From Candidatus Saccharimonadia bacterium (GTDB taxonomy: Bacteria; Patescibacteriota; Saccharimonadia; UBA4664), in contig JBGTMQ010000021.1 of assembly GCA_041743505.1 (NCBI GenBank), positions 521 to 64,520 on the forward strand: a DNA stretch of 64,000 nucleotides. The letters are read 5' to 3'. Positions 1 to 64,000 of this stretch are shown here, one piece after another. The position numbers were made by a program, and so were the translations under genes. Below the pieces are notes generated by a model. That model was not told where the DNA came from. It searched no databases and worked only from the letters and a program-made list of their open reading frames with translations. How positions within the stretch are numbered: position 1 is the first letter of the stretch; every line of letters starts with the position of its first letter.

Positions 1-821
1 TCAATTCTTTTGCCTGGCTGAGGGCCTTTGAGGTCATCCACGGGCAAGCCCTGGTCCCATAACAGCTCGAAGAATTTGCGCTGGGAGCCGGCAATTTGCT
101 GGTTATAGATTTCAATTCCGAAGACTTCACCGTCTTTCCAGTTTTGATAGGCTACGACATCGTCATAGACCAACACACCGTGCGTAATCGGAAAAACTTC
201 CTTGGACAAGTGACGAGCTTGCCAGAACTGTAGGCGTTCATTTTGGTGCTTAGAATACCAGGCTCGTTGGCTGGTTACGAATTCATCGCCAATGATACCG
301 CGAAAGTGCAGCTGACGCTCATTGCAGCGGCGGACCCAGCGCTCAAAGAAGGCGCCCAGTGTTCGTATCTGCATATTCTCGTAAAGAATGCTTACCACCT
401 CAGTAGTGGCCTTGGTCTCATTCCAATACATCTGCTTGACGCCCTCCGGGCCCTGGTAAAACTGGACCCGCGTGGCCGGTGAGCTAAGGCTGTTGCGGGC
501 TAGTGCCTCCTCAACTACTGCCAGCTCGACTTGGAGGCCCCTGACTTCTTGCTCTTTTTGACTCACTAGAACGCGCAGGTTGGCGATGGGTGCGGCCTTA
601 AAGATGCTGCGCTTGTAATGAATTTCTACTTCTACCAGGCTGGAGGCTTTTAGGTCGTCGACGAGGCGGTAGAGGCGCGTACGCTCAACGCCGGCATTGC
701 GGGATAGTTCCGAGATTGTCTGGGGCCCGTGGATGTAGAGAGCGAAGTAAAGATCGGCAATTTCGGCTTCAAGGCCGAGTTTGGCAAAGTAGGACCGGAT
801 GATTGGTTCGTCGTTTATCAT
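1..821 (-). CDS. TrmB-family winged-helix transcriptional regulator (3' end / C-terminus truncated by window edge)
   Basis: Minus-strand ORF open to position 1, ATG at 819-821. N-terminal HTH ...TISELSRNAGVERTRLYRLVDDLKASSLVE... is typical of TrmB-type sugar regulators. Not in the ORF track because no stop lies within the window. Confidence 0.55.
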   Translation of the reverse strand, partial: MINDEPIIRSYFAKLGLEAEIADLYFALYIHGPQTISELSRNAGVERTRLYRLVDDLKASSLVEVEIHYKRSIFKAAPIANLRVLVSQKEQEVRGLQVELAVVEEALARNSLSSPATRVQFYQGPEGVKQMYWNETKATTEVVSILYENMQIRTLGAFFERWVRRCNERQLHFRGIIGDEFVTSQRAWYSKHQNERLQFWQARHLSKEVFPITHGVLVYDDVVAYQNWKDGEVFGIEIYNQQIAGSQRKFFELLWDQGLPVDDLKGPQPGKRI

Positions 822-945
822 GGTTTTATTGTACTATCCGTGCACTATTTGCACAACAGTTATTAAAAGTACTATCTTAAGCATTACTATTCTGTGCAGA
901 AGTTCGAACACCTCGGATTTCTAGCACCTGACACTTAGGAGAGCA

Positions 946-1875
946 GTGATGACTGATCTTGGGTTGTGGACGCCGTACTTGAACGAGCCGGCAATGCCCA
1001 CCTGGTATCGCCTGCCCGAAGCGGTGCAGGCGGAGTGCGCCCAGTATACGCCGAGCGGGACGGAGCTGGACGCGATGTCGGCGGCGAGGTTTGACGCCGT
1101 GCGACAGGTGGTTATTGCCTATGCGGACGCGTCGGTGACTGACCTGCCCTACCATGGCCCCAAGCATTTTCGGGAGGTGGAGGCGTATGGCTTGGCAGCA
1201 GCCGGGGAGATTGATCGGTTGACTGGTAAAGCCTGGCCGACAGCCGTGAAGCAAGCTTTGGCCGTTGCCCTGAGAATGCACGACTGCCACCACAGCGGCA
1301 GCACCTTCCGGGCTGATGCACCGGGGGCGGAGCTAGTTTACCGGCCGGAGCTGGGCCCGGATGTGGCGACGGAGTGGGTCAGCTCACTAGCAGTCAATGA
1401 GCTGGGCCGGCAGCACGGCTTTTCGCTACCGTCGCGGCTGTTCCAGATGATGGTGGTTTGGTCGTCGACCTATGGCGGTCAAACTCCGCGCGGGCGGGAG
1501 CTCGGCATACCTGATGTGCACCCCGACGGAGTGTGGGGACGGCTGATGCGGGCGGCTGACGTTTGCCCGCCGGCTGATTTTCTGGAGTGGATTCGTGGCA
1601 GCATCGCCGTAAACTATGGCGAGATTCCGGCCACGACGCCCCCGGCGACCTGGGACGGGTTTCTCCAGGCCCAGATTGGCTTCACGGGCTACATCGGGCA
1701 CTGCTTCGATCAGTTGGATGAAGCGGCCGGCGTGCCGGTCACGCGGGAGCTGGGTTGGCGTGACAACCTGGCCCGGCTCCAGGTTCACCTGCGCGGCATG
1801 GCTGATGGCGGTGAGGCGGGGCTCACGCGGGCCGTCAAGGCTATGCTGATCGCTCGACACGTGGCATTGACCTGA
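946..1875 (+). CDS. hypothetical protein, possible HD-type metal-dependent phosphohydrolase (His/Asp-rich HGPKHF...RMHDCHH motifs); GC-rich
   Basis: 309-aa ORF, GGAG 6 nt upstream of ATG. The frame is clearly coding in a GC-rich block and the antisense ORFs look spurious. Confidence 0.4.
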   Translation: MMTDLGLWTPYLNEPAMPTWYRLPEAVQAECAQYTPSGTELDAMSAARFDAVRQVVIAYADASVTDLPYHGPKHFREVEAYGLAAAGEIDRLTGKAWPTAVKQALAVALRMHDCHHSGSTFRADAPGAELVYRPELGPDVATEWVSSLAVNELGRQHGFSLPSRLFQMMVVWSSTYGGQTPRGRELGIPDVHPDGVWGRLMRAADVCPPADFLEWIRGSIAVNYGEIPATTPPATWDGFLQAQIGFTGYIGHCFDQLDEAAGVPVTRELGWRDNLARLQVHLRGMADGGEAGLTRAVKAMLIARHVALT

Positions 1876-1903
1876 TTCTCGAGACTTTGAGATAAGGTTA
1901 AAG

Positions 1904-1930
1904 GCCGTCCGGAGAAACTCCGGACGGCCT
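1904..1930. terminator. bidirectional intrinsic terminator hairpin between convergent genes
   Basis: ggccgtccggag-aaa-ctccggacggcc is a perfect 12-bp stem, flanked by A/T runs on both sides (aaaggcc...ggcctttaaattt). Confidence 0.6.
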
Positions 1931-1955
1931 TTAAATTTGGAGGCGGGCATCAATT

Positions 1956-2990
1956 CTAGCTGAGCTGCTCCATCAGTTTCGCAGCCCGTTTCCTAGAGTG
2001 CTCGATCAGCTTGCCGGCCATGGGGTGGTCTGGGTCTATCATGAGATCACTAATGGTCAGGGCTCCGATGGTGAAACCAAGCATCATGTGTCTTAGCTGA
2101 GTCTCCTCTTCGCCGGACTTGGGCAAGGCATAGATCTCATGTTCCCAGAGCGCGAACTGCTGCGCTAATACATCTACATCGACTTCGGAGGCACGCTCGC
2201 ATAGCAGCCGTCCATAGTGATGCCAGGCAGCGGTGGCGTCGAAGAACGGCGCCTTCCAACCCCAAACAAAATTTGAGGTGTAGACATGGCGAGGGTCGTT
2301 GCCGGAGGGTTTAAACACATCATCGGAAGTTATGTGCAGATGCTGGAACTCACACGACACATCCCGGTAAAATTTCTCCAGTAGCTGGACGGCCCGCTCG
2401 ATGAGCTCGAAGTCTGCCTCTTGCCGATGAGGGTGGTTTGGGTAGATCTCCCTGGCTGACTCGAGGTTGCTGGCGACTGTCCTGCGGACGTCCTCTGCCA
2501 GAGAGCTGTCCGGCTGGGCGACCCATGGCCGGCTCCGGCAATTGGCCCGGTAATCCCGGAACAATTCGAAGAATTTACCAACTTCTGCGGCCGATGTCGG
2601 GTAGGAGATGAGCTTGCCAGTGTCAATGCTCTCTACCACCAGGGCCTCGAACTGGCGGGTATCGTCCCAAGGTAGGCGGGCAAAAAGCTCCGGCGGCCGG
2701 ACGAGCTGGCTGTGGTTGGAGTTCTTAAACCCCTCCAGAGCAGTTATTTCTGACACGTCGGGTTTGACGCCTTGGACTTTGAGAATGGCAGCCCGGCCTT
2801 CATAATGTCCGGCATACCTGAAAGCGCCGGCGCGCTGAGAGTTCCACCAGGTGCTATAACCTAGTAGCCCGTTACTTTTAGGCGTAAAACCGAGTTCGTC
2901 ACGGGCGACGCCAACGAGCTCGGTCTCCCGCTCCCTGATGTCAACACCTAACTTGTAAGTCTCGCTTAGCTCGTTCTGCCGATTAGACAT
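1956..2990 (-). CDS. hypothetical protein (344 aa), GC-rich
   Basis: Long ORF. No motif I can name with confidence. Confidence 0.4.
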   Translation of the reverse strand: MSNRQNELSETYKLGVDIRERETELVGVARDELGFTPKSNGLLGYSTWWNSQRAGAFRYAGHYEGRAAILKVQGVKPDVSEITALEGFKNSNHSQLVRPPELFARLPWDDTRQFEALVVESIDTGKLISYPTSAAEVGKFFELFRDYRANCRSRPWVAQPDSSLAEDVRRTVASNLESAREIYPNHPHRQEADFELIERAVQLLEKFYRDVSCEFQHLHITSDDVFKPSGNDPRHVYTSNFVWGWKAPFFDATAAWHHYGRLLCERASEVDVDVLAQQFALWEHEIYALPKSGEEETQLRHMMLGFTIGALTISDLMIDPDHPMAGKLIEHSRKRAAKLMEQLS

Positions 2991-3094
2991 GTTCCTAGTC
3001 CTTTCCTGGCGGGTGCTAGCTTAGCAGTTATCTAGATATAGTACACCTGATTACTCTAGAGTCAAATAAAAAATCATTAAGATATACTTGAACC

Positions 3095-3799
3095 ATGATA
3101 GATATGAATGCTGAAGATCAAGCCGTCGAGCGCGTATATTATGAGTCGAGGGATGGGCTTCTGATTACCGGAGACCTGTATTCTGCCGACAAGCCCAAAG
3201 GCTACTTGTTACTCTGCCACCGGTCGCACTATAACAGGGGCGAATACTGCGAAATTGCCCCTAAACTGGCTGCTTTGGGTTTCTTGTGCCTGGCCGTTGA
3301 CCAGCGTTCCGGCATGAACGTGCTTGGCTTTACGAACGAAACGTCGACATTGGCGAAGCAAAAGGGCTTGCCCACGGGCTATCTGGACGCCAAGCAAGAT
3401 ATAGAAGCGTCCATAGATTATCTTTATGAAAGAAATGGGCATAAGCCCATCATTCTGGTAGGGAGTTCTTATTCCGCGTCCCTGGCGCTACTCATCGCCA
3501 AGGATAACGCTAAGGTTAAGGCGGTAGCTGCGTTTAGCCCCGGAGAGTACCTGAAAAAGACAAAGGTCGCTGAATCCATTAAAGGTCTGGCAAAGCCAAC
3601 ATACGTGACATCGGCCAGAAAAGAGACTGCTGACGTTGGGCAAATAATAAGATATATGGACATGAAGTATGCGACATACTTTCGATCCCAAGACGCTGGC
3701 TTCCATGGAGCCCGGACGCTTTGGGATACGGTTGATGGGCATGAAAAGTACTGGGAATCGTTTAGTCAGTTTTTGCTCATAAACTCGGATACACAATAA
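3095..3799 (+). CDS. alpha/beta hydrolase (dienelactone-hydrolase-like)
   Basis: Nucleophile-elbow GSSYS in ...PIILVGSSYSASLA... Size 234 aa, lower GC. Confidence 0.55.
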   Translation: MIDMNAEDQAVERVYYESRDGLLITGDLYSADKPKGYLLLCHRSHYNRGEYCEIAPKLAALGFLCLAVDQRSGMNVLGFTNETSTLAKQKGLPTGYLDAKQDIEASIDYLYERNGHKPIILVGSSYSASLALLIAKDNAKVKAVAAFSPGEYLKKTKVAESIKGLAKPTYVTSARKETADVGQIIRYMDMKYATYFRSQDAGFHGARTLWDTVDGHEKYWESFSQFLLINSDTQ

Positions 3800-3826
3800 A
3801 GGGCGCCGGAAAATCCGGCGCCCCAA
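3800..3826. terminator. bidirectional terminator hairpin
   Basis: gggcgccgg-aaaat-ccggcgccc. On the minus strand it is followed by tttatt. It sits between convergent genes. Confidence 0.55.
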
Positions 3827-3832
3827 ATGGGA

Positions 3833-4923
3833 CTAGGCGGGAATACGTGCCGCCATGAGCGGTGCTGGGATCTCCGGGTCGTCTGCGTCTGAGACAAGCA
3901 AGAGATCGATGGAGCCAATGGCCGGATTGTACCGCGCATCAACTCCTTCTACCTTGATGGCGGAATTCTCCAGCGGGATGACCTGCTGAAGATTGCCGCC
4001 AGAACCAATGACGCCCACGACACTGCCGGCGATCTGACCATCGATAATGGGATCGCCGGTGGCCTCGGCGGCGGCGGTGAAGACGAGGCGATCATGTGGA
4101 TCGCCGGTAACCGAGTCTATATCGGTGAAATCCAGTTTTACATCGAAGCTCTGGCCATTTTTTTTGAGCTTGGCGTAGCCAATGTCATAGGAACGGACCT
4201 CTTCCAGTTCGCACTGGTTGATCTGAAGATCCGAGTAGAGACTGCCAAGGACCTCGGCGAGCGTCAGGCGAATGAGCATGTTTGGAGCGGGCTGCCCCTG
4301 GTCGTCCAGGCTATTACCGCGCTGCGCCAGGATGAGCTGATGACCATGAACGCAGACACCTTCGATGTTCAGCTTGCCGGCGATGACACGCTTTTCCAGG
4401 AATTCGTGTAGCCCCTCCAGTGAGATTTTGGAAGGCAGGCCGACAATATGGCCCTTCTCGTCAAGCAAGTAAGTCACGCCGATGGAGCGGCGGACGCCAC
4501 GACGGCTCACACCTCCAGAGCCAGCAATCAGGAGCAAGCCGTTTGGAAAGCGGCGGAAGGCTTCGGTGCGGGTCTTGCTCGCCGGCAAGGCTTCGATGTG
4601 CTCGCGCTTGATGATGGTGAGAGCTTCGAAATCGGCCTTGACCTCACTGCGCTTATGGGGGTCGAGCGGCAGAACCTCGGGGATGATGCGCACAGCCACA
4701 CCGGGCTTGAGCAGATCACAGTCTACTCTGGACCGAAGCGCCTCTAGAACCGCTGTGGGGTCTAGATCGTACTCGGCGACTGCTGCCTGATCATCGCCCA
4801 CCGAGTAGAGACGAGGGCCCGACCAGGCGGTGCCAGAGGCGGCCGACAGAAAGGCGGCCTCACCTTCATCGGGATTGACAATACGATGCGTTCCAATGGT
4901 AGTCACTTGCAGTGATTGCATGG
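3833..4923 (-). CDS. hypothetical protein (about 363 aa)
   Basis: ORF 3833-4984. The preferred start is ATG at 4923 (MQSLQV...), preceded by AAGGAGAT on the minus strand. Confidence 0.5.
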
Positions 4924-5033
4924 GATCTCCTTGTCTTGAGTGCACGGGCGGGATAATTATGATATGCGAGGGGCTTAAGTGCAAACATAAGCGTTATGAA
5001 GCTGGGGTATAGTTGTTTTATACAGCGCCGGGG

Positions 5034-6065
5034 TCAAGGGCCGATAGGCCGGGTGTGGATCTGCTGCTTGTAGACTTCACCAATTTTACCCGCATCCTTG
5101 AGGGGCGATACTAAGCTTCCGGCCGCCGTCTGGACGATTACTGAGTCGTAAGCCGACATGACCACCAGAGGAGCTGGGTGCTGGTTGATAACTAGGTTGC
5201 CATGGCAGTCGTTACCGAAAATGACGTCGCCAATAGTCACATTGCCATGGGAGTCCTTATCGTTAAGCTGGTAGATCTCTTCGAACCGGCCGACATCGAT
5301 AAACTGGTAGTCTATGACGCTCAGCCTGAGCTGGTTTGAATGTTGAAAAATGGTGCTGCTGATGTCTAAGAACGGCAGGTCGAGAAATAATTGTTGGCGT
5401 GAACTTGACGTGGATAGGAGTAGGCGCCGGCATTGATGCGCCCATGGCTCCTCAAGGCTACTTAGGACATCCAGGAAGGCTGTTGTGGAGGTGATATAAA
5501 TCATTGGCGAGCGATATATTTGATGGGCTTTGGCCGCTCCTTCAAGCGCTGCGCGGGCCGGCTTTTCGAGAAACTTTAGTACCCGGCCCGATGAATCGGC
5601 GATACAGTAGCCATCATTGCTGTTAAAGGCCGCGTAGTCCGGGCAGAGTAGCGTAAACAGGGCTTTTTTGGAGTCATACTGTTCAATGGTTTGCTTGAGC
5701 GAACGAGTAAAAGCGCTGTCGTTGAGGGTATACTGATCGACGGGCTTAAAAAGTACCGGCTCATTGGGGTCGTTGGTGATGGCTGTAAGCGCCCAAAGGG
5801 TGTGCGGTAGCGTATTACGGCGCTCAGGAACGCATATTATATGACTATCACTCAGGTTTGGCAGCTCGGCCCTAACCAACTCTTCCATGCCTGCGAGGAC
5901 TAGTACATACAGTTTCGATGAGGGGATAAACTTATTTAGCTGTTGGTAGGTATAAAGCAACAGCGACTGGCCGGCTATTAATGGCTGGAATTGCTTGGGT
6001 TTTTCGGAAGTGGAGAGCGGCCACAACCGGCTGCCAAAGCCGGCGGCAAGAATGACTGTTTTCAT
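5034..6065 (-). CDS. sugar-phosphate nucleotidyltransferase, mannose-1-phosphate guanylyltransferase-like
   Basis: N-terminus MKTVILAAGFGSRLWPLS matches the GxGTRLxPLS NTP-transferase signature. Start chosen at 6065 rather than the upstream 6095. Confidence 0.6.
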   Translation of the reverse strand: MKTVILAAGFGSRLWPLSTSEKPKQFQPLIAGQSLLLYTYQQLNKFIPSSKLYVLVLAGMEELVRAELPNLSDSHIICVPERRNTLPHTLWALTAITNDPNEPVLFKPVDQYTLNDSAFTRSLKQTIEQYDSKKALFTLLCPDYAAFNSNDGYCIADSSGRVLKFLEKPARAALEGAAKAHQIYRSPMIYITSTTAFLDVLSSLEEPWAHQCRRLLLSTSSSRQQLFLDLPFLDISSTIFQHSNQLRLSVIDYQFIDVGRFEEIYQLNDKDSHGNVTIGDVIFGNDCHGNLVINQHPAPLVVMSAYDSVIVQTAAGSLVSPLKDAGKIGEVYKQQIHTRPIGP

Positions 6066-6096
6066 GAATGCATCATAGCAAACCAGACGTCTCAAT

Positions 6097-6130
6097 ATAA
6101 AAACAAGGCCGGAGGGAGGTTACCCTCCGG
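6097..6130 (-). terminator. intrinsic terminator for the 6146-6421 gene
   Basis: Minus strand reads ggccggaggg-taacctc-cctccggcc followed by ttgtttt. Confidence 0.6.
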
Positions 6131-6145
6131 CCTAGAGGGCCGGAA

Positions 6146-6421
6146 CTAACTGTCTTTGTTACGCTTGATAGAGACAAGCATGAAGAACGTCCCGTCGCCA
6201 ACGGTCAGATTGGCAATGCCACAGTTTCTTAGGCCTCGCACGACGCGGCCGATGCGGTCGGTTAGTCCGAATACTTCGCTTGGCCTGGTCTTCCAACCTG
6301 GCCTGGTTACGAGAACCAACCCATTGTCGCCCGCGAATTCCCGACCGGCGGTGTGATCGGCATCGTGGTGAGCGGCCATTCGGCCGACCAACTCAGGTGT
6401 GATGTCGGCGTATCTAGCCAT
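6146..6421 (-). CDS. small hypothetical protein (91 aa), GC-rich
   Basis: AGGAGG 6 nt upstream of ATG on the minus strand. A terminator follows. Confidence 0.45.
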   Translation of the reverse strand: MARYADITPELVGRMAAHHDADHTAGREFAGDNGLVLVTRPGWKTRPSEVFGLTDRIGRVVRGLRNCGIANLTVGDGTFFMLVSIKRNKDS

Positions 6422-6498
6422 TTGGGACCTCCTAGAGGGGGTGCGAGTGGATGGCTATTTGTTATTATATCATGTTTTTAGTATATTGCAATTGTTAT

Positions 6499-6527
6499 TT
6501 GACAAATAGTGCGATTAGTGTTATTAT
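6499..6527 (+). promoter_or_regulatory. sigma70-like promoter (-35 TTGACA, 17-bp spacer, -10 TATTAT)
   Basis: ttgaca at 6499-6504 and tattat at 6522-6527, in an AT-rich divergent intergenic region. Confidence 0.5.
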
Positions 6528-6546
6528 GATGTAGTCCAATTCGTAT

Positions 6547-6783
6547 TTGGTTTGGAGGCCAACTGTGCGTGCAATCTTGAATTGGCTTGAGGAGATCATC
6601 ATCGCTCGCATTCTGACTAAGCGCAACATTGCGCTGGTTGATCCGAAATGTGGTTGCCTGCGCAGCCCCGACGTCCGTCTCTCGGAGCCCTGTCCTGACC
6701 CCACGCACTCCCGTTCCACTGAGCGCGCTTTCGCCGCATTGGATGAGCTGGGGGCACATCGTGCAGCCGGTCGCCTGTGGTAA
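6547..6783 (+). CDS. small hypothetical ORF (about 72-78 aa; GTG at 6565 possible) or alternatively a short GC-rich ncRNA
   Basis: GC-rich 220-nt unit between a strong promoter and a strong terminator. The ORF has no recognisable motif. Confidence 0.3.
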   Translation: MVWRPTVRAILNWLEEIIIARILTKRNIALVDPKCGCLRSPDVRLSEPCPDPTHSRSTERAFAALDELGAHRAAGRLW

Positions 6784-6803
6784 ATCCGCCTAACTGAACT
6801 ACC

Positions 6804-6835
6804 CGCCTAGCGCACCCCAGCGCTAGGCGGTTTCA
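6804..6835 (+). terminator. intrinsic terminator
   Basis: ccgcctagcgc-acccca-gcgctaggcgg followed by tttcatattt. Confidence 0.65.
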
Positions 6836-6850
6836 TATTTGCGATTGTGT

Positions 6851-7466
6851 TAGGCTCGCTTTGACCGCATAGCCTTGAGCTGACGCAGGTTTTTATCGGT
6901 TGTTAGTTTCGTGTAGGCTTTACCGCCAAGCGGGTAAATAGCTACTTTGCCTTCCCCATTGCTGTGCGCGCCCCAGCCGTAACGTTTTGTTAGTGGCGAG
7001 GAATGAAGACAGGGTTGCCCCTTGAAAAGAACTTTTCGCGCTCTGAGGGCAACTGACCTTCCTCTAGCTGACTGCGCTGGGCATAGACATTAAAAAGTAC
7101 ATCATCTGATGTGAGCTCATACGGATTGCCGATCAACATGTCGTACTCTAGGTTTGCAACTGTCTTCCTGCTGATCTTGACCGGAGGCACTTCAGTGGAC
7201 TGACGGGACAGTCCTCGGCGACGGAGATAAAGGTATCGTAGTAATTGGTTGTATGCATACGGTTAAGCTACATCCCAGGTATTGGTAGCATCTCTCCATT
7301 CCAGCCATTCGTCCATGCTGGCTTTCATTCGTTCAGGACTGACATTAGCCATTTGCTGGCTGGCTAGTGTGGTTGAGTTATATAGGATCATAAATTTTGC
7401 CATGATACACCTCCATTGGGTTTGACTACTTCCATAGTAGTTTTGGCGATGAATTAAACCAAGCAC
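6851..7466 (-). pseudogene. fragmented ORFs, probable decayed gene(s)
   Basis: Three short collinear minus-strand ORF pieces in different frames: 7263-7400 (MAKFMILYNS...), 6990-7190, and 6851-6986 (ending ...GWGAHSNGEGKVAIYPLGGKAYTKL...). No single intact frame. Confidence 0.3.
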
Positions 7467-7524
7467 GGACGTGGCGACTCACAATGACTGGACGAAGGTC
7501 GATGATAATGTTCGGAGAGCGAAA

Positions 7525-8046
7525 CTAAGTTAAACCATGCGACTTTAGTAGCTGATCTTGGCGGGAAAGCTGCAAGATTGCCACCACTAACCGGGGATCA
7601 TTAAACTCACAATTTAAGGCCATGTTATAAACCTTATCCCAGGTGTGTAATTGAATTTTGCCGATTTCTTCTTCGACCCAGTTGGTTTTCTGGCCGGAGC
7701 GCAAATCTGAACCTATATAAAAGTCTACATAGGTATCTGGAAAATCGGTCTGAACTGTGGCGAATTTTTCTAGCTTTCGGGGCGTGAGACCAACTTCTTC
7801 CTCGCACTCTCGCGCGGCTGCCTGCTCGGAACTTTCCGCTTCTTCTATCTTGCCGCCCGGGCAGTTCCAGACCCATCGTCCGGTGGAGTTTTTCTTTTCG
7901 TATATGACGATAATTTTATTGTCTTTGACTAACAGTGTAGTTACTGCGGGACGCGCCCAGAGATGCCAGCCATGTTCAGACCGGCTGATTTTGATAGTCC
8001 CATCATCATAAACCTGTTTGTAATCCATCTGACTAAAGTATACCAA
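7525..8046 (-). CDS. NUDIX hydrolase
   Basis: Nudix box GGKIEEAESSEQAAARECEEEVG (GX5EX7REUXEEXGU). Alternative start MDYKQ... at 8028. Confidence 0.7.
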   Translation of the reverse strand: MVYFSQMDYKQVYDDGTIKISRSEHGWHLWARPAVTTLLVKDNKIIVIYEKKNSTGRWVWNCPGGKIEEAESSEQAAARECEEEVGLTPRKLEKFATVQTDFPDTYVDFYIGSDLRSGQKTNWVEEEIGKIQLHTWDKVYNMALNCEFNDPRLVVAILQLSRQDQLLKSHGLT

Positions 8047-8054
8047 AACAAAAA

Positions 8055-8558
8055 CTAGCGGGGAGTTACGGGTAAATGCAAATAGCGACGCTTGGTTTGG
8101 GCTATTAATTTAGTCCCGACGATGGTAGCCAAAATGGCGCCTGCCGCGACAGACCAGGCAGGAGCACTCAAGTCAATTAAAGCGACGATAATAAAACCGT
8201 TAAAAAGTGATATCAACGTAAAGCCAACGTCATCGATGTACTTTTCTGATACACCGCTGGCCTGGAATAACTTCCTGGCGTGAATAGCCCGATAGAGCAT
8301 ATAGCAGGCCAGAACGACTAGGCCGGTGAAAATACCTTTTTCGAGGCCGGTTAGTTCATACCAGTGCGCTATCATTGCGCCCACCATAAATATGATGAGG
8401 CCCGATAATGAAACCAGAAACGTTGGCATTAACCATTTGTACTTCTGCACCATAACGGGCGAAATGATGAGCACGCCGGTAATAAAGCAGGCGACTGCCG
8501 ACGCTGCGTGAAGAATTATCATGAATAACCAAAGGCTCATACTGTAATTATAACTCAA
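8055..8558 (-). CDS. integral membrane protein, hypothetical
   Basis: 167 aa with about 5 hydrophobic segments. Confidence 0.5.
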   Translation of the reverse strand: MSYNYSMSLWLFMIILHAASAVACFITGVLIISPVMVQKYKWLMPTFLVSLSGLIIFMVGAMIAHWYELTGLEKGIFTGLVVLACYMLYRAIHARKLFQASGVSEKYIDDVGFTLISLFNGFIIVALIDLSAPAWSVAAGAILATIVGTKLIAQTKRRYLHLPVTPR

Positions 8559-8592
8559 ACGACACTAGAGGCGATTGGGTTATAGAGTATGC

Positions 8593-9513
8593 CTAACGGT
8601 TGACGACGTACTGATCTGTGCGGCCACCCAGTATGTTGATGACGGATTCTGTGACCATGTCACTCGCTAGCTTGTTGGCGCTCCGAGTGTTGAAAGCAGT
8701 GTTTTCATTAGAGCAGTAGAAAACTTCTAGCGATAGTTTGGCAAAAGCTTTACCGACAGGTGAGCGATCAAGGTAGGCGCGGATACGCCCTGATTCAAGT
8801 TCTGCAAGCAACGCAGAATCGTCGAGAACATTCTCATCAAGACAGGTAACTAAGGCGCCATCCTTGAGCAGACTTAGCTTGCTGGCATTCAAGAACCGAT
8901 CACCTGCTGCTTCCGAAACACAAACGCAGACAATATCTGCCGTCTGCATGAGGTCTTCAAGCTGCTGTTGTTCAAATGGCACATCTTTCTGAGTCCGGTT
9001 CCAGTATGTTACGCGTTTAGTCCCAACGGCGCTAAAAAGTTCAGCAACACGGCGGCCGATATGTCCAAGCCCGACTACACCTACGTGGAGCTCATCAAAG
9101 CCGTTCGTGGTTGCAAAAGTTGCTTTCCCGGTACGCCCTAGCGCAAAAAGGTTTCGCGTCATTGATAGACCCGTAACAAGCACCCATTCAGCAACTGCCC
9201 CCGCATTTGCGTTAGGAGCATTAGTAATGAAGATACCCTTGTCCGTTGCATCTTGCCAGCCTGGGATAAAATACTTCCATGCGGTACCGGTCAATGAAAT
9301 AACTTTTAGGTTATCGGCTGATTCGATAATTTGGGTGCTAACTTTTTCGGTCCCACCTAATATATAGCCATCTTTGCCTTTAAGCGTCCTGATAAGCTCA
9401 GCATCGCTAGCCTCTTGCTTTTTCAGTCGTTCGACTTCTATTCCAGCCTCATGCAGGCGTTTTTCGTGCTCAGGGAAGATGAACAATGTATCGGTTACCA
9501 AGAGTTTAAACAT
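8593..9513 (-). CDS. D-isomer-specific 2-hydroxyacid dehydrogenase family (NAD-binding)
   Basis: Rossmann motif GVVGLGHIGRRVA and typical length of 306 aa. Confidence 0.7.
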   Translation of the reverse strand: MFKLLVTDTLFIFPEHEKRLHEAGIEVERLKKQEASDAELIRTLKGKDGYILGGTEKVSTQIIESADNLKVISLTGTAWKYFIPGWQDATDKGIFITNAPNANAGAVAEWVLVTGLSMTRNLFALGRTGKATFATTNGFDELHVGVVGLGHIGRRVAELFSAVGTKRVTYWNRTQKDVPFEQQQLEDLMQTADIVCVCVSEAAGDRFLNASKLSLLKDGALVTCLDENVLDDSALLAELESGRIRAYLDRSPVGKAFAKLSLEVFYCSNENTAFNTRSANKLASDMVTESVINILGGRTDQYVVNR

Positions 9514-9614
9514 GGCGCAAGTATAACAAAAAGAGAAACGCCCCGCCGGCCACAGAGGCCGACAGGACGTCCGCTCCCCGCGGTCAGCGAGGCTGTTGTT
9601 TGTTGGTGCGTCTC

Positions 9615-10952
9615 CTACGGCGTGGCGAGGAGCTGCAACTGGATCTCGTAGTCACCTTCAATGTCCTGGCGCTGCCGGAGGCGGCGTGTGGTGTCCGCCT
9701 TGATCCGATAGAACGTTACCATCGCCTTGTGGTGGGTCGGGTCGCCGTTGTTCCAGACGATTTCCGGCTCGGCAATGACGAAGCCCTTGGCATTGGGCGG
9801 AGCAACCGCCTTGACGTCCTGGACGTCGTAACGGAAAAATCCGTGGTAGCCGCGGATTTCAGTCCGGAACTCAGCCGGCTCGCCGATCTGCTCCATCCCG
9901 GTAACCTGGAACTCAGGCTCGCCGGTGGTCATGGAATGACCCTTCGACGGATACTGTGTGAACCAAGTGTCACCGAGCTGCATCAGCGGCCGGATGCCGA
10001 TCCTCGCACGTCGCGGCAGCGGCACCACTAGCTTTTCCCAGTGCTGAGCCATGAGTTGCCACGTATTCCACCCCGGATGGACCGACGTCATCTCGACGCC
10101 TTCCGGGATGCCGACGAAGCGGCAGCCGTTCCCCCACTCGTGAGCACCGACGTCGCAGGTGAGGCTCTCGTGGTCCCCGTGGTGAACTTGGGCCAGCCGG
10201 CCGATAGACAGGAGGTGCGCCAGAGCGGTACCCTCCTCGACCGGGCGGTGGTATGGGCAGTTGGCCGCATCTCCAATCTGCAGCAGGAACGGATTTTTCC
10301 TGTCCCAATGGTGCGTGAGCAGGCGTAGCCACTGGACGGATTCGTAATTCTGGGGACCTATCGCGTCCCTGAGACCAAGATGGTCCTCAGGCACGATGAG
10401 AAGCTGCTCGTAGTGCCAGTTGCGGGCATGACGAGCGTGGTGGGCGATGTAACTGAGGGCCCTCCGCTTTCCCCCGCAACGAGCGTGGAAAAGCGGGTCT
10501 CTCCGGGCGTCAGCGTGACGAAGGTAACTCAGGAAAGGGTACTCGTAGCGCCGGACGTACGACTCGTAATCGACAATGAAGACTTCGCCGTAGTGGCCGT
10601 CTTCGAGCTTGTGGAACTCCTCGATGGAGATCCGCCCGCCCCGATTGTTGCGCTCCTTGTCGGCGAATTCGTGCCGGTAGGCCGCGACAATGCCGTCACG
10701 TGTTGCCATTGGACCCACACCGTGGGCCACGATGATGATCTTGCGGCCGGAACGGCCGATGCCGACGTACTCCGCCGAGAGCGTGGTGAACCACGTCTCC
10801 CACGGAACACTACCGGGTTCAGTCGCCAGCCGGGCACCGATGATGTCCGGCAAGATAGCGATACGCCCGGCCTGCCCGATGTACTGACGCGACATCTGCC
10901 AAGTCGGCACGAGGCCCTTGCTGTGATAAAACGCCATGGCCTGCTGGCCCAT
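9615..10952 (-). CDS. hypothetical protein (445 aa), GC-rich, His-rich motifs (possible metallo-hydrolase)
   Basis: AGGAGG 8 nt upstream of ATG. The embedded ORFs on other frames look spurious. Confidence 0.45.
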   Translation of the reverse strand: MGQQAMAFYHSKGLVPTWQMSRQYIGQAGRIAILPDIIGARLATEPGSVPWETWFTTLSAEYVGIGRSGRKIIIVAHGVGPMATRDGIVAAYRHEFADKERNNRGGRISIEEFHKLEDGHYGEVFIVDYESYVRRYEYPFLSYLRHADARRDPLFHARCGGKRRALSYIAHHARHARNWHYEQLLIVPEDHLGLRDAIGPQNYESVQWLRLLTHHWDRKNPFLLQIGDAANCPYHRPVEEGTALAHLLSIGRLAQVHHGDHESLTCDVGAHEWGNGCRFVGIPEGVEMTSVHPGWNTWQLMAQHWEKLVVPLPRRARIGIRPLMQLGDTWFTQYPSKGHSMTTGEPEFQVTGMEQIGEPAEFRTEIRGYHGFFRYDVQDVKAVAPPNAKGFVIAEPEIVWNNGDPTHHKAMVTFYRIKADTTRRLRQRQDIEGDYEIQLQLLATP

Positions 10953-11118
10953 GATGCATGCCTCCTTCCCCGTTTAGGGGTTTTAGAGGTGGATATGAAG
11001 GTGCCGCACCATTATACCGCTTATTTTCCTGATTGGTGGACCTACGCTAGGCAGTTATCGGGGGTGAACCAAGGGGATCTTTTCGTGACTGATTATCTCC
11101 GATGCCAAAGGCAAAAAG

Positions 11119-13071
11119 TTGCAGCCTTGGTATAATCTGCTTATGCTAATCAAGCTAGACGAACTAAGGATGCTGCTGGGTCAATGGCATCCGAACGTCT
11201 TTAATCTCGCGAATCGACGCACGGCGCTGGTTGCAGGAATAATTTGCTGCCTGTTTTATGCTGGCTTGTTTGCTTTACCCAAGCGGGTAAGTTTCTCATA
11301 TGCAACTCCGACTTGCACTGGGGAGTTGGCGTTGTTGCCAGGTATGCACCGGGCGGTTGACGATGGGAAATTCAAGCTTGAGCACCGAGGTGGACTATCG
11401 GTGGGCAAGCTGAAACTTGCCTCCACCAAGATTTGTTTTGTCCCGAACGCTGCGCCCAGGCAAGGCGTGGTGCGGATGGCCAGCGCGCCGTTTGGAGGCT
11501 GGATGTTTAGGGGGCGATATGACGTGGCGGTGGGTGATGCGCCGCGAGTATTGGGCGCCGTGCGGCCAGCTCAGGCGTTAAGCCAGCCAGTGGAACTGGC
11601 GCTCAGCCAGCGCGACACGGTGTTTCGTTATTCTTTGTATGCAGATGGTAAAGCCCAGCCGTGCATCGTGAAGTCGGCACGGCTGATGTGTGGCGTTGAC
11701 AGACTTGGGCTCAAGCAAGGGACTGAATACGCGCTCAAGCTGCAGCGCTGGTTTGGCGACACAAAGGCCGGGGAAGCCAGCGTGGTCCAGATTACTATAC
11801 TGCCGGCCATTAAGGTAATTGGGGCATCAGTTAGACCCGACGAGCTAGTTTATACCAAGCCAAGAAGCTTGGATGTAGCACTTGATAAGCCGCCAGTGAC
11901 AGCTGCGGCCAAGCTTGAGCTGCTAGACGGGGACAAGGTGGCGCCGGTGAACGCCCGGGTGAAGGTGGATGGTGTGCGGGTGCTTTTGGCGTGGGATGAG
12001 GACCTGCCGCGCGAGAAAACATTCCGGCTGACGCTGACGGGCGCTGTGGCCGCGGACGGCAGCTTGCTCGACGGCGCATACAGCCTTAATTTCCGGACCT
12101 CCGGCGGCCCCACGGTGCTGGGCGTGAATATTGGGGGGGCCGGGGTGGCGGGTGATGCGCGGGTGGTGGTGACATTTGACCAGACATTATCCAAGGACAT
12201 TGATATTGCCCGCCTGGCCGGGGTGAGCGGTGGAGGCGCCATTATCTCGAGACAAGGCAAACAGGTGGTGTTCGCGTTGCGTGGCATTCCACCTTGCGGG
12301 GCGTTTACCTTGAACATTGCTCCGGGATTAGTGAGCGAAGACAGTGTAGCTTCGGGTCAAGGCTGGTCGCATGCTTCACGCATAAACTGCCGTTCAACCC
12401 GCACTATCGGCTACTCGGTTAGGGGCCGGCCAATCCAGGCGTACTTTTATGGAAGCGGCCCGACAACGGTTCTGTTTACCGGGGGCATCCACGGCGACGA
12501 GGCGAGCGGCACATACATTATGCAAGACTGGGCGTCGCACCTTGACGTGAACGGCTACAAGATACCGGCCGGTAAGCAGGTGGTGATAGTACCAAACCTC
12601 AACCCAGACGGTATCGCCCTGGGCCGGCGCTATAACGTAAACAACGTCAACATTGACCGCAACTTCCCGTCGAGCGACTGGATATCTGACATATCGCTGG
12701 TGAACGGGCAGGTGTTGCCGCGCGGCGGTGGTGTTGTCCCGTTATCGGAGCCGGAGACGAAGGCTATCGCCGACCTAACCAGCAGCCTGCAGCTGAGAGC
12801 CGCGATTTCGTATCATGCCTCGGGTGCGGTGGTTGGGGCCAACAAAGTGGCTGATTCGGTGGCTATTGGCAGCCGGTACGCTGCGGGTGCGGGCTACGGG
12901 ACGGTGTTTTATGACCCGGAAGCGACGTTCGGATACACCTTAACCGGCGAGTACGAGACGTGGATTGGCGAGAAGCTTGGCGCTCCGGCCATACTGATCG
13001 AGCTGCCGACTAAGGGTGGGCGCTATTTCTCCCGTCACCTAAACATGCTTTGGAGTATGGTTAGCTTGTAG
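11119..13071 (+). CDS. secreted/membrane-anchored zinc carboxypeptidase (M14 family, gamma-D-glutamyl-diamino-acid peptidase-like) with N-terminal Ig-like repeat region
   Basis: C-terminal domain carries HGDE, NLNPDG and NIDRNFP motifs of M14 peptidases. N-terminal hydrophobic anchor. Alternative start ATG 11143. Confidence 0.6.
   Translation: MQPWYNLLMLIKLDELRMLLGQWHPNVFNLANRRTALVAGIICCLFYAGLFALPKRVSFSYATPTCTGELALLPGMHRAVDDGKFKLEHRGGLSVGKLKLASTKICFVPNAAPRQGVVRMASAPFGGWMFRGRYDVAVGDAPRVLGAVRPAQALSQPVELALSQRDTVFRYSLYADGKAQPCIVKSARLMCGVDRLGLKQGTEYALKLQRWFGDTKAGEASVVQITILPAIKVIGASVRPDELVYTKPRSLDVALDKPPVTAAAKLELLDGDKVAPVNARVKVDGVRVLLAWDEDLPREKTFRLTLTGAVAADGSLLDGAYSLNFRTSGGPTVLGVNIGGAGVAGDARVVVTFDQTLSKDIDIARLAGVSGGGAIISRQGKQVVFALRGIPPCGAFTLNIAPGLVSEDSVASGQGWSHASRINCRSTRTIGYSVRGRPIQAYFYGSGPTTVLFTGGIHGDEASGTYIMQDWASHLDVNGYKIPAGKQVVIVPNLNPDGIALGRRYNVNNVNIDRNFPSSDWISDISLVNGQVLPRGGGVVPLSEPETKAIADLTSSLQLRAAISYHASGAVVGANKVADSVAIGSRYAAGAGYGTVFYDPEATFGYTLTGEYETWIGEKLGAPAILIELPTKGGRYFSRHLNMLWSMVSL
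11128..11136 (+). promoter_or_regulatory. extended -10 element TGgTATAAT
   Basis: tggtataat lies 7 nt before ATG 11143. If used, the mRNA would be leaderless from ATG 11143. Confidence 0.35.
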
Positions 13072-13082
13072 AGGTTTTAACA

Positions 13083-13117
13083 AAAGCGGCCACCCCAGGG
13101 ATTCCGGGGCGGCCGTA
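13083..13117. terminator. imperfect GC-rich hairpin between convergent genes
   Basis: cggccacccc...ggggcggccg. Confidence 0.35.
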
Positions 13118-13136
13118 TGTAGATATGTGAAGCACT

Positions 13137-13760
13137 TCAGGGTTTGAGTTGAGGAGGGTCGGGCGATAGATCGGGGTCGCTATGAACGAAGTTCATTGGG
13201 CTGGCCATTTCCAGATCGGCTAGAGCCTGGATGCCGGCCGCGTCACCGTAGTTCTCACAATCCGCCACCAGCTCGCCTTCGTGATTGCGCACCTCGATAG
13301 CCAGGCCGGTGTCGCGCACCAGCCAACCGCCCGGGCTGCGCTTTAGCTGGGCCCGGATGAGCGCAAAGGCGATGGCTTGCCAGCGGCCTTCCGGCGCCCG
13401 CTGGCGCATCTCGCGGTCTTCCTGGTTCAGTGCATCGCACCGGTCGCGAACGTTCGAGATGTTGCCGTCCTCCCATACCTTGGCGCCGGTCAGGCAGTCA
13501 AAGATGTAGGGATTGGTTACCTGGGCGCGAGCCTCCCGGTTTAGCGCATCCGCATGGGAGTAGGCTTGGGTCCTGGAAGGGGAACTAAAATCGCTACCTT
13601 GTACTTGGTAAACGATATTGGTGGTCTCTGAATCAAACACGATCCAGTAGTAGTCGTAATCCAGCCACTTGTTTACGACCCGATACCGATCGGGCGGCGC
13701 CTCGGCGGCCCGCACAACATACCGTGGTTTGATGGTGGCTTTTTTCTTGAATAGGAACAT
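13137..13760 (-). CDS. hypothetical protein (207 aa)
   Basis: Clean ORF with no recognised motif. Confidence 0.45.
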   Translation of the reverse strand: MFLFKKKATIKPRYVVRAAEAPPDRYRVVNKWLDYDYYWIVFDSETTNIVYQVQGSDFSSPSRTQAYSHADALNREARAQVTNPYIFDCLTGAKVWEDGNISNVRDRCDALNQEDREMRQRAPEGRWQAIAFALIRAQLKRSPGGWLVRDTGLAIEVRNHEGELVADCENYGDAAGIQALADLEMASPMNFVHSDPDLSPDPPQLKP

Positions 13761-13838
13761 CCTTCACCTCGCGGGAGTAGGCCAAGCGTGGACTTCAATG
13801 TTATACCATTGAATGATGTGATTGTAAATTACGTTGAG

Positions 13839-15467
13839 CTATTTTGTTTTGTATTTGGCGGCTTTTTCTGCGGCTCTTCTCGCGTATTCTTCCTCGGCTC
13901 TTTCCATCAGGACCCGAAGTGAATCTTCATGAGTGCGATAATACTCTATGCCCTCTTCGACCGTGGTGATCTGGCCACCGAGTTGCGCGTCGTAGAGAGA
14001 TTCAAGCACAGGCTTAAATGACGGCCCAGGTGTTAGGCCCAGCCACATGATTAAATCGTGCCCCTGCACGACAGGTTTGGCGGGCTTTTCCGATACCTGC
14101 AGGACGAGTGAGCGCTCATAAATACTCCAGGAAGCCGTTCTGTCTCTATACGGACCGCCCGTCCCGTTGGCATCACTGCGAGAAACTAGATCCCACAGCC
14201 GAATATTGGCAGGCTGCAGGCGCTGAGAAAACTTTTGGAGCGCTTTGTCGGTCGGTTCGGGATTATGAACATGATACAAATGGTCCCTTACAATTGGCAC
14301 AACTTTAGCTAAAACATCATTTTTAATTTTCAAACCCGCGAGAAAGCTTTTGGTGGGTTCGACGCCGGCGCCCTCATGGCCGTGAGCCGTAATTCTGACG
14401 ACACCGTGCTTTTCCCGTTGTTCGGTAGTAGTGGCTTTTCCGAGGTCATGGCAAAGCGCGCCATATAGGACGACCAACTTTTCGTCACCGGTTAGTCCTT
14501 CGCGACGGACGACTTCGGCGGCAGCGTCGGCTACAAGCTTAGTGTGGTTCCAAACATTGCCTTCGGGGTGCCAATCCGGCTCTTGTTCGATTTGGCTGAG
14601 CACCTCTAATTCGGGGTGAAGCTGGGACAGTACCCCCAACTCTTTAGCTACCTCTAGCCCGATACTGGGCCGGGGAGATTTGGTCATAAGTTTATTCCAC
14701 TCGTCACCGATACGTTCAGCAGGCAACTCTGCTAAGTCCAACGACCGGCATATTTCAGCCGTCTGGGGGTCAACTTTAAAACCGAACCGGCCGGCAAATT
14801 GCATAACGCGCAATACACGCAGCGGGTCATCGCCAAACAGTTCCGGATCGGTAGCGCGTAGTACGCCGTCTTTGAGGTCCTGGAGACCACCATACTCATC
14901 AATGAGCTCTCCGGTGAGGGGATTTAATGCCAAGGCATTGATGGTGAGATCCCGGCGCCGGGCCGCATCTTTGACAGACATTTCCGGATTTCCTGTGACC
15001 TGAAATCCCTTATGACCCCGGTCAACTTTTGAATCTTCGCGGGGAATGGAGAAGTCCAGAATACTGCCCGTTTCCGGGTTGGTAACCTTGGCGATGCCAA
15101 AGCTTGCCCCTACCAGGTCGACGCGGCCCAGCGCTTCGAGCTGTTGCACCATGGCGTCAAACGGCAAGCCATAGACTTCCACATCGATATCCTTTGAGGT
15201 CTGAGGATTGCCGGTAATGCGCTCAAGGGCCGCATCCCGGGCGTACCCGCCGACCGCCAGCGCCAACCCCCCGCTTTCGCGTACCGCCGTAGTGATCTGA
15301 GTGCAAAACCCCAGATCACTAGCAAAGTCCGGCTCCACCTCCCGCTTAGCACGGTCGGCAAAGGTTTGATGATTTAGCTCTAGGGCTGCCTCGTGTAGGG
15401 CTGCGTAGTCTATGCTGCTGGGGCCATTGTCGCCTTGATTGGCCTCGCCGTGCTCTGGTTTATCCAT
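13839..15467 (-). CDS. cca: CCA-adding tRNA nucleotidyltransferase with HD domain
   Basis: PolyA-polymerase head motifs GGYARD...DIDV...RRDLTINALA and HD motif HDLGK. Start MDKPEH at 15467; ORF extends to 15512. Confidence 0.7.
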   Translation of the reverse strand: MDKPEHGEANQGDNGPSSIDYAALHEAALELNHQTFADRAKREVEPDFASDLGFCTQITTAVRESGGLALAVGGYARDAALERITGNPQTSKDIDVEVYGLPFDAMVQQLEALGRVDLVGASFGIAKVTNPETGSILDFSIPREDSKVDRGHKGFQVTGNPEMSVKDAARRRDLTINALALNPLTGELIDEYGGLQDLKDGVLRATDPELFGDDPLRVLRVMQFAGRFGFKVDPQTAEICRSLDLAELPAERIGDEWNKLMTKSPRPSIGLEVAKELGVLSQLHPELEVLSQIEQEPDWHPEGNVWNHTKLVADAAAEVVRREGLTGDEKLVVLYGALCHDLGKATTTEQREKHGVVRITAHGHEGAGVEPTKSFLAGLKIKNDVLAKVVPIVRDHLYHVHNPEPTDKALQKFSQRLQPANIRLWDLVSRSDANGTGGPYRDRTASWSIYERSLVLQVSEKPAKPVVQGHDLIMWLGLTPGPSFKPVLESLYDAQLGGQITTVEEGIEYYRTHEDSLRVLMERAEEEYARRAAEKAAKYKTK

Positions 15468-15574
15468 AATTGCAGTATACGATATTGTCAAATAGCGGCT
15501 TGGTGTAACCAAAGATAGAGGCGGCCATTGTGTTAGCGGGTGTAACTAAAATTGAAGCCGGTAGTATTTTTAGT

Positions 15575-16171
15575 ATGAGGAAATTAATCGTACTAACATT
15601 CTTATCACTTGACGGCGTCATGCAGGCCCCAGGCGGCAAAGGCGAAGACCCCTCGGATGGGTTTGATCTGGAAGGATGGTCGTTTCCCTTCTTCGACGAG
15701 GCTATGGGCGTTGAGATGAGCAAGCAAATGGGTCAGCCGTTCGACCTGCTGCTGGGCAGAAAGACGTACGAAATATTTGCTGCCTACTGGCCGAAGCATG
15801 GTGATGCCAACCCTTTTTTTATTACGCCTAAGAAATATGCCGTCTCGAACGGGTCCGTTAATACCGACCGGGAAGAGACCATTCAGATAAAGGGCGATGT
15901 GGTCGAGGAAATAAAGAAACTAAAGCAACAAGACGGCCCCATGCTGCAGGTGCACGGAAGCAGTAATCTCATCCAGACTCTATTGGCGCATGATTTAGCC
16001 GACGAGTTGTGGCTCAAAACGTTCCCCGTTACGCTTGGTAAGGGCAAGCGGTTGTTTGGCGAGGGCACCAGGCCCGCGGCATTCAAGCTTGCGGAATCAA
16101 AGGTATCGCCGAGTGGCGTGATAATTGCTTCCTATAAAAGAGATGGCGAAGTAAAGCTCGGCTCTTTTTAG
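15575..16171 (+). CDS. dihydrofolate-reductase-family protein (RibD C-terminal domain, YwjB-like)
   Basis: MRKLIVLTFLSLDGV...GRKTYE...ELWL pattern of the RibD_C/DHFR-like family. Confidence 0.55.
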   Translation: MRKLIVLTFLSLDGVMQAPGGKGEDPSDGFDLEGWSFPFFDEAMGVEMSKQMGQPFDLLLGRKTYEIFAAYWPKHGDANPFFITPKKYAVSNGSVNTDREETIQIKGDVVEEIKKLKQQDGPMLQVHGSSNLIQTLLAHDLADELWLKTFPVTLGKGKRLFGEGTRPAAFKLAESKVSPSGVIIASYKRDGEVKLGSF

Positions 16172-16177
16172 ATTGAA

Positions 16178-16201
16178 GAGAGGGGCAGTTACGCCCCTCT
16201 C
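16178..16201. terminator. GC-rich stem-loop between convergent genes
   Basis: gagaggggc-agttac-gcccctctc. No clear U-run. Confidence 0.4.
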
Positions 16202-16221
16202 AGCGTGAACCTGAGTAGCTG

Positions 16222-16470
16222 CTACCAGTGAAAAGCCCGCCACTCCGCTACTTGCATGGCTTTGTCCAGGCGGAGGTTGTAGACTTCCATGATTTTCTGC
16301 ATGTTCTTGCCATCATATTCCTGGGCGACTTCGCGAGCGTCCTTGCCTGCTTCTACAAACACTGGGTAGTACTCGTAGTCGAAGTTGTCGCGGACGACAA
16401 TCAGGTGGGTTGCTCCCTGGCCGACGCCTCTGTCGAACCACTCTGTGATTTCTGACTTGGTAGTGACCAT
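16222..16470 (-). CDS. small hypothetical protein (about 82 aa from MVTTK...)
   Basis: ORF 16222-16551 with internal start at 16470. Confidence 0.4.
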   Translation of the reverse strand: MVTTKSEITEWFDRGVGQGATHLIVVRDNFDYEYYPVFVEAGKDAREVAQEYDGKNMQKIMEVYNLRLDKAMQVAEWRAFHW

Positions 16471-16628
16471 TGCTTTCTCCCTAGGGCTGTGACGGAGGTA
16501 GAAAACAAAAACACGGCTATCAAGGTCCTGTCGACCTTGTAATAACCGCAATGGACGCTCTGGTGAGCCGCTGACCTATTACAGCTTTATTGTTGCACTT
16601 TTGTTATTAGTACACAAGCATTGGTGAG

Positions 16629-17282
16629 ATGGAGAAGCAGCAAGTCTGGCGATATATTGACTATTCTTGTGATATGTTCTATAATTATACGATGAGTACC
16701 TCACCGTTGCTGAAGGTTGATGATACCCACGTACAACAGAGATTGAAGGAGGTGCTGGGGCAAGTCGATGCCCTACAGCCCAACTTGGGCGACCACGAAT
16801 TCCTCTCCCGGACCAGCGCTAACGGATGCGAAGAGCGTATGCGCTTCGGCGACACGGTCTACCCCCAGCTGATCCTATCAGAGCTCCGGAGCGGCCAGAT
16901 CACTGACGGTCGAATGTCCGGCGTGAAGTTTGACTTCTTCGTGCATAACGAAGACGGCTCCAGTTGCAACGCGCACCAGTCGATTGCCAGCGCGGAGCTG
17001 GTGACTGTCACGGTGGCTCCCCACGAGGATGGCAGCTGGACCTCGGTCACCGATACCACTATCGTCCGGCTCAGCCGTATGTATAGTTCGGGTGATCAAA
17101 GCAACAACGCCTTGAGCGCAGTGCGGTCTCGCACCGTCAAGACCGAGGTGCATGGGCAGAACCATAGAGTCACCTCGACGACGACCGAGACGTCCAGCCA
17201 CGCTCTACTGGAGACGCTTGAGGAGCTCGATGAGGTCTTGGCCGCATTCATGGTCTTTGCCCGGGCCAACCTTACTATCTAG
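16629..17282 (+). CDS. hypothetical protein, GC-rich
   Basis: 217-aa ORF. Start may be internal (MSTSPLL at 16692). Confidence 0.4.
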   Translation: MEKQQVWRYIDYSCDMFYNYTMSTSPLLKVDDTHVQQRLKEVLGQVDALQPNLGDHEFLSRTSANGCEERMRFGDTVYPQLILSELRSGQITDGRMSGVKFDFFVHNEDGSSCNAHQSIASAELVTVTVAPHEDGSWTSVTDTTIVRLSRMYSSGDQSNNALSAVRSRTVKTEVHGQNHRVTSTTTETSSHALLETLEELDEVLAAFMVFARANLTI

Positions 17283-17292
17283 CCCGACCCCT

Positions 17293-17330
17293 TGGCCCTG
17301 TTGATGGATGCGCAGGCTTCATCAACAGGG
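17293..17330. terminator. 12-bp perfect stem-loop between convergent genes
   Basis: ggccctgttgat(g)...atcaacagggcc. Confidence 0.4.
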
Positions 17331-17543
17331 CCCCGAAAACTAGCCCTACCGACAGGAGACCTCGCGGTCTCTTTTTTAGAGTGCCAGCTGTTCCAATTTG
17401 GGAACATAGTTAAGACGGGCGGTGAACTACTGCGAATCGAGTTGGGACTGCGGATCATTAGGGAAGAGGTCGAGCATCTTAGCGCGAAAGAACAATGATG
17501 ACCTCCAGCTATTAGCTGAAGGTCATTTGATATGCAGAGCATT

Positions 17544-18128
17544 CTAGCGCACTACCCGCATCCAGTCGTGGCCGAATTGGCCTTCGTCCCAGGGGCAGAC
17601 TGATTTAACCCAGAGCTGTCCGGGATCAGGCGCTCCTGTATCTGGATGGACGTTCTTGACGTAGATGACAATCTGGCAATTGGTGAAATACTTGTACGGC
17701 TTCTCGTACATGAGAGGATAGCGTGAACCAGTGAGGCCTTCACGATAGGCTCGAACCATCCGCATGGTGCCGCCGTGAGACACAACTACCCGATCGCTAC
17801 CCGTATCATTGGTGTCCCAATCTTCACAGGCGGCTGCCACCCGATCGTACACTCCCTGCCAGGGTCCGAATTCTCGCGGCTCATGGTGCCCCCGCCAATC
17901 GACTTCAGTCATTCGCATATCCGTGGACCATTCGATGCCGGGAAGGGCAAGTGAGTGAGCGGTTTCCACGGCTCGGCGTAATTCTGAGTGGATGCCTACG
18001 CGGAAATCCTGCTGGAAGTGAGTTTGTAGGTACTTGGCGGCGGCCTTCGCTTGCCGCTTGCCTTCCGCCGTCAGGCCCCAGCCGGTTTCGGCTGACGCTT
18101 GGCCGTGGCGAACGTGGATTTCAACCAT
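17544..18128 (-). CDS. histidine phosphatase family protein (phosphoglycerate-mutase-like)
   Basis: N-terminal RHGQ catalytic motif (EIHVRHGQASAE). Confidence 0.6.
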   Translation of the reverse strand: MVEIHVRHGQASAETGWGLTAEGKRQAKAAAKYLQTHFQQDFRVGIHSELRRAVETAHSLALPGIEWSTDMRMTEVDWRGHHEPREFGPWQGVYDRVAAACEDWDTNDTGSDRVVVSHGGTMRMVRAYREGLTGSRYPLMYEKPYKYFTNCQIVIYVKNVHPDTGAPDPGQLWVKSVCPWDEGQFGHDWMRVVR

Positions 18129-18171
18129 GCCGACCAGATTAACAGAAAACAGCGGCTTCGCAAAGTAGGAT

Positions 18172-18576
18172 TCAGGTAAGATCTTTATTTATCTTTGTGT
18201 ACTCTTTCACGTTACCAGCAAAACGTGTTAAAAAATCAGCTATAGTTTCAAGTTCTTTGTCTGTATAACTAGCTATTAGTTCATCTTGTCGTTTCCGAAT
18301 ACCCGCAAGCATTGGCCTGAGTATTTCCGCTAAATTCTGATTAACCTCAATCAGCACACCGCGTCTGTCTTTCGGGTTTGGTTTCCGTTTGATGAGCTTA
18401 GCTTTCTCTAACCGGTCAAGCATTGCCGTCGTTGAGCCAGTAGTGAGGCCGGTATGGCGGGCAAGTTCTGTAGGGGTTGAGATACCCTTAAGAAATAGGA
18501 GGTCAAGGCACTCCATATCAGCAACGTTCAGGCCTAGCTTTCTACTTGTTGCATTACGAAGTAAAACAGAGCACAT
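18172..18576 (-). CDS. MarR-family transcriptional regulator
   Basis: wHTH ...STPTELARHTGLTTGSTTAMLDRLEKAKLIKRKPNPKDRRGVLIEV... Start ATG 18576 with GGAG 6 nt upstream; ORF extends to GTG 18633. Confidence 0.7.
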   Translation of the reverse strand: MCSVLLRNATSRKLGLNVADMECLDLLFLKGISTPTELARHTGLTTGSTTAMLDRLEKAKLIKRKPNPKDRRGVLIEVNQNLAEILRPMLAGIRKRQDELIASYTDKELETIADFLTRFAGNVKEYTKINKDLT

Positions 18577-18645
18577 ATTGTACTCCCCGAGGGCTATAAC
18601 TACTTGTATTTCTAAATCCTGCTTTGAATCCACGATAAAATCTCA

Positions 18646-18675
18646 TTGACAGATAGCTTTAATATCAAGTATTAT
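18646..18675 (+). promoter_or_regulatory. sigma70-like promoter (-35 TTGACA, 18-bp spacer, -10 TATTAT) for the VOC gene
   Basis: ttgaca at 18646-18651 and tattat at 18670-18675, in the MarR/VOC divergent intergenic region. Confidence 0.45.
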
Positions 18676-18720
18676 GATTATATAATAACACTATAATGAT
18701 TGCAATAGAAAGGGTACATT

Positions 18721-19116
18721 ATGAAAATCTCATATACTAAAATATTCGTTGACGACCAAGACAAAGCATTGAAGTTTTATACCGAAAGCTTAGGCTTTGT
18801 GAAGAAAACTGACATCACCAATGAAGGCTACAGGTGGCTCACCGTTGTTTCGCCTGAGAATCAAAATGGCACCGAGCTTGTACTTGAAAAGAATGACGAC
18901 CCAGCAGCAAAGACATACCAAAAAGCGATCTTTGAGCAGGGTAGCGACGCCGCAAATTTTGACGTGTCTGATGTTCACGCAGAGTATGAACGATTGAAGA
19001 AGCTCGGTGTGAAGTTCACGATGGAGCCAACGGAAGTAATGGAGGGTGTGACTATAGCCGTCCTCGATGACACCTGTGGTAACTTGATACAAATACAACG
19101 AACGGGGCAAAAGTAA
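18721..19116 (+). CDS. VOC-family protein (glyoxalase/bleomycin-resistance fold)
   Basis: 131 aa. MKISYTKIFVDDQDKALKFYTESLGF... is typical of glyoxalase-like VOC proteins. Divergent from MarR. Confidence 0.65.
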   Translation: MKISYTKIFVDDQDKALKFYTESLGFVKKTDITNEGYRWLTVVSPENQNGTELVLEKNDDPAAKTYQKAIFEQGSDAANFDVSDVHAEYERLKKLGVKFTMEPTEVMEGVTIAVLDDTCGNLIQIQRTGQK

Positions 19117-19224
19117 GCTGTTCAGCTGGAAAGTAACGCACGTGGGGCATGCTAACATATTCTCATTTGAGAACTCCTCGCAGAGCGAGGAGTTTGTTTT
19201 CGCCTAAACCGTGTGGCGCCGGGA

Positions 19225-19479
19225 TCAGTGCAGGTCTTTACGGGCTTTGTCTACTTCGGCCTGTAGTAGTACTATCTGTCGACGCATTGACTGAAACCGA
19301 GGGTTGTCGCGGCGATTCTCAATCACCCGCCACAGGCCTTCTACCAGTAGCTCTGTCATAGTGCCGCCTTCGACGGCTAAAATCGCTTCGAGTTCAGTCC
19401 TTTCTTCTTCGGTGGCCCTCAAACGAAGGGCATCTTCACTTCGTTTGACTTGCATGCGATGACAATAGTCAGAATGCAC
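19225..19479 (-). CDS. small hypothetical protein, possible ribbon-helix-helix-like
   Basis: 84-aa ORF. Weak call. Confidence 0.3.
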   Translation of the reverse strand: MHSDYCHRMQVKRSEDALRLRATEEERTELEAILAVEGGTMTELLVEGLWRVIENRRDNPRFQSMRRQIVLLQAEVDKARKDLH

Positions 19480-19616
19480 GAAATGACTATACCAAGCGGC
19501 GGGGTATTTTCAAGTGCTCTGGACGTACCTTAATACAGCAAAGCGCCTCGCCGACCCGAAGGCCGGCGAATGCGGCGCTTGCTGGGTTGGCGAGGCGATA
19601 GTTGGAACTGGGTTAC

Positions 19617-19955
19617 TTACTCGGTGCCGTCATAGGTACGTGACGCCTTACTGGGGCGTTGGTCGAGGAATTCCGAGACGGATTTTTCAACGAGTCCCTG
19701 GTCGTGAGCGCGCCGGTAGGCAACGGTGAGCGTCCTGTCGAACCCAACTAAAGTCAGACCCGAGATGTAATCACCTTCAATGCCGTAGCGGGCGATGATT
19801 GTTTCGCCGAAGCTATGGGCGTCGACAGGGTGGTAGTAGAGGTCGAACTTGTCGCTGGTGTCCGGGTTGGTGTAGGTTCCGAGGAACACACAGGTGTTAC
19901 AGTCATGCTCGTAATGCGGAGGGACTGCGGAGGGTACTGCCGGGTTATTGGCCAT
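19617..19955 (-). CDS. hypothetical protein (112 aa)
   Basis: Clean ORF. Confidence 0.4.
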   Translation of the reverse strand: MANNPAVPSAVPPHYEHDCNTCVFLGTYTNPDTSDKFDLYYHPVDAHSFGETIIARYGIEGDYISGLTLVGFDRTLTVAYRRAHDQGLVEKSVSEFLDQRPSKASRTYDGTE

Positions 19956-20350
19956 GATTATATTATATCATACTTTGCTTGTAATTGCAAATGTCGAGTC
20001 TGTTTTGCGGGCCTATGCTTTGGGTTCAATTGGTTTAAGGCGATCGCTGTGGTCATGCAGGCAGTGTAGAATTTCTATTTTTATATACAAGCAAAACGAC
20101 CCGAAGATCATTTTTGAATAATTACTTAACTCATTGCAGAACTACCCAACTATTATGTGCTCAGTGTCACATAGAGAAATATCGAAAACGTACTCGCGCG
20201 GCGGTTTCTACCATGTCTTTATGATAGAACTGCGGTATCCGAGACTTAAATGGCACCGGAAAATAATTAGCCAAGAATAAGATGGTATTTATGTTATCAG
20301 ATTTAAAAACAGGCCAGCAACGAACTCTCGTTCATCACTGACCCGGTCGA

Positions 20351-21595
20351 TCAACATTGTGGGGCGACGTGTATCAGATTCATCTTGTAACCCCAGCTAT
20401 CCTTTAGCTGGTTGTAGGCATGAAACTGGTTGTCTTTATCGGCCTGATCAGTGGCATCAGTCCAGAATGGAGCGGCAAAGAAGTCGCCTTCATGCCACAT
20501 ATCCTGTCCGGACGGGTCTTTGTACTGACCTTCGATGCGCCACTCACCGCCCACATTCTGGGTCCAGTGCATCCATTTAGGACTCGGGACCTGAAGCTGA
20601 TCGATTGAGTTGAATTGGCGGGTGTAGAACAACACGTTGTTATGGTCGTCCGGCCTGACGAATGTCCGGTAGTCCGAACCGGATAGCCAGCACGCATCAG
20701 GCACATGCACCGGTGGAGGTGGAGGTGCAGCTTGTGTAATCGGTGCGGAATAGACTGGCGCTGGCGGTGACGACGCCTGAGTTGGCTGAGCCGGTTGCAC
20801 TGTAACAGGGATGGGCTCCGCTTTGACGACAGGTTGGGTATCGGCGACGGGTGGAGGGGGTGTGGTGACTACATCTTTCTTCGGTCCCTCATTCAAACTA
20901 CATGGCTCGTACCATACCCGGAGGCCAACCATGCTATAACTCAGACCCACTCCTGCCAAATTGGCGCGCCATATATCGTTCAGGTCTGGGTCATCGGTAA
21001 GCTTGTAAATATCGCCAAGCCGCGCCAGCGCATCAACTCGCGTGAGAATCTGGTTGAGGTTATCACCCTTTGGGATCGTAACCCCAATACAGTCATCTTT
21101 AGCCAGAGCCTCATAGAGAGGGTCGAAAAAGCCAACAAAACTCGCGCCATTCAATGCCTTGAATGCGGCATCTCGAAGGCCTGCGGGTTTTATAGATGAA
21201 ATTACCACATCACTTAGTAGCTTGATGCTTCTAGCCTGTGCTTCAACGCGCGCTTCTGTGGCGGCGATACGAGTACCAATCGCAGCACTGGCTATGAGCA
21301 CGTTAACTTTTGTTGCGATTTCCGTGCCCTTGCGGTTAAAACGGACTTCTACTCCGCTAGGTCCAGTATAAAAATGGCCCCACTGAGTGTACGTTGGCTT
21401 ACCGTCTGCTTGGATTGGAATCTTGTCTGAGTTAGGTATCTGGTGATTAATGATCTGAGTGTAGGGATCATCGAATCCCAGACCAGTAGTGCCTCCGCCC
21501 GGATCTGCAATAACGTTGCTTCTGCTGATCAAAGCAGTGATCGCAATAACGACCACAAGGACTACCCCAAAAATGCTAAGCCTGCGCCAATACAT
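20351..21595 (-). CDS. membrane-anchored/secreted protein with proline-rich linker
   Basis: N-terminal TM anchor (LSIFGVVLVVVIAITALI). Central PPPPV...APPPPPVHVP low-complexity linker. C-terminal globular domain. Confidence 0.5.
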   Translation of the reverse strand: MYWRRLSIFGVVLVVVIAITALISRSNVIADPGGGTTGLGFDDPYTQIINHQIPNSDKIPIQADGKPTYTQWGHFYTGPSGVEVRFNRKGTEIATKVNVLIASAAIGTRIAATEARVEAQARSIKLLSDVVISSIKPAGLRDAAFKALNGASFVGFFDPLYEALAKDDCIGVTIPKGDNLNQILTRVDALARLGDIYKLTDDPDLNDIWRANLAGVGLSYSMVGLRVWYEPCSLNEGPKKDVVTTPPPPVADTQPVVKAEPIPVTVQPAQPTQASSPPAPVYSAPITQAAPPPPPVHVPDACWLSGSDYRTFVRPDDHNNVLFYTRQFNSIDQLQVPSPKWMHWTQNVGGEWRIEGQYKDPSGQDMWHEGDFFAAPFWTDATDQADKDNQFHAYNQLKDSWGYKMNLIHVAPQC

Positions 21596-21678
21596 TTCAG
21601 CTCCCCAGGTTGGTTGGATGTCAAAAAAACGCCGAACCTTATCGGCGATAATTACAATAGATGCTTATACTATGTTTG

Positions 21679-22086
21679 TCAAGACCGAGGGCGGAGATAG
21701 TAGGCCAAAGCAGTGGCTAATAGTGCAACTGAAAGCCACAGCCAGTCATTTTGAATGTGAGCAAACGTATTGCTAACGGTTAAGGCTACGGTAAATAATA
21801 CAGCGAAACCAAGATACCAGTATTTCGCCACAGCTGGTGCAGAAAACCCGAGATCATTCGGTCTAGGGTGTCTCGTCTCGGATATTATATGATATAGACT
21901 AAACCCAAAAGCCAATATCATAAGCTCTAATGGGCCCCAGAAAGTGCGGTCATCTGGGTGATTAAAGTACCAGAAAACAATAAGAAGCCACCAAAAAATA
22001 TCCCCACGCCAAATCGCCCGGTGGGCCGGAGCAATGCTTTGGTAGATAGTAGGCTGTGCTTTATCCATAATTATATGTTTATACAT
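21679..22086 (-). CDS. integral membrane protein, hypothetical
   Basis: 135 aa with 4 hydrophobic segments. Confidence 0.45.
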   Translation of the reverse strand: MYKHIIMDKAQPTIYQSIAPAHRAIWRGDIFWWLLIVFWYFNHPDDRTFWGPLELMILAFGFSLYHIISETRHPRPNDLGFSAPAVAKYWYLGFAVLFTVALTVSNTFAHIQNDWLWLSVALLATALAYYLRPRS

Positions 22087-22259
22087 GAATTGCCTTTAAA
22101 TAGCAAGTTTAACTACGTGATTTAAATTTTGGCGGGCACTACGGGTTCCTATATCTAAGGCTATAACCGATGAAAGTAGCTCTACAGAAACAAAAATAGC
22201 TGCAATGGCGGCTGAAAATAACCACTGGAAGGCCACAGTACTAGCCGTCGCAACTAGCT

Positions 22260-22664
22260 TTAGGATTCCTTCTGGCCCGAAAACCAGCTTGGATAAGCCT
22301 TTGGTAGAAGGTCTGTGATCTTCACTTTTTGAACGACACCGCCAAATTCAGTAATCACAAAAATGTTGGGGGCATAGTCAAGAAGTAGCTGACGACAAAC
22401 ACCGCAGGGCGGTATGACGCCGCGATCATTGTTGCCTACGGCCACAATGGCGGTAAAATTCTTCTTCCCTTCGCTAATTGCTTTGCCCAAAACAATTAGC
22501 TCCGCATCAGCTCCTCCCCCTTGAGCAAATATATTCACGCCAGTATAGATCGTTCCATCACTGGCCAGCGCCGCTCCGACGGTATGAAGCGAATCATCGC
22601 CATATTTATCAATAATAGTTTGAGCAGCTTTTATCAGGTCTTTATCATGAGTGGTTAATTCCAT
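22260..22664 (-). CDS. cytidine/deoxycytidylate-deaminase-family protein (blasticidin-S-deaminase-like)
   Basis: Zinc-binding PCGVCRQ motif and small size of 134 aa. Confidence 0.55.
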   Translation of the reverse strand: MELTTHDKDLIKAAQTIIDKYGDDSLHTVGAALASDGTIYTGVNIFAQGGGADAELIVLGKAISEGKKNFTAIVAVGNNDRGVIPPCGVCRQLLLDYAPNIFVITEFGGVVQKVKITDLLPKAYPSWFSGQKES

Positions 22665-22709
22665 GGCTAAACTATACCAAAATAAAAAGACCTCCTTAGA
22701 ACTGCGGCG

Positions 22710-23201
22710 CTAGATTATGTCAAATGTTTGGACGGGGCCGTGCCAAACTTCAGTATTTAATGCGACTTCCTTGAACTGTCCTTGGGTAATCTTGTTGATC
22801 ACTTTCCGCCAAAAGCGTGTTGCCAGATCGTTTGCTTCCATTTGCGCAACCTCCCATCTGCCGGGAAATTTTGCGAATGTTAATGCTGCCGCCCGCTCCC
22901 CCACTCCGTTTTGTCGAAACGTTGGAGCAACATAAAATTCGGCGATGGAGTGAGCCTGAATTTGAGTAATAGTAAGGGTGTTTACCAGAACGAAGCCACC
23001 TATTTCGTGGTTAACCATTATGAAGAATGCCGCCCGTTCGGAGTCGGTAAAATAATCTGGTAAATATTTATAGGTTTTGATTTCATTCGGGCTATTACCG
23101 CTATAAGGGAGAAGCTCGCGCTGGTACTCGTAGAGAAGTTGAGACAGAATGTCACTGTCCTTTTCGTCTATGGTCTTAAGGCTGACGGTTGCGGTTTGCA
23201 T
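22710..23201 (-). CDS. GNAT-family N-acetyltransferase
   Basis: ...FRQNGVGERAAALTFAKF... acetyl-CoA-binding motif (Q/RxxGxG/A). Confidence 0.6.
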   Translation of the reverse strand: MQTATVSLKTIDEKDSDILSQLLYEYQRELLPYSGNSPNEIKTYKYLPDYFTDSERAAFFIMVNHEIGGFVLVNTLTITQIQAHSIAEFYVAPTFRQNGVGERAAALTFAKFPGRWEVAQMEANDLATRFWRKVINKITQGQFKEVALNTEVWHGPVQTFDII

Positions 23202-23318
23202 AAGAGTCTCCTGCTCTGACCAACTGAGCTACGAGCGCAATCCCTAATCAGTTAGGTTGGCGATTTGATCCGCGAAATCGTCGAGTTTATGTTGGACGAC
23301 GTCCCATATTATCTCAAA

Positions 23319-23609
23319 CTATAGTACTGAAACCAGCTCTGGCGTTATATATGGCTCAAAATGTCGATTTAACTTTGTTGCGACGTCTACTCGTCTGCTC
23401 AGCCGTTCCTCAAGTTCATACTGTAAACCCCCAAGGTCGAGGTATGTCCTGCCTACGCCTAGCTCCACTAATAAGTCCAGGTCGCTGTCCGGCGTAGCCT
23501 CTCCACGCGCATAGCTACCAAAGACATGGGCCTTTGTGACCCCATATTTGTGAAGGATTTCTTTAAGCTCAGTTAAAGGTATTGGTAAGTCTAGATCTTG
23601 TACGGTCAT
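23319..23609 (-). CDS. minimal nucleotidyltransferase (MNT/MntA-like, Pol-beta superfamily)
   Basis: GSYARGEATPDSDLDLLV motif (GSx9-13DxD). Confidence 0.7.
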   Translation of the reverse strand: MTVQDLDLPIPLTELKEILHKYGVTKAHVFGSYARGEATPDSDLDLLVELGVGRTYLDLGGLQYELEERLSRRVDVATKLNRHFEPYITPELVSVL

Positions 23610-23986
23610 ATTCAGATTATAGCAGTATGTGCTGTACGGATCGTCCTTTATATCTAAAGGACTAGAAATTGATCATACGAATTAGACGCGGTACAGGTCC
23701 AGGGGTCGGCGCTGCGATAGATGATTTCTGGAGGGCCATCTGCGACACTATTGCAACTAAACTACGAGAAAAAGAGACTTATATTCTACAGACATTTGAA
23801 CCCTAAACATTTACAGTTTTAGTGTGGATGTCAAAAATGATAGGCCATTCGTTCAACTCAATGAAAAAGAACTGGCAAAATTCAAGAAGCTATGTAAAAA
23901 ATATGGAATTCATTATAAAACCGAGCACGAATATATTAAGTCAGCTCAAGCTCTGTGCCTATTTGTTCATTCTTGCATAGAAGGAT

Positions 23987-25261
23987 CTAAGAAGTCGGTA
24001 AATTGAAGGTCGGCATTTCACTCTGTCCAATCTGGACGTTGCCCTGATATCCAGGATGCTGAATAAGCTCACAATTGCACGTGGGGCTGAAATACGTGGT
24101 TTGACCGGGCGATATAATTCTTGCGGGTGCTTCCCAGCCGATAGAAGCCAGAAAGACACCTGCAACGTGTGACTTTCGTTTCTGACCGTGCTGCTTTTGT
24201 AACACATATGCAGCAGCAGTTTTGAGAATAGCGAAAGACTCTGGGGATAAGGAATAAGCACCGATTGTGACGATGCCAGTTGACGATGGGTCCAATTGAC
24301 CCTTCTTAGATGACGCAGCCTTGTCAAGCTGCAATTCAATCTCCTTTACCGCTTGACTGTATTCAATTGGCTGTTTCTTTGGTGCTCGGAACGCCTGAGG
24401 AGTTTTGAGCTCGATACCGACATATTCAGTCAAGGAAGGCCGCAAACGCAAATCAGGTATACGGCCATCTCCGTGCTCTCCATAGACAATTTCAACCCCA
24501 TTGCCTGAGTCGGTGAGATAACTTGCGACAAGTAAAAGCATAGTTGTGTGACGAACTTCATCAACATCTGTGATCGCTTGAATGAGTTCTGGAAAAGCCG
24601 GGTGATTTTTCCAACGTCGAAACAGTACAACATCCCAAAGCAACTCCGCAAGAACATCACCGTCAATAGTAATCATATTGCTTGATTCGTCGTTTGATTC
24701 CATATTGTTGGCCAATGTATCTGCCTCTTCAATCAACACGATGAGTGGGTGACGCTTGGATGGTGGCGTCTTCGATGCCTTGCCGGCAAGATCAGACTTT
24801 TGCAGCTTTTCGTAACGTACGCCCAGCAACTCACGGATTTCCTGTGCGAATTCCCGTAACGCAGTAGGATCAGTCTTCACTCCCTCGCCTGCAATTCCGA
24901 TCCCCACTTCTGTGGAGTAGTCTGCCAAGGTTTGCTCACTGATAAGCGAAGCGTGTGCGATGTTAATTGTGTCCGAGATGAGAAATCGGCCTGGTGGTAC
25001 AACAGCGGCAGCAGGAATTGCTTGACCAGGTGGTCGCTTCGGTGCAATACCGATGACTTCACATTTTGGACATCGAATACCAAGATCAAAGAGCTGACCG
25101 ACATATAGGTCGATAGCAAGAACGGTATCACATCCTGGGCAAAGCCAATCAATCCCAGCTTTGTTAGTACCGGCGAATAAAGGTGCCAATGTTGGATTAA
25201 AAATACCGACGTCATCTCCTGACCCGTCTAGAAGACTCAAATGCTGCTGTGTACTGCCCAT
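23987..25261 (-). CDS. hypothetical protein with N-terminal C4 zinc ribbon; possible PD-(D/E)xK nuclease motif
   Basis: CPGC...CPKC near the N-terminus. ...GRIPDLRL...YVGIELK... resembles a PD...ExK active site. Inference only. Confidence 0.4.
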   Translation of the reverse strand: MGSTQQHLSLLDGSGDDVGIFNPTLAPLFAGTNKAGIDWLCPGCDTVLAIDLYVGQLFDLGIRCPKCEVIGIAPKRPPGQAIPAAAVVPPGRFLISDTINIAHASLISEQTLADYSTEVGIGIAGEGVKTDPTALREFAQEIRELLGVRYEKLQKSDLAGKASKTPPSKRHPLIVLIEEADTLANNMESNDESSNMITIDGDVLAELLWDVVLFRRWKNHPAFPELIQAITDVDEVRHTTMLLLVASYLTDSGNGVEIVYGEHGDGRIPDLRLRPSLTEYVGIELKTPQAFRAPKKQPIEYSQAVKEIELQLDKAASSKKGQLDPSSTGIVTIGAYSLSPESFAILKTAAAYVLQKQHGQKRKSHVAGVFLASIGWEAPARIISPGQTTYFSPTCNCELIQHPGYQGNVQIGQSEMPTFNLPTS

Positions 25262-25562
25262 AATTCTTCATCCTGTCTAGTAAAAAGGATACGCTGAAGA
25301 TACGTTCAATAAAAATGCTGATGCTTTGGGACCAGAAGGGGCTCGAACTTTTGCAACAGATAACAAAAAAGCCTCTCGCATTTGAGAGGCTAAGGTACGA
25401 ACCAAATTGTATCTGGATAAATACTTTTGGAGGGCCGTAAGGACCACGCTTGGAACCTTTTTCTTGAAAGTCTGGTGATCCTGAGCAAGAAATTAGATTC
25501 GCTCGGATTCGTGTACATCGATGGCCGCGTATCTATCACCAAGCCAGACGCGGAGGTGAGCC

Positions 25563-26045
25563 GTGTTTAGCTTTTTGCATCGACATAAGCCGTCCCCTGC
25601 CGGTCTACTAACTTCGCAGCTATTTAATGACGCCACGTTCTATCCAGCCTTTGTCCACGACTTAAATCGATGCCGTATTGAGGCGATCATTGAGAGCCCG
25701 TTTATAACGACAAAACGCGCTGCTTTTCTTGCTCCTGTATTAATGAGTCTTAAGCGGCGCGGCGTTAGAGTAATTATTAACACCCGTGATCCCAATGAGC
25801 ACGAGACGCACATGCGTATTCAATCCCGAATGGCGGTCGAGGAGTTCCAGCAGGCAGGCGTTCAGGTTCTGTATACGGACAAACACCACAGGAAGCTGGC
25901 TATTCTGGATGGCGAAATTTTATGGGAGGGCAGCCTTAATATTCTCTCCCAAAATGACAGCTGCGAAGTTATGAGGAGGGTTGAGTCTGCAGGGCTAGCT
26001 ATGCAGATGCTACAGTTCGTGAAACTAGATAAATTCTTAAGATGA
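25563..26045 (+). CDS. phospholipase-D-like (HKD) nuclease, Nuc-like
   Basis: Single HKD motif: HRKLAILDGEILWEGSLNILSQND matches HxK(x)4D(x)6GSxN. GTG start. Confidence 0.65.
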   Translation: MFSFLHRHKPSPAGLLTSQLFNDATFYPAFVHDLNRCRIEAIIESPFITTKRAAFLAPVLMSLKRRGVRVIINTRDPNEHETHMRIQSRMAVEEFQQAGVQVLYTDKHHRKLAILDGEILWEGSLNILSQNDSCEVMRRVESAGLAMQMLQFVKLDKFLR

Positions 26046-26061
26046 TATACTGCGAGGCAAT

Positions 26062-26271
26062 ATGGCAAACGATTACGAACTTAACGAGCAAGATATCGAC
26101 AGCACGATCCGATATCTCAAGACCATCGACCCCGGGAACGCTACCCCGGAGATGGCGATAGCCTTTCTGGAAGAGCTGCAAGCTGGCGTCCATTCGCTAG
26201 CCCATACTAAGCCGGAACTCCTTGAGAAGATTTACAAGGACTTAATAGAGAAGAATCGGCTCGAAAAATAA
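26062..26271 (+). CDS. small hypothetical protein (69 aa)
   Basis: ORF immediately after the PLD gene. Confidence 0.3.
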   Translation: MANDYELNEQDIDSTIRYLKTIDPGNATPEMAIAFLEELQAGVHSLAHTKPELLEKIYKDLIEKNRLEK

Positions 26272-26273
26272 GC

Positions 26274-26489
26274 CTAGAAGGGCAAGATTTCGGATGACTT
26301 CACGCCTAATGCCCTTGTAAGCTTTTCAAGGGTTTCGATGGTTGGCTGCTGCTCACTGCGCTCAATCCTGGCGTAGAAATTTGTGCTCAGGCCGGCCTTC
26401 TCTGCAACATCCGCTTGAGTCAGACCCATTTTACGCCTGATAGCTTTTAAGCTGGATGCGATTTCTTGAGTAGTTTTATCTGTGTTCAT
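26274..26489 (-). CDS. XRE-family HTH transcriptional regulator
   Basis: GLTQADVAEKAGLSTNFYARIERSEQQPTIETLEKLTRAL is a classic HTH_3. Confidence 0.7.
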   Translation of the reverse strand: MNTDKTTQEIASSLKAIRRKMGLTQADVAEKAGLSTNFYARIERSEQQPTIETLEKLTRALGVKSSEILPF

Positions 26490-26545
26490 TGGTTATCATT
26501 TTTTTAGAATTATTGACAAATTATAGATATATTTTAACACATATC

Positions 26546-27013
26546 TCATGTCTCTGATTTGATAAGGTTTGTTACAGCTGTGTAGATATCCTTATACGGT
26601 GCATAGAAGGTGTTTGAAGAAAACTTGTGGGCACGCTGCTCACTTTTCTCTTCATCGTAAACATCCACATCTTCATTAAAGTATGTCTCATAGAAGTCTC
26701 GCTTATCCGTGAATATGACTTTGGGTATATCCTCATCAATGCGATCGCTAAACTGGTCGGCGGTCAAATCGATGACATGGCCTCTGTATTCTACCCATGC
26801 GTGTGAGCTATCCAGCCCTGGGTGGTCAGAACTACTCGATGCACATATATATCTCATGCCTGTGTATCCAGAATCCAGCATCAATCTGATTAGAATGTCA
26901 CAGGTTATACTACAGCAACCAGCAGGAAACCGCCCTTGATAAACAGGCATATCCGCAGGCAGGTCTTCGAGTGCTGCTCGTAGTTTAAGGGCCATGTCGT
27001 GAAGTTCTTTCAT
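26546..27013 (-). CDS. transglutaminase-like cysteine peptidase superfamily protein
   Basis: GCCSITCD...HAWVEY...IDLTADQ matches the Cys / HAWVEVY / D-T core of transglutaminase-like domains. Confidence 0.45.
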   Translation of the reverse strand: MKELHDMALKLRAALEDLPADMPVYQGRFPAGCCSITCDILIRLMLDSGYTGMRYICASSSSDHPGLDSSHAWVEYRGHVIDLTADQFSDRIDEDIPKVIFTDKRDFYETYFNEDVDVYDEEKSEQRAHKFSSNTFYAPYKDIYTAVTNLIKSET

Positions 27014-27025
27014 CGGCCAGGTCTA

Positions 27026-27442
27026 TCAAAGCCCACAATTGTCACTAGTCCACTTTTTGACGCTTGACTCTGCCGATATGCCGCTTAGACTTGCGGACAA
27101 GGCTTGCGAAGGGTCTTTTTCGATTTTCTCGAAAACGGATTTTAAGATTTTTACATCAGGCTCAATATCGCTAGGCGCTACTTTATCCAGGCGAGCAAAT
27201 GCCTCGGCAAAGTCCCTTGCACTGCTTGAGCGGCGAGAGAAGACAGCAACACTGTATGCGTCTCCTTTTGCATTGGCCAGTTTTGTGTTCTCGGTTTTGT
27301 AAACTTCGCAGTAAGCTGTTGCTGATCGTTGTGGCCGCATAAAAAGTATAGTGACAACCGCAAGCGTGATCATCAGGATAACAAGAATAATTCGATTCAT
27401 AGTACTCAGGCCGGAAAGCTTAGTCTTTATTTTTTGCTGCAT
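27026..27442 (-). CDS. membrane-anchored hypothetical protein
   Basis: N-terminal signal anchor RIILVILMITLAVVTILF. Confidence 0.45.
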   Translation of the reverse strand: MQQKIKTKLSGLSTMNRIILVILMITLAVVTILFMRPQRSATAYCEVYKTENTKLANAKGDAYSVAVFSRRSSSARDFAEAFARLDKVAPSDIEPDVKILKSVFEKIEKDPSQALSASLSGISAESSVKKWTSDNCGL

Positions 27443-27566
27443 GAGCTGATTATAGCATTCACGGCCAAAGTGCTTGTGCTAATTGTGTTAATATGTTCTG
27501 ATTTTGGTTTCAGATATGTTTGTGCTAATCTCTGAATATCAGCCGTTGCGCTGTGAGGAGGTCATT

Positions 27567-27908
27567 GTGAGAAAGTACGATGCAGCTAAATTTATGTCGG
27601 TATTCCTCATTATTGGGGTGCCATTTGTTTTAATACACCCGGCATTTGCCGCCGACGGCAGCGTTGGTCAAGTTGAGACCTTTATCCGTAGCATCATTAA
27701 GGTAGTAGCCGGTTTGGCTGGGCTTGTCGCAACCGGCTTTTTTGTTGTTGGCGGTTTCGGGTATATCACGAGTTCGGGCAACCCGGAACATCTCGACCGT
27801 TCAAAGCGCACTCTCTTATTCGCGGCCTTAGGTCTGGCAATTACAATTGGTGCTTTCGTTTTGAGTAACATCATCACGAGCTTAGCAACGAGCGCCTTCG
27901 GGAGTTAG
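27567..27908 (+). CDS. TrbC/VirB2-like conjugative pilin
   Basis: Signal peptide ending AFA-AD, two hydrophobic helices, and motif ...GGFGYITSSGNPEHLDRSKR. GTG start with GAGGAGG 5 nt upstream; ORF from 27504. Confidence 0.5.
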   Translation: MRKYDAAKFMSVFLIIGVPFVLIHPAFAADGSVGQVETFIRSIIKVVAGLAGLVATGFFVVGGFGYITSSGNPEHLDRSKRTLLFAALGLAITIGAFVLSNIITSLATSAFGS

Positions 27909-27909
27909 T

Positions 27910-29334
27910 ATGAGTTTTCTTGCGGCCGCTCCTTTTATGCTGCTGGCCGATGCGACTGCCGCATCCAATGTGATGCGGTCGTTTGTGACGCCGATGGTAA
28001 GTACTCTCATAGCGATTGCTTCAATTGCTGTGGTGTTCTTCTTGATAAACGGTGGCATACAATTTATGACAAGCTCGGGTAATCCTGAGCGGTTGGAGCA
28101 TGCCAAAAAGGTAATTCGAAACGCCCTTATCGGCCTAGTAATGGTTATTGCCGCGGGTACTTTAACGGCGATATTGAGTCATGCCTACACTAGCGCAGGG
28201 CCAGCTGCTACCGAGAAGCTTCCGCAGATGGTGACCATTCAGCCGGGACCTGCATCGAATGGGCTGGTGGAGGCCATGATTAATACGGTCATGGGCTTTC
28301 TCAAGGCTGTGATTGAGTCTGCGGCCAAGCCATTTCTGGATGCACTACATTTCTTTACTAGCTCAACACCCTCCATGGCCGAAAACTCTAGCGTCTTTAA
28401 TCTTTGGCTGACAGTGGTTGGCATTGCTGATGCGCTTTTTGTCTTGGCAGTAGCCTTGCTAGGCTTCCATGTGATGAGCTTTGCGACGTTTGGCCTTGAA
28501 GAGATCGAATTTAAGCATTTGCTGCCTAAGATTGCTCTAGTGTTCCTCCTTGTGAACACATCGATTTTTGCCATTGATGCGGTTATTGCAGTATCCAATG
28601 CAATGATTAGCGCCGTAAATGCCGGGGCTTCATCAAAGTCGGTTTGGGAGTCGCTGAGTGCAGTCGTCAGCCAACCGGAGACCATTGGACTGGCTGGACT
28701 GCTGGTCATGGTGGCCTTCGTGGTCTTGTCGGTCATACTCATTGTTTATTATGTGTTGCGCTTGGTGACGCTATACATCGGGGCGGCACTGTCCCCTATC
28801 GTTTTTCTGCTTTGGCTTCTGCCTGGGTTTAAGGATTTTGCCGAAACAACCGCTAGGACGTATTTCAGTACAATTTTTGTGCTTTTCATTCACGTTGTCA
28901 TCCTGCAGCTCGCGGCTTCCCTTGTTGGAGGCGTGGCGCTGGCGACTCCCGACCAGGCGCTTGATCCGCTTATGTCGATGATCGTAGGTATTGCCACGAT
29001 ACTTGCGCTCCTGAAGACACAAAGCGTTCTTATGCAGCTATCGTTTGTAAGTTTGGGGCCGAAGACAGCGGCCATGCTTGGCGGGCAGCTAAGCAACGCC
29101 ATTAGTTACTATTCCGGAAAATCGGGCAGGTCATCTGTCGATAGGGGTGCCGATGACGGACGGTACAGCGAGAAGTCCAAGCGCGGATCAACATCGACGG
29201 CGAACTACTCAAGTACGACTCGAACGGCGCCAGCTGCAGCGACACCACCACAGCGGGCCAAGCCAGATGGGGCGGCCTCGGGCTCACCGCATAAAACCAG
29301 AGTGGCACCTAGATCAAAGAAAGGAGGTACATAA
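27910..29334 (+). CDS. pilin-like N-terminal domain fused to VirB6/TrbL-like polytopic membrane protein
   Basis: Residues 1-95 are paralogous to the upstream pilin (FLINGGIQFMTSSGNPERLEHAKK), followed by 6 or more TM segments and an S/T/P-rich C-terminal tail. Confidence 0.5.
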   Translation: MSFLAAAPFMLLADATAASNVMRSFVTPMVSTLIAIASIAVVFFLINGGIQFMTSSGNPERLEHAKKVIRNALIGLVMVIAAGTLTAILSHAYTSAGPAATEKLPQMVTIQPGPASNGLVEAMINTVMGFLKAVIESAAKPFLDALHFFTSSTPSMAENSSVFNLWLTVVGIADALFVLAVALLGFHVMSFATFGLEEIEFKHLLPKIALVFLLVNTSIFAIDAVIAVSNAMISAVNAGASSKSVWESLSAVVSQPETIGLAGLLVMVAFVVLSVILIVYYVLRLVTLYIGAALSPIVFLLWLLPGFKDFAETTARTYFSTIFVLFIHVVILQLAASLVGGVALATPDQALDPLMSMIVGIATILALLKTQSVLMQLSFVSLGPKTAAMLGGQLSNAISYYSGKSGRSSVDRGADDGRYSEKSKRGSTSTANYSSTTRTAPAAATPPQRAKPDGAASGSPHKTRVAPRSKKGGT

Positions 29335-29846
29335 TGAAAACGGCAATTGTTCCGGCACAGATCACGACTGTTGAGGATAAAGTCGCGGGGAACCTAGGCC
29401 TTTCTCAGCTACTGCTGTTGGCTGCGCCGGTGTTCATCGGGGGTGCTGTCTATATTATCCTTCCGCCAAGCCTCGGCGCGGCACTCTATAAACTCGTCGT
29501 CGTGACGATCATTAGCTTAGTCTTTGGCTTATTGGCTATTAGGATTAAGGGCCGCATCCTGCTGTTTTGGGCGATTACGATTGCGCGATACAACTTACGG
29601 CCGCGGCATTATGTATTCGACAAGAATGACATGCATCTGCGGTACAAGAGCGAGAAAGGCGTCGAGGCGCATACCACGGCAGATCAAGCGCAGAATCCCA
29701 AGGCGGCGAACCATAAGGTAGCCCCAGGTTTGAGTACCACAGACACCGTGATGCTTGAGGGAATTATTGCCAATCCTGAGGCAAAATTGCATTTTATAAC
29801 CGACCGGAAAGGGGGCTTGAGTGTCCGCATTACAGAAGTCAAATAA
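29334..29846 (+). CDS. PrgI/VirB3-like small membrane protein
   Basis: 170 aa with two TM helices, immediately upstream of VirB4. Start overlaps the previous stop (TAATG). Confidence 0.45.
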   Translation: MKTAIVPAQITTVEDKVAGNLGLSQLLLLAAPVFIGGAVYIILPPSLGAALYKLVVVTIISLVFGLLAIRIKGRILLFWAITIARYNLRPRHYVFDKNDMHLRYKSEKGVEAHTTADQAQNPKAANHKVAPGLSTTDTVMLEGIIANPEAKLHFITDRKGGLSVRITEVK

Positions 29847-30435
29847 GAAACAGTCCTCACGTCAGCAGATCAATATCAAGGGCGTGCAAGACGGAGTCTT
29901 GATGCTGCCAGGCGATCAGTACCGGGTTATTCTCGAAGCTTCGGCCATAAACTTTGAACTTAAGAGTGACGATGAGCAGGATGCGATTATTGAGGCTTAC
30001 CAAAGCTTTCTCAACTCCCTGTCATGTCCGGTGCAGATTCTGGCACGGATTCGCGAGATGGATATGCAGCAATATCTCGATAATTTCCGGCAGGCTTCAG
30101 CTCAGGAGAAGGAGCCGATCTATCGTGATCAGATCAACAACTATGCTGAATTCGTTCAGAGCCTCGTTAACACGAATAAGATTCTTTCCCGCCGCTTCTA
30201 CGTGGTTATTCCGCACACCGACTATTACGGCGACGGTTTTGAGGCCGTTCACGAGCAGCTGCTACTGAACAGCGATATTGTTGGCAAAGGCCTGAGCCGG
30301 CTTGGCATTCAGACGCGCCAGCTTAGCAGCCTGGAGGTTCTCGATCTCTTTTACACCTTTTACAATCCTCAGCAGGCCAAGCGGCAGCCCATCACTGAGC
30401 AGACTCTGCGGCTACTTAAAGATTCTTACCTATAG
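29821..30435 (+). CDS. VirB4/TraE-family ATPase, N-terminal domain fragment (ends at in-frame TAG)
   Basis: Same frame as the downstream ATPase ORF. Sequence resembles the N-terminus of Gram-positive VirB4 homologues. Confidence 0.55.
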   Translation: MSALQKSNKKQSSRQQINIKGVQDGVLMLPGDQYRVILEASAINFELKSDDEQDAIIEAYQSFLNSLSCPVQILARIREMDMQQYLDNFRQASAQEKEPIYRDQINNYAEFVQSLVNTNKILSRRFYVVIPHTDYYGDGFEAVHEQLLLNSDIVGKGLSRLGIQTRQLSSLEVLDLFYTFYNPQQAKRQPITEQTLRLLKDSYL

Positions 30436-30441
30436 GAGCAT

Positions 30442-32178
30442 TTGATGGAATTCTGGGAACAAATTACTGCATGGAAGAAGCGCCGCGATGAGCGGCCAAA
30501 AGAATTGGCTCTTAGTTTTGGTGAGCAGGACCCGATGGATATTATTTCGTACGCCGGAATGGAGGAGCAGGTAGACCATCTGTGCATCGACGGCCAGTTT
30601 ATGCGGACGCTGTATATCTCCGGCTATCCGTTTGTGGCAGCCTCGGGCTGGCTCAATAGTCTGGTAAATTTTAATCACAATGCGGACATTTCGTACCACC
30701 TGACAGCGGTTAACGCGACGCAATCCCTGCCAAAACTAAACCGCAAAATCACCGAGCTAGAATCAACAAAAAGAGCGATGGTTCGCAACGGCAAGATTGT
30801 CGGCCCCGAGGTTACAGACCCGCTAGAGTCTGCAACTGAACTGCGCAATAAGATTTTGCGAGGGCAGGAAAAGCTATTCCAGGTTTCGATTTATGTAGCT
30901 CTGACCTCCGAAACGCTGGCTGAGCTGAACAGCGTTACGAAGATGCTAGAAACCGAGTTGTCGTCGCGGTTGTTTTACACCAAAGTTGCACGATATCAGC
31001 AAGTCGAGGCATTACAGTCGGTGCTGCCGCGAAGCGAGAATATCCTGGACCAAAAGCGGAACCTAGACAGCTCGTCGGCGGCTCTGACATTTCCACTGAT
31101 GTCGTCCGAGCTGGTGCAGGAATCTGGTATCCTCTACGGGGTCAACAAGTCCAACAACTCTCTGGTGATCCTCGATCGCTTTAGCCTAAATAACGCCAAT
31201 AGCATCGTGTTTGCTCAGTCGGGCAGCGGTAAGAGCTACGCGACGAAAGTCGAGATTCTGAGGCAGTTAATGCAAGGCACAAGGGTCATCGTGATCGATC
31301 CGGAGCGAGAATATAAACTGCTGGCCGAATCCGTGAATGGTTCGTACATCAAGCTTTCAGCTAACTCCAGAGAAAAGATTAACCCGTTCGACTTGGCAAC
31401 AACGGCCCGCTCGAAAGAGCATCTGTCCGAGCATGTGCAGGATTTGACGGAAGTCATTTCGCTCATGGCAGATGGGCTTGATTCCAGCGAGGCGGCGGCG
31501 GTCGATAAGGCGATTCTTAAAATTTATCACGAGGCTGGCGACGAGATGCCGCTGCTTCGTGACCTCTACGCAGAGCTGCGAAAGCTCGGTCACTTAACAC
31601 TGTGCGAGCGGCTTGAGAAGTATATCAGCGGCTCATTGGCCGGCGTCTTTAACGAGCAGACTAATATTAAGCTCGACAACCGGCTGGTGGTGTTCGATAT
31701 CAAGGACATGCCCGAATCGCTGCGCCAGATTATGATGATGATTATTTCCAGCTTCGTGCAGAATGAGGTAAAGGTACACCCGCAGAAGCGCATGCTAATT
31801 ATTGATGAGGGCTGGCTGCTTCTGGAACACGAGCAAAGCGCCCGATTTGTAACGGGCCTGGTGCGACGTGCTCGAAAATATTACCTGGGCGTTTCGATCA
31901 TCTCGCAGCAGGCTAACGACTTTTTGCGAAGTGACTACGGCCGGGCAATAGCCTCGCAAAGCAGTTTGCGAATTCTAATGCGCCAGGATACGACGACCAT
32001 CAAAAACGTGGCAATGGAGTTCAATTTGAGCGAGTGGGAGGAGAGCTTCTTGCTCACTTGCGAGAGGGGCGACGCACTGATTATCGCAGACCAGAACCAT
32101 GTTGCTGTTAAAGTTGTGGCCTCTAGTAAAGAGCACCCTCTCATTACTACAAACCCGACAGAGCTATACCAGCCATGA
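30442..32178 (+). CDS. VirB4/TrbE/TraE-family conjugation ATPase, C-terminal ATPase domain
   Basis: Walker A AQSGSGKS, Walker B MLIIDEGW. ATG 30445 preceded by AGGAG. Confidence 0.8.
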   Translation: MMEFWEQITAWKKRRDERPKELALSFGEQDPMDIISYAGMEEQVDHLCIDGQFMRTLYISGYPFVAASGWLNSLVNFNHNADISYHLTAVNATQSLPKLNRKITELESTKRAMVRNGKIVGPEVTDPLESATELRNKILRGQEKLFQVSIYVALTSETLAELNSVTKMLETELSSRLFYTKVARYQQVEALQSVLPRSENILDQKRNLDSSSAALTFPLMSSELVQESGILYGVNKSNNSLVILDRFSLNNANSIVFAQSGSGKSYATKVEILRQLMQGTRVIVIDPEREYKLLAESVNGSYIKLSANSREKINPFDLATTARSKEHLSEHVQDLTEVISLMADGLDSSEAAAVDKAILKIYHEAGDEMPLLRDLYAELRKLGHLTLCERLEKYISGSLAGVFNEQTNIKLDNRLVVFDIKDMPESLRQIMMMIISSFVQNEVKVHPQKRMLIIDEGWLLLEHEQSARFVTGLVRRARKYYLGVSIISQQANDFLRSDYGRAIASQSSLRILMRQDTTTIKNVAMEFNLSEWEESFLLTCERGDALIIADQNHVAVKVVASSKEHPLITTNPTELYQP

Positions 32179-32672
32179 AGCCGCTACTGATGCTGGGCGC
32201 AGTGTCATTCAAAAAAGAGATTGCGATCGTGCTTGTTTCATTGGGTGTGATCGTGTCTCTGCCGGTTGTCGCGCTCGCGTCCGTTGTGGATGTGGGGCAA
32301 ATGAAGGACCCGGAGGTCAAGCTCTATACCGGGCCAGTCTCGACAACGAACACCTACGTTTTCGGTCATTGCACATACTGGGTTGCAATACGGCGCGAAC
32401 AAACAGGCACTCCCATTCCGAACAATTGGGGCCACGCGAAAACATGGGCTAGTAACGCGATTAGCCAAGGCTATAAGGTCGACCATGTCCCGGTTGTGGG
32501 GTCAATCATGCAAACGACGGCAGGGCTATTCGGTCATGTGGCATATGTTGAGAGCGTAAACACAGCCGATCGCAGCTGGACTATTTCTGAAATGAACTTT
32601 GTAGGGTGGGATGTGATGAGCAACCGCACCTTGCCCGCGAAAGCAGCGCTTGATTATAACTTTATTCACTAG
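32175..32672 (+). CDS. CHAP-domain peptidoglycan hydrolase (VirB1-like function)
   Basis: Signal/TM N-terminus. Cys...His CHAP motifs (GHCTYWV...GHVAYVE). ATGA overlap with VirB4 stop. Confidence 0.6.
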   Translation: MKPLLMLGAVSFKKEIAIVLVSLGVIVSLPVVALASVVDVGQMKDPEVKLYTGPVSTTNTYVFGHCTYWVAIRREQTGTPIPNNWGHAKTWASNAISQGYKVDHVPVVGSIMQTTAGLFGHVAYVESVNTADRSWTISEMNFVGWDVMSNRTLPAKAALDYNFIH

Positions 32673-32680
32673 GGGCTGAG

Positions 32681-35287
32681 ATGGAGACTATCACCGAGTA
32701 TTCGCTAGACATCCTATCCTCACTGCTGCCTGTGGTAGTAGTCTTCCTCGTGGTGATTCTGCTCATAGGGCTCGCCGTAGCGGTATTATTCCGCATCTTG
32801 ACCCTCCGTCGTCTATTCCGGCAAAAGTGGGTATTTTTAGAGCTTACGCCCCCAGCACAGACTGATAAATCACCGGAGGCTACTCAGCAATTATTCTCGG
32901 TTTTGCATGGATTGGACTCGGTACGCTCGCATAAAGATACCCTCCTACGGCGAAAGGAAGTATTCTCGCTTGAGGTTGTCTCGACCCGAGAGCAAGGCAT
33001 CCGCTACATAATCCGAGTTTCGGAGCATGAGGCGCCAATATTCGAGCAGACAATTGCCTCATATCTGCCGGAAGTCCGCCACAGGCGTATTAAGGATTTT
33101 CTGCCGGAGTCGTTTAGAAGCGGCGCCGTTCGTGTGCTCGATTTTAAACAGATGGGTCACTTCGCCTATCCATTACAAAAACAATGGTCGCTCAATGAGC
33201 ACGACCCTATCGCCTACCTAACCGGTACTATGACCAAGCTCGCAGCTAACGAAATGGTCGTGTTCCAGATTGTCGCTTCACCTACCAGAGTCCGCGAGGC
33301 AGAAGCAATTGCGGGGCGCATTCTCAACAATGCCGAATTGCTGCACAGGCTTGGTAAGCGGGGGCTGCCCGGCATTGGCGGCCTGTTTGCGGCTATCAAC
33401 TTAGTACTGTTTGGCACCCTGGAATCCATTAGTGAGCTTTCCCGTAGTTCACCGACACATGCGGGTCAGACCGGTGGCCGCGATGTCCAGCGTGAGCGTG
33501 ATGTGGCGATGAGAATCAAGCCGGCACGTACGCTGAGCGCTTTTGAGCAGCAGTTGGCCGAATCGGTGCATGACAAGGTGAGTCAGCCTCTTTTTCGGAC
33601 CAATATACGCGCATTGGTAGTAACGGCGAGCCCCCAAAACCGGGCGCAGAGACTTAAGGGCATACAGGCCTCGCTCATGTCCTTGAGCCTGCCCAAGTAC
33701 CAGTCGCTTAAGGCGCGTTATGACTTTCCATATTTCATCAGGGGTAGATTGAACACCTTTGCATTCCTCAGCCGCCTGCCGTCCCCGCTGCCGCTCAAAT
33801 CGGTTTTGCTTTCTGCGTCTGAAGTTGCCAATATATATCACTTCCCTTTTAGCCTAACGGCTAAGACCGAGAACGTAGTGCGGTCACTTAGCCGGACGCT
33901 TCCGGCACCTATTTCACTCAAGGGCAAGGCTGAGTTCGACGTCGTCTTGGGTCGGAATCATCATCACGGCACTACTACCGATATCGGCCTGACTGCCGCC
34001 GAACGCGAGCGCCATGTTTACGTGCTCGGAGGCACCGGCAACGGTAAGACTACGATGCTCGAGTATTCAATTGTTCAGGACATTCAGAGCGGCAAAGGCG
34101 TTGCCGTTGTCGATCCACACGGTGATCTAGCGGAGAAACTTTTGCGCTTTATCCCCGAGAACCGCATCAAGGACGTCATTTACTTTAATCCGGCGGATTT
34201 AAAGTATCCGGTTGGGCTGAACTTGCTTGAGCTACCGGAAGGTTTGTCCGGCGACGAGCTTATCGACGCCAAAGACTTTATAACTGAGGCAATTATTTCA
34301 ATAATGCGAAAGATTTTCTCGGATGACGATACGGGCGGACACCGCATTGAGTATGTTTTGCGAAATACGGTGCAAACGGCACTAACAGTGAAAGATGCGA
34401 CCCTGTTCACCGTTTTCGACTTGCTGACCGATTCGAAGTACCGAAAGAAGATTGTTAAAACACTCGAAGATGAGAAATTAAAGAACTTCTGGAAGGAGGA
34501 AGTCGGCAAAGCCGGCGATTTCCAGCGTGTTAAGATGTCGGCTGGCGTGACGGCCAAGATTGGGCGGTTCCAGTTCTCGGCCTCCGCAGAGCGCATCTTG
34601 AGCCAGCCAAAGTCTACAATTAATTTCGAAGAAATACTCGACGGCAAAATTCTGATCTGCAATTTCGCCAAGGGGTTGATCGGCGAAGACACCTCCGAGC
34701 TGTTTGGTATTAGCACGCTAGCAAAGCTGCAGCTGGCGGCATACCGTAGAGTGAAGCAGAAGCGAGCAGACCGGAAACCGTTCTATCTCTACGTGGACGA
34801 GTTTCAAAACTTTGCCACGATGTCTTTTGTGCAGATGCTGTCTGAGGCACGAAAATATAGAGTCTTCTTGACGATGGCCGAGCAGTCCACATCCCAGCAG
34901 GACGACCAGCGCATGGTTAATACGATCTTAGCTAATGTTGGGACAGTTGTTTGTTTTCGGTCGGGGAGCCCGGCCGACGAGCAGCTTATCCTTCCCCTCT
35001 TTTCGCCCTATATCCAAGAGGGCGAGATCGCCAACCTTGCTACCTATAATTTCTACGCGCGGATATCGGCCGTGTTGTCTCAAGAGCCTGTTTCGGGCGA
35101 GACGCTATTGCTGGAGAACTCCGGCAGCGAAATGATCGCACAATCGGCCATTAGCGCGTCGCGCGCAAATTATGCCCGGCAGCACAAACCAACTGTTAAT
35201 GTGACGGACGCTAGGCCCGCCACGACAAAGCGAAAACCAAAAAAGCCCATTGCCGCGAGCCAGACCACGGCTCTACCAGGAGACTAG
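32681..35287 (+). CDS. type IV coupling protein (VirD4/TraG/TcpA-like ATPase)
   Basis: N-terminal TM segments. Walker A VLGGTGNGKTT, Walker B YLYVDEFQNF. 868 aa. Confidence 0.7.
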   Translation: METITEYSLDILSSLLPVVVVFLVVILLIGLAVAVLFRILTLRRLFRQKWVFLELTPPAQTDKSPEATQQLFSVLHGLDSVRSHKDTLLRRKEVFSLEVVSTREQGIRYIIRVSEHEAPIFEQTIASYLPEVRHRRIKDFLPESFRSGAVRVLDFKQMGHFAYPLQKQWSLNEHDPIAYLTGTMTKLAANEMVVFQIVASPTRVREAEAIAGRILNNAELLHRLGKRGLPGIGGLFAAINLVLFGTLESISELSRSSPTHAGQTGGRDVQRERDVAMRIKPARTLSAFEQQLAESVHDKVSQPLFRTNIRALVVTASPQNRAQRLKGIQASLMSLSLPKYQSLKARYDFPYFIRGRLNTFAFLSRLPSPLPLKSVLLSASEVANIYHFPFSLTAKTENVVRSLSRTLPAPISLKGKAEFDVVLGRNHHHGTTTDIGLTAAERERHVYVLGGTGNGKTTMLEYSIVQDIQSGKGVAVVDPHGDLAEKLLRFIPENRIKDVIYFNPADLKYPVGLNLLELPEGLSGDELIDAKDFITEAIISIMRKIFSDDDTGGHRIEYVLRNTVQTALTVKDATLFTVFDLLTDSKYRKKIVKTLEDEKLKNFWKEEVGKAGDFQRVKMSAGVTAKIGRFQFSASAERILSQPKSTINFEEILDGKILICNFAKGLIGEDTSELFGISTLAKLQLAAYRRVKQKRADRKPFYLYVDEFQNFATMSFVQMLSEARKYRVFLTMAEQSTSQQDDQRMVNTILANVGTVVCFRSGSPADEQLILPLFSPYIQEGEIANLATYNFYARISAVLSQEPVSGETLLLENSGSEMIAQSAISASRANYARQHKPTVNVTDARPATTKRKPKKPIAASQTTALPGD

Positions 35288-35372
35288 CTCGTATCAATGC
35301 CCCCTGCCGGCTTTACTCTCGCCTGTAAGGCGAAAGTTCTACAAGGGGCAGGCACGCGTTTTATACGTTACT

Positions 35373-36731
35373 TTACTGACCCGCCTGTATCGATCCACGA
35401 GCAAATGCCTCAAGGATCCTTTTGCTCGGGAAATCGGAGAGCGATATGAGGCGGTTAGCTAAAGCAACAGGGATCAATGCGTTATCGTACATTGAACATC
35501 GCAGCTCACCAAGAACGGAAAGAACGCTCGTAAGATTGTGGAAGTCTGCATACGATGGGTTCGGTGAGTATTTACTCATCGGAACAGTCGCCACATAAAC
35601 ATTACCGTCTTTAGCTTTGTATATAAACTTTCCTCCCCAGTAAGTGTTGCTACCGTAAGCATCGGGGCCCTTAGGATCACCCGGCACAATGTATTTATAG
35701 ATATATTCGTTAGACAGAAGCAAGACCGAGCCTGGTCGCATTTGACCCTCGATTAGCATAGCGTGTTCAACGAATGGCCCACTCTTTTCTAGGCCCGCCG
35801 CGTTGAGAAGAGGAGGCTCACTCGGCTGGTTCTCTTGGACTCCTAAGAATTCAGCCAACTCCCGCATGGGCTTCGACAATGGCGCCGTCTGACCAAAGAA
35901 GGCCAATGGGCCGTCTTTGATAAATAATACCTCCCGCAGAAGGCTAGGCTTAAGCTCCCACAATGTCTTGATGAGGTGCACTAGCACAATCTGCTCTAGC
36001 ATTGTCATTACATAGCTGGTGATACCACCCGCTCCCTGCTCTTCATCTATTCGTTCATGCAACCGCAGGGCGTCCACAAGATAGATCGGCGCTCCGCAAG
36101 TTGTACAGGCTTGTTCGTCGGGCGAGTCATTTGAGAGCACAATATATGTCCGCGTACAGCCGACATTCGGACAGGACGGTATATCCCAGGTTTTGGCGCC
36201 GTCTGGTTTCCAGCCTCTAAATAAAATCCATCTTAATGCTTCAGATAAGGGCTTCTCTTCATCTTGGGCCTTTGTGAAGAAATCATGCAGGCTTGAGCGT
36301 ACGGAGTCGATGAGTGATTGACTAGCACGGGAAATGTTTTTAGTCGGGAGTACAAGCGTATAGCGCTGGATATTTTTAAGCTTTGCTAAATCCTCAGGGG
36401 CAATGAACGGCTGATTATCGAGTTCACGTAATTCCTCAAGCTTAAAAAGCAAGGGACCGAAAGCAAAAAAGGTTATTACGGATGATGGAAATTCGTTCCG
36501 GACAGCGGCCTCCCTATAGCTTCCATCAACAGCAACAACTGCTTTGATTTTCTGATCCTCGACCTCTGGTACATCCTGTATAAGAGCTTCTAGGACGGAT
36601 TTTTCTGCTGCTTTTGGCACCGTGCAGCCGTCCAGAAATGCTTGAACGGTTGGGTTATTAATAATATTGCTATGGGATATTTTGCTCGCCCTCTCCATGG
36701 GCTTGCGCCCTTTGGCGCTACCATATGCCAT
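35373..36731 (-). CDS. NurA-like nuclease with inserted C4 zinc ribbon
   Basis: NurA motif KAVVAVDGSYRE. CPNVGC...CTTCG ribbon. ATG overlaps the HerA stop (TAATG). Confidence 0.55.
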   Translation of the reverse strand: MAYGSAKGRKPMERASKISHSNIINNPTVQAFLDGCTVPKAAEKSVLEALIQDVPEVEDQKIKAVVAVDGSYREAAVRNEFPSSVITFFAFGPLLFKLEELRELDNQPFIAPEDLAKLKNIQRYTLVLPTKNISRASQSLIDSVRSSLHDFFTKAQDEEKPLSEALRWILFRGWKPDGAKTWDIPSCPNVGCTRTYIVLSNDSPDEQACTTCGAPIYLVDALRLHERIDEEQGAGGITSYVMTMLEQIVLVHLIKTLWELKPSLLREVLFIKDGPLAFFGQTAPLSKPMRELAEFLGVQENQPSEPPLLNAAGLEKSGPFVEHAMLIEGQMRPGSVLLLSNEYIYKYIVPGDPKGPDAYGSNTYWGGKFIYKAKDGNVYVATVPMSKYSPNPSYADFHNLTSVLSVLGELRCSMYDNALIPVALANRLISLSDFPSKRILEAFARGSIQAGQ

Positions 36732-38698
36732 TAAACGGCCTCGGCTTGTGCTTCACTTTTTGGAGCTTCGGCCACAATAACCTTAAATTGATCCACTTGT
36801 ATCGGGACGATGAAGGTATTCGAGTCAGTTTTAAGCCGGATAAAGCCTCGATCGGTTGTTCGGCGGAGGCTGTCGGTGAAGTCTTCAAAGTCGTAATACT
36901 TATTGAGCTCACGAAGTTCATCTTGGTTGTTGAGATGAGAAACGAACCAGTTCTGAGTGTTTTTGAGAATACTTCCGGAAATAGAGCTGACTTCCTGGGT
37001 CGCATAGCACAGGCCAAGTCGTAGCTTCTGGCCTTCTTTCGCTAGGCGGTTATAGATATTGGTGAGATCTTTTTCTTCTTTACGCGGGAAAAGGTTGTGC
37101 GCTTCTTCAAAATACATTTGTATGAAGTTTGCGGGTTCGTTATCGATGAACCTCTTCATGGCTTCGCCGAAGATCTTTTTACATACACGGTCGGAGTATA
37201 CCCGTTGTATGTGCGGATCACCCTGTGAAAGATCTATAAGAACGATTTTGCCGGATCGCAAAAGTTCCACTATCTCGTCCTCAAAGGATTCTCCAATGGT
37301 GGCCGTGTGGAGGTCACGCCCTTTAATAAATTTTCTATACCCGCTTTCGCTTGAGTTTGCACCCGGCCTGGATTTTCGAGTAAGAAACCGCATCAAGGTT
37401 TGAAGATCTTCTTCGGCCCATTCGCGTCCGCCCTTCGACTTCTTCAGTGCCTGGAATGGACCGCCCGAGTCAGCGTAATTGTCCCATGCGGCGCTAAACC
37501 AAGCGGCTGCATCGTCTAGGCTTAAGCCCGACTTGGGCTCGACTCCTTTCAGGCCGGGAATCTCTGACTCTCTGATCTCTTTGGCGGAATCGAAATACAC
37601 TTTTTCATCGGTCTGAGCAAAGCCCGCCTTGAATAGACACGCCTTGTATGCCGCAATTTTCCGTTTATATTTAATCGTCGCCCCAACGTCTTCGTTGTCC
37701 GGCTCTTCCCAGTCTATGTTCAAGAAAGCCTTAACGTAATCGGCGGTGTCGTCAGCAAGTAGAGTGGAGAGCAAACCGAACCCATCTGTTACCGACTTAT
37801 AAAAGTTCAGTTTCATTACCTTGAAGCCTGTTTTTTCCATAACACTGTAGCGGGTTACTTCGTTTGGGTACTGCTGGAAAATCGCCGTGCCGTCGTCCTG
37901 CTGGTTGGTATTTGCGTACTCGCCATTTATGTCGAAAACAATTTGGCCTACGGGCTTCACGGGGGCGCCATTCATCGGAGCGCCCGAATTTGATATGCCC
38001 ACAGTCGCCTGGATAATCTTTTTTACGGAGTTGGATTTTCCAGTTCGGGTCATTCCAAATAGTGCAGTTCTTTTACCGAGGAAATCGATTGGAGTGACAA
38101 ATACTGGCACATCTTCGCCGGAAAGGTGTCGCTGGCTTGAACTATAGCGAATTTTGCCAATCCGCTCGTCGCCTTTACCGCCTGGTATTCCCTGCTCTCT
38201 GAAGTTGACGATGTATTCGAGCAACTTACCCGTTGGCTTGATCACCTCATAGCTATTAGGGGCGTAAAAGTTATCCAAATCTCCAGCGAATTTTACATCA
38301 CCAGCGTCATTGCGGTAAAAAGAGCCGATAACCCGACATTCCAACCCCGAATACTGAAACTCTGCGCGGGTGTAGGAATCGAGCTGAGAGCCGGCGGATT
38401 GTTCCTTGTAATGGTCAACCATTGCGGCAACAACGTCATCGTCCGTAGGGAGACGCGTAGGACGAAGGACACGAACTAAGATCGCTTCATCTATCCCGTC
38501 TTCAGCGGTGTACCGGCAGAGTAGAAAAGCTCCCGCAGGGACACCGCTAACTTTTCGTTTCCAGCTATCGTTTGACAGGAGTTTCAGTGTGTTGAAGTCG
38601 AGATAGAATGGGCGCCCGACAAATGCATCTTGTTTTTTGGCCTCAGCGAATAAGTCCACCGTGGCTAGTTGTTTGAGTTCTTCGATTACAGAAGCCAC
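36731..38698 (-). CDS. HerA/FtsK-like ATPase (DUF87-type)
   Basis: Walker A LFGMTRTGKSN, Walker B KIVLIDLSQGD, C-terminal QEVSSISGSILKNTQNWFVSHL typical of HerA. 655 aa. Confidence 0.65.
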   Translation of the reverse strand: MASVIEELKQLATVDLFAEAKKQDAFVGRPFYLDFNTLKLLSNDSWKRKVSGVPAGAFLLCRYTAEDGIDEAILVRVLRPTRLPTDDDVVAAMVDHYKEQSAGSQLDSYTRAEFQYSGLECRVIGSFYRNDAGDVKFAGDLDNFYAPNSYEVIKPTGKLLEYIVNFREQGIPGGKGDERIGKIRYSSSQRHLSGEDVPVFVTPIDFLGKRTALFGMTRTGKSNSVKKIIQATVGISNSGAPMNGAPVKPVGQIVFDINGEYANTNQQDDGTAIFQQYPNEVTRYSVMEKTGFKVMKLNFYKSVTDGFGLLSTLLADDTADYVKAFLNIDWEEPDNEDVGATIKYKRKIAAYKACLFKAGFAQTDEKVYFDSAKEIRESEIPGLKGVEPKSGLSLDDAAAWFSAAWDNYADSGGPFQALKKSKGGREWAEEDLQTLMRFLTRKSRPGANSSESGYRKFIKGRDLHTATIGESFEDEIVELLRSGKIVLIDLSQGDPHIQRVYSDRVCKKIFGEAMKRFIDNEPANFIQMYFEEAHNLFPRKEEKDLTNIYNRLAKEGQKLRLGLCYATQEVSSISGSILKNTQNWFVSHLNNQDELRELNKYYDFEDFTDSLRRTTDRGFIRLKTDSNTFIVPIQVDQFKVIVAEAPKSEAQAEAV

Positions 38699-38713
38699 AC
38701 TGCGGCCCTTTGT

Positions 38714-39934
38714 TTAGTTTCTGAGGCTGGGCTTGTCCCAATCGAGGGTAATCGCTTCCGGAATGCTCACTTTGTGTGGGCTCATTAACAGAAGCCGATC
38801 AGTCTTTGTGGCTCGTCCAATATTATTCTTCCAAATGCGGCTAACTTTGACGCCAAGCGGCAACTCATCGGCAATAATACTATGAAGATACCACCCTTGA
38901 GGCTCGGCCGCTAGTTCCCAAACGGCTTTGGCAAGGTTAATATGTTCATCGTTGCGTCGAACATCTCCAATAACCAAGCAGACATAGCCATCATCAGCCA
39001 CAACTTCGCGCATTTGTAGCAAGAATGCGCTCATGAATTCGATGTAACGAGCCATGGAGCTACTTGCCATAAGGGTATCATCAACGGCCTTTGCCTCTTG
39101 GCCCAGAAGCCACAGCCGTACCCAGTTATATTTTCCATATTTTATAACCTCTAGGTACGGGGGGGAGGTTAATACCAATTTAACTTTCTCTTTGCGCAGC
39201 CAGGCGGGCGCAATGGCCGTGGCGTCTTGCTGCCAGCTCTTACCTCCGTGAATGGGCCGCTCAGGTAAATCAAATCTCTGGATTTTCAATCGCAGCATTT
39301 CAAAAACATTGACTTCAGGTTGAGTTAATCCGTGCTCCGATATATAGCGCCTAACATACGCTGGCGACATCGCGAACGTATTCGGCATACTTATGGAAAA
39401 GCCTCGCGCCTCACCGCTTTTAGTGTGGTTAGCATGCATCGTACCAAGTGCAGAGGCGAGTATGAAATTATCTACAAAGCTATTTACATTGAGCTCCGAT
39501 TTCATGAAGACGAGTTGGCGTAGGGTGTCGGCGCTATAAAGCATTGCGATATCCGGTGGCGTGTTAGAAATATCGACAGTAGCGTCTTTAAGTATGCTGA
39601 TTAAATTATCTAGCCGTTGGTTTAGTTGTTTTTGTGATGGAATATCAAGCTTTGCTTTCGTCAGTACTGTCGCCATCGGGTTTAGGTCACTCGCATAAGC
39701 TTTTCGGTCTAACATTATTGCTTCTAGCGCCGATGTCCCACGTCCCGAAAACGGGTCGTAAATTGTTTCGCCCTGGGATGTTAGCCAAGCAATAAGGTAA
39801 TGCGCTAACTGCGGTGGGAACATGGCGAAATAACTGCACATACTGTGTAATGGGTGGCCCCAGCGCCTTGGTACCACCCGCCAATTCATCGGAATGGCGT
39901 CTAGCGATACTTTTGACTCCAAAATTGTGCTCAT
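38714..39934 (-). CDS. DNA methyltransferase (N6-adenine/N4-cytosine type, SPPY motif)
   Basis: AdoMet motif I DPFSGRGTS and catalytic motif IV TSPPY (LVLTSPPYLEV) with an intervening target-recognition region. Confidence 0.7.
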   Translation of the reverse strand: MSTILESKVSLDAIPMNWRVVPRRWGHPLHSMCSYFAMFPPQLAHYLIAWLTSQGETIYDPFSGRGTSALEAIMLDRKAYASDLNPMATVLTKAKLDIPSQKQLNQRLDNLISILKDATVDISNTPPDIAMLYSADTLRQLVFMKSELNVNSFVDNFILASALGTMHANHTKSGEARGFSISMPNTFAMSPAYVRRYISEHGLTQPEVNVFEMLRLKIQRFDLPERPIHGGKSWQQDATAIAPAWLRKEKVKLVLTSPPYLEVIKYGKYNWVRLWLLGQEAKAVDDTLMASSSMARYIEFMSAFLLQMREVVADDGYVCLVIGDVRRNDEHINLAKAVWELAAEPQGWYLHSIIADELPLGVKVSRIWKNNIGRATKTDRLLLMSPHKVSIPEAITLDWDKPSLRN

Positions 39935-39970
39935 GCTTGTATCTTCTTATACTGAGCTCGGGATAGCAAA

Positions 39971-40465
39971 TTACTCAATTATTGAGATCTCATACTTTAT
40001 GAGTGACCGAGGGTATGGCATTTGAGAGGTAATTCTATGTGTCATTTTCTCGTCTACGACAGCGATAATGTACATAGTGCTGCAAGCTGGCGGGAAAGCG
40101 GCGGCGGCATCAGGCGTTACCATAACTACTCTAGCCTCAGGTTCGTCAAGGGGATTCTCCGTGAATTGAAGCGTCTGCATATAAGCGATTTGTCGCGAGA
40201 ATTCGATAAGCTTCTCAGTGTCGCTATCGTTAGTTGCAGCGCGTTTTACAAGAATTTGATGCATCATTCGCCGCCATCGCTTCTCGACTAGCGCCAATAG
40301 CTCACCAGGCTTTCCGGCTACGACATATTCGGCCCCACCAAGCCGGTGGCGCATATATAGACGCTGGGCTATATCGCGAGCAATATTTTGTATGCCGAAT
40401 ATTTTGGGCCGTTCAAAGTAATTGCCAGGTTCATACTCCCCCTCCAGCGACTGGATTACTGTCAT
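39971..40465 (-). CDS. hypothetical protein, first gene of the MTase-HerA-NurA operon
   Basis: 164 aa, co-directional, 37-nt gap to the MTase. Confidence 0.45.
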   Translation of the reverse strand: MTVIQSLEGEYEPGNYFERPKIFGIQNIARDIAQRLYMRHRLGGAEYVVAGKPGELLALVEKRWRRMMHQILVKRAATNDSDTEKLIEFSRQIAYMQTLQFTENPLDEPEARVVMVTPDAAAAFPPACSTMYIIAVVDEKMTHRITSQMPYPRSLIKYEISIIE

Positions 40466-40480
40466 TATCTACTATTACTC

Positions 40481-40559
40481 TTACTAATAGTTCTCATCAA
40501 GAAAAGCGTAACATAATTATCCAACTATTAGTATCACTAAGTGTTACTAAGACTAATAA
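40481..40559. promoter_or_regulatory. operator-like direct repeats (T/C)TACTAA in divergent promoter region
   Basis: ttactaa at 40481-40487, cactaa at 40535-40540, ttactaa at 40544-40550, actaataa at 40552-40559, between the defence operon start and the XRE gene. Confidence 0.35.
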
Positions 40560-40577
40560 TTCTTTACGCTTGAGTTC

Positions 40578-40808
40578 ATGACGAGAGAAGCATCAGAATC
40601 TAGGTATTTGGCCGCTTTTGGTAAGCGAGTTGCAGAAGTTCGCCGCGACAAAGGCTTCACTCAAGAGTCGTTGGCCGAGAAAGCCGGCGTTACGGCGTTA
40701 ACGATCAGCTACATTGAGCAGGGCCGACAATGGCCGCGCATTGCAACGTTATACAAAATAGCAAATTCACTTGGCGTGGCCGTACAGGAGTTATTTCGCG
40801 GGATTTAA
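40578..40808 (+). CDS. XRE-family HTH regulator (controller-protein-like)
   Basis: GFTQESLAEKAGVTALTISYIEQGRQWPRIATLYKIANSLGV. Divergent from the MTase operon. Confidence 0.7.
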   Translation: MTREASESRYLAAFGKRVAEVRRDKGFTQESLAEKAGVTALTISYIEQGRQWPRIATLYKIANSLGVAVQELFRGI

Positions 40809-41026
40809 TCGGTGGCAAAACTAGGGTACTAAAAAACGGGCTTATGCCCGTTTTCGTTGATAGTTTTTCGCACCTAAAATTATACCTGCAAGTACTCAAG
40901 TTAGGTTCCCCGCTCACAACTATCTATCATTGTTATACCGCTTGTGCATCTAGCATACAACCCGGTAGATTTAGATGTTGGTATTTCAGGCGACGACAGG
41001 CACTAGCGCCATAGTCGGCCCGCAGG

Positions 41027-42265
41027 TTAGAGGTTCGCGCTAGCCTTGGTTTCAACGCCCGAAATTGATAGTAAATATTGGCGATCCTTCGTAAGACTCG
41101 ACTGCAAAAGTGCGAAACCTACCTTCCCGAATTCTGAGATAAGTTCGAGGGCCGTCATATGCCAAACACGGAGCAACAAAATTGTTGCACCTTTCTCAAG
41201 ATCAACCGTGCGTTCAGCCTTGCCAAAATCAAACTTGATAGTTATGGCGGATCTAAGCCTCACGCGGATGTAACGCATCCCTTGAACCGAGTCAAAGCCC
41301 ATCTCGACATCGTATAGCGACTCATCAATATTCATGAGTCCTAGAATATATTGGTGGCTCGGCGATAGCTTGTTCAGACCTGAGGTCGAATTGAAGTCGA
41401 AATATCTGCGTGCCGCTTCAGTGTCAGGCTTATCGGTGTACATAAGCAAATCGTTATCGCTCATGCTTCCATATACTGGCTTGAGCACATCGTTAAACGA
41501 TCTGAAATTAACAGGCGTGCCGCCGAGCAAGAGGATGAGATTGGTCGTCTCCCTCGCATCATCGTCTAACATGTCGTCTACTAAGAGATCGTCGAAGCGC
41601 TCGTAAGAAATGTCGCGCACATATCCCTCAAAATTGACCTTATCGCCGTACCATTCTATAAGGTTGCGCTTCGCCACTGAGATCATGGAGGGACTTATAT
41701 CGATTGCGATATACCTATGAAGAATCTGTTTATCAATGAGATGCCCCAGTAACTCCTTGATGGGGTACGCGTTGCCCACGCCAAGATCGATAACATTGAC
41801 CCTTTTACTCCCCTCAAGTAGCTTATCAATTGCCGCCATATTTGAGCGGATAAGTTCAACTGTACCTTTAAGGATATTGGACGACTCTTCTTGCGCTAGT
41901 CTTTTGAGCCAATTATCCCAATTGATCGCACCGTCTTTCAGATAATTGTACTGACGCGGAATCTCCCCGTGGACATTGAGGCTTGTGATAATATCTAAAA
42001 TTTGGCGGCGGCTGTATATGTCGTAGAACTCAGGCTTCGGTCGAATTATCTTATGATAAAGCGTATTTCGGTACTTCTTGCCCTTTTCAGACAGCTGTTT
42101 GAGAACCAGTATATTCTCGGGCGTATTTGCTATATAGGTACGGTTGTCCGTCTTGTGTAGCTTCAACGCTACCTTGCCCTGTTTCGCTGCATCTATCCAG
42201 TTATGAACTGTTTTTAAGGAAACATGGTAAATGTCAGTCAATTCGGAATGTTTAAAGTGTTGCAT
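41027..42265 (-). CDS. HTH domain fused to EgtD-like (histidine N-alpha-methyltransferase family) SAM-dependent methyltransferase
   Basis: N-terminal HTH (ELTDIYHVSLKTVHNWI), then VIDLGVGNAYPIKELL...YIAIDISPSMISVAKRNL resembling the ELGSGxxxKTxxLL...Y.P.DIS... pattern of EgtD-family enzymes. Confidence 0.5.
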   Translation of the reverse strand: MQHFKHSELTDIYHVSLKTVHNWIDAAKQGKVALKLHKTDNRTYIANTPENILVLKQLSEKGKKYRNTLYHKIIRPKPEFYDIYSRRQILDIITSLNVHGEIPRQYNYLKDGAINWDNWLKRLAQEESSNILKGTVELIRSNMAAIDKLLEGSKRVNVIDLGVGNAYPIKELLGHLIDKQILHRYIAIDISPSMISVAKRNLIEWYGDKVNFEGYVRDISYERFDDLLVDDMLDDDARETTNLILLLGGTPVNFRSFNDVLKPVYGSMSDNDLLMYTDKPDTEAARRYFDFNSTSGLNKLSPSHQYILGLMNIDESLYDVEMGFDSVQGMRYIRVRLRSAITIKFDFGKAERTVDLEKGATILLLRVWHMTALELISEFGKVGFALLQSSLTKDRQYLLSISGVETKASANL

Positions 42266-42312
42266 TTGTAATATGTAACATCAAAACAGCATAGTGCTGC
42301 TTATCCTGATCC

Positions 42313-42864
42313 TTATTTTATATAACCGAGGTCCCGAGCCGAATGCCACGCGATTAAGAGGGATGGGTCAATTATCTCTTGCTTGCGGATCATTTCGTCG
42401 AGCTTTTGGACGGGCACAAGCACCTTCTCAACAACCTCAGATGGGTCATCTAGTTTCAGCTCCGAGACCTCAAAGTCGTCGCAATAAAAAAGGTGAGCAG
42501 CCCAGTCCGCACGGCCCGGGTTTGGGTAGAAGCTAGCAAGCTTGACTAGTGACTTTGGTCGAATTCCAACCTCCTCCCGGCATTCGCGGATTGCAGCCTC
42601 CTGGATATCTTCGTTCGCAGGAGAACCGCCCCCAGGAAGGTCATAAATCCATCGGTTTAAGGGGAACCGGAACTGATGTGTCAGTACGATCTGATTGTCC
42701 GGCGTCTTAATGAGCACTGCGACTGCTTTCCCGTCTGAATGTTCAACTTCATACTTAGTGTGTTCGCCATTTGCTAGAACAGCCTCATGCTCGACGACAT
42801 GAAGTCGACCTTTGTAGGCAGTCTTTTCACTCAATCGTTGCCATACGGGGTATCTGTCAGCCAT
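42313..42864 (-). CDS. NUDIX hydrolase (ADP-ribose pyrophosphatase-like)
   Basis: Nudix box GGGSPANEDIQEAAIRECREEVG. Confidence 0.7.
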   Translation of the reverse strand: MADRYPVWQRLSEKTAYKGRLHVVEHEAVLANGEHTKYEVEHSDGKAVAVLIKTPDNQIVLTHQFRFPLNRWIYDLPGGGSPANEDIQEAAIRECREEVGIRPKSLVKLASFYPNPGRADWAAHLFYCDDFEVSELKLDDPSEVVEKVLVPVQKLDEMIRKQEIIDPSLLIAWHSARDLGYIK

Positions 42865-43023
42865 TGTATTCTTCCATCGCGTATTATGTGATAGGTAGAT
42901 TATAGCAAAAACAAGATGTTACACAAATAAAGTGTATGTTACTTTGAGGATGACATTGCTCAATGCTATAGTGGCACCGGGCAAATTTCTCAATCCCCGT
43001 TCGCACCTTGAAGGAGCACAGTC

Positions 43024-43839
43024 ATGCTCAATGTGTTCAAGCCCGCTGACGTCACCGTCTTCTTGCCAGTAGGCGGACGTGCTACGCGTGCGCTGGAAGT
43101 AACGGCTGACACTATACCTAAGCACCTCATCATGCTCGGCAATGGCCTCCCGATTCTCGAAGTTGCGTGCAGGCAGCTCCAGCTCGTCGGCTTCCGCCGG
43201 TTCGTCTTCTGCACCGGGCACCACCAGGAGCAGATCGCGAACTTCGTACGAGAGGGACTGTGGGTGAGCCATGAAAACGTGGACTATGAAATATCAGTCG
43301 AGTTCGAACCACTCGGCCCGGAAGGTGCCATTTTGGCCGCCATCCGTGACTTCGGCATCACTGGTCAGGCGATGTTTATTGCTGGTGACGTCATGGTCCC
43401 GTGGGATGCGCTCGTCACCATGAACGAGCGACACGCCAGCAGACAGGCCGACATCACTGTTGGTCTCACTAGCTACATCACGGAGCGCACAACAGACGTC
43501 GGCAAGATCATTGTTGATCCCGAGGACGGTCGAGTTGTGCGCGTCCATGGACGCACCGAGAAGTCGGTTTGTGGCGACGATGAGCAGGCACTTACTAGCG
43601 CCGGCCTATCTGTTGTTTCAATTCCTCGCTACAGCGAGCTCTGCAGTGAGTACGAAACGTCCCGTGGGCTGGGCGACAAAAAGCCCTTTGGCCTACGCGA
43701 CGATGTTTTGCCGTGGGCGCTCAGGAAAGGCAAGCTCGGCATCTACGGCCACGATCTTCACGGTGAGGTGCTCGATCTGGGCACTCCCGAGAACATTCGC
43801 TATGGACAGGAGAACTGGAGTGAGTATGTACTCGACTAG
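43024..43839 (+). CDS. sugar-phosphate nucleotidyltransferase
   Basis: VFLPVGGRATR (GxGTR-like) N-terminus. AAGGAG 7 nt upstream. GC-rich. Confidence 0.55.
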   Translation: MLNVFKPADVTVFLPVGGRATRALEVTADTIPKHLIMLGNGLPILEVACRQLQLVGFRRFVFCTGHHQEQIANFVREGLWVSHENVDYEISVEFEPLGPEGAILAAIRDFGITGQAMFIAGDVMVPWDALVTMNERHASRQADITVGLTSYITERTTDVGKIIVDPEDGRVVRVHGRTEKSVCGDDEQALTSAGLSVVSIPRYSELCSEYETSRGLGDKKPFGLRDDVLPWALRKGKLGIYGHDLHGEVLDLGTPENIRYGQENWSEYVLD

Positions 43840-43852
43840 GAGAAGGCCCCGA

Positions 43853-45127
43853 ATGCTTTTTAGTTTCTGGGACGGAGGGCGAGGACACTTCACACGCGAA
43901 ATGACGCTCGCAGCCGAAGCCCACCGGCGAGGTTCGGTGGTAGGCTTCATAACCTCAACTCGCTACGCCGATGAGATCAGGAAGCGTATACCGGAAGCTA
44001 CGGTGTATGTCATCCCGACGCGGCCTCCGCACGTCGGTCCGCCTCCGTACCCGTTCCCGCTGTACTCGCACGCTTTCGGGCATGCGCAGAGGCTTAGGGG
44101 CCTGGGATTCGATAATGTGTCCTGGATCCAGGACACTACCGAACAGGAAATCGAGGCTATCCGACAGTTCCGTCCTGATGTCATGGTCAACGACTACCGC
44201 GACACCGTCAGGACGGCCGCCGAGGTCTGCAGGATTCCGCTGGTCGGCGTCGCTGAAACTACCGGCAACGCTAATGGCCGGAAACTCGGTTGGTGGGTAG
44301 CGCCGCCAGAGGGCACGATCCTGCCGGACTGCCGTTCCAGCTTCAATCAGGTGCGGGAGCGTTTTGGCCTGAATCCCATCAGGGACGAGCGTGAGATGTT
44401 CAATGGGGATATCAACATCATCCCCAGCTCTCCGACGCTAGACCCACTGGTTGCACCTTCGCCCAACTCTTACTACGTTGGGCGAATCTGCCAGTGGGTA
44501 CCCGAGGGTGAGAACGTGCCGTATATCGCGCCAGACAAGAGTCGGCGACGCATATATAGCTATGTGGGCGATCCGACACGCCAGGCGTACGGATACGAGC
44601 AAATGCTGGCTGAAGTCATCCGACGCGAGCCCCGCCAAGGGTTCTACATTGCCGGCAACACCGGCCGCTATAACGGAAAGCTCGCGTCACGAGTCAAGGA
44701 CGGAACGGTCGTACTGGAGGACTTTCTTCCTGCCGACCCCCTTATCCGCGACTCGGATGCCGTCCTCTGTCATGGAGGACAAGGAACGGTCATGCAGGCA
44801 CTTGTCCTGGGTAAGCCGCTCATCTGCATCGGGCCGTACCACAGCCAGATGACCTCCATCTTCCGCCCTCTCGAAGAAGCGGGGGCAGGTGTGATGCTGA
44901 ACTATTCGGAAGAGCCTCTTGAGCGCCGACCGGCACCTGACCTCGGCGATGGGGTGGAAATCTTCGGCTACTGGCGTACCGATCTCAGCGCCGATCGTCT
45001 CCATGAAGCCCTGCTGGATGTCTGCAACAATCCGCAGTACGCCGAACGTGCTACCGCTCTCGGTTTAGAGCTTGCGGCACTAGGCGGGGTCGCACAGGCC
45101 GTGGATCTGTGCGAAAGCTTGGCCTAA
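43853..45127 (+). CDS. GT1-family glycosyltransferase (MGT/UDP-glycosyltransferase-like)
   Basis: N-terminal MLFSFWDGGRGHF and C-terminal CHGGQGTVMQAL donor-binding motif. ORF-track start 43460 is an out-of-context extension overlapping the upstream gene. Confidence 0.6.
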   Translation: MLFSFWDGGRGHFTREMTLAAEAHRRGSVVGFITSTRYADEIRKRIPEATVYVIPTRPPHVGPPPYPFPLYSHAFGHAQRLRGLGFDNVSWIQDTTEQEIEAIRQFRPDVMVNDYRDTVRTAAEVCRIPLVGVAETTGNANGRKLGWWVAPPEGTILPDCRSSFNQVRERFGLNPIRDEREMFNGDINIIPSSPTLDPLVAPSPNSYYVGRICQWVPEGENVPYIAPDKSRRRIYSYVGDPTRQAYGYEQMLAEVIRREPRQGFYIAGNTGRYNGKLASRVKDGTVVLEDFLPADPLIRDSDAVLCHGGQGTVMQALVLGKPLICIGPYHSQMTSIFRPLEEAGAGVMLNYSEEPLERRPAPDLGDGVEIFGYWRTDLSADRLHEALLDVCNNPQYAERATALGLELAALGGVAQAVDLCESLA

Positions 45128-45145
45128 GCATAAAACGGGCCGCAC

Positions 45146-45177
45146 GGCTCCGCTCCTGTACACCCGGGAGCGGAGCC
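45146..45177 (+). terminator. stem-loop after glycosyltransferase
   Basis: ggctccgctcc...gggagcggagcc. Confidence 0.45.
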
Positions 45178-45271
45178 AGCTTCATTCGTATAAGTAATTA
45201 TTTTGTAATTCATTGTAGAAGTAGGTGGGGTTGCGTGTACACACAACCCCACCCTGGCCCCATCGACGTAA

Positions 45272-46492
<1,221 letters not shown>

Positions 46493-46519
46493 TTATATCC
46501 AGCACAGGCAGCTTTTATT

Positions 46520-47521
46520 ATGACAGATCTTACCTCCGAAATTGATTTACTTCATAAAACCATCAAAGATCATACTTTTTATTTGGGCCCTATAGAGATT
46601 GAGCATATCGGCAACCAGGGCTATGCCGTCCACTTAACTCGACACCCTGTTATTCATGCGGCCGAGTGGATATTTTATGATCTTGACGATACATTAGTCG
46701 CTTCCTGGGAGGCAAAAGAGCGTCGTATTGGAAACTTTATTACATATTGCCGCTCACAAGGTCTGGAATTGAAGGAGAAGGATCTCCTACTGATATTTCA
46801 GGCGACCGATGAGTATGCTCGGTGGCCAGAGCGCGAAGAAACAATCTACCATTTTCAGGCGCACGTTAACGGGCTAGGCGCAGCCATTGAACTCGTTGTG
46901 TCCAACCAGTCCAGAGAGTTCTCGGATTTGTTCGCCCTCATTCAAGAATATCTAAATAATAATCCTCACGGGAAGCTGCCTCATACGCCACATGCACATG
47001 CATATTCTAACGACCTGATGAGTAAAGTCTTCCATGTCGTTGTTCGCCCTAATATTTTCACGGAAGTTGCTGAATCAATCTCAACACTTCGTGCAAGGGG
47101 AAGGAACATAGGAATCTTTACATATGGAGAGCCACATTTTCAATTACTTAAAACACTTACGCTGCTCCGGGCATATAAACATGAGTCTAAATCAATCGAC
47201 GTCTCCCAAATTTGGCTAACTAAAACAACTAAGGGGGCTTTCATGCAGACAATGGCACAAAAGATGGATGATGTTCGGGCTCGTAAAATACTACTTATTG
47301 ATGACAATCCAGCTGAACTCAATAGTGTCATGGCCGGCATGCGCGATAAAAAAATTGATATAGCCGTAATGAGATCCTTGCGGCATGGCACTAAGACTAC
47401 CGATCATTCATGGAATCATGAGCTTGAAGGTCATCACATTTTTGACGCGAGAACAACGTCCGTATCTACCGATGAGTTCGTCATGCATATTGAACAAGCT
47501 TCAGAACCTACGCGCTCATAA
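46520..47521 (+). CDS. HAD-superfamily hydrolase-like protein
   Basis: Motif I FYDLDDTL (DxDxT) and C-terminal LLIDDNP. Confidence 0.45.
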   Translation: MTDLTSEIDLLHKTIKDHTFYLGPIEIEHIGNQGYAVHLTRHPVIHAAEWIFYDLDDTLVASWEAKERRIGNFITYCRSQGLELKEKDLLLIFQATDEYARWPEREETIYHFQAHVNGLGAAIELVVSNQSREFSDLFALIQEYLNNNPHGKLPHTPHAHAYSNDLMSKVFHVVVRPNIFTEVAESISTLRARGRNIGIFTYGEPHFQLLKTLTLLRAYKHESKSIDVSQIWLTKTTKGAFMQTMAQKMDDVRARKILLIDDNPAELNSVMAGMRDKKIDIAVMRSLRHGTKTTDHSWNHELEGHHIFDARTTSVSTDEFVMHIEQASEPTRS

Positions 47522-48602
47522 CTACCTCCTGGCGCAAGGGATAATCAACCAAAGCCATCAGCTCGTCGAAAAGTTCGACACTGCGTAAAAACAAAGCAAT
47601 CGTCTCCTCCGTTGCGCCGGCATGATGTGGCAGCATTGTGACAAAATGCAGCGCTTCAGCGTAAAGCCCTCGGATATACTCATCTTCCGTAATCTGCTCA
47701 CGCACTCCGTTCAGGGCAGTCTCGTACGCCTTTGGGCCGTGTACTGAGAACGAGAAAGTGTATGGGAGCGACGCATCCTCAATCAAGGTGTATGCGCCTC
47801 GCATAATCGATCCGTAATGACCGTGTATGCTGTGAAGAATCTTGCCGATGTCATATTCCATCGGCATTACCAAATTTCCATTTGGGTCTATAAGAATCAC
47901 CTCGTCACCTTTTGTCAGGATGTTTCCGCAATGTAAATCACCATGGACCAGACCAAGCCTAGTAGGAGTGAGGCGGTCTAGCAGATACGGTGTTGTTTTT
48001 ATACTCTCGACTACGACGTCTGGAGTAGAAAGCTTTCTCCCGTTTATGGTAACGAAAGTCTGTGTGAATAGATTTTTTAGGTATGGTATTGCATCGGCTT
48101 CCTGTCGACGTTTTTCATATTTTTCCATATAGAAAGCGTTCACCCGATCAGGTGTCGCATCAATATTTGTCTCGTCAAATAGCCCCCGATCCAAGTCGAT
48201 CGCTCGACGCACCAATCTTGCTACGAGCCCCGGATCAACTTCATCGATTAAGGCGAGCTCGTCGACCGTTGAAGAGCCATCCACATATTTTATTAGCAGA
48301 GCGGCATACGAATTAGCGATATAGCTGCCGACGTACTCGCCGCCGGATTGAAAGCCTCGCTGCTTAATATGCTCGTACCAAGCGATTTCTTTATGTGTAG
48401 CCGTACCAAAACCAAACTCCGCTTTTAGAAGTAATCTGGTCCCTGGCTCCTCCTTGTAGATAAAAATAAGTGACGCGGTATTGTGTGTGTCAATGATACG
48501 TTCAAGCTTATCGCTCAATATGCTACTTATAATTTCAGTAAGACTCTTGCGTGAGGACGGCTGGATGTTTGCAAGGCGAGTAAGAATATGAGAAGTAGAC
48601 AT
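47508..48602 (-). CDS. phosphotransferase-family kinase (APH/choline-kinase-like)
   Basis: Brenner motif LVHGDLHCGNIL and DPNG. 14-nt convergent overlap with the HAD gene. Confidence 0.6.
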   Translation of the reverse strand: MSTSHILTRLANIQPSSRKSLTEIISSILSDKLERIIDTHNTASLIFIYKEEPGTRLLLKAEFGFGTATHKEIAWYEHIKQRGFQSGGEYVGSYIANSYAALLIKYVDGSSTVDELALIDEVDPGLVARLVRRAIDLDRGLFDETNIDATPDRVNAFYMEKYEKRRQEADAIPYLKNLFTQTFVTINGRKLSTPDVVVESIKTTPYLLDRLTPTRLGLVHGDLHCGNILTKGDEVILIDPNGNLVMPMEYDIGKILHSIHGHYGSIMRGAYTLIEDASLPYTFSFSVHGPKAYETALNGVREQITEDEYIRGLYAEALHFVTMLPHHAGATEETIALFLRSVELFDELMALVDYPLRQEVVMSA

Positions 48603-48730
48603 ACTTAGGTCTGTGATTATCGACCTAATGTTACCATATTAATCATGTAACGTATGATAATATGCTTGAGTGGCACGCTCGTAAAATCATCAAATAAAGC
48701 GTATTCAAAAACATACGCTGAGGGATATTT

Positions 48731-49438
48731 ATGCTTCTTTTCCTAGACACCGCAAATTTAGACGAAATCAGAAATTACGCTTTTCTGCTCCACGGCGTTA
48801 CGACAACGCCAACTATCATCAAGCGCGATAGCGACATGACAAGCGACGAATTCATGGCGGCGGTCAGGAAAGAATTCCCTCATCTTGAAGTTCACGTTGA
48901 AGCCCTAGCTGAGACCGCAGAAGCCACTGAGAAGCTTATAGTTGATGAATTTTGCAAGAAACCCTGGTATGACAAAGATAAGGTGGTCTTTAAAGTGCCT
49001 GTCTCCGTAGAGGGGTTAAAGGCTACTGCTAACTTAGCTAAAAGTGCACCTAGCGTAAGAATTAATTTGCATATGGTATTTGCTGCCGGGCAAGCGATAC
49101 TTGCAATGAAAGCGAAACCGGCTTACATTGCGCCCCTCATAGGCCGATATGCTGACAGGATCGCCGAGCTACGAAGTAACGGTCGACGCTCAGCGGCAAA
49201 CGATGCTGGTCTTGATATGCTTGGGGAAGTTGTGGCATGCAAGGAATCTCTTGGTAGCGATACACATATTCTCACGTCCTCCATTCGGTCAGTTCATGAC
49301 TTTGCGGAGGCGATCAAGCTAGGGGCCGATGCGGCTACACTTCCTCCCGCAATCATGAGTGAGGCACTTGGGCATCCAATGACGGCTGAGGGCGTAGAGG
49401 TATTCTGGAAAGATCTTCAGAAATTAGGCGAAGCTTAA
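48731..49438 (+). CDS. transaldolase / fructose-6-phosphate-aldolase family
   Basis: N-terminal LFLDTANLDEI and catalytic-lysine region VVFKVPVSVEGLKA typical of short Tal/FSA enzymes. Confidence 0.7.
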   Translation: MLLFLDTANLDEIRNYAFLLHGVTTTPTIIKRDSDMTSDEFMAAVRKEFPHLEVHVEALAETAEATEKLIVDEFCKKPWYDKDKVVFKVPVSVEGLKATANLAKSAPSVRINLHMVFAAGQAILAMKAKPAYIAPLIGRYADRIAELRSNGRRSAANDAGLDMLGEVVACKESLGSDTHILTSSIRSVHDFAEAIKLGADAATLPPAIMSEALGHPMTAEGVEVFWKDLQKLGEA

Positions 49439-49521
49439 GACCCTGCGAGCCCGGTGGCAACGGTGAGCTTGCCGGCTGCTGGAAGTCTATAGATAAATAC
49501 GAGTGTCATGTTTTTGTTTAC

Positions 49522-49923
49522 TTACTTGCCTTCATATGCGACTTCGATTTTAATCCTATCGGGGTCTTCAAAATAAACGGCGTAGTAACCTTCGGCGTAT
49601 TCCGGATAAGACTTCGCGCCGCCATAGAGCGCCGGGATGCCACGGGGCTGCAGATATTCTTCTACAAACGTATCAACTGCTTCGGGAGATGAGACACCAA
49701 ACGAGATGTGGTTTAAGCCGGTGTGCTTACGATGAAATGGCGGCTCCTGATAGTCCGGCTTTGTAACCGAGAAGCAAAGAAAGGTGTGGCCGTCGCTGGC
49801 ATCGAAATGATTGCCATCGAGCTTGAGCGTAAAGTTCAGATAGGTCATGAGATCCTTCCAAAAGGGGAAGGATCTTTCTTCGCTGGAGAGGTTGATGCCG
49901 ATATGGCCAAGAGTAGCTTTCAT
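49522..49923 (-). CDS. VOC-family protein (glyoxalase-like)
   Basis: 133 aa from MKATLGHIGINL. ORF extends to 50031. Confidence 0.5.
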   Translation of the reverse strand: MKATLGHIGINLSSEERSFPFWKDLMTYLNFTLKLDGNHFDASDGHTFLCFSVTKPDYQEPPFHRKHTGLNHISFGVSSPEAVDTFVEEYLQPRGIPALYGGAKSYPEYAEGYYAVYFEDPDRIKIEVAYEGK

Positions 49924-50007
49924 GTCCTGTATCTTATCAATCAAAAGCACTCCCTGGAAGGAGCGCTTTTCGATGCATTCATTCGTTAAGGTGTCGAGTG
50001 GTAAGCT

Positions 50008-50388
50008 ATGCGCATGGATACACACCTCCAAGAGCTAGAAAACTTCATGAAAGACTACGAGCAGGCTAACAACAGTCACATCTTTACGAATGTTGCGCCA
50101 TTTATTGCTCCAAATGGAAATTATTGGTTTACGGATGGGTCGTATGCTGGCATTGATGAAATAAGAGATGCAATACAGGCTACCTTCGATAAGATCCAAG
50201 ATGAGCTATATCAGATATCGAATGTGAATTGGCCGGTTATATCGGATACTGCAGCGGCCTGCACGTATAGGTTCTCCTGGGAAGGAACTGTTGATGGCGT
50301 ACATGCTTCTGGCAGCGGCCGCGGCACCAACGTGCTAGAAAAGCGCGATGGATCGTGGAAGATTGTGCACGAGCATCTTAGCCGGTAG
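50008..50388 (+). CDS. SnoaL-like / DUF4440 (NTF2-fold) protein
   Basis: C-terminal GSWKIVHEHLS is typical of the NTF2-like family. Confidence 0.5.
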   Translation: MRMDTHLQELENFMKDYEQANNSHIFTNVAPFIAPNGNYWFTDGSYAGIDEIRDAIQATFDKIQDELYQISNVNWPVISDTAAACTYRFSWEGTVDGVHASGSGRGTNVLEKRDGSWKIVHEHLSR

Positions 50389-50403
50389 CCGCAGAGCTCG
50401 CTC

Positions 50404-51027
50404 CTATTGAAGCAGCGCCTTCCTTAACTCCTGAAGTGAACTAAGTGGAGACCTCCTGATGAAGCTAAGGGCGAAGAACAAGGATGTTATATGCATGCTT
50501 TGATACATAACGCCGGGTTCCGGGTTTTCCATGCTCTCTATGAGCTTATTGAGCGCAATTTTCTCGATAACTAGGCTTTCGCCCGCCTCAAGCTGTTGCT
50601 CTTGGCTGCAATTGCCGCCAATGGCCAGGAACGAATAGACTTTGTTGGTTTGGCTGCCGGGGTTGGGATAACTCACGCCCGTCTGATAGATTTCTCCGCC
50701 TACGTAGCCGATTTCTTCTTCTAGCTCACGCTTAATTCCTACTGTGGGCGAGGGGTCATGTTTTTCGATGCCGCCGCTGACGAATTCGAGGAGGAAATCA
50801 TTTATGGGGTAGCGGTAGTGCCGAACCATAATGAGGTTATTCTCGGAGTCGATAACGACACAATTGGCCCAGTCGTTGTATTCCGACACATAATAAGTGT
50901 CCACGACTCCTCCGGCGGGAGTAACGCATGAGTCTGCCCGAAGCCTGAGCCATTTGTCGTCTACGATGGTCTTTGTGCTGGTTGTTTTCCATTTTTCCAT
51001 ATACATCTCTTTCAGATTAAATCGCAT
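50404..51027 (-). CDS. NUDIX hydrolase
   Basis: Nudix box GGIEKHDPSPTVGIKRELEEEIG. Confidence 0.65.
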   Translation of the reverse strand: MRFNLKEMYMEKWKTTSTKTIVDDKWLRLRADSCVTPAGGVVDTYYVSEYNDWANCVVIDSENNLIMVRHYRYPINDFLLEFVSGGIEKHDPSPTVGIKRELEEEIGYVGGEIYQTGVSYPNPGSQTNKVYSFLAIGGNCSQEQQLEAGESLVIEKIALNKLIESMENPEPGVMYQSMHITSLFFALSFIRRSPLSSLQELRKALLQ

Positions 51028-51221
51028 ACGAGCAAGAGGTTCGATTGTGTTAGTGGTCTACCTCTCCCCTGTCTTCTCATCCTAAGGCCATCCCAAAAAC
51101 CGTCAAGGTCGTTCCAGCTTTTAAGAGCGGGGCTCCACCTTGACGGCTTTCGTGCTGACCTTGGCCCTGGAGCCAGGGGCAGGAGGTCGACCTGCTCGAA
51201 AGAGTAAATGAGGAGGTTGGT

Positions 51222-51536
51222 ATGGAAATTGAACACGCGAGCAAGATTAGTGAGCTGAATGATGCGTTTCGGACGACTGGCCAGGGAGTGACTATTACGT
51301 CTGGTGTCCAGGCGCTGGATGACTTGTATGGCCTGCTGGAGCAGGTGCGGAACTTTGACGAATGGTGGGACGATAGTGATCCCTACGGCGAACATGACTT
51401 TGGTAAATTCATGTGGGGCACGGAGAGGATCTTCTGGAAGATCGATTACTACAATAAGGGTTTGTGTTACTGGGAGGACCCGTTGTCGCCGCGTTGCCAG
51501 CGAATTATGACCGTCATGCTGGCAAGTGAGTATTAG
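51222..51536 (+). CDS. DUF3768-family protein (plasmid/ICE-associated small protein)
   Basis: 104 aa with ...DPYGEHDFGKF... motif. GAGGAGG upstream. Confidence 0.5.
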   Translation: MEIEHASKISELNDAFRTTGQGVTITSGVQALDDLYGLLEQVRNFDEWWDDSDPYGEHDFGKFMWGTERIFWKIDYYNKGLCYWEDPLSPRCQRIMTVMLASEY

Positions 51537-51540
51537 AAAG

Positions 51541-51585
51541 GAGGCTCGGAGTCTTTACGACTGCCGGGCCTCCTTTTTTGCGTCG
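51541..51585 (+). terminator. intrinsic terminator between convergent genes
   Basis: ggaggctcgg...ccgggcctcc followed by tttttt. Confidence 0.5.
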
Positions 51586-52340
51586 AGGATTTGGCTAATT
51601 TGCTTCTGCATAATCACTTCAATCACGAGTTCGTCTTCATACGAGTCCTCGATTTCAGTTTCCGTGAACTTGGACAGCTTGTATTGCATGTTCTGCGTGC
51701 TGCAAATAAACAGAATTACCGGCAGCTCTGAGCCGGTGGCGTCCTCCCAGTCCCCTTCTTCGGCATACTTGATGTATTGCTTGATGCGCTTCATCGCCAC
51801 AAAGAATGGCTGTGCGTCGTCCATCATATCTAGTATGAAATGCCTTTCATTGCCGGCAGCGTCCAAACGCAGATATGCATCAGGCATCGGTTTGGGGAAA
51901 TACTCAAAATTTGAAAGCTCGCTCTTGGTGAAATACCGCAGGCGATCCCCGTATTGTGCCTTAAGCTGGCAATAGAGGCGGAATACGACTAGCCGATGGC
52001 GGATGAAGCGATCTGAAGCAGTTTTGTCCTTATAGGCGCTGTGAAGCACGGTGGGGTCGTATTTTTTCTCCGGCAGGCTCTTAAGCGCTCGTATGCCCTT
52101 TGGCAGCAAGTGAAAAGACGCGTGCTGTCCTAGCAAATGATAGTCCGGCCGATATTTGCGGCCAATGTACTCTTGGACCAGCAGTGTCTTTAGGCGGCGG
52201 TTCATTTCACTTTTATCTTTTTTGCCTAGGCTCTTAGCGAGTAGGTCCGTGGTTGCGAAGCGAAAGCGATAGATTAAATGAAGTATGGAGATTTGTTTGT
52301 CATTGAGTGACTTATGGGATGTGGGCTGATGTGTACTCAT
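51555..52340 (-). CDS. replication-relaxation-family-like wHTH protein
   Basis: N-terminal wHTH (QISILHLIYRFRFATTDLLAKSLG). The architecture resembles Replic_Relax proteins of actinobacterial plasmids. Tentative. Confidence 0.35.
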   Translation of the reverse strand: MSTHQPTSHKSLNDKQISILHLIYRFRFATTDLLAKSLGKKDKSEMNRRLKTLLVQEYIGRKYRPDYHLLGQHASFHLLPKGIRALKSLPEKKYDPTVLHSAYKDKTASDRFIRHRLVVFRLYCQLKAQYGDRLRYFTKSELSNFEYFPKPMPDAYLRLDAAGNERHFILDMMDDAQPFFVAMKRIKQYIKYAEEGDWEDATGSELPVILFICSTQNMQYKLSKFTETEIEDSYEDELVIEVIMQKQISQILDAKKEARQS

Positions 52341-52440
52341 AGCGTCTCCAGTATATAGGTATAAATATTAAGGAGACTAATACATCTCGATTGTAGGCTG
52401 AATCATAAATCTTATAGATCTTTGCGAAAAGGCCTATAAG

Positions 52441-53658
52441 CTATTTTGTCGCGCGCCGTAAAAGTACTACGCCTAATCCGGCCGCGATCACCGAGGTCAA
52501 TAAGATGCTCAGCTTTGCAGCGGCGTGCAGCCCAAACTCCGCATCGAACGAGAGGTCCGCTACGAATAAAGCTACGGTGAAGCCAATGCCCGCAACGCTG
52601 GAGACGCCAAGCATTTGACTCCAATTAGCACCCTTTGGCAGCCGGGCAATCCCCAGGCGAATCAATAGCCAGGAAGTGCCCGTAATTCCGACGATTTTGC
52701 CGACTAGCAATCCCCCGAATATTCCTAGTCCAACTGTGACCGCCGCAGGCTCATTAAATGGAACTCCGGCTAGTGTAACGCCAGCGTTCGCTAGCGCAAA
52801 CAAGGGGATTATGACGAAGGTGGCGACCGGGAAGAGTAATCTTTCTAGCCGCTCCCCAACCGATAGGCCGCCGAGACCACCGGCCGCAACGGGTGCGAAC
52901 AAGCCGATAATAGCCCCGGCGATGCTAGCCTGCACGCCAGCCATATGAAGGCAATACCAGAGCGCCGCCGTGAGGATGAGAAAGATTGGTACGCCCACCC
53001 GAGTGAATCGTTTTAGCCATAGGGCCAGACCGATCACTCCAAACGCACCTAGCAGGGGCAGCATTGTTAGACTGCCTGAATAAAACACTCCTATGACGAA
53101 GATCGCGCCAATATCATCGACAATAGCTAGGACGAGCAAGAACAGCTTCAGCGAATACGGAACCCGGCTGCCGAGGGCTGCCAATACGGCGGAGGCAAAT
53201 ACGATGTCGGTTGCCATGGGGATGGCCCAGCCATGACTGCCGGCGCCGGTTAGATTGAATTTGAGATAGATAAGCGCAGGGACGATCATGCCGCCGATTG
53301 CGGCCAGGGTTGGCAAAAGAGCTGTGCGTGCGCCGCGTAATTCGCCCCTCACAAATTCACGCTTAATCTCTAAACCGACCACTAGAAAGAAAATGGTCAT
53401 GAAGCCTTCGTTGATGAGATGGCGCCAACCCGACCAGGCAGCCTCATAGCCGCCAAGCAACGATGTATTGGCCCATAGCAGTGCTAGGACGGTAGCCACA
53501 AGGAGAGCTACCCCACCGGCGGCTTCGGCTACTATGAAGTCCCGAAATGGCCACGGGAGGAACCGGCGAATATGAAAGAGAACCGCTACTCGGTGGTCAT
53601 TTGGCTTATGCAAGACTGGCTCCGCTTTTAGAAAGGTCGACCAGACTTCCCGACGCAC
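52441..53658 (-). CDS. nhaA: Na+/H+ antiporter NhaA
   Basis: Signature FFLVVGLEIKREF and polytopic topology. GC-rich. Confidence 0.8.
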   Translation of the reverse strand: MRREVWSTFLKAEPVLHKPNDHRVAVLFHIRRFLPWPFRDFIVAEAAGGVALLVATVLALLWANTSLLGGYEAAWSGWRHLINEGFMTIFFLVVGLEIKREFVRGELRGARTALLPTLAAIGGMIVPALIYLKFNLTGAGSHGWAIPMATDIVFASAVLAALGSRVPYSLKLFLLVLAIVDDIGAIFVIGVFYSGSLTMLPLLGAFGVIGLALWLKRFTRVGVPIFLILTAALWYCLHMAGVQASIAGAIIGLFAPVAAGGLGGLSVGERLERLLFPVATFVIIPLFALANAGVTLAGVPFNEPAAVTVGLGIFGGLLVGKIVGITGTSWLLIRLGIARLPKGANWSQMLGVSSVAGIGFTVALFVADLSFDAEFGLHAAAKLSILLTSVIAAGLGVVLLRRATK

Positions 53659-53968
53659 CTAGAAGCTATTGATTGAGGCGTTATCGCCCCGATATATGCT
53701 TTATTTTAGCACAATTGCCTTGCCTGAAATCGAAGGTAAATCCCTTGCCTCTATACCTATAGATATAGTAAACTATATTCATAGGTATAATAATGCTACG
53801 CGGGGGGCGATATGGGGCGCACAAAGGGCTCAAAGAATAAGAGCGAACTGGTGAGGCCTACGACCTCCGCTCTGACCTCGGAGGGCAGAATTCAATTTCT
53901 AGCAAACCTCATGATTGATCGGGTACTTGGCGACCCAGGCGATCCAAGTAAGAAGGCGGAGGCCTACG

Positions 53969-55711
53969 ATGAATGATTTCCCGCCAAAGGAAAATGGTGT
54001 TGCAGCAATCCGCGTGTCTTCCGTCAAGCAAGGTACTGAGGGCGACTCGCCGGAGGCTCAAAAAGAGCAAATGGCGCAGTTTTTTATGTCTCAAAATCTC
54101 AATCTGAAGAAAGTGTTTATCTTTTTGGAGTCGGCTTCGAAGGACGAGCAGCCGATGCAGGAGGCCATCGACTACTGCAAGGACCCCAAGAACGATATTC
54201 AAGTTTTTGTCATAAAATCGATCGACCGTTTCACTAGGGGTGGCTCCTACTCTTATGATTTCCTTAAGATGCAGCTTGAACGATACAACGTAAAGCTCGT
54301 CGATATATACGGCATAATTAGTTCGCAAAAGATCAACACTTTGGCCCATTTAGGTGTCGAGTATAAGTGGAGTGTGTTTTCCCCCTCTAAGAAGTCCGAA
54401 ATACTTGAGGCTGAGCGTGCTAAAGACGAGATGCGCGATATTATGAGCCGCATGATCGGTGCAGAGATCCGCTACGCCCGTATGGGGTACTGGATACGCA
54501 GAGCGCCCTACGGCTTTGACACGGATAAGCTAGAGACATCGAATGGTAAACGCTGCATTCTGAGGCCAAATGCCTCAGAGGCGCCGTTTGTTATTAAAAT
54601 GTTTGAGCTGAGAGCCCGGGGCACCTTAACGGATGAGCAAATAGTCGAGGAAATCAACCGGCTCGGATATAAATCCAGACTCAAGAAAAAGCGAGATAAG
54701 CACGACAAGACTACGATTGTCGGGCAAACGGGCGGAAATGAGCTTAACCTGAAGCACTTCCTTAAGTTTGTTCAGTACCCCATATACGCCGGCATAAATA
54801 CGGAGAAATGGACACAAGGAAAGGCGACAAAATGTAAGTTTGAGGGTCTCGTCTCGATTGATCTCTTCAACGCCGCAAATAAAGGCAAGCTGACAATCGT
54901 GGAGGAGAACGGTGAAGTGGCGCTCTATAGAATAAGGCCGCCAGAGTACCGCATAACCAAGGGTGTAAAAAATCCCGAGTTCCCTTATAAGAAATATGTC
55001 ATGTGCCCGACCTGCGAAAAGCCCCTTTATGGGAGCGCATCCAAGGGTAGATTAGGCAAGTACTATCCTGCCTATCATTGTAATAGCCGCGGTCACTACT
55101 TTAGGGTGCCATCCAGAGACTTCGAAGAAACGATTACTAAGTTCGTGAAAAATCTTCAAGTCTCGCCGGAATATATTGATGCACTCGTGGAGGCCGTCGT
55201 AACGGAATGGGAGAAGCGTGAAAAGGAACTTCATAAGGACGACGTAAATATTGATGCCCGCATTGCTGAGCTGAAGGCTCAGGCGCGAATGACGGCCGAT
55301 AAAATTCGCTTTCTGAATTCAGAAGTAGCGATTAAGTATATTGAAGAAGACTTGCTAAAAATAGAGGGGCAAATTGCTATGCTGATTGCAGAAAAAGCTA
55401 ACGCGACGGTTCAAGAACCCATAAATATAAGGGTCATTATGGAGAAGGTAAAATATTTTCTGGAACACCTAGATGAACTGCTACTCTACCAGATCAATCC
55501 ACTCGCAAAAGCAGCTTATTTTGGGGTTATTTGGGACAAGGCTCCAACGTACCAGGAAATACTTTCTGGAACCCAAGATTTATCCCTCTGCGAAGGGCTA
55601 AATGAAGTGTTTAAACTTAAGAATATGGAAAATGATTCAATGGTGGGCCATCAGGGACTCGAACCCTGGACACGGAGATTAAGAGTCTCCTGCTCTAACC
55701 AACTGAGCTAA
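53969..55711 (+). CDS. large serine recombinase (integrase)
   Basis: Resolvase N-terminal catalytic domain AAIRVSSVKQ...DSPEAQ, recombinase domain, Cys-rich zinc ribbon (CPTCEK...CNSRGH), coiled-coil. GGAGG upstream of ATG 53969. 3' end overlaps the antisense tRNA-Lys. Confidence 0.75.
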   Translation: MNDFPPKENGVAAIRVSSVKQGTEGDSPEAQKEQMAQFFMSQNLNLKKVFIFLESASKDEQPMQEAIDYCKDPKNDIQVFVIKSIDRFTRGGSYSYDFLKMQLERYNVKLVDIYGIISSQKINTLAHLGVEYKWSVFSPSKKSEILEAERAKDEMRDIMSRMIGAEIRYARMGYWIRRAPYGFDTDKLETSNGKRCILRPNASEAPFVIKMFELRARGTLTDEQIVEEINRLGYKSRLKKKRDKHDKTTIVGQTGGNELNLKHFLKFVQYPIYAGINTEKWTQGKATKCKFEGLVSIDLFNAANKGKLTIVEENGEVALYRIRPPEYRITKGVKNPEFPYKKYVMCPTCEKPLYGSASKGRLGKYYPAYHCNSRGHYFRVPSRDFEETITKFVKNLQVSPEYIDALVEAVVTEWEKREKELHKDDVNIDARIAELKAQARMTADKIRFLNSEVAIKYIEEDLLKIEGQIAMLIAEKANATVQEPINIRVIMEKVKYFLEHLDELLLYQINPLAKAAYFGVIWDKAPTYQEILSGTQDLSLCEGLNEVFKLKNMENDSMVGHQGLEPWTRRLRVSCSNQLS

Positions 55712-55717
55712 TGGCCC
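55641..55717 (-). tRNA. tRNA-Lys (anticodon CTT), CCA encoded
   Basis: Hand-folded cloverleaf. Acceptor GGGCCAT/ATGGCCC, D-arm GCTC..GAGC, anticodon stem GGAGA/TCTCC with loop CTCTTAA, T-arm CAGGG-TTCGAGT-CCCTG, discriminator A plus CCA. Confidence 0.85.
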
Positions 55718-55734
55718 GCATGATTGTAAACGCC

Positions 55735-55810
55735 TGGTGCGCCCGGAGGGACTCGAACCCCCGACACCGTGGTCCGAAGCCACGTGCTCTATCCACTGAG
55801 CTACGAGCGC
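55735..55810 (-). tRNA. tRNA-Arg (anticodon TCG), CCA encoded
   Basis: Acceptor GCGCTCG/CGGGCGC (one G-T wobble), D-arm GCTC..GAGC, anticodon stem CGTGG/CCACG with loop CTTCGGA, T-arm GGGGG-TTCGAGT-CCCTC, ACCA 3' end. Confidence 0.8.
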
Positions 55811-55839
55811 ACGTAGCGGATTTCCGGCGCAACTTAGCT

Positions 55840-55848
55840 TTTATAGCA
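55840..55848 (-). promoter_or_regulatory. candidate extended -10 (TGcTATAAA) for the tRNA pair
   Basis: Minus strand reads tgctataaa about 30 nt upstream of the tRNA-Arg 5' end. Confidence 0.3.
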
Positions 55849-55865
55849 CAAACTAAGCGGGTTGA

Positions 55866-56855
55866 CTAGACAGGTGCGCCGCTTGTTGGTGGCGGACCGG
55901 TTTTTTTGTGCCAGCCCGGGAAATGCTCGTCGAGATAGTGGCGCATAATGAGGGCGGCGCTGACGCCTTCGCCAACGGCGCTGCCGATTTGCCAGGTTGA
56001 GCCACTGCGAACGTCGCCGGCGACGAACACACCGGGCAGGTTGGTTTGAAACGAGTTGTCGGACAGGACGAAGCCCCGGTCGTCGGCGGCTACGCCGTTT
56101 AGGCCGTGAGTGTTGGGCAACAGGCCGATGAACACAAACACCCCATCGGTTTCAAGCCGGTTAGTCGTGTCGCCGGTTTGTTGTTCGATGAGGATGGGTG
56201 ATGCGGGACTCGTTCGTGCTAGACGATTGACCTTGGTATTGTAGTGCACGCGGATATGTTTTTCCGCGGCGACTGCCCGCTCTAGAATGTCGCTGCCGTT
56301 AAATGCTTCGCCCCTGACTAGGATATCGACGGAGGAAGCGAAGTGAGCCAGGAACAAGCTCTCCTGCAGAGCGGAATTACCGCCGCCGATGACTGCTAGG
56401 CGTTTGTTTCTGTAGAGGGGGCCGTCGCAGGTGGCACAGTAATGGACGCCCCGGCCAATCAGCTCGGCTTCGCCGGGCACACCAAGCCGGCGGTACGTGG
56501 AGCCAGTGGTTATGAGAGCGGCTCTAGCCTGAATGACGGTATCACCAACTTCAATAGAGACCGCTTTATCTTTTGTGGAAATGCCCGTAACTTCATGAAA
56601 GGGTGCTAAGGCTGCGCCGAAACGCTCGGCTTGAGCAGTCATTTCGTCAGTTAGCGCCAGGCCGCCAACGCCTTTACTGAAGCCTGGGTAGTTATCGATG
56701 GTCTCGGTGATAGCGGCCATACCGCCGAAGGCGGTTTTATCCAGTACCAACGTTTTCATACCCTCGCGAGCCGTGTAAACGGCTGCGGATAGCCCGGCCG
56801 GACCGCCGCCGATGATTACGGTGTCGTATTTTTGTTGTAGTACATCCTCTGCCAT
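55866..56855 (-). CDS. trxB: thioredoxin-disulfide reductase
   Basis: FAD motif VIIGGGPAGLSAA, redox centre CATCDG, NADPH motif VIGGGNSA. Confidence 0.85.
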   Translation of the reverse strand: MAEDVLQQKYDTVIIGGGPAGLSAAVYTAREGMKTLVLDKTAFGGMAAITETIDNYPGFSKGVGGLALTDEMTAQAERFGAALAPFHEVTGISTKDKAVSIEVGDTVIQARAALITTGSTYRRLGVPGEAELIGRGVHYCATCDGPLYRNKRLAVIGGGNSALQESLFLAHFASSVDILVRGEAFNGSDILERAVAAEKHIRVHYNTKVNRLARTSPASPILIEQQTGDTTNRLETDGVFVFIGLLPNTHGLNGVAADDRGFVLSDNSFQTNLPGVFVAGDVRSGSTWQIGSAVGEGVSAALIMRHYLDEHFPGWHKKTGPPPTSGAPV

Positions 56856-56860
56856 GACCG

Positions 56861-57109
56861 CTAGAGCCCAAGCACTTGCTTGAATTTGGCCTGGTCAAAG
56901 CCGAGGATTTTGGTTTGGGCGCCGGCTTTATCTTTTAGGACGGTAAATGGTACCCCAATGGCGCCGTCGTTAACGCTCATGAACTCTGCCATGGCAGCCG
57001 GGTCTTCATCAGTTACCTTATTGGTGTAGGCAATGCCTTGGCTGTCGAGCCAGGTCTTAAGCGCATGACAAAAGTTGCAGGTGGTGGTGGAGTAAATCGT
57101 AATATCCAT
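56861..57109 (-). CDS. glutaredoxin-like protein (NrdH/Grx fold)
   Basis: 82 aa with CNFC active site near the N-terminus. Confidence 0.6.
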   Translation of the reverse strand: MDITIYSTTTCNFCHALKTWLDSQGIAYTNKVTDEDPAAMAEFMSVNDGAIGVPFTVLKDKAGAQTKILGFDQAKFKQVLGL

Positions 57110-57146
57110 AGAAATTCCTTATAAAGTTATATTAACTACCATTGGA

Positions 57147-57896
57147 CTATTTTAGGCTTGATTCTTTGGGTAGTAATTGTTCCTCCAGCTTGGTGACATC
57201 AAATGGCAAGTGCTCAATGGCCCAGGCCTGAAACTGTTTGTCGTAGCCTAGTGCGACGGCCAGGCCAACGATGATCAGGACTATGGCTAGACTCCGACGA
57301 AACCAACCGTTGGGATTAGCTGTCCAGCCCAGTCGTTTGGTGAGCTTTTGGCCGGCCAAGGCGATGGCCAGCAGCGCTAGGCTGAGTCCGAGGGCGTAGG
57401 CCACAATGTACACCAAGCCGAGGGCTAGGTTGACGGGTAAGACGGTGGCCAGAACCAACGCATACACGGGGCTGCAGCTGGAAAAAACTGGTCCCAGGGC
57501 GGCTCCGGTGAGGATTTGACCGCCGAGGCCCGAGCGTTTGGACGCCGCGGCTAGAAACTCGTTGGAGCCTTGCTCGAACCCAATTTTGGTGCTGATGCTG
57601 ACCCATAGATTCGGGAAGAGCATGGTGATGCCTAGGAGTACGACGATGCCACCGGATAGATACAGCCAGACGTCAGGATCTACTCCGATCAAGACGGTCG
57701 AGGCTTTTAAGAGCAAGGTAAAGGCTACGACCGAGAGGCCGAGGCTTAAGGCAATGACGTAGGGCTTTTTACGGTCGAGTTTCGCATCGCCATCCGATAA
57801 TGCTGAACTGCCAACGATGACCGGCAGGAGCGGTAGTATGCACGGTGCTAGTGAGGTGAGTACTCCGGCAAGAAATGATGCGATCAGTAGGAACAT
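57147..57896 (-). CDS. ccdA: cytochrome-c-biogenesis/thiol-disulfide transporter CcdA (DsbD family)
   Basis: N-terminus MFLLIASFLAGVLTSLAPCILPLLP with conserved Cys, and a second conserved Cys in ...GPVFSSCSPVYALV... Confidence 0.7.
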   Translation of the reverse strand: MFLLIASFLAGVLTSLAPCILPLLPVIVGSSALSDGDAKLDRKKPYVIALSLGLSVVAFTLLLKASTVLIGVDPDVWLYLSGGIVVLLGITMLFPNLWVSISTKIGFEQGSNEFLAAASKRSGLGGQILTGAALGPVFSSCSPVYALVLATVLPVNLALGLVYIVAYALGLSLALLAIALAGQKLTKRLGWTANPNGWFRRSLAIVLIIVGLAVALGYDKQFQAWAIEHLPFDVTKLEEQLLPKESSLK

Positions 57897-57935
57897 GATT
57901 TTACCCTTATCAAATTGTAGTTAGTTTTTGGTAGC

Positions 57936-58421
57936 TTAAATAGCCTGGGCTTTAAGTTCATCGTAGGTGTCGCTGCCATGCCACTTCTTTAGGAGTTTGC
58001 CATCTTTGTCGACCTGCACAAAGGTGTGCTGCATGGTAACGCCATATTTTTGCTTAATTTCCGTCGATTTGTCGTAATCAAGCTTTAGAACCGTCAAGCC
58101 GTCGGGTGCACTGGCGGCATTGAAGTTCTTATTGGCCTGCCGGCAAGTTGGACACCAGACTGCACTAAAGAACAACACGACATCGCCATTTTCGGCGTTA
58201 GCCAGCTTGGCCTGGTCATAGTCGCCAAAACTGCCTTTGGCGGCCACAGCGCCACTGTCTTTGGCCGTCTGATCTTTTTGTGTGGGCTGGTTCTGGCCGG
58301 CCGACGGGGTGTTAGAAGTTGTTTTGGGATCTGGGGATTGGTTTGAGAGAGCTAGTGCTCCGCCTCCTAGCACCACCAGTGCCAGGGCGGCAATCACGAT
58401 ATATTTCTTTGCCATGAACAT
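57936..58421 (-). CDS. membrane-anchored thioredoxin-like protein (TlpA/ResA-like)
   Basis: Signal anchor plus WCPTC CxxC motif. Confidence 0.65.
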   Translation of the reverse strand: MFMAKKYIVIAALALVVLGGGALALSNQSPDPKTTSNTPSAGQNQPTQKDQTAKDSGAVAAKGSFGDYDQAKLANAENGDVVLFFSAVWCPTCRQANKNFNAASAPDGLTVLKLDYDKSTEIKQKYGVTMQHTFVQVDKDGKLLKKWHGSDTYDELKAQAI

Positions 58422-58485
58422 AATTCCTTGTATTAATGGTACGCCTTAAAGTGTAACCTGACGACCACAATATGTCAAGTTAACT

Positions 58486-58863
58486 TTACTTTTGAATATA
58501 TTTGCCAAGCAATTTGGCGATGATCATTACTACCAGAGCCACCACCAGGAGGGTGGCATCTTCGTGACGCAGTGTCTGTATAACTACCCCAGCAGACAAC
58601 ACTATTGACCCGGCTAGAAACCCGAGGCGATCGGATGCCATTATTAACTGCGCTTCGCGTTCATCGCGGGGCTGCTCGCGCCAGATAAGCATGGCGAAGA
58701 GGGCGAAGAGGGCGACAAAAATGCCGGCTGCCAGCATTACCACCGCACCGGGCATGAACGATGCGACTAGCTTCGAGCAGAGCACAAGACAGAATACTGC
58801 CAGGCCACCGACTAATATGTCGCTCTTGCTATCATCTCGTGAGAAAAAATCTTTCATAGCCAA
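58486..58863 (-). CDS. small membrane protein (DUF2178-like) co-transcribed with XRE regulator
   Basis: Four hydrophobic segments. 10-nt overlap with the upstream HTH gene. Confidence 0.45.
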   Translation of the reverse strand: MAMKDFFSRDDSKSDILVGGLAVFCLVLCSKLVASFMPGAVVMLAAGIFVALFALFAMLIWREQPRDEREAQLIMASDRLGFLAGSIVLSAGVVIQTLRHEDATLLVVALVVMIIAKLLGKYIQK

Positions 58864-59066
58864 AATAGCTCTCCGATTGGTTTTTTTAATGCCTGAGCTA
58901 GCTTTAATGCAAGTAGCACGCTAGGGGTATAATTGCCTTTTTCAATTGCAATAATGGTCTGGCGTGTTACGCCAACCATATCTGCAAGTTGCGCCTGGGT
59001 CAGCCGGGCGCTTTTTCTGGTCTGCTCCACGCAGTTATTGGGTGTGTCGGTGATTTTTATAAACAT
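58854..59066 (-). CDS. XRE-family HTH transcriptional regulator
   Basis: ARLTQAQLADMVGVTRQTIIAIEKGNYTPSVLLALKLAQAL. Confidence 0.7.
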   Translation of the reverse strand: MFIKITDTPNNCVEQTRKSARLTQAQLADMVGVTRQTIIAIEKGNYTPSVLLALKLAQALKKPIGELFWL

Positions 59067-59158
59067 AATGAGTTAAGTCAACTTGACATAAAGTATTATG
59101 TATCGATCGATTAGATTTGTCAATTGAGCGGTAATTAATGAAGCGTCAGTTTTTATCA

Positions 59159-59186
59159 TTTACAAATAAACATAAGCTGTTATAAT
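59159..59186 (+). promoter_or_regulatory. sigma70-like promoter (-35 TTTACA, 16-bp spacer from -35 to the TATAAT hexamer, extended -10 TGtTATAAT)
   Basis: tttaca at 59159-59164 and tgttataat at 59178-59186. Confidence 0.55.
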
Positions 59187-59194
59187 GGTGAACT

Positions 59195-59311
59195 ATGAAA
59201 CGATATTGTCCTAACCAGTATTCAACTCCGTCCGGCCAGATGTCTGGCGGGATTATTGTGTTTGCTGGGCTAGTCATTAGCACTCAGGGCGTATCGGACC
59301 GACTTATTTAA
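59195..59311 (+). CDS. 38-codon upstream ORF (leader-peptide candidate): MKRYCPNQYSTPSGQMSGGIIVFAGLVISTQGVSDRLI
   Basis: ATG lies 9 nt after the -10 box (near-leaderless). The stop lies 22 nt before a terminator hairpin. Confidence 0.3.
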   Translation: MKRYCPNQYSTPSGQMSGGIIVFAGLVISTQGVSDRLI

Positions 59312-59333
59312 ACCATAATTTTAGGTCACGATA

Positions 59334-59363
59334 CGCCTCCGAACCGGAGGCGTTTTTCGTTTT
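59334..59363 (+). terminator. intrinsic terminator inside the 5' leader of the MFS transporter (attenuator candidate)
   Basis: cgcctccg-aacc-cggaggcg followed by tttttcgtttt. A second copy of the 3' arm, cggaggcg, occurs at 59386-59393. Confidence 0.55.
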
Positions 59364-59458
59364 AGACATTAACACCAACTGGCGTTCGGAGGCGGATCGG
59401 GGCTTAGCAGCTGCTTAAGTCCCCTGTTGTCACATCATTAAAGTTTCGAAAGGACACC

Positions 59459-60631
59459 ATGGACCGATATAAGGCCAATGCCAAATGGCTGACGTACTTG
59501 GCGCCATTTCGGGTGCTGTCTATTAGTGCCGCCTACCTGATGCCGTTCTTTTTGGAGAAAGGATTCAGCCTCACAGAAGTGTTTTTGCTGCAGTCGGTGT
59601 TCTCCTTGGCGGTGTTGCTCTGGGAGATACCGAGCGGATATGTGGCGGACCGGTTTGGCCGGGCTTTCTGCATAAAGCTAGGCGTACCACTGGCCGCTGT
59701 AGCAATGCTAGCCTATGGTTTTAGTGACCATTACTGGCAGTTTGTGGTCTGCGAGCTGGCACTGGCGATAGCCAGCGGGTTGATGAGCGGCGTTGACACC
59801 GCGCTACTGATCGATTCGCTGAAGGCCGACGGCCGGGAAAACGAGTACGTGAAGAGCAGCCAGCGCATAAATGCGTTTGGTTTTGCGGCTACGGCCTTGG
59901 GTGTACCGCTGGCGTTTGTGCTGGTGAAGTACATCGGCGTGAGCGCGACGCTCATAGCTGACGGCGTTTTGACGGCGATTGGCTGCGTGTTTGCCTTTAG
60001 GTTGACGGAGGCTCCCCGCTTTAACGGGAGCCAAGAAGCGATCCGGTTGTCGGCTTGGCACGCTACGAGAGAGCTGGCGCGGAACGTAGAGGCGCGATGG
60101 CTGGTGGTGCTTGGCTCGGTACTGACTGTGTCAACCTACCTGGCGTTCTGGCTATCGGCACCGTACTACGAGAGTCTGGGCATACCAGTGATGTTCTTTG
60201 GTGTCATTCTGGCAGTTCGCAGCCTATGGAAGGCCGGGTTGTCGCATTGGTTTCACCAAGAAAGGCACCTGGAGCGAAACATGCTGGGCTATGCGGGACT
60301 GGCCGGGTTGGTTTATTTGGCTATGGCCACCAAGCAACTTTGGCTCCTGGTGGCCGTGCTGGGGCACGATGTGGTGCAGGCGCTCCATAGTCAGCCGATT
60401 ACCGGCAAGCTTAACTCCCACATAGCCCAAGACTTTCGGGCCACGCTCAATAGCACGGTGAACCTCGTCCAGCGAATGGTTTACATGGTGGCGGGGCCGC
60501 TCGTCGGGCTACTGGTGGACAAAGCCGGCATACAAGTTGGGTTCGTGGTGACGGGTCTGACGTGCAGTGCGATTGCATTGGCGGCGCTGGCTAGGCTACA
60601 CCGGCTGGGAACGTTTCGGGAACACAAGTGA
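59459..60631 (+). CDS. MFS transporter
   Basis: 390 aa, about 12 hydrophobic segments. Motif GYVADRFGR (MFS loop 2-3). GC-rich. Confidence 0.7.
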   Translation: MDRYKANAKWLTYLAPFRVLSISAAYLMPFFLEKGFSLTEVFLLQSVFSLAVLLWEIPSGYVADRFGRAFCIKLGVPLAAVAMLAYGFSDHYWQFVVCELALAIASGLMSGVDTALLIDSLKADGRENEYVKSSQRINAFGFAATALGVPLAFVLVKYIGVSATLIADGVLTAIGCVFAFRLTEAPRFNGSQEAIRLSAWHATRELARNVEARWLVVLGSVLTVSTYLAFWLSAPYYESLGIPVMFFGVILAVRSLWKAGLSHWFHQERHLERNMLGYAGLAGLVYLAMATKQLWLLVAVLGHDVVQALHSQPITGKLNSHIAQDFRATLNSTVNLVQRMVYMVAGPLVGLLVDKAGIQVGFVVTGLTCSAIALAALARLHRLGTFREHK

Positions 60632-60911
60632 CAACAGTCCTAGGGGCATTTCGCCGGCCCCTAGGACTTTCTTGTGGACGAGCGTGTATGATTTAGAAAT
60701 GAAAACGCTCCCGCTAATAGCAAGCGCCCGCCAGCTGGTGGCTGATAATTACAAGTGTCTAGCCGTAAAAAAAGCCTAGGCCTGGTACTTCAGGGGTAAT
60801 TGCTTGGCGGCAATTATTGGGTGGCAAGTTTGGATAATCTAGAGGACGCGGTGGCGGTTATGATTGCAATTAATGAGGCCGCCGGGTTAAAAGCCCGGCG
60901 GCCGATGGTTA

Positions 60912-61700
60912 TTACGCCTTTGAACGTGGTGCTAGTACTGGCAAGACCCGGTCGCCTTGGTTCCAGCTCCTCATGCGATCTGCTACTGCCTGTCGGTTAT
61001 ATTGTGCTAGTGCCGACAGTTTCTGGCGCGACCTGACCTGCGACCGGTCAAGCCAGGGCGGAAGATCCGGGAACATGAGCGGGAACTCCCCGGGATTGAG
61101 CTGCTCGGTTGCGACTACGAACTCATGCAGGTTGAGCGTGGCGGGCCAGATCGGCTCATGAGTGATGGGACCGCCTTCTTCGCTGGGATACAGGAAGGCG
61201 TTGCCGATGTCCCAAGGTAGCCAATTGAAGGCCCGGAACATGACCGCACGGACCGTCAGCAGATAGTCGTGGCAGCCGGCGGCTACCGACCGGTTAACCA
61301 ACAGGCCAATGAGAGCCAAGAGGGCCCTTCGGCCGACCGGTGTGCGCTGGTGCGCGGCGAGCACTCCCACGCGGGAGGGTTCGGAGTACCGCTTACTGTT
61401 GTCCAAGGCCGGCGCGTGATGGAGCCGGTCCCAAATCCGGCCGGTAGGCAGGTCTGTGATAAGCTGACCCATTGGTAGCGGCCGGGCCAGGACAAGCCGG
61501 GCTGTCGCTATGACTACGCCGTCTTGCGAAACGCCGAACAGCAAGGCGTGCTGGTCGTACTCGTCGTGAGAGCTGCAAGGCGAGGAGGCCTGACAGTATT
61601 CCAGGACTTGGCCGCCACCGCCCTCGCAGAAAATCGCGTGCCTGGCAGCCAGACTACGGTAGCGGTCCCGATGACTTTGCGCTTCCCAGATTGTTAGCAT
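60912..61700 (-). CDS. GNAT-like N-acyltransferase of the FeeM / N-acyl-amino-acid-synthase (Acetyltransf_5) type
   Basis: ...SSHDEYDQHALLFGV...GVVIATARLVL... matches the DE(F/Y)D...H-L...GT-R-L core of FeeM/autoinducer-synthase-like GNATs. Inference from motif memory. Confidence 0.45.
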   Translation of the reverse strand: MLTIWEAQSHRDRYRSLAARHAIFCEGGGGQVLEYCQASSPCSSHDEYDQHALLFGVSQDGVVIATARLVLARPLPMGQLITDLPTGRIWDRLHHAPALDNSKRYSEPSRVGVLAAHQRTPVGRRALLALIGLLVNRSVAAGCHDYLLTVRAVMFRAFNWLPWDIGNAFLYPSEEGGPITHEPIWPATLNLHEFVVATEQLNPGEFPLMFPDLPPWLDRSQVRSRQKLSALAQYNRQAVADRMRSWNQGDRVLPVLAPRSKA

Positions 61701-61715
61701 GGGGTCTATCGCTCC

Positions 61716-62426
61716 TCACCTCCTTTCGGCAATGACCAGCCAGTTCTGGCCGGCGTAGGTGCGACGAATTTCGGCTATCTGCCAGCCGGAACTTTCAAAC
61801 CAGTGGCGCAGCTGAGGCTCGTCGGGGGCGTGGAAGGCACGCGTACCCAGCTCGGCGCAGATTTTCTCGTTGTAGCCGGCCACCGGAGCAAGCAATTTTT
61901 GTAACCGGTGGCGTTCGTGCGGCAGCTCTTCCCCGTTCAGGCCTTGGAGATGCTCAGCCAGCAATGCCTGTGGATCGGCATCCGGGCCTGGAGTAGATAC
62001 CACCAGAACGGCCTTACTGGTAGCGTGTGAGTGTAGCCGGCGCAAGACGGAGGCCGGGCTCCGCAGAGCATAGAGGCCGTTGTTGCAGATAAACCGGTCA
62101 TAGCGCCCGAACAGTCCCCAGTTTGAGATCGGTTGATCGAGATCGGCTGCAATAAACTCAACCGGGCCGGCGTAGGGCTCGGTGCGAGCCTGTCCCAGCA
62201 TGGCCTCGGATTTATCGAGCGCGGTCACCTCGCAGTGGTACCCGGACGCATTGAGCGCCCACAACAGGCCGCCATCCCCGCAGCAAAGATCGAGCAGGCG
62301 AGTGTCATGACCTGGCCTAGCGCAGGCAATAATCTCAAAGAGTAAATTGCGGTAGGGTGATAAGGCGCGAAGCCGGCTGTACACCCGAGCATATTCTTTC
62401 CACAGCTGAGCCTGGTCGATTGCCAT
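61716..62426 (-). CDS. class I SAM-dependent methyltransferase
   Basis: Motif I LLDLCCGDGGL. Paralogous to the next gene. Confidence 0.65.
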   Translation of the reverse strand: MAIDQAQLWKEYARVYSRLRALSPYRNLLFEIIACARPGHDTRLLDLCCGDGGLLWALNASGYHCEVTALDKSEAMLGQARTEPYAGPVEFIAADLDQPISNWGLFGRYDRFICNNGLYALRSPASVLRRLHSHATSKAVLVVSTPGPDADPQALLAEHLQGLNGEELPHERHRLQKLLAPVAGYNEKICAELGTRAFHAPDEPQLRHWFESSGWQIAEIRRTYAGQNWLVIAERR

Positions 62427-62505
62427 GACGATTACTCCCGATGATTGGATACGTTAAAGGACGGGAATATAGTTACCCTTGGTTATTCTATAAGAGAATG
62501 GCTTT

Positions 62506-63231
62506 TTATGCTTGCGGTTCCTGTACTGCCGTCACGAGCCAGTTCTGGCCGGCATAGGCGAGGTCGATGTCAAGGATCCGCCAACCAGAGTTTTTGAACC
62601 AATGGCGTAGCTGGGATTCGCTAGGCAGATGGTAGTTGTCGCCATAACGCGCAAAAAGCATTTCGTTGTACTTGAGCAAGGGTTGTAAGCGGGGCATTAA
62701 TTGCTGCATAGCCTCTTCGCGGGTCAAGCCATTGCCTTCGGAGAGCTGAAGGTGCTCATCGAGCAGCTCCTGGATGTTGGGGTTGGGGCGCGGAGTAGAC
62801 ATCACTAAGCGGGCATTATCGGCGGCGAGTGCGGCGGCTTTTTGCAGGGCCTGGGCCGGATCGTTGAGTAGACACAAGCTATTATTGAATATGATCCGGT
62901 CGAATGGTCCGGTGACACCCCAACTACCTACTGGCTCGTCGAGATTGGCTTTCACAAGCTCCGCCTGGCCATCATATTTGGGTAGCTTGCGGGTGGCCTT
63001 CTCAAGCATGGCATCGGAATAGTCAAGGCCCGTAACGTGACACCGGAGACGCTGCTCCTGGAGTGCCCAGAGCAGGTTAAAGGTGCCGCAACAGGCGTCG
63101 AGCACTCGTAGGCCATCCTTGGCCTGGGCGTGTTCGACTACGTCCAAAAGCAAGTTTCGGTAGGGGATTACCTTGAGCACTTCGTCGTAGACCCGGGAGT
63201 AGCCACGCCAGAGCGCTTCGTCGTTTAACAT
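62506..63231 (-). CDS. class I SAM-dependent methyltransferase (paralogue)
   Basis: Motif I VLDACCGTFNL. Shared C-terminal ...LRHWF..SGW.I.....YAGQNWLV.A with the 61716-62426 gene. ORF extends to 63276. Confidence 0.65.
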   Translation of the reverse strand: MLNDEALWRGYSRVYDEVLKVIPYRNLLLDVVEHAQAKDGLRVLDACCGTFNLLWALQEQRLRCHVTGLDYSDAMLEKATRKLPKYDGQAELVKANLDEPVGSWGVTGPFDRIIFNNSLCLLNDPAQALQKAAALAADNARLVMSTPRPNPNIQELLDEHLQLSEGNGLTREEAMQQLMPRLQPLLKYNEMLFARYGDNYHLPSESQLRHWFKNSGWRILDIDLAYAGQNWLVTAVQEPQA

Positions 63232-63381
63232 GTGTTTCTCCCCCGTTGATTGGCCCTCGATATGCCTATTATTCACAATATGGTGACTTTTTACAAGCTA
63301 TTCATCTTGTGGGGCCCGGATTCACGGCAAAATGACCATTGCAACTGGAGGTTTGCAGATAGGCTACCGCTTGCATAATGG

Positions 63382-63882
63382 CTAACTTGTTACCTCATAA
63401 TCATTCAGCTTGGTGATCTCTCGCCTGGTCAGCTCGATTGAAGCCCGGTGGTATCGTGTCAGGAATTCAAGTTCAGGAGTGGAGTAGGCCTCGAGCATTT
63501 TTTCAAACGCTTGCCCTATTGAGCTGTATACGTTGTCCATTGTTGCAATCCTTGGTCGATTTACTGCAACTATCACCTTCCGGCGATCTTTGGTGTCAGG
63601 CTCACGTTTCACGATGTCCCGTCGCCCGAGCCTGTCGATAACGTTTGTAACTGCACCGGTTGTTAGGCTTAATCTTTTTGCGATTTGCCCGGCAGTCATC
63701 GGTCCCTCTTGCATTAGCACCGAGATCGTCTTCATATCGGTAATGCCTAACCCATACTTGGCGGCTGCAGCTTGCTGAAACAGTGCCGTTTCAGTGCTAG
63801 CCATCTCACCCAAAAAAATCATTTGGTTCATGAGCGATCTTCGGAGATCTTCTTTCTGCATGCTGACTTTCTCCATAATCAA
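63382..63882 (-). CDS. MarR-family transcriptional regulator
   Basis: wHTH ...MTAGQIAKRLSLTTGAVTNVIDRLGRRDIVKREPDTKDRRKVIVAV... Confidence 0.65.
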   Translation of the reverse strand: MIMEKVSMQKEDLRRSLMNQMIFLGEMASTETALFQQAAAAKYGLGITDMKTISVLMQEGPMTAGQIAKRLSLTTGAVTNVIDRLGRRDIVKREPDTKDRRKVIVAVNRPRIATMDNVYSSIGQAFEKMLEAYSTPELEFLTRYHRASIELTRREITKLNDYEVTS

Positions 63883-64000
63883 TTGACGCTATATATCTTG
63901 ATGATTAAGATAATATTGTAACTTAAGCTTTTAATGTGATGCAAGGAAACAAATGAACAGAAAAACCAACCCATCCACACTGTCTGGTGCTACCCGTTGG

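What the first reader, a model, noticed from the sequence alone, without database searches (positions are those of the whole stretch)
23319..26489. Second defence-like patch: orphan MNT nucleotidyltransferase, Zn-ribbon protein with possible PD-(D/E)xK motif, PLD/Nuc-like nuclease, XRE regulator
MNT-type nucleotidyltransferases (GSYARGE...DSDLDLLV) normally pair with a HEPN toxin; none is visible, so this one is an orphan or has a non-canonical partner. The adjacent 424-aa protein has an N-terminal C4 ribbon and a PD...ExK-like segment (RIPDLRL...YVGIELK). The convergent 160-aa protein has a complete HxK(x)4D(x)6GSxN PLD motif as in Nuc/BfiI/DrmC-type nucleases. Together with the XRE gene they look like a nuclease-based defence or addiction locus upstream of the T4SS.
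Basis: partly seen in the sequence, partly recalled or inferred. Interest (0 to 1): 0.55.

Follow-up and report, generated by a model that had tools for sequence, protein, structure and literature searches.

The report
Three unrelated nuclease-type gene units
The four genes are real, but they are three unrelated pieces lying next to a secretion-system locus of a Saccharimonadales (Patescibacteria) bacterium, not one defence system: a decayed toxin-antitoxin pair, a lone nuclease of an unnamed family, and a nuclease/small-protein/regulator trio common in that lineage.

Summary
They do not behave as one system.

1. The MNT gene is orphan because its HepT toxin gene was deleted. The last 24 HepT codons plus the stop still sit directly after the MNT stop codon. 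The closest MNT relative (79% identity) has an intact 111-aa HepT in that position.

2. The 424-aa protein is a C4 zinc ribbon, a helical domain and a C-terminal PD-(D/E)xK domain. H238, D270 and K286 are invariant in 135 relatives, and the domain model has pLDDT 94. The family has about 850 clusters and no Pfam, NCBIfam or PADLOC model. It has no conserved neighbour, and the relatives whose contigs I could read are high-GC.

3. The 160-aa single-HKD PLD has more than 3000 relatives, typically 53-66% identical, all of 157-179 aa. Those that carry an organism name are Saccharimonadales. It groups weakly with nuclease-type PLDs (Zucchini, PLD3, NucT, MkoC). It recurs with a small acidic ORF in 5 of 8 contexts, with a convergent XRE gene in 4 of 8, and with T4SS genes in 4 of 8. 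It also occurs alone among housekeeping genes.

A 38-nt tRNA half marks a recombination scar beside the MNT remnant. Interest is modest.

The parts
23319..23609 (-). mntA-type minimal nucleotidyltransferase (96 aa), intact. It is an orphan antitoxin of a decayed type VII (MntA/HepT) toxin-antitoxin pair.
   Evidence: PF01909 E 4e-16; NCBIfam MntA_antitoxin E 3.7e-10 but below its cutoff (39.6 bits against 60); PADLOC PDC-S09 E 4e-24. PDB 1wot minimal nucleotidyltransferase E 2e-11. 79% identical to P0284, which is followed by HepT.
23244..23318 (-). hepT remnant: the last 24 codons plus stop (FEIIWDVVQHKLDDFADQIANLTD*), starting directly after the mntA stop codon. The N-terminal ~87 codons, including the RxxxxH catalytic motif, are gone.
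   Evidence: Matches the C-terminus of the 111-aa HepT-like protein (PF01934) of L023 (FGIIWDVVENKLGDFTNQIIKLAD*): 15/24 identical, tblastn E 1e-7 against a small database, and a 76-nt ungapped DNA alignment. The same remnant is present in L001.
23201..23238 (-). 5' half of a tRNA-Lys(CTT)-like gene, broken in the anticodon loop. The GNAT gene's ATG overlaps the break.
   Evidence: Read from the sequence. 30/31 nt identical to the intact tRNA-Lys at 55680-55710(-), blastn E 1e-10. No 3' half was found in the window. ARAGORN and Rfam do not call it.
23987..25261 (-). Solitary 424-aa gene: zinc ribbon, helical domain and PD-(D/E)xK nuclease domain. It belongs to an unnamed family.
   Evidence: No Pfam, NCBIfam, PADLOC or PHROG hit. 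853 representative clusters at E<=1e-3 and 233 at E<=1e-30. Full-length AF2 model pLDDT 78. No conserved neighbours in L003, L006 or L009.
25061..25141 (-). C4 zinc ribbon (CPGC...CPKC, residues 41-67) of the 424-aa protein.
   Evidence: C41, C44, C64 and C67 are over 90% conserved in 104 relatives. Weak zinc-ribbon matches in the PDB and in Pfam.
24059..24565 (-). PD-(D/E)xK core (residues ~233-401): alpha1 carries H238, beta2 begins at D270, beta3 carries E284-x-K286, and Q322 precedes beta4.
   Evidence: H238, D270 and K286 are invariant, and E284 and Q322 are at least 90% conserved, in 135 sequences. Domain model pLDDT 94.2, pTM 0.91, with alpha-beta-beta-beta-alpha-beta order. Weak Foldseek hits are dominated by Hjc, SfsA, EcoRV, HincII, EcoO109I, Mrr-domain, MmcB-like, RecU and VRR-NUC proteins.
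25563..26045 (+). 160-aa single-HKD PLD-family protein, basic (pI 9.3), with no signal peptide. It is a probable nuclease; the HKD motif lies at nt 25887-25940.
   Evidence: PLDc_2 E 2e-10. PADLOC MkoC E 5e-9, DpdK and DrmC about 4e-4. The profile search of the PDB gives Zucchini/MitoPLD 4ggj at E 4.6e-4, then PLD3 exonuclease and NucT only at non-significant E (0.58-0.71). 3163 relatives; the 120 best are 157-179 aa.
26062..26271 (+). 69-aa acidic protein (pI 4.7), 16 nt downstream of the PLD gene on the same strand. It is a recurrent partner of the PLD.
   Evidence: Orthologues (29-78% identical, pI 4.5-5.2) follow the PLD gene in L016, L013, L017 and L020 and are absent in L011, L015 and L027. 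No family hit.
26274..26489 (-). 71-aa XRE/HTH_3 regulator, convergent with the PLD operon (2-nt gap between the stop codons). A promoter-like site of its own lies at 26520-26549.
   Evidence: HTH_3 E 1e-16. 36-89% identical XRE genes abut the 3' end of the PLD unit in L016, L013 and L011. Promoter-like site.

Best explanation
The 3.2-kb stretch is a mosaic of three independent units. It lies in a variable slot beside the chromosomal type IV secretion locus of a Saccharimonadales (Patescibacteria) genome.

(i) A dead type VII toxin-antitoxin module. mntA is intact. hepT has lost about 87 codons, including its RxxxxH RNase motif, so only its last 24 codons remain. A broken tRNA half next to it marks a recombination scar. 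The MNT now has no toxin to neutralise. It may persist by chance or as an anti-addiction antitoxin (inference).

(ii) A solitary, probably horizontally acquired gene for a zinc-ribbon plus PD-(D/E)xK protein. It most likely acts as a Mg2+-dependent DNA endonuclease. The ribbon and helical domains would give DNA or target recognition, and H238/D270/E284/K286 would do the chemistry. The fold and motif are shown here; substrate and role are inferred.

(iii) A lineage-typical unit of a basic single-HKD PLD nuclease that should act as a homodimer. It is often co-transcribed with a small acidic protein that may modulate or inhibit it, and it faces a convergent XRE repressor. Because the PLD also occurs alone among housekeeping genes, it is more likely a cellular nucleic-acid-processing or salvage nuclease than a classical defence toxin.
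For: (i) HepT remnant, 15/24 aa and 76 nt, directly after the MNT stop codon. An intact MNT-HepT pair in L023. An independent HepT pseudogene, with an in-frame stop and a frameshift at the R-x4-H motif, beside an intact MNT in L025 and L026. The tRNA half.

(ii) Invariant H238, D270 and K286 in 135 sequences. Domain model pLDDT 94 with the canonical strand order. PD-(D/E)xK proteins dominate the weak structural hits in two libraries. No MNT or small-PLD neighbour in L003, L006 or L009. Relatives' contigs are 62-68% GC against 40-50% for the PLD and MNT relatives.

(iii) 3163 relatives, the 120 best 53-83% identical and 157-179 aa. The named relatives of the PLD and of the MNT are Saccharimonadales. 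The gene order PLD, 69 aa, XRE, two small genes, T4SS pilin is identical in the sister contig L016. The small ORF is present in 5 of 8 contexts, an adjacent XRE in 4 of 8, and T4SS genes within the locus in 4 of 8. Basic enzyme, acidic partner. Nuclease-type PLDs are the nearest solved and annotated relatives.
Against: - No biochemical data exist for any of the proteins.
- The structural matches for the 424-aa domain are all below significance (best E 1.3e-3, TM no higher than 0.54), and no sequence profile links it to a named nuclease family.
- Only a handful of neighbourhoods could be read for the 424-aa family, most on short contigs, so a loosely linked partner cannot be excluded.
- The PLD's similarity to nuclease-type PLDs is weak (E 1e-4 to 1e-9, partial coverage).
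- The small ORF is absent in 3 of 8 contexts, which argues against an obligatory inhibitor.
- Physical adjacency of three nuclease-related units could still reflect a defence-island-like hotspot. Variable cargo (an AAA_13 ATPase, a reverse transcriptase) sits in the same slot in L017 and L013.
Confidence: 0.6

Rival explanations
1. One reading: the MNT, the 424-aa nuclease, the PLD nuclease and the XRE gene cooperate as one nuclease-based defence or addiction system upstream of the T4SS.
For: Physical clustering within 3.2 kb. All components have domains seen in defence systems: PADLOC PDC-S09, MkoC, DpdK, DrmC, control-protein/capH-like HTH. The same slot carries defence-like cargo in relatives: AAA_13 in L017, a reverse transcriptase in L013.
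Against: None of the relatives' neighbourhoods repeats the combination. The genes lie on alternating strands, separated by gaps of 300-380 bp and by an opposite-strand ORF. The MNT's true partner is identified as a deleted HepT. No complete PADLOC system components are present.
Confidence: 0.07
2. The PLD plus the 69-aa acidic protein is a toxin/immunity (type II TA-like) pair or an abortive-infection module under XRE control. The nuclease is held inactive by the acidic partner and released on infection or on loss of the locus.
For: Tight two-gene operon (16-nt gap). Basic enzyme and acidic small partner in five orthologous pairs. A convergent XRE gene with matches to controller-protein and antitoxin models. 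Occurrence next to mobile or defence-like cargo in L013, L015, L017 and L020.
Against: An intact PLD occurs without the small ORF in 3 of 8 contexts, including among housekeeping genes. The very uniform length across more than 3000 relatives, with the best 120 at 53-83% identity, fits a vertically kept cellular enzyme better than a patchy defence gene. The family is absent from phage, plasmid and IMG/VR collections.
Confidence: 0.15
3. The PLD unit is functionally tied to the T4SS. It could be a secreted nuclease effector with an immunity or chaperone protein, or a DNA-processing accessory, used by the episymbiont to exploit host nucleic acids.
For: The PLD lies 1.5-5 kb from the T4SS pilin gene in the window, L016 and L017/L019, and near a coupling protein in L013. 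Patescibacterial T4SS clusters mostly lack relaxases and are thought to have non-conjugative roles (PMC12102498; PMC10633639). These bacteria lack nucleotide synthesis (PMC10633639).
Against: 4 of 8 contexts have no T4SS gene within 5-6 kb. The essential T4SS region of S. epibionticum ML1 has no such PLD (supplement of PMC10633639). There is no secretion signal, and variable genes are inserted between the PLD and the T4SS.
Confidence: 0.1
4. The 424-aa protein is a DNA repair or recombination enzyme (resolvase- or MmcB/CoiA-like) rather than a restriction or defence nuclease.
For: Structural near-hits include Hjc, RecU and MmcB-like proteins. Relatives sit among ordinary metabolic genes, not in defence islands. 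No methyltransferase partner is present.
Against: The distribution is sporadic: no tblastn-confirmed relative turned up in the peptide-pattern scans of GTDB representative genomes, and the nearest relative is only 46% identical. Mrr-type and type II restriction folds score equally well.
Confidence: 0.3

Closest known systems
Type VII toxin-antitoxin MntA/HepT (MNT/HEPN, DUF86)
   Same: A 96-aa minimal nucleotidyltransferase with the GS...DxD motif. The closest relative has hepT starting 2 nt after mntA. The window keeps the hepT 3' end in the same place.
   Different: The toxin gene is deleted apart from 24 codons, so the module cannot function as a toxin-antitoxin pair. The NCBIfam MntA score is below its cutoff.
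PD-(D/E)xK (restriction-endonuclease-like) nucleases: Hjc/RecU resolvases, Mrr-type and type II restriction enzymes. CoiA is the closest for the zinc-finger-plus-nuclease layout (from my own knowledge).
   Same: An alpha-beta-beta-beta-alpha-beta core with D at the start of beta2 and ExK in beta3. An N-terminal C4 zinc ribbon, as in some members.
   Different: No sequence-profile link to any named family. The conserved alpha1 residue is His rather than Glu. A long helical insert separates the ribbon from the core. There is no methyltransferase or other partner gene.
Single-HKD PLD nucleases: Nuc (pKM101), NucT, Zucchini/MitoPLD, and the PLD modules of Mokosh (MkoC), DISARM (DrmC) and Dpd (DpdK)
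   Same: One complete HxK(x)4D(x)6GSxN motif in a protein of about 160 aa, so it should act as a homodimer. Best profile matches are to Zucchini and MkoC.
   Different: No signal peptide, unlike Nuc (from my own knowledge). No helicase, DISARM or dpd partner genes. Its own conserved N-terminal motif (LLxSxLFxxxTFYxxF...ESPFIT). A partner set of a small acidic ORF and a convergent XRE gene that, as far as I could find, is not described.
Controller (C) proteins and XRE antitoxins
   Same: A 71-aa HTH_3 protein with matches to PADLOC control-protein/capH models and NCBIfam HipB-type models.
   Different: No adjacent restriction-modification genes. It is convergent with its presumed target operon rather than upstream of it.

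Membership tests
Type VII TA (MntA/HepT) | MNT antitoxin with a GS-x(9-13)-DxD nucleotidyltransferase motif | tested here: met
   FGSYARGEATPDSDLDLLV; PF01909 E 4e-16; PDB 1wot E 2e-11
Type VII TA (MntA/HepT) | Adjacent intact HepT/HEPN toxin with an Rx4-6H motif | tested here: not met
   Only the last 24 codons remain at 23244-23318. The RNLISH-equivalent region is deleted.
PD-(D/E)xK nuclease superfamily | Conserved D...(D/E)xK catalytic motif on beta2/beta3 | tested here: met
   D270 and K286 invariant, E284 at least 90% conserved, in 135 sequences. Their positions on the strands come from the model.
PD-(D/E)xK nuclease superfamily | Restriction-endonuclease-like alpha-beta-beta-beta-alpha-beta fold, similar to solved members | tested here: inconclusive
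PD-(D/E)xK nuclease superfamily | Metal-dependent nuclease activity | not testable with these tools
   Needs biochemistry
PLD superfamily, nuclease-type single-HKD branch (Nuc/Zucchini-like) | One complete HxK(x)4D(x)6GSxN motif in a single-domain protein of about 150-200 aa | tested here: met
   H109, K111, D116, G123, S124 and N126 are all invariant. PLDc_2 scores 40.9 bits, above the cutoff of 27.
PLD superfamily, nuclease-type single-HKD branch (Nuc/Zucchini-like) | Closer to nuclease PLDs than to two-domain lipid synthases | tested here: inconclusive
   The best PDB profile hit is Zucchini/MitoPLD (E 4.6e-4); PLD3 exonuclease and NucT appear only at non-significant E (0.58-0.71) alongside PLD1, and no cardiolipin synthase appears. 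PADLOC MkoC E 5e-9. The scores are weak.
Mokosh / DISARM / Dpd defence systems | Presence of the partner genes (MkoA helicase; DrmA/B plus methylase; the dpd cluster) | tested here: not met
   No such genes were found within the ORFs scanned between about 13 and 56 kb of the window.
Restriction-modification with a C protein | An adjacent DNA methyltransferase and endonuclease controlled by the HTH protein | tested here: not met
   The nearest DNA methylase is at 38714-39934, 12 kb away and beyond the T4SS.

The most novel reading that the evidence does not exclude
The conserved PLD, small acidic protein and XRE trio of Saccharimonadales is a T4SS-linked nuclease module. It could be an effector with an immunity or chaperone protein, or an intake-side processing nuclease. 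The nucleotide-auxotrophic episymbiont would use it to degrade or process host-derived nucleic acids.
Probability: 0.1. Interest if true: 0.75.

Novelty: new member of a known kind. Interest (0 to 1): 0.3.

Why it matters
The result clears up an apparent anomaly: the 'orphan MNT with a non-canonical partner' is ordinary toxin loss. Toxin decay with antitoxin retention happened independently in a second Saccharimonadales genome.

Two follow-ups have some value. The first is an unnamed, fairly large zinc-ribbon plus PD-(D/E)xK family (about 850 clusters at 50% identity) that current domain and defence databases miss. The second is a very widespread small HKD nuclease of soil-type Saccharimonadales with a recurrent acidic partner and XRE neighbour, often beside the T4SS that is essential for the epibiotic lifestyle in this group. 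If that nuclease turned out to serve host nucleic-acid exploitation, it would bear on how these reduced bacteria feed.

Tried and rejected
- The full-length 424-aa model against the PDB gave only noise: acetyl-CoA carboxylase central domain and Argonaute.
- Sequence profiles of the 424-aa family (9 and 135 sequences) against PDB sequences gave only zinc-ribbon noise.
- Pfam scans of 104 family members, even at E<=5, gave only zinc-ribbon and SEC-C hits.
- Scans of GTDB representative genomes for the 424-aa family found nothing, so no organism names were obtained.
- IMG/VR scans found neither the 424-aa family nor the PLD. tblastn against plasmids and phages was empty for both.
- Exact-sequence cluster look-up gave no names.
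- Rfam found nothing in the 424-aa/PLD intergenic region or around the tRNA half.
- Literature searches found no description of the PLD near patescibacterial T4SS loci. The S. epibionticum tables show no orthologue beside its T4SS.
- I considered and rejected the idea that 23.2-55.7 kb is one integrated conjugative element bounded by the tRNA-derived repeat. Housekeeping genes (transaldolase, UDP-galactopyranose mutase, Na+/H+ antiporter) lie inside it, and the fragment's acceptor stem differs from that of the intact tRNA-Lys.
Full report
**Observation**

The ORF list shows all four genes at the stated coordinates.
- MNT, 23319-23609(-), 96 aa.
- A 424-aa ORF, 23987-25261(-).
- A 160-aa PLD ORF, 25563-26045(+).
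- A 71-aa XRE ORF, 26274-26489(-).

Pfam confirms NTP_transf_2 (E 4e-16), PLDc_2 (E 2e-10, above the gathering score) and HTH_3 (E 1e-16). The 424-aa protein matches nothing in Pfam, NCBIfam, PADLOC or PHROGs. The T4SS operon does start just downstream, at 27504: TrbC-type pilin, a VirB6-like protein, PrgI, VirB4, CHAP and a coupling protein.

Named relatives of the PLD and of the MNT are 'Candidatus Saccharimonadales bacterium'. The T4SS gene set is the patescibacterial type described in PMC12102498.

**The MNT gene**

The closest relative (P0284, 79% identical) is followed, 2 nt after its stop codon, by a 111-aa HepT-like gene (PF01934). In the window, the codons directly after the MNT stop read FEIIWDVVQHKLDDFADQIANLTD*. 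The C-terminus of that HepT is FGIIWDVVENKLGDFTNQIIKLAD*. The match is 15 of 24 residues, tblastn E 1e-7 against a small database, and the DNA aligns without gaps over 76 nt.

So hepT has lost its first ~87 codons, including the RNLISH (Rx4H) catalytic motif. The MNT is the surviving antitoxin of a dead type VII toxin-antitoxin pair, not a protein with an unusual partner.

A second Saccharimonadales contig (L025/L026, MNT 66% identical) carries an independently decayed hepT. It has an in-frame stop and a frameshift exactly at the Rx4H motif, beside an intact MNT.

Five nucleotides after the hepT remnant lies a 38-nt 5' half of a tRNA-Lys(CTT)-like gene, at 23201-23238(-), broken in the anticodon loop. 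The start codon of the next gene, a GNAT acetyltransferase, overlaps the break. This is a recombination scar.

**The 424-aa protein**

A word-indexed search found only 8 relatives, the nearest 46% identical. An exhaustive profile search found 853 representative clusters at E<=1e-3 and 233 at E<=1e-30. It is therefore a real, sizeable family with no model in Pfam, NCBIfam, PADLOC or PHROGs.

- In 135 aligned members, H238, D270 and K286 are invariant. E206, W217, P221, L243, E284, P288 and Q322 are at least 90% conserved.
- The four ribbon cysteines are over 90% conserved.
- The full-length AF2 model has pLDDT 78.
- The C-terminal domain (residues 195-412), modelled with 104 sequences, has pLDDT 94.2 and pTM 0.91. 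Its order is alpha-beta-beta-beta-alpha-beta, with D270 at the start of beta2 and E284-x-K286 in beta3. That is the PD-(D/E)xK layout.

Foldseek finds no significant match. The weak hits in the PDB are Hjc, SfsA, EcoRV, HincII, EcoO109I, a Cas4-family protein and Exo5. In BFVD they are an Mrr-type restriction domain, an MmcB-like protein, RecU, VRR-NUC and Hjc, with a best E of 1.3e-3 and TM of 0.46/0.54. Nearly all the named weak hits in BFVD, and many in the PDB, are restriction-endonuclease-like nucleases.

Neighbourhoods of relatives (L003/L007, L006, L008-L010) contain no MNT, no small PLD and no XRE gene. They share no gene with each other. These contigs are 62-68% GC, whereas the Saccharimonadales contigs are 40-50%. 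Most family members have a high-GC type of amino-acid composition. The gene thus looks like a solitary, horizontally acquired accessory gene. Seven of 104 members add a C-terminal SEC-C motif.

**The PLD**

It has 3163 relatives. The 120 best are 157-179 aa and 53-83% identical. The HKD motif residues and an N-terminal motif (TFY...ESPFIT) are invariant.

A profile search of PDB sequences gives Zucchini/MitoPLD first (E 4.6e-4). PLD3 exonuclease and NucT follow only at non-significant E-values (0.58-0.71). PADLOC gives the C-terminal PLD module of MkoC (E 5e-9), then DpdK and DrmC. It therefore sits, weakly, with nuclease-type PLDs. The automatic 'cardiolipin synthase-like' names are generic.

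I read eight distinct neighbourhoods.
- A 68-74-aa acidic ORF (pI 4.5-5.2; the PLD itself has pI 9.3) follows the PLD gene within about 20 nt in 5 of 8.
- An orthologous XRE gene (36-89% identical) abuts the unit convergently in 4 of 8.
- T4SS genes lie within the locus in 4 of 8.
- The sister contig L016 (PLD 83% identical) has exactly the window's order: PLD, 69 aa, XRE, two small genes, pilin, then the rest of the T4SS.
- In L017 an AAA_13 ATPase and RadC, and in L013 a reverse transcriptase, are inserted between the PLD unit and the T4SS genes. The slot is therefore a hotspot for variable cargo.
- In L027-L029 the PLD stands alone among ribosomal and replication genes.

The family is absent from the phage, plasmid and IMG/VR collections. 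S. epibionticum ML1 has no such gene beside its essential T4SS, only a non-essential 333-aa two-domain PLD elsewhere (supplement of PMC10633639).

Together this favours a lineage-typical cellular nuclease, with an optional acidic modulator and an XRE regulator, over an obligatory toxin-antitoxin or defence system. The toxin/immunity reading and the T4SS-linked reading remain open at low probability.

**Overall**

The unifying interpretation does not. The stretch holds three unrelated units: a decayed MntA/HepT pair next to a tRNA scar, a solitary nuclease of an unnamed PD-(D/E)xK family, and the PLD/small-ORF/XRE unit that is syntenic with the T4SS in close relatives. None meets the membership criteria of a known multi-gene defence system (see the membership table). 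The novelty is limited to new members of known enzyme superfamilies.

Noticed in passing
window 23201-23238(-) and 55680-55710(-): A 38-nt tRNA 5' half (GCGCTCGTAGCTCAGTTGGTCAGAGCAGGAGACTCTTA) shares 30/31 nt with the intact tRNA-Lys(CTT) at 55641-55717. Its acceptor stem is instead identical to that of the neighbouring tRNA-Arg(TCG). No matching 3' half is in the window. It is probably the scar of an integration or rearrangement.
   Followed up: partly
window 53915-55711(+), 51555-52340(-): A 598-aa ORF with a serine-recombinase (Resolvase) N-terminal domain runs into and overlaps the tRNA-Lys gene on the opposite strand. A Replic_Relax (relaxase-like) gene lies 1.6 kb away. This may be a small integrated element at the tRNA.
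   Followed up: no
L025/L026 4292-4640: A second Saccharimonadales MNT (66% identical) sits next to a HepT pseudogene with an in-frame stop and a frameshift at the Rx4H motif. Toxin decay with antitoxin retention has therefore happened independently.
   Followed up: yes
window 23824-24006(+): A 60-aa ORF between the 424-aa gene and the MNT, on the opposite strand and overlapping the 3' end of the 424-aa gene. It has weak DUF3801 (E 2.5e-4) and MobC_2 similarity, so it may be a remnant of a mobilisation gene.
   Followed up: no
window 25370-25391(-): A strong terminator-like hairpin (AGCCTCTC-AAATGC-GAGAGGCT followed by a T-run) lies about 110 nt upstream of the 424-aa start codon on the same strand, with no annotated gene ending there. 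Rfam finds nothing.
   Followed up: partly
window 35373-39934(-): NurA-like (452 aa), HerA/DUF87 (655 aa) and N6/N4 DNA methylase (406 aa) genes lie in a row immediately after the T4SS coupling-protein gene. This is another nuclease/ATPase/methylase patch.
   Followed up: no
L017 5724-7973(-), L013 7029-8024(-), L015 7881-12486(-): The slot next to the PLD unit carries different defence-like cargo in relatives: an AAA_13 ATPase (749 aa) plus RadC, a reverse-transcriptase-like gene with an extra HTH, and DUF499 plus DUF1156 genes.
   Followed up: no
window 26546-27013(-); L001 8405-8716: The 155-aa protein upstream of the XRE gene matches phrog_26734 (E 1.4e-9). It has a Cys...His...Asp pattern (AGCCS, SHAWVEY, IDLTAD) suggestive of a papain/transglutaminase-like enzyme. 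In the near-identical contig L001 it is called as only 103 aa.
   Followed up: no
L009 9376-9912(+): A Barstar-domain (RNase inhibitor) gene lies 134 nt downstream of the homologue of the 424-aa family in a 264-kb high-GC contig. A 594-aa two-domain PLD lies 3.7 kb upstream of that homologue. I saw this in one lineage only.
   Followed up: no

Follow-up and report, generated by a model that had tools for sequence, protein, structure and literature searches.

The window, by which we mean the whole 64,000-nt stretch analysed here (Candidatus Saccharimonadia bacterium, assembly GCA_041743505.1, contig JBGTMQ010000021.1, positions 521-64,520 of the forward strand), carries a type IV secretion system (T4SS) operon at 27567-35287 on the forward strand, and this operon is enclosed by an integrated element of 30,213 bp at 25428-55640 (Table 1).

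Table 1. Features of the element and its flanks (window coordinates; a slash marks the crossover; scores in bits, cutoffs in brackets)
Feature	Position	Strand	Evidence and remarks
Intrinsic terminator, host-side (B) arm	25370..25391	-	8-bp stem, 5 GC pairs, T-run; fold z-score -4.0
attL (B/P')	25388..25467	+	crossover 25427/25428: ...aatacttt/TGGAGGGCCGTAAGGACCACGCTTGGAACC
47-codon C-terminal recombinase tail	25427..25570	+	MEGRKDHAWNLFLESLVILSKKLDSLGFVYIDGRVSITKPDAEVSRV, then stop; parted from the gene body by integration
PLD-like (Nuc/DpdK-like) small protein	25563..26045	+	PLDc_2 40.9; first gene past attP
Two small genes (26546-27013, 27026-27442)	26546..27442	-	no assigned function; second product, with a TM segment at its N terminus, is conserved beside the T4SS in 9 loci
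VirB2/TrbC-like pilin	27567..27908	+	TrbC/VirB2 38.8 (27.9); T4SS_pilin 34.7
Polytopic membrane protein, N-terminal T4SS pilin domain	27910..29334	+	T4SS_pilin 32.4, above cutoff; TrbL/VirB6 match weak, 19.3 (25.9)
PrgI/VirB3-like protein	29334..29846	+	PrgI 33.2 (27)
TrsD-like protein, separate-gene N-terminal VirB4 domain	29821..30435	+	NCBIfam CD1110 positions 11-172, TrsD; Pfam TraC-like
VirB4 ATPase	30445..32178	+	NCBIfam VirB4-like CD1110 family 344.9 (325)
CHAP peptidoglycan hydrolase, N-terminal TM segment (VirB1 analogue)	32175..32672	+	CHAP 58.3
VirD4-like coupling protein (T4CP), 868 aa	32681..35287	+	TM segment, DUF8128 domain, P-loop ATPase; TrwB_AAD_bind 30.4, T4SS-DNA_transf 30.0, TraG-D_C 27.4, each over cutoff; top PDB sequence match TrwB
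Cargo: NurA-like nuclease, HerA-like ATPase, N6/N4 DNA methyltransferase	35373..39934	-	defence-type cassette
Further cargo	39971..51027		164-aa protein, methyltransferase, 2 NUDIX, NTP-transferase, glycosyltransferase, UDP-galactopyranose mutase, kinase, transaldolase, glyoxalase, SnoaL; GC 0.59 patch at 43-46 kb
DUF3768 protein adjoining relaxase candidate	51222..51536	+	same position in sister element
Replic_Relax (PF13814) protein, MOBC-type relaxase candidate	51555..52340	-	Pfam 46.1 (25.3); N-terminal winged helix, restriction-endonuclease-like C-terminal half
Hairpin upstream of relaxase-candidate gene	52411..52440		13-nt arms; conserved in sister element
NhaA Na+/H+ antiporter	52441..53658	-	cargo inserted between relaxase-candidate and recombinase genes
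Palindrome of about 40 bp, relaxase-recombinase divergent region	53752..53789		conserved in L166 and L058; candidate oriT or operator
53-aa basic ORF	53812..53973	+	overlaps recombinase start (ATGA); no Pfam match; candidate directionality factor or regulator
Large serine recombinase body	53969..55640	+	Resolvase domain 29.3; catalytic-type motif IRVSSVKQ and CPxC...YHC zinc-ribbon motif
attR (P/B')	55601..55680	+	crossover 55640/55641: ...aaatgattcaa/TGGTGGGCCATCAGGGAC
Intact tRNA-Lys(CUU), encoded CCA	55641..55717	-	host-side integration target

The T4SS operon and its relatives

The original prediction, made from the sequence alone, had described a set of co-directional genes with stop and start codons overlapping at 29334 (TAATG) and 32175 (ATGA); seven co-directional reading frames are present at the stated coordinates, and the overlaps agree with them. 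Its assignment to a T4SS of Patescibacteria type is borne out by the profile matches and by the published gene set, and no operon gene was matched by any relaxase profile, just as it had said. Its VirB4 ATPase was correctly called except in being taken for a single gene, as the N-terminal domain and the ATPase are encoded separately: the first frame stops with TAG, followed by AGGAG and the ATG at 30445. Since homologs of the ATPase part measure 574-609 aa in all of the best 120, and the two parts lie in different frames in other loci, the split is a native two-gene arrangement and not a pseudogene.

The operon is of the known, highly conserved Saccharibacteria type (Patescibacteria-clade, MPF-FATA-derived). 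The seven-gene block is syntenic in 80 of 80 Saccharibacteria genome loci; counted by gene, the membrane protein at 27910-29334 is syntenic in 68 and the T4CP lies downstream of the operon in 70. The VirB4 of the window is 75-96% identical to those of other Saccharibacteria genomes, and of 5914 homologs to the ATPase the best 120 are 79-96% identical; relative to its nearest relative the protein identity is 96% and the DNA identity only ~81%, indicating long purifying selection rather than recent transfer. Published surveys (including PMC12102498 and PMC12857230) place T4SSs in about 80% of Patescibacteria genomes, VirB4 in 2,417 of 3,035 and relaxases, which are rare, in only 103, and report the T4SS to be essential for epibiotic growth in one species, S. 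epibionticum. Taken with the 80/80 synteny, this prevalence and essentiality mean that the T4SS behaves as a conserved, strongly selected gene set and not as a sporadic island.

The closest described system is the Patescibacteria-clade T4SS of Quinonero-Coronel et al. 2025 (PMC12102498; also in Wang et al. 2023, as cited there and in PMC12857230), which has VirB2-like pilins, a VirB6-like protein and PrgI/VirB3 in the same order, TrsD and VirB4 as two genes with a cell-wall hydrolase downstream, and, like the window operon, no outer-membrane core genes. That study found relaxases to be rare and T4CPs mostly far from virB4, considered the system chromosomal and exapted, and did not analyse integrases; in contrast, the window has its T4CP inside the operon and the operon between serine-recombinase att sites together with a MOBC-type gene. 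In the pGO1/pSK41 subclass of MPF-FATA Firmicutes conjugation systems (TrsC, TrsD, TrsE, TrsG), too, TrsD is encoded apart from VirB4, VirB3 is PrgI/TrsC-like and the hydrolase is of the CHAP type, and the window genes give NCBIfam TrsD and CD1110/CD1115 matches. That subclass lacks the VirB2-like pilins, as Gram-positive systems do, and no PrgB-type adhesin was recognised in the window system.

Two ends of one recombinase gene

At the right end, the recombinase frame lacks a stop codon of its own and continues through the antisense tRNA-Lys to 55711, gaining 23 foreign residues. Joining 55640 to 25428 yields an in-frame recombinase of 604 aa, and joining 25427 to 55641 brings tRNA-Lys to 36 nt from the intrinsic terminator, which lies the same distance left of the attL junction and, in the reconstructed empty site, just downstream of the tRNA. 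The junctions predicted for the element are …AATGATTCAA/TGGAGGGCCGTAAGG… (attP) and …AAATACTTT/TGGTGGGCCATCAGG… (attB). Sequence comparison thus shows the insertion point to be exactly the CCA end of tRNA-Lys(CUU), with the tRNA on one side of the element and its terminator on the other, and attributes the insertion to a large serine recombinase encoded across attP: the 557-codon body has ended up on the right and the final 47 codons, together with the PLD-like gene, on the left. The tRNA junction, the far-end tail and the exact boundaries had escaped the original prediction, as had the split in VirB4. No empty site (attB) or circular junction of the 25428-55640 element was found; at the TrxR flank the closest relatives reach no more than 64-68% identity and lack synteny. 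The P' arm at attL resembles a tRNA 3' end, and among 98 such ends that of the adjacent tRNA-Lys ties for best, although at 9/13, level with tRNA-Cys, the match is modest and we count it against reading the element as an ICE. A tRNA-Lys 5' half that lies, unexplained, 2.2 kb outside the element is counted likewise.

Tail homologs lie upstream of PLD genes in other loci as well (L001, L083, L099 and others), and body and tail are uninterrupted in L051, L108 and L146. The PLD gene, in the window in an operon with the tail, has counterparts near 35 of the 80 T4SS loci and as the left-end gene of two small elements, L083 and L099; about 20 of 80 genomes have the tail/PLD end within 6.5 kb of the T4SS. 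At the recombinase end, an opposite-strand tRNA abuts a relative of the recombinase in 65 of 68 metagenomic loci, covering 17 anticodon species, and in L058 a 65%-identical recombinase likewise runs into a tRNA, tRNA-Gln; L058, L104 and L128 also have a T4SS beside such a junction. An identical P arm runs into tRNA-Lys(ttt) in L141, into tRNA-Glu(ttc) in L142 and into tRNA-Glu(ctc) in L144, and in L139 it continues as a non-tRNA P' arm, i.e., an unintegrated junction; L107 (Lys) and L109 (Ile) repeat the pattern of one arm with different tRNAs. The break in these comparisons invariably falls directly before TGG. In addition, the genomes L051 and L053 share 99.9% identity across a 15.5-kb stretch that takes in the T4SS, and diverge exactly after ...CACCA. 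The occurrence of one arm with different tRNAs and the polymorphism between L051 and L053 demonstrate that recombinases of this family are active in nature.

Archaeal fuselloviruses offer a parallel: their SSV1-type integrases carry attP within the integrase gene and target a tRNA gene, and integration accordingly splits the integrase gene. Those enzymes are tyrosine recombinases, however, with recombination inside the tRNA and a long direct repeat left behind; in the window the enzyme is a serine recombinase, the crossover is at the CCA end, the part split off comprises no more than the final 47 codons, and a long repeat is absent.

Relaxase candidate, cargo and a sister element

PF13814, the family of the relaxase candidate, is the MobC of CONJscan (PMC5357655). 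The AlphaFold model of the protein (pLDDT 90) finds its best PDB folds in FokI, a MarR-type wHTH and BstEII; the protein is a candidate on the basis of the family profile and a low-TM fold match. In T4SS loci the PF13814 gene is always downstream of the T4CP, and in about 50 metagenomic loci it adjoins the recombinase, often with a T4CP paralogue. This recurring set of genes resembles the three-gene mobilization/recombination module of streptococcal IME_Class_8, i.e., serine integrase, PF13814/MobC relaxase and VirD4 coupling protein (Coluzzi et al. 2017, PMC5357655), although the phylum differs, the proteins are only distantly related, and the recombinase family here targets the CCA end of many tRNAs with a gene that spans attP. 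As the module is linked in the window to a complete T4SS, the arrangement is ICE-like rather than IME-like.

A sister MAG (CAZLPY01) has the same backbone with different cargo on two contigs, L001 (B arm/tail-PLD-T4SS-T4CP) and L166 (recombinase-RepRelax-DUF3768-other cargo), whose inner ends overlap (138 nt, 96%) and whose outer ends are the two att junctions. These ends, read by eye, imply the same recombinase reading phase, and a 57-aa gene occupies the position of the 53-aa ORF; the sister P' arm matches tRNA-Leu(tag) at 12/13, not tRNA-Lys. The 35373-39934 cassette is missing there, the T4CP of L001 being followed directly by a homolog of 39971-40465, the 164-aa cargo protein is conserved, and NhaA is missing at the corresponding place, as it is in L058. 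The window segment also holds housekeeping-looking genes (transaldolase, NhaA, NUDIX), a further observation counted against an ICE.

Readings of the element

We regard the integrated element with its T4SS as an ICE or an ICE-derived unit at a probability of roughly 0.6, inferring transfer from the sequence. A T4SS within a tRNA-inserted 30-kb segment that includes a relaxase-like protein and a coupling protein has the look of a conjugative element and of more than a host-interaction machine. The suggestion in the original prediction of a conjugative element with the Replic_Relax gene and the serine recombinase (given as 53969-55711) gains support, both genes and the operon lying between attL and attR of that same recombinase; its proposal that universal presence and synteny among relatives would mark the block as core and not mobile now cuts both ways, since the block is conserved to that degree and yet sits between att sites. 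It had also posed conjugation and host interaction as alternatives, and the two are not exclusive.

This bears on the main competing account, somewhat unlikely in our judgement, of a core host-interaction T4SS, vertically inherited and essential for epibiotic life (effector delivery, adhesion pili or uptake of host material), a view now put forward for Patescibacteria, with the recombinase, tail and relaxase-like genes around it as relics of an ancient and by now immobile element that have no part in T4SS function. The 80/80 seven-gene synteny, very high protein conservation, saturated synonymous change and the published VirB4, relaxase and essentiality data all speak for it, and relic states are known, L051 and L083 retaining only a 5'-truncated recombinase fragment; in the window, however, the recombinase body, its tail and the relaxase-like gene all have unbroken frames, joining the ends keeps the reading frame, the recombinase family is demonstrably active in nature, and the T4CP is kept in the operon in 70 of 80 loci. 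Being compatible with a dual role, this account is only partly exclusive of an ICE.

It is improbable that the two ends belong to unrelated elements, the tail-PLD end (25.4 kb) to an old T4SS-linked one and the RepRelax-NhaA-recombinase/tRNA-Lys end to a small mobilizable one that lost its own left end, which would put the T4SS outside the currently active unit. Small T4SS-less elements do exist (L083, about 9.7 kb; L099, about 6.7 kb), most recombinase loci have no VirB4 within 10 kb, and tail/PLD ends occur beside T4SS operons with no recombinase nearby, but the 64 kb holds one tail (the only match to the tail HMM) and one tail-less recombinase, these fuse in frame, the B-arm terminator fits the tRNA, and the two sister contigs span the same backbone between both att ends. 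Least probable is a machine in which VirB4 and HerA/FtsK-like ATPases with pilins import DNA, like the archaeal Ced system: VirB4 does give a weak NCBIfam match to CedB (44.6 bits), and the T4CP one to CedD (47.5 bits), but the respective cutoffs of 700 and 600 are far higher, and the match to the conjugative VirB4 family exceeds its own cutoff. Saccharibacteria owe their natural competence to type IV pili and ComEC, and ComEC loss abolishes competence and leaves viability unaffected (PMC12857230), so an essential T4SS role cannot be explained through ComEC.

For the ICE or ICE-derived unit we propose that the recombinase, possibly with the 53-aa ORF as directionality factor, would excise a circle and thereby restore the full-length recombinase-PLD operon. 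The PF13814/MOBC-type protein would nick oriT, for which the conserved palindrome and hairpin beside its gene are candidates, and the VirD4-like ATPase would pass DNA to a channel of TrsD and VirB4, PrgI/VirB3, the VirB6-like protein and VirB2-like pilins, the CHAP hydrolase opening the wall; in the recipient, the element would re-integrate at a tRNA 3' end. The T4SS itself was already known, and what is new is the ICE context of its operon. The same T4SS would also serve the many small T4SS-less elements of this family with relaxase, T4CP and recombinase, and its strong conservation makes it probable that it plays, or has come to play, the part in host interaction reported for Saccharibacteria as well.

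The T4SS operon and its conservation

Profile searches backed the co-directional T4SS genes originally predicted at 27567-35287 (+), the ORFs being as listed in the table, and the TAATG and ATGA start/stop overlaps between the genes were real. The VirB6 part remained sub-threshold; the gene at 27910-29334 scored 19.3 bits against TrbL/VirB6, under the 25.9 cutoff, while its position and hydrophobic character fit. The prediction of a single VirB4 gene held for the ATPase, at 344.9 bits to the CD1110 family, but two genes are in fact present, a TrsD-like ORF and the ATPase. The former aligns with conjugative VirB4 proteins over their first 170 residues and stops at a TAG, which is followed by AGGAG and the ATG at 30445. 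The close ATPase homologs (best 120 of 5914) are all 574–609 residues long, and in other genomes the TrsD-like and ATPase parts lie in separate frames. Based on the ribosome-binding site and start codon after the TAG, the homolog lengths (all ~580 residues) and the different frames elsewhere, we therefore consider the split to be native and reject the idea that the in-frame TAG marks a pseudogene. An alternative genetic code is unsupported, because the long ORFs are uninterrupted under table 11. A VirB4 split into two genes has already been published for Patescibacteria (PMC12102498). The closest solved sequence relative of the coupling protein (T4CP) is TrwB, which its Walker A region matches, and it has an N-terminal transmembrane segment; given its low scores it is a divergent family member. 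Profile searches identified no VirB8 match for any operon gene, a small transmembrane protein being encoded ahead of the operon at 27026-27442, and an archaeal Ced system was not supported, its CedB and CedD matches scoring 44.6 and 47.5 bits against NCBIfam cutoffs of 700 and 600.

Features of the element and its target, in window positions
Feature	Position	Strand	Evidence or remark
47-codon recombinase tail frame	25427-25570		upstream of PLD-like gene 25563-26045; contains …WNLFLESL…LGFVYIDG…
VirB2/TrbC-like pilin	27567-27908	+	TrbC 38.8 bits, T4SS_pilin 34.7; above cutoffs
Pilin/VirB6-like membrane protein, 474 aa	27910-29334	+	T4SS_pilin 32.4 bits, above cutoff
PrgI/VirB3	29334-29846	+	PrgI 33.2 bits, above cutoff
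TrsD-like VirB4 N-domain, own gene	29821-30435	+	CD1110 positions 11-172 and TrsD match
VirB4 ATPase	from ATG 30445	+	NCBIfam CD1110 family 344.9 bits; cutoff 325
CHAP hydrolase	32175-32672	+	profile search
VirD4-like coupling protein (T4CP), 868 aa	32681-35287	+	three T4CP Pfam families above cutoff
Replic_Relax PF13814, candidate MOBC relaxase	51555-52340		Pfam 46.1 bits; cutoff 25.3
Hairpin, candidate oriT/operator	52411-52440		common to window and L166
Palindrome, candidate oriT/operator	53752-53789		conserved in three elements
Serine recombinase ORF	from ATG 53969	+	Pfam Resolvase 29.3 bits; cutoff 23.3
tRNA-Lys(CUU), intact	55641-55717	-	integration target
Reconstructed attP junction	55640 + 25428		AATGATTCAA joined to TGGAGGGCCGTAAGGACC
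Reconstructed attB junction	25427 + 55641		GGATAAATACTTT joined to TGGTGGGCCATCAGGGAC

The VirB4 ATPase has 5914 database homologs, the best 120 at 79–96% identity and, where named, from Saccharibacteria or Saccharimonadales. A scan with one genome per species gave 252 relatives, and we counted gene order in the best 80 of the 252 loci, where the seven genes recurred in the same order (pilin in 66/80, pilin-VirB6 in 68/80, PrgI in 74/80, TrsD in 79/80, VirB4 in 80/80, CHAP in 60/80 and T4CP in 70/80); the operon flanks (±10 kb) in these 80 loci had almost nothing in common with the window. The nearest relative, L001 (a contig of the sister MAG CAZLPY01), encodes a VirB4 protein with 96% identity; its operon DNA is only ~81% identical, and the housekeeping flank gene TrxR has a best relative at no more than 68% identity. 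Profile matches and gene order establish the identity and conservation of the T4SS at the sequence level. The operon is under very strong purifying selection, and the high VirB4 identity is no sign of recent transfer. Two or three T4SS copies are spread over separate contigs in some Saccharibacteria MAGs (loci L023/L032/L038, L028/L079 and L026/L042), and could reflect paralogous elements or mixed-strain bins.

Patescibacteria (CPR) account for much of the diversity of bacteria, and to our knowledge their T4SS is the first reported to be essential for the survival of its owner. The Saccharibacteria T4SS is essential in Southlakia epibionticum (PMC12102498, PMC12857230), and the Patescibacteria system is taken to be chromosomal, mostly without a relaxase and probably repurposed (PMC12102498, PMC12857230). 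The window operon is the T4SS that Quinonero-Coronel et al. (2025) described (PMC12102498), and as it matches this published system, the operon itself is already known.

A serine recombinase crossing over at tRNA CCA ends

The serine recombinase ORF lacks its own stop and runs 71 nt into the antisense tRNA-Lys(CUU), giving a tRNA-fused form of 580 residues. Its catalytic-type motif AAIRVSSVKQG is unchanged in L058, a genome locus whose recombinase (65% identity) directly follows T4SS, T4CP and the Replic_Relax gene (RepRelax) and runs likewise into a tRNA-Gln. The C-terminal part had no Pfam Recombinase or Zn_ribbon_recom match and only a weak one to XisF (21 bits); inspection of its sequence shows a CPxCx17YYPAYHC motif. 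A metagenome scan with these two recombinases gave 80 loci. Of the 68 that extend far enough downstream, 65 have an opposite-strand tRNA gene, of 17 anticodon species overall, abutting or overlapping the recombinase 3′ end. One identical element-side arm had four partners, namely tRNA-Lys(ttt) in L141, tRNA-Glu(ttc) in L142, tRNA-Glu(ctc) in L144 and a non-tRNA sequence in L139; another was joined to tRNA-Lys in L107 and to tRNA-Ile in L109. Arms always diverge immediately ahead of TGG, which is the tRNA CCA end in antisense. Furthermore, the loci L051 and L053 (Saccharibacteria bacterium 49-20 and 47-87) share 99.9% identity across a 15.5-kb stretch that contains the T4SS and are unrelated directly after ...CACCA, at the recombinase crossover (locus position 15554). 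The same arm with different tRNAs, together with this break, demonstrates by comparison of loci that the recombinase family is active in nature and specific for the tRNA CCA end, where it crosses over. L051 has a 5′-truncated recombinase fragment fused to the C-terminal recombinase part that corresponds to the last 47 codons in the window (the tail), plus accessory genes; in L053 the tail is joined to HisRS-trigger factor-ClpP-RpoB. A cluster look-up for the full-length, excised-form recombinase gave singletons only.

The tail locates the other end of the element. It recurs upstream of genes for a small PLD-like protein in L001, in the metagenome loci L083 and L099 and in others, and it is continuous with the recombinase C-terminus in L051, L108 and L146, the unintegrated, attP-type order of recombinase, tail and PLD-like gene. 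The tail profile has a single match in the 64-kb window, where the frame opens with the tRNA-3′-end-like TGGAGGGCCGTAAGGAC; the adjacent tRNA-Lys is among the joint-best matches to it of 98 tRNA ends. In our reconstruction, joining 55640 to 25428 gives an in-frame 604-residue recombinase, and joining 25427 to 55641 brings a strong same-strand intrinsic terminator (25370-25391) to 36 nt downstream of the tRNA-Lys. Excision restores both attP and the tRNA-terminator arrangement, whereas an inversion of 25428-55640, which we considered in place of insertion, restores neither. Based on the tail homology, the in-frame fusion, the tRNA-terminator join and the failure of the inversion, we therefore take 25428-55640 to be one integrated element; these comparisons establish its two junctions and the division of the recombinase gene between them. 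The element is 30,213 bp long, with a GC content of 0.50 vs 0.54 in the outer flanks, and has the T4SS operon 2 kb from its left end. An identical sequence occurs in the read data SRR28170471. The ends of the element share no tRNA-length repeat, their likeness consisting of TGG and an imperfect half-site resemblance, which is the short-core recombination, free of long direct repeats, of a large serine recombinase.

A long tRNA direct repeat (23201-23231, similar to 55680-55710) was rejected as a boundary, since excision there restores neither tRNA nor attP. This repeat was the only one, and its 23201-23231 copy is a tRNA-Lys-like gene cut down to its 5′ half. This tRNA-Lys(CUU)-like half (23201-23238, -), identical to 55680-55710 at 30 of 31 positions, has the acceptor strand GCGCUCG, as in the neighboring tRNA-Arg, is cut in the anticodon loop exactly at the start of a GNAT gene and lies 2.2 kb outside the element; it has no place in the CCA-end integration model. 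We also observed that element-side P′ arms (window attL 25428-25457; L001 41-70; L146 ~1595-1625; L139 ~2555-2590) closely copy the 3′ ends of particular tRNAs, with 12/13 matches to tRNA-Leu(tag), 11/13 to tRNA-Glu(ctc) and 10/13 to tRNA-Glu(ttc); the crossover is nonetheless at CCA, and the recombinase tail has its variable beginning encoded within P′ as well.

Relaxase candidate, related elements and cargo

The original prediction had pointed to the Replic_Relax-like gene as a possible conjugation gene. The PF13814 match is above cutoff and within the att-bounded segment, which places relaxase-family and T4CP genes together between the two junctions; nicking of an oriT by its product would be the further step. 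PF13814 is MobC in CONJscan (PMC5357655). The AlphaFold model of the protein (pLDDT 90) has a MarR-like wHTH in its N-terminal half, and its best full-length PDB matches, at low TM, were to FokI (E 1.5e-4, TM 0.31–0.34) and BstEII, which is supportive only and fits the kinship of MOBC relaxases with restriction endonucleases. A ~40-bp palindrome between RepRelax and recombinase is kept in three elements (window, L166 and L058), and the window and L166 (the second CAZLPY01 contig) have in common a hairpin and a small basic ORF (53–57 residues) that overlaps the start of the recombinase; palindrome and hairpin are separated in the window by an inserted NhaA gene. Palindrome and hairpin are candidates for an oriT or an operator, and the basic ORF for a directionality factor.

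The commonest module at the metagenome loci was RepRelax, at times a T4CP paralog (38–49% identity to the operon T4CP), and the recombinase at a tRNA, an architecture shared with streptococcal IME_Class_8 (PMC5357655). Small elements without a T4SS include L083 (~9.7 kb) and L099 (~6.7 kb), and a T4SS adjoins the RepRelax-recombinase module in L058, L104 and L128. Among the metagenome loci (L082-L161) is a large family of small elements with RepRelax, VirD4-like paralog and a serine recombinase at a tRNA, and without VirB4 in the surrounding 10 kb; these resemble mobilizable elements, for which a T4SS resident in the cell would be required.

Independent support comes from the sister MAG, where the two contigs of CAZLPY01 overlap at their inner ends by 138 nt (96%). 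L001 opens with 40 nt leading up to an attL-type junction and continues with tail, PLD-like gene, T4SS, T4CP and a homolog of 39971-40465; L166 carries recombinase (70% identity), small ORF, RepRelax (84%), DUF3768 and other cargo, and ends 7 nt past the junction TGGTGC. The recombinase fusion is again in frame (contig ends read by eye), and the P′ arm matches tRNA-Leu(tag) at 12/13, not tRNA-Lys. This element has the same backbone as that of the window with different cargo: Dcm methylase and DUF6339 genes are present, and NhaA, the sugar genes and the NurA-HerA-methylase cassette are absent. Among the best 80 of the 252 T4SS loci, about 20 have the tail/PLD end no more than 6.5 kb away from the operon, and it takes either of two orientations.

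The defence-type cassette of the window (35373-39934, -) combines a NurA-like nuclease with a HerA-like ATPase and a type II-like N6/N4 DNA methyltransferase; the sister element lacks it here, its T4CP being adjacent to the 39971-40465 homolog. A patch at 43000-46500 with a GC content of 0.59, in cargo of ~0.47, encodes an NTP-transferase, a GT28-type glycosyltransferase and UDP-galactopyranose mutase, and resembles a module for sugar modification that was acquired on its own. Close to the left end, outside the element, 23319-23609 (-) encodes an MNT-type nucleotidyltransferase matching the PADLOC candidate defence family PDC-S09; the gene is part of a low-GC (0.48) stretch at 17–25.4 kb that may be another island.

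A conserved T4SS in an ICE-like setting

Whether the T4SS belongs to a conjugative element or serves DNA uptake or host interaction had been left open by the original prediction, whose interpretation is supported in part. In favor of the conjugative option, an att-bounded segment unites the PF13814 gene, T4CP, T4SS and recombinase; if it is functional, the window copy would still excise, the PF13814 protein would nick an oriT and the T4SS would move the element DNA. A simple mobile island is nevertheless difficult to reconcile with an operon conserved in the manner of core genes under strong selection, or with the housekeeping-looking genes in the segment. In addition, neither an empty site nor a circle turned up for the window genome; a search through the TrxR flank identified no empty tRNA-Lys site, the nearest relatives (64–68% identity) being non-syntenic downstream of TrxR. 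The most economical view is of an ICE or ICE-derived unit that is inherited mainly vertically and is able to change its tRNA site, its T4SS perhaps serving DNA transfer as well as the reported host-interaction role.

More tentatively, at a probability of roughly one in three, we speculate that the Saccharibacteria T4SS is ancestrally the mating-pore module of an ICE/mobilizable family residing at tRNA CCA ends, with an attP-spanning serine recombinase, a MOBC-type relaxase and a VirD4-like T4CP. What is new here is the att-bounded ICE context, with a recombinase that targets tRNA CCA ends and whose gene spans attP; the T4SS was already known. Our literature searches identified no description of such elements or of such a recombinase in Patescibacteria, and the word 'integrase' is absent from the 2025 T4SS survey (PMC12102498).

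The location of operon and coupling protein between the att sites of an intact tRNA-targeting serine recombinase, of a family active in nature, and beside a candidate MOBC-type relaxase, makes conjugation in Patescibacteria directly testable, and a recombinase specific for tRNA CCA ends is a ready-made integration tool for organisms that are hard to manipulate genetically. The element context also explains the small elements of relaxase, T4CP and recombinase, which would depend on the conserved T4SS. If the ancestral role is as we speculate, there would be genuine conjugative DNA transfer among ultrasmall epibionts, or between epibionts and their hosts, and the view of the Patescibacteria T4SS as exapted away from conjugation would need revision.

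Follow-up and report, generated by a model that had tools for sequence, protein, structure and literature searches.

An in-frame TAG in the virB4 region of a Saccharimonadia type IV secretion operon very probably marks the boundary of two genes, a TrsD-like gene and a VirB4-type ATPase gene

The two-gene arrangement of VirB4 in type IV secretion systems (T4SSs) is already known and published, and is an ordinary trait of patescibacterial and pGO1/pSK41-type T4SSs. On the S. aureus plasmids pSK41/pGO1 (MPF_FATA, pGO1 subclass) the gene for a small TrsD protein (227 aa) lies directly upstream of that for a shortened VirB4-like protein, TrsE (672 aa). TrsD was described as remotely homologous to the VirB4 N-terminus (Quinonero-Coronel et al., 2025, Microb Genom, PMC12102498). 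That paper credits the resemblance to Guglielmini et al. (2014), from whose main text the word TrsD is absent. In Patescibacteria, 2,272 TrsD homologues were reported, of which 1,664 are associated with a VirB4, and the one from Southlakia epibionticum ML1 was listed as essential (PMC12102498). T4SS genes were also found to be essential for epibiotic growth of a cultivated saccharibacterium (Wang et al., 2023, PMC10633639).

We analyzed a stretch of 64,000 nucleotides from Candidatus Saccharimonadia bacterium (GCA_041743505.1, contig JBGTMQ010000021.1), called the window below. A preliminary description of this DNA had presented a VirB4 interrupted by an in-frame TAG, and had offered a genuine split VirB4, an assembly error, amber read-through or incipient pseudogenisation as explanations. 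The TAG lies within a monoderm-type type IV secretion operon of Saccharibacteria (Patescibacteria), with the following genes.

27504-27908, + strand: VirB2/TrbC-type T4SS pilin, 134 aa (Pfam TrbC 3.6e-09, T4SS_pilin 2.9e-08)
27910-29334, + strand: VirB6/TrbL-like membrane protein with an N-terminal pilin-like segment, 474 aa (Pfam T4SS_pilin 9.9e-08; TrbL 0.001, below the Pfam cut-off)
29334-29846, + strand: PrgI/VirB3-like protein, 170 aa (Pfam PrgI 7.8e-08, above the cut-off), overlapping the TrsD-like gene by 26 nt
29821-30435, + strand: TrsD-like protein, the putative equivalent of a detached VirB4 N-terminal domain, 204 aa, GTG start, TAG stop
30445-32178, + strand: VirB4-type ATPase, 577 aa, without the first ~190 positions of a single-chain VirB4 (NCBIfam, Pfam)
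32175-32672, + strand: CHAP-domain cell-wall hydrolase with a VirB1/TrsG-like role (Pfam CHAP 1.1e-15)
32681-35287, + strand: VirD4-like coupling-protein ATPase, 868 aa (Pfam TrwB_AAD_bind 2.4e-07, T4SS-DNA_transf 3.2e-07, TraG-D_C 3.5e-06)

The operon resembles the published patescibacterial T4SSs (PMC12102498) in taxon, the related loci being Saccharibacteria/Saccharimonadales MAGs, and in its components, as both hold a VirB2-like pilin, VirB6, PrgI/VirB3, TrsD and VirB4. In both, the TrsD homologue adjoins virB4, and we found no essential difference between the published pairs and the pair in the window. The VirD4-like gene lies in the same operon in the window, while its presence near virB4 was described as uncommon in that work.

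The junction between the TrsD-like gene and the ATPase gene reads GAT TCT TAC CTA TAG GAG CAT TTG ATG GAA in the window sequence, and two elements overlap in it.

30433-30435, + strand: TAG stop codon at the end of the TrsD-like gene, which the window sequence and the stops of relatives indicate to be an ordinary gene end
30434-30438, + strand: Shine-Dalgarno (SD) motif AGGAG of the ATPase gene, overlapping the TAG, with a 6-nt spacer to the ATG at 30445

Only the codons GAG CAT TTG stand between the TAG and ATG 30445, leaving a stop-start gap of 9 nt. The two ORFs share one frame, positions 29821, 30442 and 30445 all giving a remainder of 1 on division by 3. These positions of the stop, the AGGAG and the ATG, together with the shared frame, agree with the preliminary description throughout. 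The same description gave the downstream ORF as 30442-32178; its frame and end were confirmed, but its start was not. The mechanical ORF opens at TTG 30442, and the likely start of the ATPase is instead ATG 30445, because the SD spacing is right for it and because an independent gene call, on the Logan assembly of run SRR28170471, starts there too and gives a protein of 577 aa from the same ATG. The junction itself is identical in that assembly.

The other junctions of the operon are equally tight. The VirB6 and PrgI genes meet at TAATG (29332-29336), the ATPase stop and the CHAP start overlap in ATGA (32175-32178), and the CHAP/VirD4 junction, TAGGGGctgagATG at 32670-32683, again has a stop overlapping an SD motif, here between two unrelated genes. 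The boundary between the TrsD-like gene and the ATPase gene is therefore ordinary operon punctuation.

The 204-aa upstream protein (N protein) was compared with protein families. In NCBIfam it gave a partial match to the CD1110 VirB4 profile, over positions 11-172 of 752 (3.1e-11), and aligned with nearly the full TrsD/TraD model NF041427 (positions 10-200 of 201, E 1.5e-07). The NF041427 score of 31.5 bits is far under the curated cut-off of 200, so membership of this narrow staphylococcal-type TrsD model fails, yet the TrsD homology of the N protein is supported by the sequence comparisons. The name of the NCBIfam TrsD model also takes in TraD proteins. A local Pfam scan of the 204-aa protein returned no family at E <= 0.01. 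The databases' precomputed annotation assigns PF26593 (TraC-like) to the exact 204-aa protein.

The N protein's 120 best homologues, whose identities run from 100% down to 64%, all stand alone and are 194-209 aa long. By their source names they are Saccharibacteria/Saccharimonadales proteins, some of them called 'TraC family protein'. Most of the aligned homologues end in a conserved C-terminus, (E/D)SYL, and both the length of ~204 aa and this C-terminus persist down to about 55% identity. In an exhaustive search with the N protein, cluster representatives at 50% identity yielded 2,340 relatives. Among the best 150 of these, nearly all were short proteins, and only P0167 (734 aa), P0210 (781 aa) and P0242 (898 aa) had the length of a VirB4 (700-900 aa); P0209 (3,922 aa, with 20 matched stretches) was left out of this tally.

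The AlphaFold model of the N protein was of moderate confidence (mean pLDDT 65). When this model was searched against the PDB with Foldseek, the top six matches were all to R388 TrwK/VirB4 and were weak (best E 4.9e-03, query-normalised TM-score 0.47), which is weakly consistent with the fold of a VirB4 N-terminal domain. A search of PDB sequences with a profile of the N alignment gave nothing significant, the best match being an unrelated hypothetical protein (E 0.013).

The downstream protein (C protein) passes the NCBIfam model NF045971 (conju_CD1110) with 344.9 bits against a cut-off of 325 (E 9.1e-103), over positions 191-733 of 752, and matches P-loop_TraG, AAA_10 and DUF87 in Pfam. Both nucleotide-binding motifs are intact, so the Walker A/B ATPase domain proposed earlier for the downstream ORF is present.

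31219-31236, + strand: Walker A motif, SGSGKS, ATPase residues 259-264
31795-31812, + strand: Walker B motif, LIIDEG, ATPase residues 451-456

With a profile score above the cut-off, both Walker motifs and a place in a T4SS cluster beside genes for PrgI/VirB3, VirB6 (with its weak TrbL match) and a cell-wall hydrolase, the product of 30445-32178 has all the features by which we recognized a VirB4-family ATPase.

The two proteins were also aligned with the single-chain VirB4 P0210. The N protein matched its residues 12-186 (31% identity, BLASTP E 1e-34) and the ATPase matched its residues 235-777 (41% identity, E 2e-152). Together with the CD1110 profile match, the first of these alignments bears out the reading of ORF 29821-30435 as a VirB4 N-terminal domain. 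On this alignment evidence, the N and C proteins are colinear with single-chain VirB4, as represented among monoderm systems by the CD1110 family, the Mbov_0397 family and P0210. The difference is that single-chain VirB4 is one polypeptide, whereas in the window and in 77 related genomes a gene of its own encodes the first ~200 residues.

To compare the junction among relatives, we took 80 loci from GTDB species-representative genomes, of which 78 junctions were analysable (77 genomes and the window). The genomes were nearly all labelled Saccharibacteria or Patescibacteria. The results showed the ATPase gene directly downstream as a separate ORF in 78/78 junctions, so the comparison of VirB4 orthologues that the preliminary description had proposed found the same split in all of them, alongside the 120 best N homologues, all of them stand-alone. 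The upstream gene ended in TGA in 46 junctions, TAA in 23 and TAG in 9. The ATPase gene was in frame +2 relative to the upstream gene in 55 junctions, +1 in 18 and 0 in 5, the five in-frame cases being the window, L001, L002, L042 and L073.

By type, 46 of the 78 junctions were 4-nt ATGA/GTGA overlaps, 10 were 8-nt overlaps, 6 were TAATG, 11 had a spacer of 0-11 nt and 5 had longer overlaps; overlaps of 1, 4 or 8 nt thus made up 62/78. The window junction, with its 9-nt spacer and its TAG overlapping the SD motif, is of a minority type, in contrast to the ATGA overlap of most relatives. An SD-like motif was found upstream of the ATPase start in 75/78 junctions, and because of this frequency its presence exceeds chance, while the shared frame, in 5/78, is no more than chance.

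In each of the nearest relatives, L001-L005, the upstream gene ends in a TAG that overlaps the SD motif, followed by a short spacer, and the motif is AGGAG in all of them except L004 (AGGAA). The distance to the ATG varies, and the frame offsets of L001, L002, L003, L004 and L005 are 0, 0, 2, 2 and 1. Since these offsets differ within the clade, the shared frame is coincidental and a read-through product cannot be what the family conserves.

Selection on both genes was estimated against L001, a separate MAG that has 94% protein identity, an identical junction and synonymous sites close to saturation relative to the window (dS about 0.9-1.2). The N gene gave a dN/dS of 0.019 and the C gene one of 0.027, values that show strong purifying selection on both halves.

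We conclude with high confidence that the site is the normal boundary of two genes, encoding a TrsD-like protein and the VirB4 motor, and so a genuine two-polypeptide VirB4, probably translationally coupled. Of the explanations offered in the preliminary description, the split VirB4 is strongly supported, with the split kept in every relative examined and with both halves under purifying selection. Its picture of an interrupted VirB4 with a TAG in frame is misleading. Judged from the relatives, the split is an old, fixed gene boundary that lies at the same point in Saccharibacteria generally. The shared reading frame in the window is a coincidence without function.

In the arrangement that we propose, the 204-aa TrsD-like protein corresponds to the first ~190 residues of a single-chain VirB4 and the downstream gene encodes the remainder, including the Walker A/B domain. 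The two polypeptides would be made separately and would then associate into a VirB4-like subunit, presumably anchored via PrgI/VirB3. Translation of the ATPase would start from its own AGGAG and ATG 30445. Ribosomes ending the first gene would probably re-engage at the second, because the stop and the start are only 9 nt apart, and such coupling would tend to keep the two halves at about the same level. The geometry is that expected of a coupled pair, with a 9-nt gap and an AGGAG overlapping the stop in the window, and with tight or overlapping junctions throughout the family. The ATPase is probably translated by re-initiation coupled to the first gene, though independent SD-led initiation would look the same at the level of sequence.

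Among the competing explanations, programmed amber read-through or recoding would give one VirB4 of ~785 aa, be it constantly or only as a minor, regulated isoform. The ORFs are indeed in frame, with three sense codons from TAG to ATG in the window, and they are also in frame in L001, L002, L042 and L073. However, 73/78 junctions are out of frame, mostly as ATGA overlaps, which rules out a fusion in most relatives, and the offsets vary even within the window's own clade (L001-L005). The stop at the boundary also changes among TGA, TAA and TAG, so that neither the frame nor the stop is conserved as read-through would need. Against a reassigned or routinely read TAG, this codon is the commonest stop in the window and terminates 25 of its 62 ORFs (TAA 23, TGA 14). 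The tRNA genes of the window are tRNA-Lys(CTT) and tRNA-Arg(TCG) only, with no suppressor tRNA among them. The check on suppressor tRNAs and TAG usage suggested in the preliminary description, when run within the window, therefore speaks against recoding, since TAG is not avoided and no suppressor tRNA was found there. Taken together, these results make programmed read-through very improbable. Low-level natural read-through of TAG 30433-30435 may be conceivable, and we saw no sign that it is important.

A sequencing or assembly error would have put a false stop into a single-chain virB4. The shared frame is the one feature that speaks for this explanation. Against it, the junction recurs unchanged in the Logan assembly of SRR28170471 and in L001, at near-saturated synonymous sites, and a stop stands at this boundary in all 78 junctions, so that we regard an error as extremely unlikely.

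A recent nonsense mutation as incipient pseudogenisation of the T4SS, for which no supporting point was found, has a negligible probability given the low dN/dS of both genes (about 0.02-0.03), with no relaxation of selection, the conserved length and C-terminus of the N protein, the intact Walker motifs, the absence of further lesions in the ORFs of the operon, and the reported essentiality of T4SS genes, including a TrsD homologue, in a cultivated saccharibacterium (PMC12102498; PMC10633639). Assembly error, amber read-through and pseudogenisation were thus all rejected.

For annotation, the two-gene reading means that an ORF of ~200 aa before a short virB4 in Saccharibacteria or other Patescibacteria should not be read as a sign of gene disruption, pseudogenisation or recoding, even where both ORFs are in frame. 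A two-polypeptide motor is also relevant to structural and genetic work, because the T4SS of such epibionts has been reported as essential for growth on their hosts.

The TrsD/TrsE pair of pSK41 was compared with the pair in the window. The gene order is alike, with a small ORF (annotated hypothetical in pSK41), TrsD, the ATPase and, further on, a CHAP hydrolase. The trsD-trsE spacer is 14 nt in pSK41, against a gap of 9 nt in the window. Relaxase genes are present on pSK41, a conjugative plasmid, but none was found among those window ORFs that were scanned. The ATPases are remote, with 23% identity, and their alignment opens at residue 27 of the window protein and residue 31 of TrsE (BLASTP 1e-37). 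The profile of the N protein matched TrsD in hhalign with a probability of 88.9% (E 2.4e-06). The window has the TrsD-type arrangement, in which a stand-alone protein of ~200-230 aa directly precedes an ATPase that lacks the N-terminal ~200 residues. From these alignments the break point is equivalent in the two systems, with both ATPases beginning at corresponding positions.

What is modestly new here is that Saccharibacteria and staphylococcal TrsD/TrsE have this break point in common, which hints at a single ancient fission. A stronger form of this idea is that VirB4 was split once, deep in the monoderm (MPF_FATA) lineage, and that the detached N domain serves as an essential T4SS subunit in its own right, its separate expression being functional and the split no neutral break at a domain linker. 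A single deep fission would agree with the matching break points of Saccharibacteria and staphylococcal pSK41/pGO1-type plasmids, and we consider the stronger form possible but rather unlikely. If it were true, the separate N domain would have a function of its own, for example in variable stoichiometry or in ordered assembly on PrgI/VirB3, and syntenic single-chain forms such as P0210 would be ancestral holdovers or secondary re-fusions. The P0210 cluster encodes a pilin, a TrbL-like protein (VirB6), a 155-aa ORF at the PrgI position (without a Pfam match), the single-chain VirB4, an M23 hydrolase and a VirD4-like protein, and is syntenic with the window.

The junction between the CHAP hydrolase and VirD4-like genes of the T4SS operon showed the same layout as the junction between the TrsD-like and ATPase genes, with the stop codon overlapping the Shine-Dalgarno sequence. 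This punctuation therefore recurs within the operon.

32670-32683: CHAP/VirD4 junction, TAGGGGctgagATG, stop codon overlapping the Shine-Dalgarno sequence
32681-35287, + strand: VirD4-like coupling protein, 868 aa

The VirD4-like gene lies within the operon, directly 3' of the CHAP gene. Its product gave weak matches to TrwB_AAD_bind, T4SS-DNA_transf and TraG-D_C, and its N-terminal part corresponded to DUF8128. Just 148 of 5,713 patescibacterial T4CP homologues were reported near virB4 (PMC12102498), and no recognisable coupling protein was seen in the Southlakia T4SS cluster (Wang et al., 2023; PMC10633639). Standard profiles may miss VirD4-like coupling-protein genes owing to their divergent N-terminal half.

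At a comparison locus from one Saccharimonadales MAG (L026, 4001-4873), the TrsD-like ORF lacked the usual stop and extended 264 nt further, overlapping the ATPase gene in a different frame. Either the overlap is genuinely this long, or an indel or an assembly error in that MAG accounts for it. Among the matches listed from the representative-sequence search, many of the 204-aa protein's more distant relatives (P0151-P0270) were 220-470 aa long and matched in two stretches, the first of which stopped at about query residue 132. Such a pattern suggests that other lineages carry an insertion or an additional domain.

Three consecutive genes directly 3' of the operon (35373-39934), which could form a repair or defence module, and a further gene about 6 kb away from the T4SS were found on the opposite strand.

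Within 35373-39934, - strand: NurA-domain protein, 451 aa
Within 35373-39934, - strand: HerA/DUF87 ATPase, 654 aa
Within 35373-39934, - strand: N6/N4 DNA methylase, 405 aa
41027-42265, - strand: Methyltransf_33-family gene

Methyltransf_33 (Pfam) was also found at positions 1-351 of another comparison locus (L083), flanking a T4SS cluster with the single-chain VirB4 P0210, and its linkage to the T4SS may be conserved.

The G+C content of the operon and its neighbours (approximately 18000-42000) was 0.44-0.51, lower than the 0.53-0.59 of the flanks. A PLD-like nuclease gene (25563-26045) lies inside this lower-G+C stretch.

Follow-up and report, generated by a model that had tools for sequence, protein, structure and literature searches.

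In the 64,000-nt stretch of DNA analysed here (the window), which comes from a Candidatus Saccharimonadia bacterium, four closely spaced minus-strand genes lie opposite a small divergent regulator gene (Table 1). The ORF list places these five genes, annotated from the letters alone in the original prediction, exactly where that prediction had put them, and with the same spacing: the stop of the HerA gene overlaps the start of the NurA-like gene by 1 nt, and gaps of 15, 36 and 112 nt separate the successive genes upstream. The 1-nt overlap is conserved, and the arrangement clearly points to translational coupling of HerA and NurA. The hairpin located downstream of the NurA-like gene might conceivably correspond to the end of the operon; the number of terminator-like sites in the region is not above shuffle expectation.

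Table 1. Genes and other features of the cassette and its borders (window coordinates).
Feature	Positions	Strand	Remarks
Terminator-like hairpin and T-run	35244-35261	minus	pattern scan; 112 nt 3' of NurA stop
NurA-like nuclease	35373-36731	minus	452 aa ORF
HerA-type hexameric translocase ATPase	36731-38698	minus	655 aa ORF, GTG start
DNA methyltransferase (MTase)	38714-39934	minus	406 aa ORF, first gene of the trio
Orphan ORF	39971-40465	minus	164 aa, 5' of MTase, co-directional
Divergent intergenic region	40466-40577	no strand	AT-rich, 29% GC, operator-like repeats
XRE-family HTH regulator	40578-40808	plus	76 aa, divergent from the cassette

The assignments of the MTase, HerA (DUF87) and NurA-like proteins all pass the Pfam thresholds, and the motifs on which they had been based (MTase motifs I and IV, HerA Walker A, NurA VVAVDGS) are present and invariant, or nearly so, across the family; the catalytic motifs of the three proteins are thus intact as judged from the alignments. 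The MTase matches N6_N4_Mtase (PF01555) with 65.8 bits (cut-off 26.7) and, over its full length, the PADLOC model MTase_II PDLC03325 (3.6e-37), its PADLOC matches being limited to generic MTase_II models. Motif I (DPFSGRGTS, residues 60-68) comes first and is separated by about 190 residues from motif IV (TSPPY, residues 256-260), an order that is permuted compared to the beta-class PDB match 2zie. Since [TAS]SPPY is found in 63 of 63 MTase family members and DPFSGRGT is invariant too, catalysis is under selection. The SPPY motif, together with weak PDB matches to N4-cytosine MTases, suggests m4C, so that the predicted target is probably N4-cytosine, N6-adenine being possible. The comparison of 60 non-identical trios revealed no hypervariable target-recognition block in the MTase; in this respect it would be unlike most R-M methylases, which counts against a restriction-modification-like reading of the locus.

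The HerA protein matches DUF87 with 48.9 bits (cut-off 23.2) and, in PADLOC, generic HerA models only (1e-10 to 3.6e-19). Its Walker A motif, GMTRTGKSN (residues 215-223), is present in 76 of the 77 family members. The Walker B motif has to be corrected: the initially proposed VLIDLSQGD pairs with VVILDLPSLG in the alignment with TdpA, whereas MYFEEAHNLF (residues 528-537; xYFEEAHNLF in 76 of 77 members) pairs with VLEEAHNFL of TdpA and is the true Walker B. The best PDB sequence match of HerA is TdpA itself (8wet_A, E = 1.1e-15), with eight further HerA-type chains ranking below it; good alignment to TdpA is confined to the C-terminal third of HerA. The reciprocal search agrees: among plasmid proteins, this HerA family alone gives an end-to-end alignment with the TdpA fragment.

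The NurA-like protein matches Pfam NurA (PF09376) with 31 bits (cut-off 21) over positions 2-139 of the 254 of the profile only, and it has the RNase H-like core expected of a NurA fold. Core residues are D69 (VVAVDGS), D273 (IKDGPL) and E322/H323 (VEHA); together with D114, they are invariant or nearly so in the family alignment and form the predicted catalytic set. An inserted Cys4 zinc ribbon (C187, C192, C209, C212) is also present. TdpB is structurally nearer to this protein than repair NurAs are, at an identity of about 16%. Altogether, in these sequence and structure comparisons, no solved proteins come closer to the motor and nuclease encoded in the window than TdpA and TdpB.

The MTase, HerA and NurA-like genes are syntenic in 70 of 75 related loci, with the MTase gene directly 5' of HerA; it lies downstream in one further locus and is kept in about 95% overall, and HerA adjoins NurA in 74. 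The three proteins co-diverge (pairwise-identity r = 0.87-0.92 for 60 non-identical trios), and the two best MTase matches on 72,556 plasmids are those located beside HerA-NurA. The linkage of the trio holds at 30% identity on a haloarchaeal plasmid, and MTases of this family, at 30-33% identity, are also linked in Deferribacter and a haloarchaeon with a different gene order. The Deferribacter locus combines an intact MTase with a HerA interrupted by an IS, a kind of decay that is typical of R-M systems. At the level of sequence comparison, the MTase, HerA and NurA-like genes thus form one co-inherited unit, as the original prediction required, and a housekeeping pair fortuitously placed beside an unrelated methylase is highly improbable; the predicted four-gene cassette with its controller has to be reduced to three genes, the 164-aa ORF being an orphan and the XRE gene local.

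The family comprises 962 representatives at 50% identity and more than 1,297 clusters at 90%, and it occurs in soil Actinomycetota, Chloroflexota and Myxococcota, on cyanobacterial plasmids, on a haloarchaeal plasmid and in a Vibrio prophage. Its spread across many phyla is patchy and horizontal, with 37 matches among 185,579 species genomes. In some variants, the MTase is replaced by PbeA/PbeC, by a Dam-like MTase (in the Vibrio prophage) or by nothing. MTase-less variants are found on three cyanobacterial plasmids, in a Chloroflexia locus where HerA-NurA stands alone (L022) and in two Pbe-linked loci (L020 and L023); they keep intact catalytic motifs, so HerA-NurA is not obligatorily paired in cis with the MTase.

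Neither Pfam nor PADLOC nor NCBIfam gives a match for the 164-aa ORF, which finds only itself among 5.8 billion proteins and has no homologue in the related loci; its AF2 model is unusable (pLDDT 33.8). Its in-frame codon score (0.132 bits/codon) is similar to those of the neighbouring genes and every other frame is negative. It is probably a real gene, located outside the conserved cassette. The XRE protein matches HTH_3 with 53.6 bits (cut-off 23) and the PADLOC models HTH_VI (2e-11), capH (8e-10) and Control_protein (5e-9). No XRE gene adjoins the trio in the other trio loci, and this one is likely a local addition acting as a transcriptional controller. An upstream, co-directional XRE gene is known only from the MTase-less cyanobacterial variants, where a 41%-identical protein is encoded directly 5' of HerA-NurA on three plasmids. 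The intergenic region contains three loose copies of a 22-nt unit (repeat search) and a 23-bp near-palindrome, TTAGTATCACT-A-AGTGTTACTAA, at 40528-40550, which 25 of 2000 dinucleotide shuffles matched; no sigma-70 consensus promoter was found in this region. A MTase and a nuclease in one operon, with a small HTH gene and a palindromic operator-like site nearby, recall the classical Type II R-M systems controlled by a C-protein. However, the nuclease of the latter is a PD-(D/E)xK-type REase and that of the cassette an ATP-motor/NurA pair, and the XRE gene is divergent, with the orphan ORF lying between it and the trio, and is not co-conserved with the trio.

The prediction that the cassette is cargo on mobile DNA held for the window and its relatives alike. 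The T4SS neighbours in the window encode a coupling protein and VirB4-like, CHAP, PrgI, TraC-like and pilin proteins, and an 87% relative of the cassette likewise abuts T4SS genes. To judge by its neighbourhood, the window module travels as cargo on an integrative element that bears a T4SS. Elsewhere, the carriers are ICE/AICE elements, plasmids, integrase-flanked islands and a temperate Vibrio phage, in which HerA-NurA and an MTase lie between int and xis. The transfer systems that accompany the trio are of at least three unrelated kinds (T4SS, FtsK/TraB-type AICE, and MOBV/MOBP or non-mobilizable plasmids). Defence neighbours, noted per locus, include AbiEii, Type ISP, PbeA/C and NACHT, and no Mre11/Rad50 gene was found among the neighbours of the family loci.

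The components fit no single system in PADLOC-DB v2.0.0, as anticipated; the NurA-like protein has no match there, and PADLOC v2 holds no NurA-like component model. The claim that such a composition is without precedent was nevertheless overstated, since both TdpABC and ICEth1 pair similar components. TdpABC (An et al., Nat Chem Biol 2025, pmid 39820821; PDB 8wet, 8wfd, 8y1k) combines, like the cassette, one modification enzyme with a HerA-like/NurA-like pair; it is described as an R-M system based on phosphorothioate (PT), a mark for which tdpC alone suffices. The window proteins qualify as a TdpA-type ATPase and a TdpB-type nuclease of NurA fold, at a distant relationship. Compared with TdpB, the NurA-like protein has about 95 additional residues and carries the Cys4 ribbon, and the trio is hosted by mesophilic soil and water bacteria whereas Tdp is hosted by extreme thermophiles. 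The cassette is not a member of Tdp because the linked gene encodes a PF01555 SAM-dependent methyltransferase in place of the PT-forming TdpC, with no PT-synthesis gene in the cassette or in the related loci. Phosphorothioate reportedly blocks TdpAB on self DNA.

The second precedent is ICEth1 of Thermus thermophilus HB27 (Blesa et al. 2017, PMC5365140), in which a NurA-like protein, the HerA/FtsK-like hexameric ATPase TdtA and a PF01555 methylase of about 410 aa are encoded in one operon with a demonstrated role in DNA donation. Transjugation drops by 4-5 logs when the NurA-like gene is knocked out and is lost altogether in a tdtA knockout. We likened TTC1878-TTC1880 to the window proteins by domain composition, following the published description: the three domain families and the integrative-element carrier are the same. 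However, the order is NurA-TdtA-MTase, after the type IIG enzyme Tth111II, instead of MTase-HerA-NurA, and the NurA-like protein has 377 aa versus 452 aa. The window pair shares with the end-resection complex of archaea and Deinococcus its two folds, the encoding by adjacent and translationally coupled genes, and the prediction of a processive dsDNA nuclease of HerA6-NurA2 composition. Complexes of HerA and NurA degrade dsDNA on both strands, and a role against foreign DNA has been proposed.

The mobile defence operons Sir2-HerA and DUF4297-HerA are also built around a HerA-family ATPase, and their PDB chains match, but its partner is Sir2 or DUF4297/Cap4, whereas here it is NurA, plus a methyltransferase. 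Membership in these systems was rejected on account of this NurA neighbour and of NCBIfam HerA_antiphage scores (48 and 44 bits) far under the equivalog cut-offs of 800-850. The window also differs from Pbe/CxC-ABC-DndE systems (PMC6459918; re-annotated in PMC10853773) in having no Pbe genes. The same HerA-NurA occurs in Streptomyces canus and Archangium gephyra directly behind PbeA-PbeC(-PbeD), which replace the MTase. This adjacency fits the 'HerA/FtsK capture' idea put forward in PMC10853773, where NurA is not mentioned; with only two loci, it could reflect co-location in an island.

We propose that the trio is a methylation-marked, Tdp-like, ATP-dependent and mobile restriction-modification-like module, a reading to which we give about an even chance. 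By analogy with the HerA-NurA and TdpAB structures, six HerA and two NurA subunits would assemble into an ATP-driven machine that threads duplex DNA through its ring and cuts up both strands, starting at an accessible end such as those of incoming phage or plasmid DNA. The SPPY methyltransferase would mark resident DNA, probably at N4-cytosine. On self DNA, this methyl mark would block or stall HerA-NurA in the way that phosphorothioate acts on TdpAB, so that only unmarked foreign DNA would be destroyed. The window module would have gained a lineage-specific orphan and a divergent XRE repressor whose operator is palindromic and which probably times expression after transfer. Like other R-M systems, the module may also act as an addiction module that stabilises the carrier element. 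Besides the MTase-less variants and the MTase without hypervariable block, two further considerations weigh against this proposal: HerA rings contact the backbone and the Tdp mark lies in the backbone, so that reading a base methyl would be a different task, and the one operon of this composition that has been studied by experiment, that of ICEth1, has a DNA-donation phenotype.

It is unlikely, in our estimate, that HerA-NurA is instead a defence effector that methylation does not gate. The MTase would then have another role, as a DNA-binding sensor or targeting subunit, in anti-restriction protection of the element or as an epigenetic switch, and the effector would respond to XRE-controlled transcription or to an infection cue, in an abortive manner, as in Sir2-HerA and DUF4297-HerA, where HerA is an activating scaffold. 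The MTase-less XRE-HerA-NurA loci of the three cyanobacterial plasmids and the solitary pair of L022, all with intact motifs, would fit such an effector, as would a MTase without variable TRD block, but the tight co-divergence of the MTase with HerA and NurA, its retention in most loci, its invariant SPPY and motif I and the fact that the nearest solved relatives belong to a modification-gated system all argue for gating. We consider it quite unlikely that the trio is a DNA-donation or processing module for horizontal transfer, in which nuclease and pump would push out donor DNA as in ICEth1, whose operon ends with a 410-aa PF01555 methylase and whose knockouts hit transjugation. The T4SS genes abutting the cassette and its 87% relative, and the AICE-like elements carrying others, are consistent with such a role, but the window element already owns a coupling protein and a VirB4, and no type IIG gene equivalent to Tth111II lies beside the cassette in the ORF list. 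Moreover, because the carriers and transfer systems are unrelated, with a temperate phage and Pbe neighbours in addition, the pattern suits portable cargo better than a component of a single transfer machinery. A housekeeping HerA-NurA for double-strand-break repair, as in archaea, Deinococcus and Thermus, fortuitously beside a methylase, would agree with the fold and motifs and with the name given by the NCBI pipeline to family members ('DNA double-strand break repair nuclease NurA') but is highly improbable in view of the patchy horizontal spread, the plasmid, ICE and prophage carriers, the lack of Mre11/Rad50 genes among the neighbours, the co-inherited MTase and the greater structural proximity of TdpB.

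If the trio is indeed a methylation-marked module of this type, it would represent the counterpart, relying on methylation, of the Tdp system described recently, and the HerA-NurA shredder, best known from archaeal DNA repair, would be a widespread restriction engine. Its three-gene signature, missed by PADLOC v2, would be an addition for defence annotation. The question raised is how a ring translocase that grips the backbone reads a methyl group on a base. More tentatively, and somewhat less likely than not, HerA-NurA of this clade may be a restriction engine, portable and gated by modification, that combines with self-marking modules of different chemistry. These could be the SPPY (m4C-type) methylase in most loci, a Dam-like enzyme in the Vibrio prophage, CxC-DndE/Pbe in Streptomyces and Archangium, and TdpC with its phosphorothioation in the distant Tdp branch. 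Such an engine would define a new ATP-dependent R-M class across bacteria and archaea, of which the ICEth1 operon would be a member whose DNA shredding feeds DNA donation, a testable reinterpretation of Thermus transjugation.

The DNA methyltransferase (MTase), the DNA motor ATPase HerA and the NurA-like nuclease of the window form a co-inherited trio. Related loci were gathered from a one-genome-per-species set (37 loci), from metagenomes (79 loci) and, for a few, by exact look-up; linkage was counted on those in which 3.4 kb or more of sequence precedes NurA, 75 in all. In 74 of these NurA has HerA as its neighbour, and in 70 the gene immediately upstream of HerA encodes the MTase, which in a further locus (L102) lies just downstream of NurA instead. 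The HerA and NurA genes are translationally coupled; they overlap by 1 nt or stand 0-3 nt apart in 53/68 loci. Among 60 non-identical trios, the pairwise identities of each protein track those of the other two (matrix correlations r = 0.87-0.92), and the MTase therefore diverges in step with motor and nuclease, which bears out the association proposed by the original prediction. The best two full-length MTase matches among 72,556 plasmids are the MTases of the trios of Deferribacter pDF308 (MTase 33% and NurA 31% identical, HerA interrupted by an IS200/IS605 element) and of an archaeal Halorarius plasmid (all three proteins about 30% identical, gene order altered). The linkage thus persists through deep divergence. 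The element that splits HerA in D. desulfuricans pDF308 (locus L124, 4126-7924) is a tnpA-tnpB pair; MTase and NurA are intact there.

ORF calling returned the four minus-strand ORFs and the divergent ORF where the original prediction had placed them, with the same spacing: a 1-nt overlap joins the HerA stop to the NurA ATG, and gaps of 15, 36 and 112 nt separate HerA from the MTase, the MTase from the 164-aa ORF and the latter from the XRE gene. Profile searches likewise agreed with the NurA, HerA and MTase assignments and with that of the small divergent gene as an XRE regulator.

Features of the window, in order of position
Feature	Position	Strand	Remarks
MarR regulator	18172-18633	minus	small cargo gene of low-GC island
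ORF, 414 aa	20351-21595		low-GC island; no Pfam match
Cytidine/dCMP deaminase	22260-22664	minus	small cargo gene of low-GC island
GNAT acetyltransferase	22710-23201	minus	small cargo gene of low-GC island
ORF, 424 aa	23987-25261		low-GC island; no Pfam match
PLD-like (Nuc-type) nuclease	25563-26045	plus	small cargo gene of low-GC island
NurA-like nuclease	35373-36731	minus	452 aa; Pfam NurA 31 bits (threshold 21)
HerA	36731-38698	minus	655 aa; Pfam DUF87/HerA 48.9 bits (threshold 23.2)
MTase	38714-39934	minus	406 aa; Pfam N6_N4_Mtase 65.8 bits (threshold 26.7)
164-aa ORF	39971-40465	minus, co-directional with trio	no Pfam, PADLOC or NCBIfam match
Near-palindrome	40528-40550		23 bp
XRE/HTH_3 protein	40578-40808	divergent from cassette	76 aa; Pfam HTH_3 53.6 bits
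Methyltransf_33 protein	41027-42265	minus	412 aa; EgtD-like SAM methyltransferase domain, N-terminal extension
Nudix hydrolase	42313-42864	minus	next after Methyltransf_33 gene
Serine recombinase	53915-55711	plus	598 aa; Resolvase N-terminal domain; overlaps tRNA-Lys
tRNA-Lys	55641-55717	minus	beside serine recombinase ORF
tRNA-Arg	55735-55810	minus	beside serine recombinase ORF

The 112-nt intergenic region (29% GC) contains the repeats that had been predicted there, a 22-nt unit in three loose copies, together with a near-palindrome reached in 25 of 2000 dinucleotide shuffles; the XRE protein and this palindrome probably repress the divergent promoter. A sigma-70 promoter scan gave 0 sites in this intergenic stretch. 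The cassette region as a whole (35373-40808) has fewer sigma-70-like matches than shuffled sequence, and no recognisable Shine-Dalgarno sequence was found upstream of its genes. The initiation and promoter signals of the host may be non-canonical.

The 164-aa ORF has codon statistics that look coding and an AF2 single-sequence model of no use (pLDDT 33.8), and no homologue of it was found in 122 related loci or among 5.8 billion proteins. No XRE gene adjoins the trio in the other loci, and an all-against-all clustering of flank ORFs revealed no conserved fourth partner, only shadow ORFs and some integrases being recurrent. The conserved unit is therefore the trio of genes alone; both the orphan ORF and the XRE gene are local additions. 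A four-gene cassette and a family-defining XRE controller were rejected on these grounds; the original interpretation stands for its protein assignments and MTase linkage, but not for its four-gene-plus-controller architecture.

The cassette adjoins type IV secretion system (T4SS) genes encoding a pilin, PrgI, TraC-like and VirB4-like proteins, a CHAP hydrolase and the coupling protein, in agreement with the predicted location on mobile DNA. The coupling protein gene is convergent with NurA, a neighbour kept in the 87% relative, and GC content drops to 0.44-0.52 around the cassette, against 0.58-0.59 in the flanks. The Methyltransf_33 and Nudix genes, just past the XRE gene on the cassette strand, were found in no related locus. 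The serine recombinase and the tRNA pair may represent the integrase and attachment site of an element carrying both T4SS and cassette.

The NurA-like family is large and uniform: clustering at 90% identity gives more than 1,297 clusters, clustering at 50% gives 962 representatives (301 with E <= 1e-30), and almost all of these are 440-490 aa long. The whole family, MTase-less variants included, shares invariant catalytic signatures: [TAS]SPPY (63/63) and DPF[SAC]GRGT in the MTase, GMTRTGKSN (Walker A) and xYFEEAHNLF in HerA, and xxAxDG[GS], [IV]KDGPL, VEHA and a Cys4 ribbon in NurA. The active sites are intact. The segment VLIDLSQGD had been mistaken for the Walker B motif of HerA; it pairs with VVILDLPSLG of TdpA in the alignment, and the true motif, MYFEEAHNLF (residues 528-537), is aligned with VLEEAHNFL of TdpA. 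In the MTase, motif I lies about 190 residues before motif IV, the reverse permutation relative to its beta-class PDB match, and no hypervariable recognition block (TRD) was seen. The SPPY motif is associated with N4-cytosine methylation, and N4-cytosine is accordingly the putative target.

The closest relatives of the motor and of the nuclease are TdpA and TdpB. The best solved sequence match of HerA is TdpA (8wet_A, E = 1.1e-15), above eight other HerA-type chains, and a C-terminal segment of TdpA aligns end to end only with this HerA family among all plasmid-encoded proteins. A profile search with the NurA alignment against PDB sequences yielded no NurA match, and fold comparison alone succeeded: both structural searches with an AlphaFold model (pLDDT 80.9, pTM 0.83) of this nuclease place TdpB first, the Foldseek match being 8wfd_G at E = 1.7e-7.

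TdpABC is cited as a third phosphorothioate (PT)-based restriction-modification (R-M) system, discovered recently in bacterial extremophiles, and its modification is made by tdpC alone. Each PDB entry has six chains of TdpA, complexed to TdpB and DNA. Translocation and cleavage by TdpAB are reportedly inhibited when self DNA carries PT marks. The window cassette shares this logic and contains the closest relatives of both Tdp restriction proteins, but its modification gene encodes a SAM methyltransferase instead of TdpC, and the defining Tdp feature is thus absent. Looking for tdp loci with a TdpA fragment turned up nothing beyond truncated gene calls from short contigs, and no tdp locus among plasmids. 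The second precedent, compared by published description, agrees in composition and carrier type: the ICEth1 operon of a Thermus thermophilus integrative element encodes Tth111II, a NurA-like protein (377 aa), the HerA/FtsK hexamer TdtA and a 410-aa PF01555 methylase (PMC5365140). The composition had been proposed as undescribed; no paper on an MTase-HerA-NurA system as such was found in the literature searched, but TdpABC and ICEth1 are direct precedents.

Solved complexes of HerA-NurA and TdpAB, together with biochemistry, suggest that a HerA6-NurA2 machine would thread duplex DNA from an end and degrade both strands. By analogy, the methylase would mark resident DNA, the methyl mark would stall or exclude the machine, and unmarked incoming DNA would be destroyed. 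We give this R-M-like reading an even chance. Its weak points are the existence of MTase-less variants, an MTase apparently devoid of a hypervariable recognition block, the lack of an explanation for base-methyl readout by a backbone-gripping ring, and the different phenotype of ICEth1.

Where the SPPY MTase is missing, an informative gene often takes its place. In L020 (Streptomyces canus, 1647-10410) and L023 (Archangium gephyra, 1164-10350), HerA-NurA is immediately preceded by PbeA and PbeC, with PADLOC matches reaching E = 1e-225; L020 additionally has a small ORF at the PbeD position, with no PADLOC match. PbeA-D form an HKD-helicase/CxC-ABC/DndE apparatus (PMC10853773), and its occurrence with HerA-NurA in two unrelated phyla may represent a composite system. 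Plasmids of Nostoc, Calothrix and Tolypothrix (L123, L126 and L127) carry XRE-HerA-NurA without MTase, the 82-aa XRE protein (41% identical to that of the window) being encoded co-directionally, directly upstream of HerA-NurA, and a Chloroflexia locus (L022) has HerA-NurA alone. That HerA-NurA is a defence effector which methylation does not gate seems unlikely. Somewhat less likely still is a role of the trio in DNA donation, for which the nurA-like and tdtA genes of ICEth1 are needed (PMC5365140).

The carriers of the trio are mobile elements. Cultured hosts include Streptomyces boetiae DSM 44917, Nonomuraea aurantiaca and Catenulispora rubra DSM 44948. In 31 genome loci, the nearest flanks intermix mobile-element genes (tyrosine integrases, pSAM2-type RepSA, TrwC relaxase) with defence genes (AbiEii, Type ISP, ResIII helicases, PDC-S48), and further loci add FtsK/SpoIIIE AICE genes, transposases and a NACHT protein. 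A housekeeping repair function of HerA-NurA is highly improbable. A tblastn search of GenBank phages recovered two Vibrio prophage records (PQ189371 and PQ189353); the temperate V. cyclitrophicus phage 10N.286.55.C4_PE001 (PQ189371; L130, 1-6052) carries a trio-like set between integrase and excisionase, with HerA of 730 aa (36-42% identity), a NurA-like protein of 459 aa (27%) and, in place of the SPPY MTase, a Dam-like DPPY methylase of 286 aa encoded convergently, the MTase alone bearing a defence-type label. A pattern scan of IMG/VR viral contigs gave no match. On one metagenomic contig (L043), a 1031-aa NACHT-domain protein (10726-13821) flanks the trio together with IS110 and DDE transposases. 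A Sulfitobacter faviae plasmid (L131, 5737-7203) encodes a lone, IS66-flanked MTase relative (488 aa, 26% identity) with no HerA-NurA nearby, which may be an orphan derived from the cassette MTase family.

NCBI labels for family members are limited to 'NurA', 'DUF87' and 'DNA methyltransferase', the NurA-like protein is not modelled in PADLOC v2, and the 2024 'HerA/FtsK capture' paper makes no mention of NurA (PMC10853773). Returning to the R-M-like reading, the trio is most suitably classed among Tdp-like HerA-NurA restriction systems, as a putative variant based on methylation; it is widespread and absent from the defence library examined (PADLOC v2).
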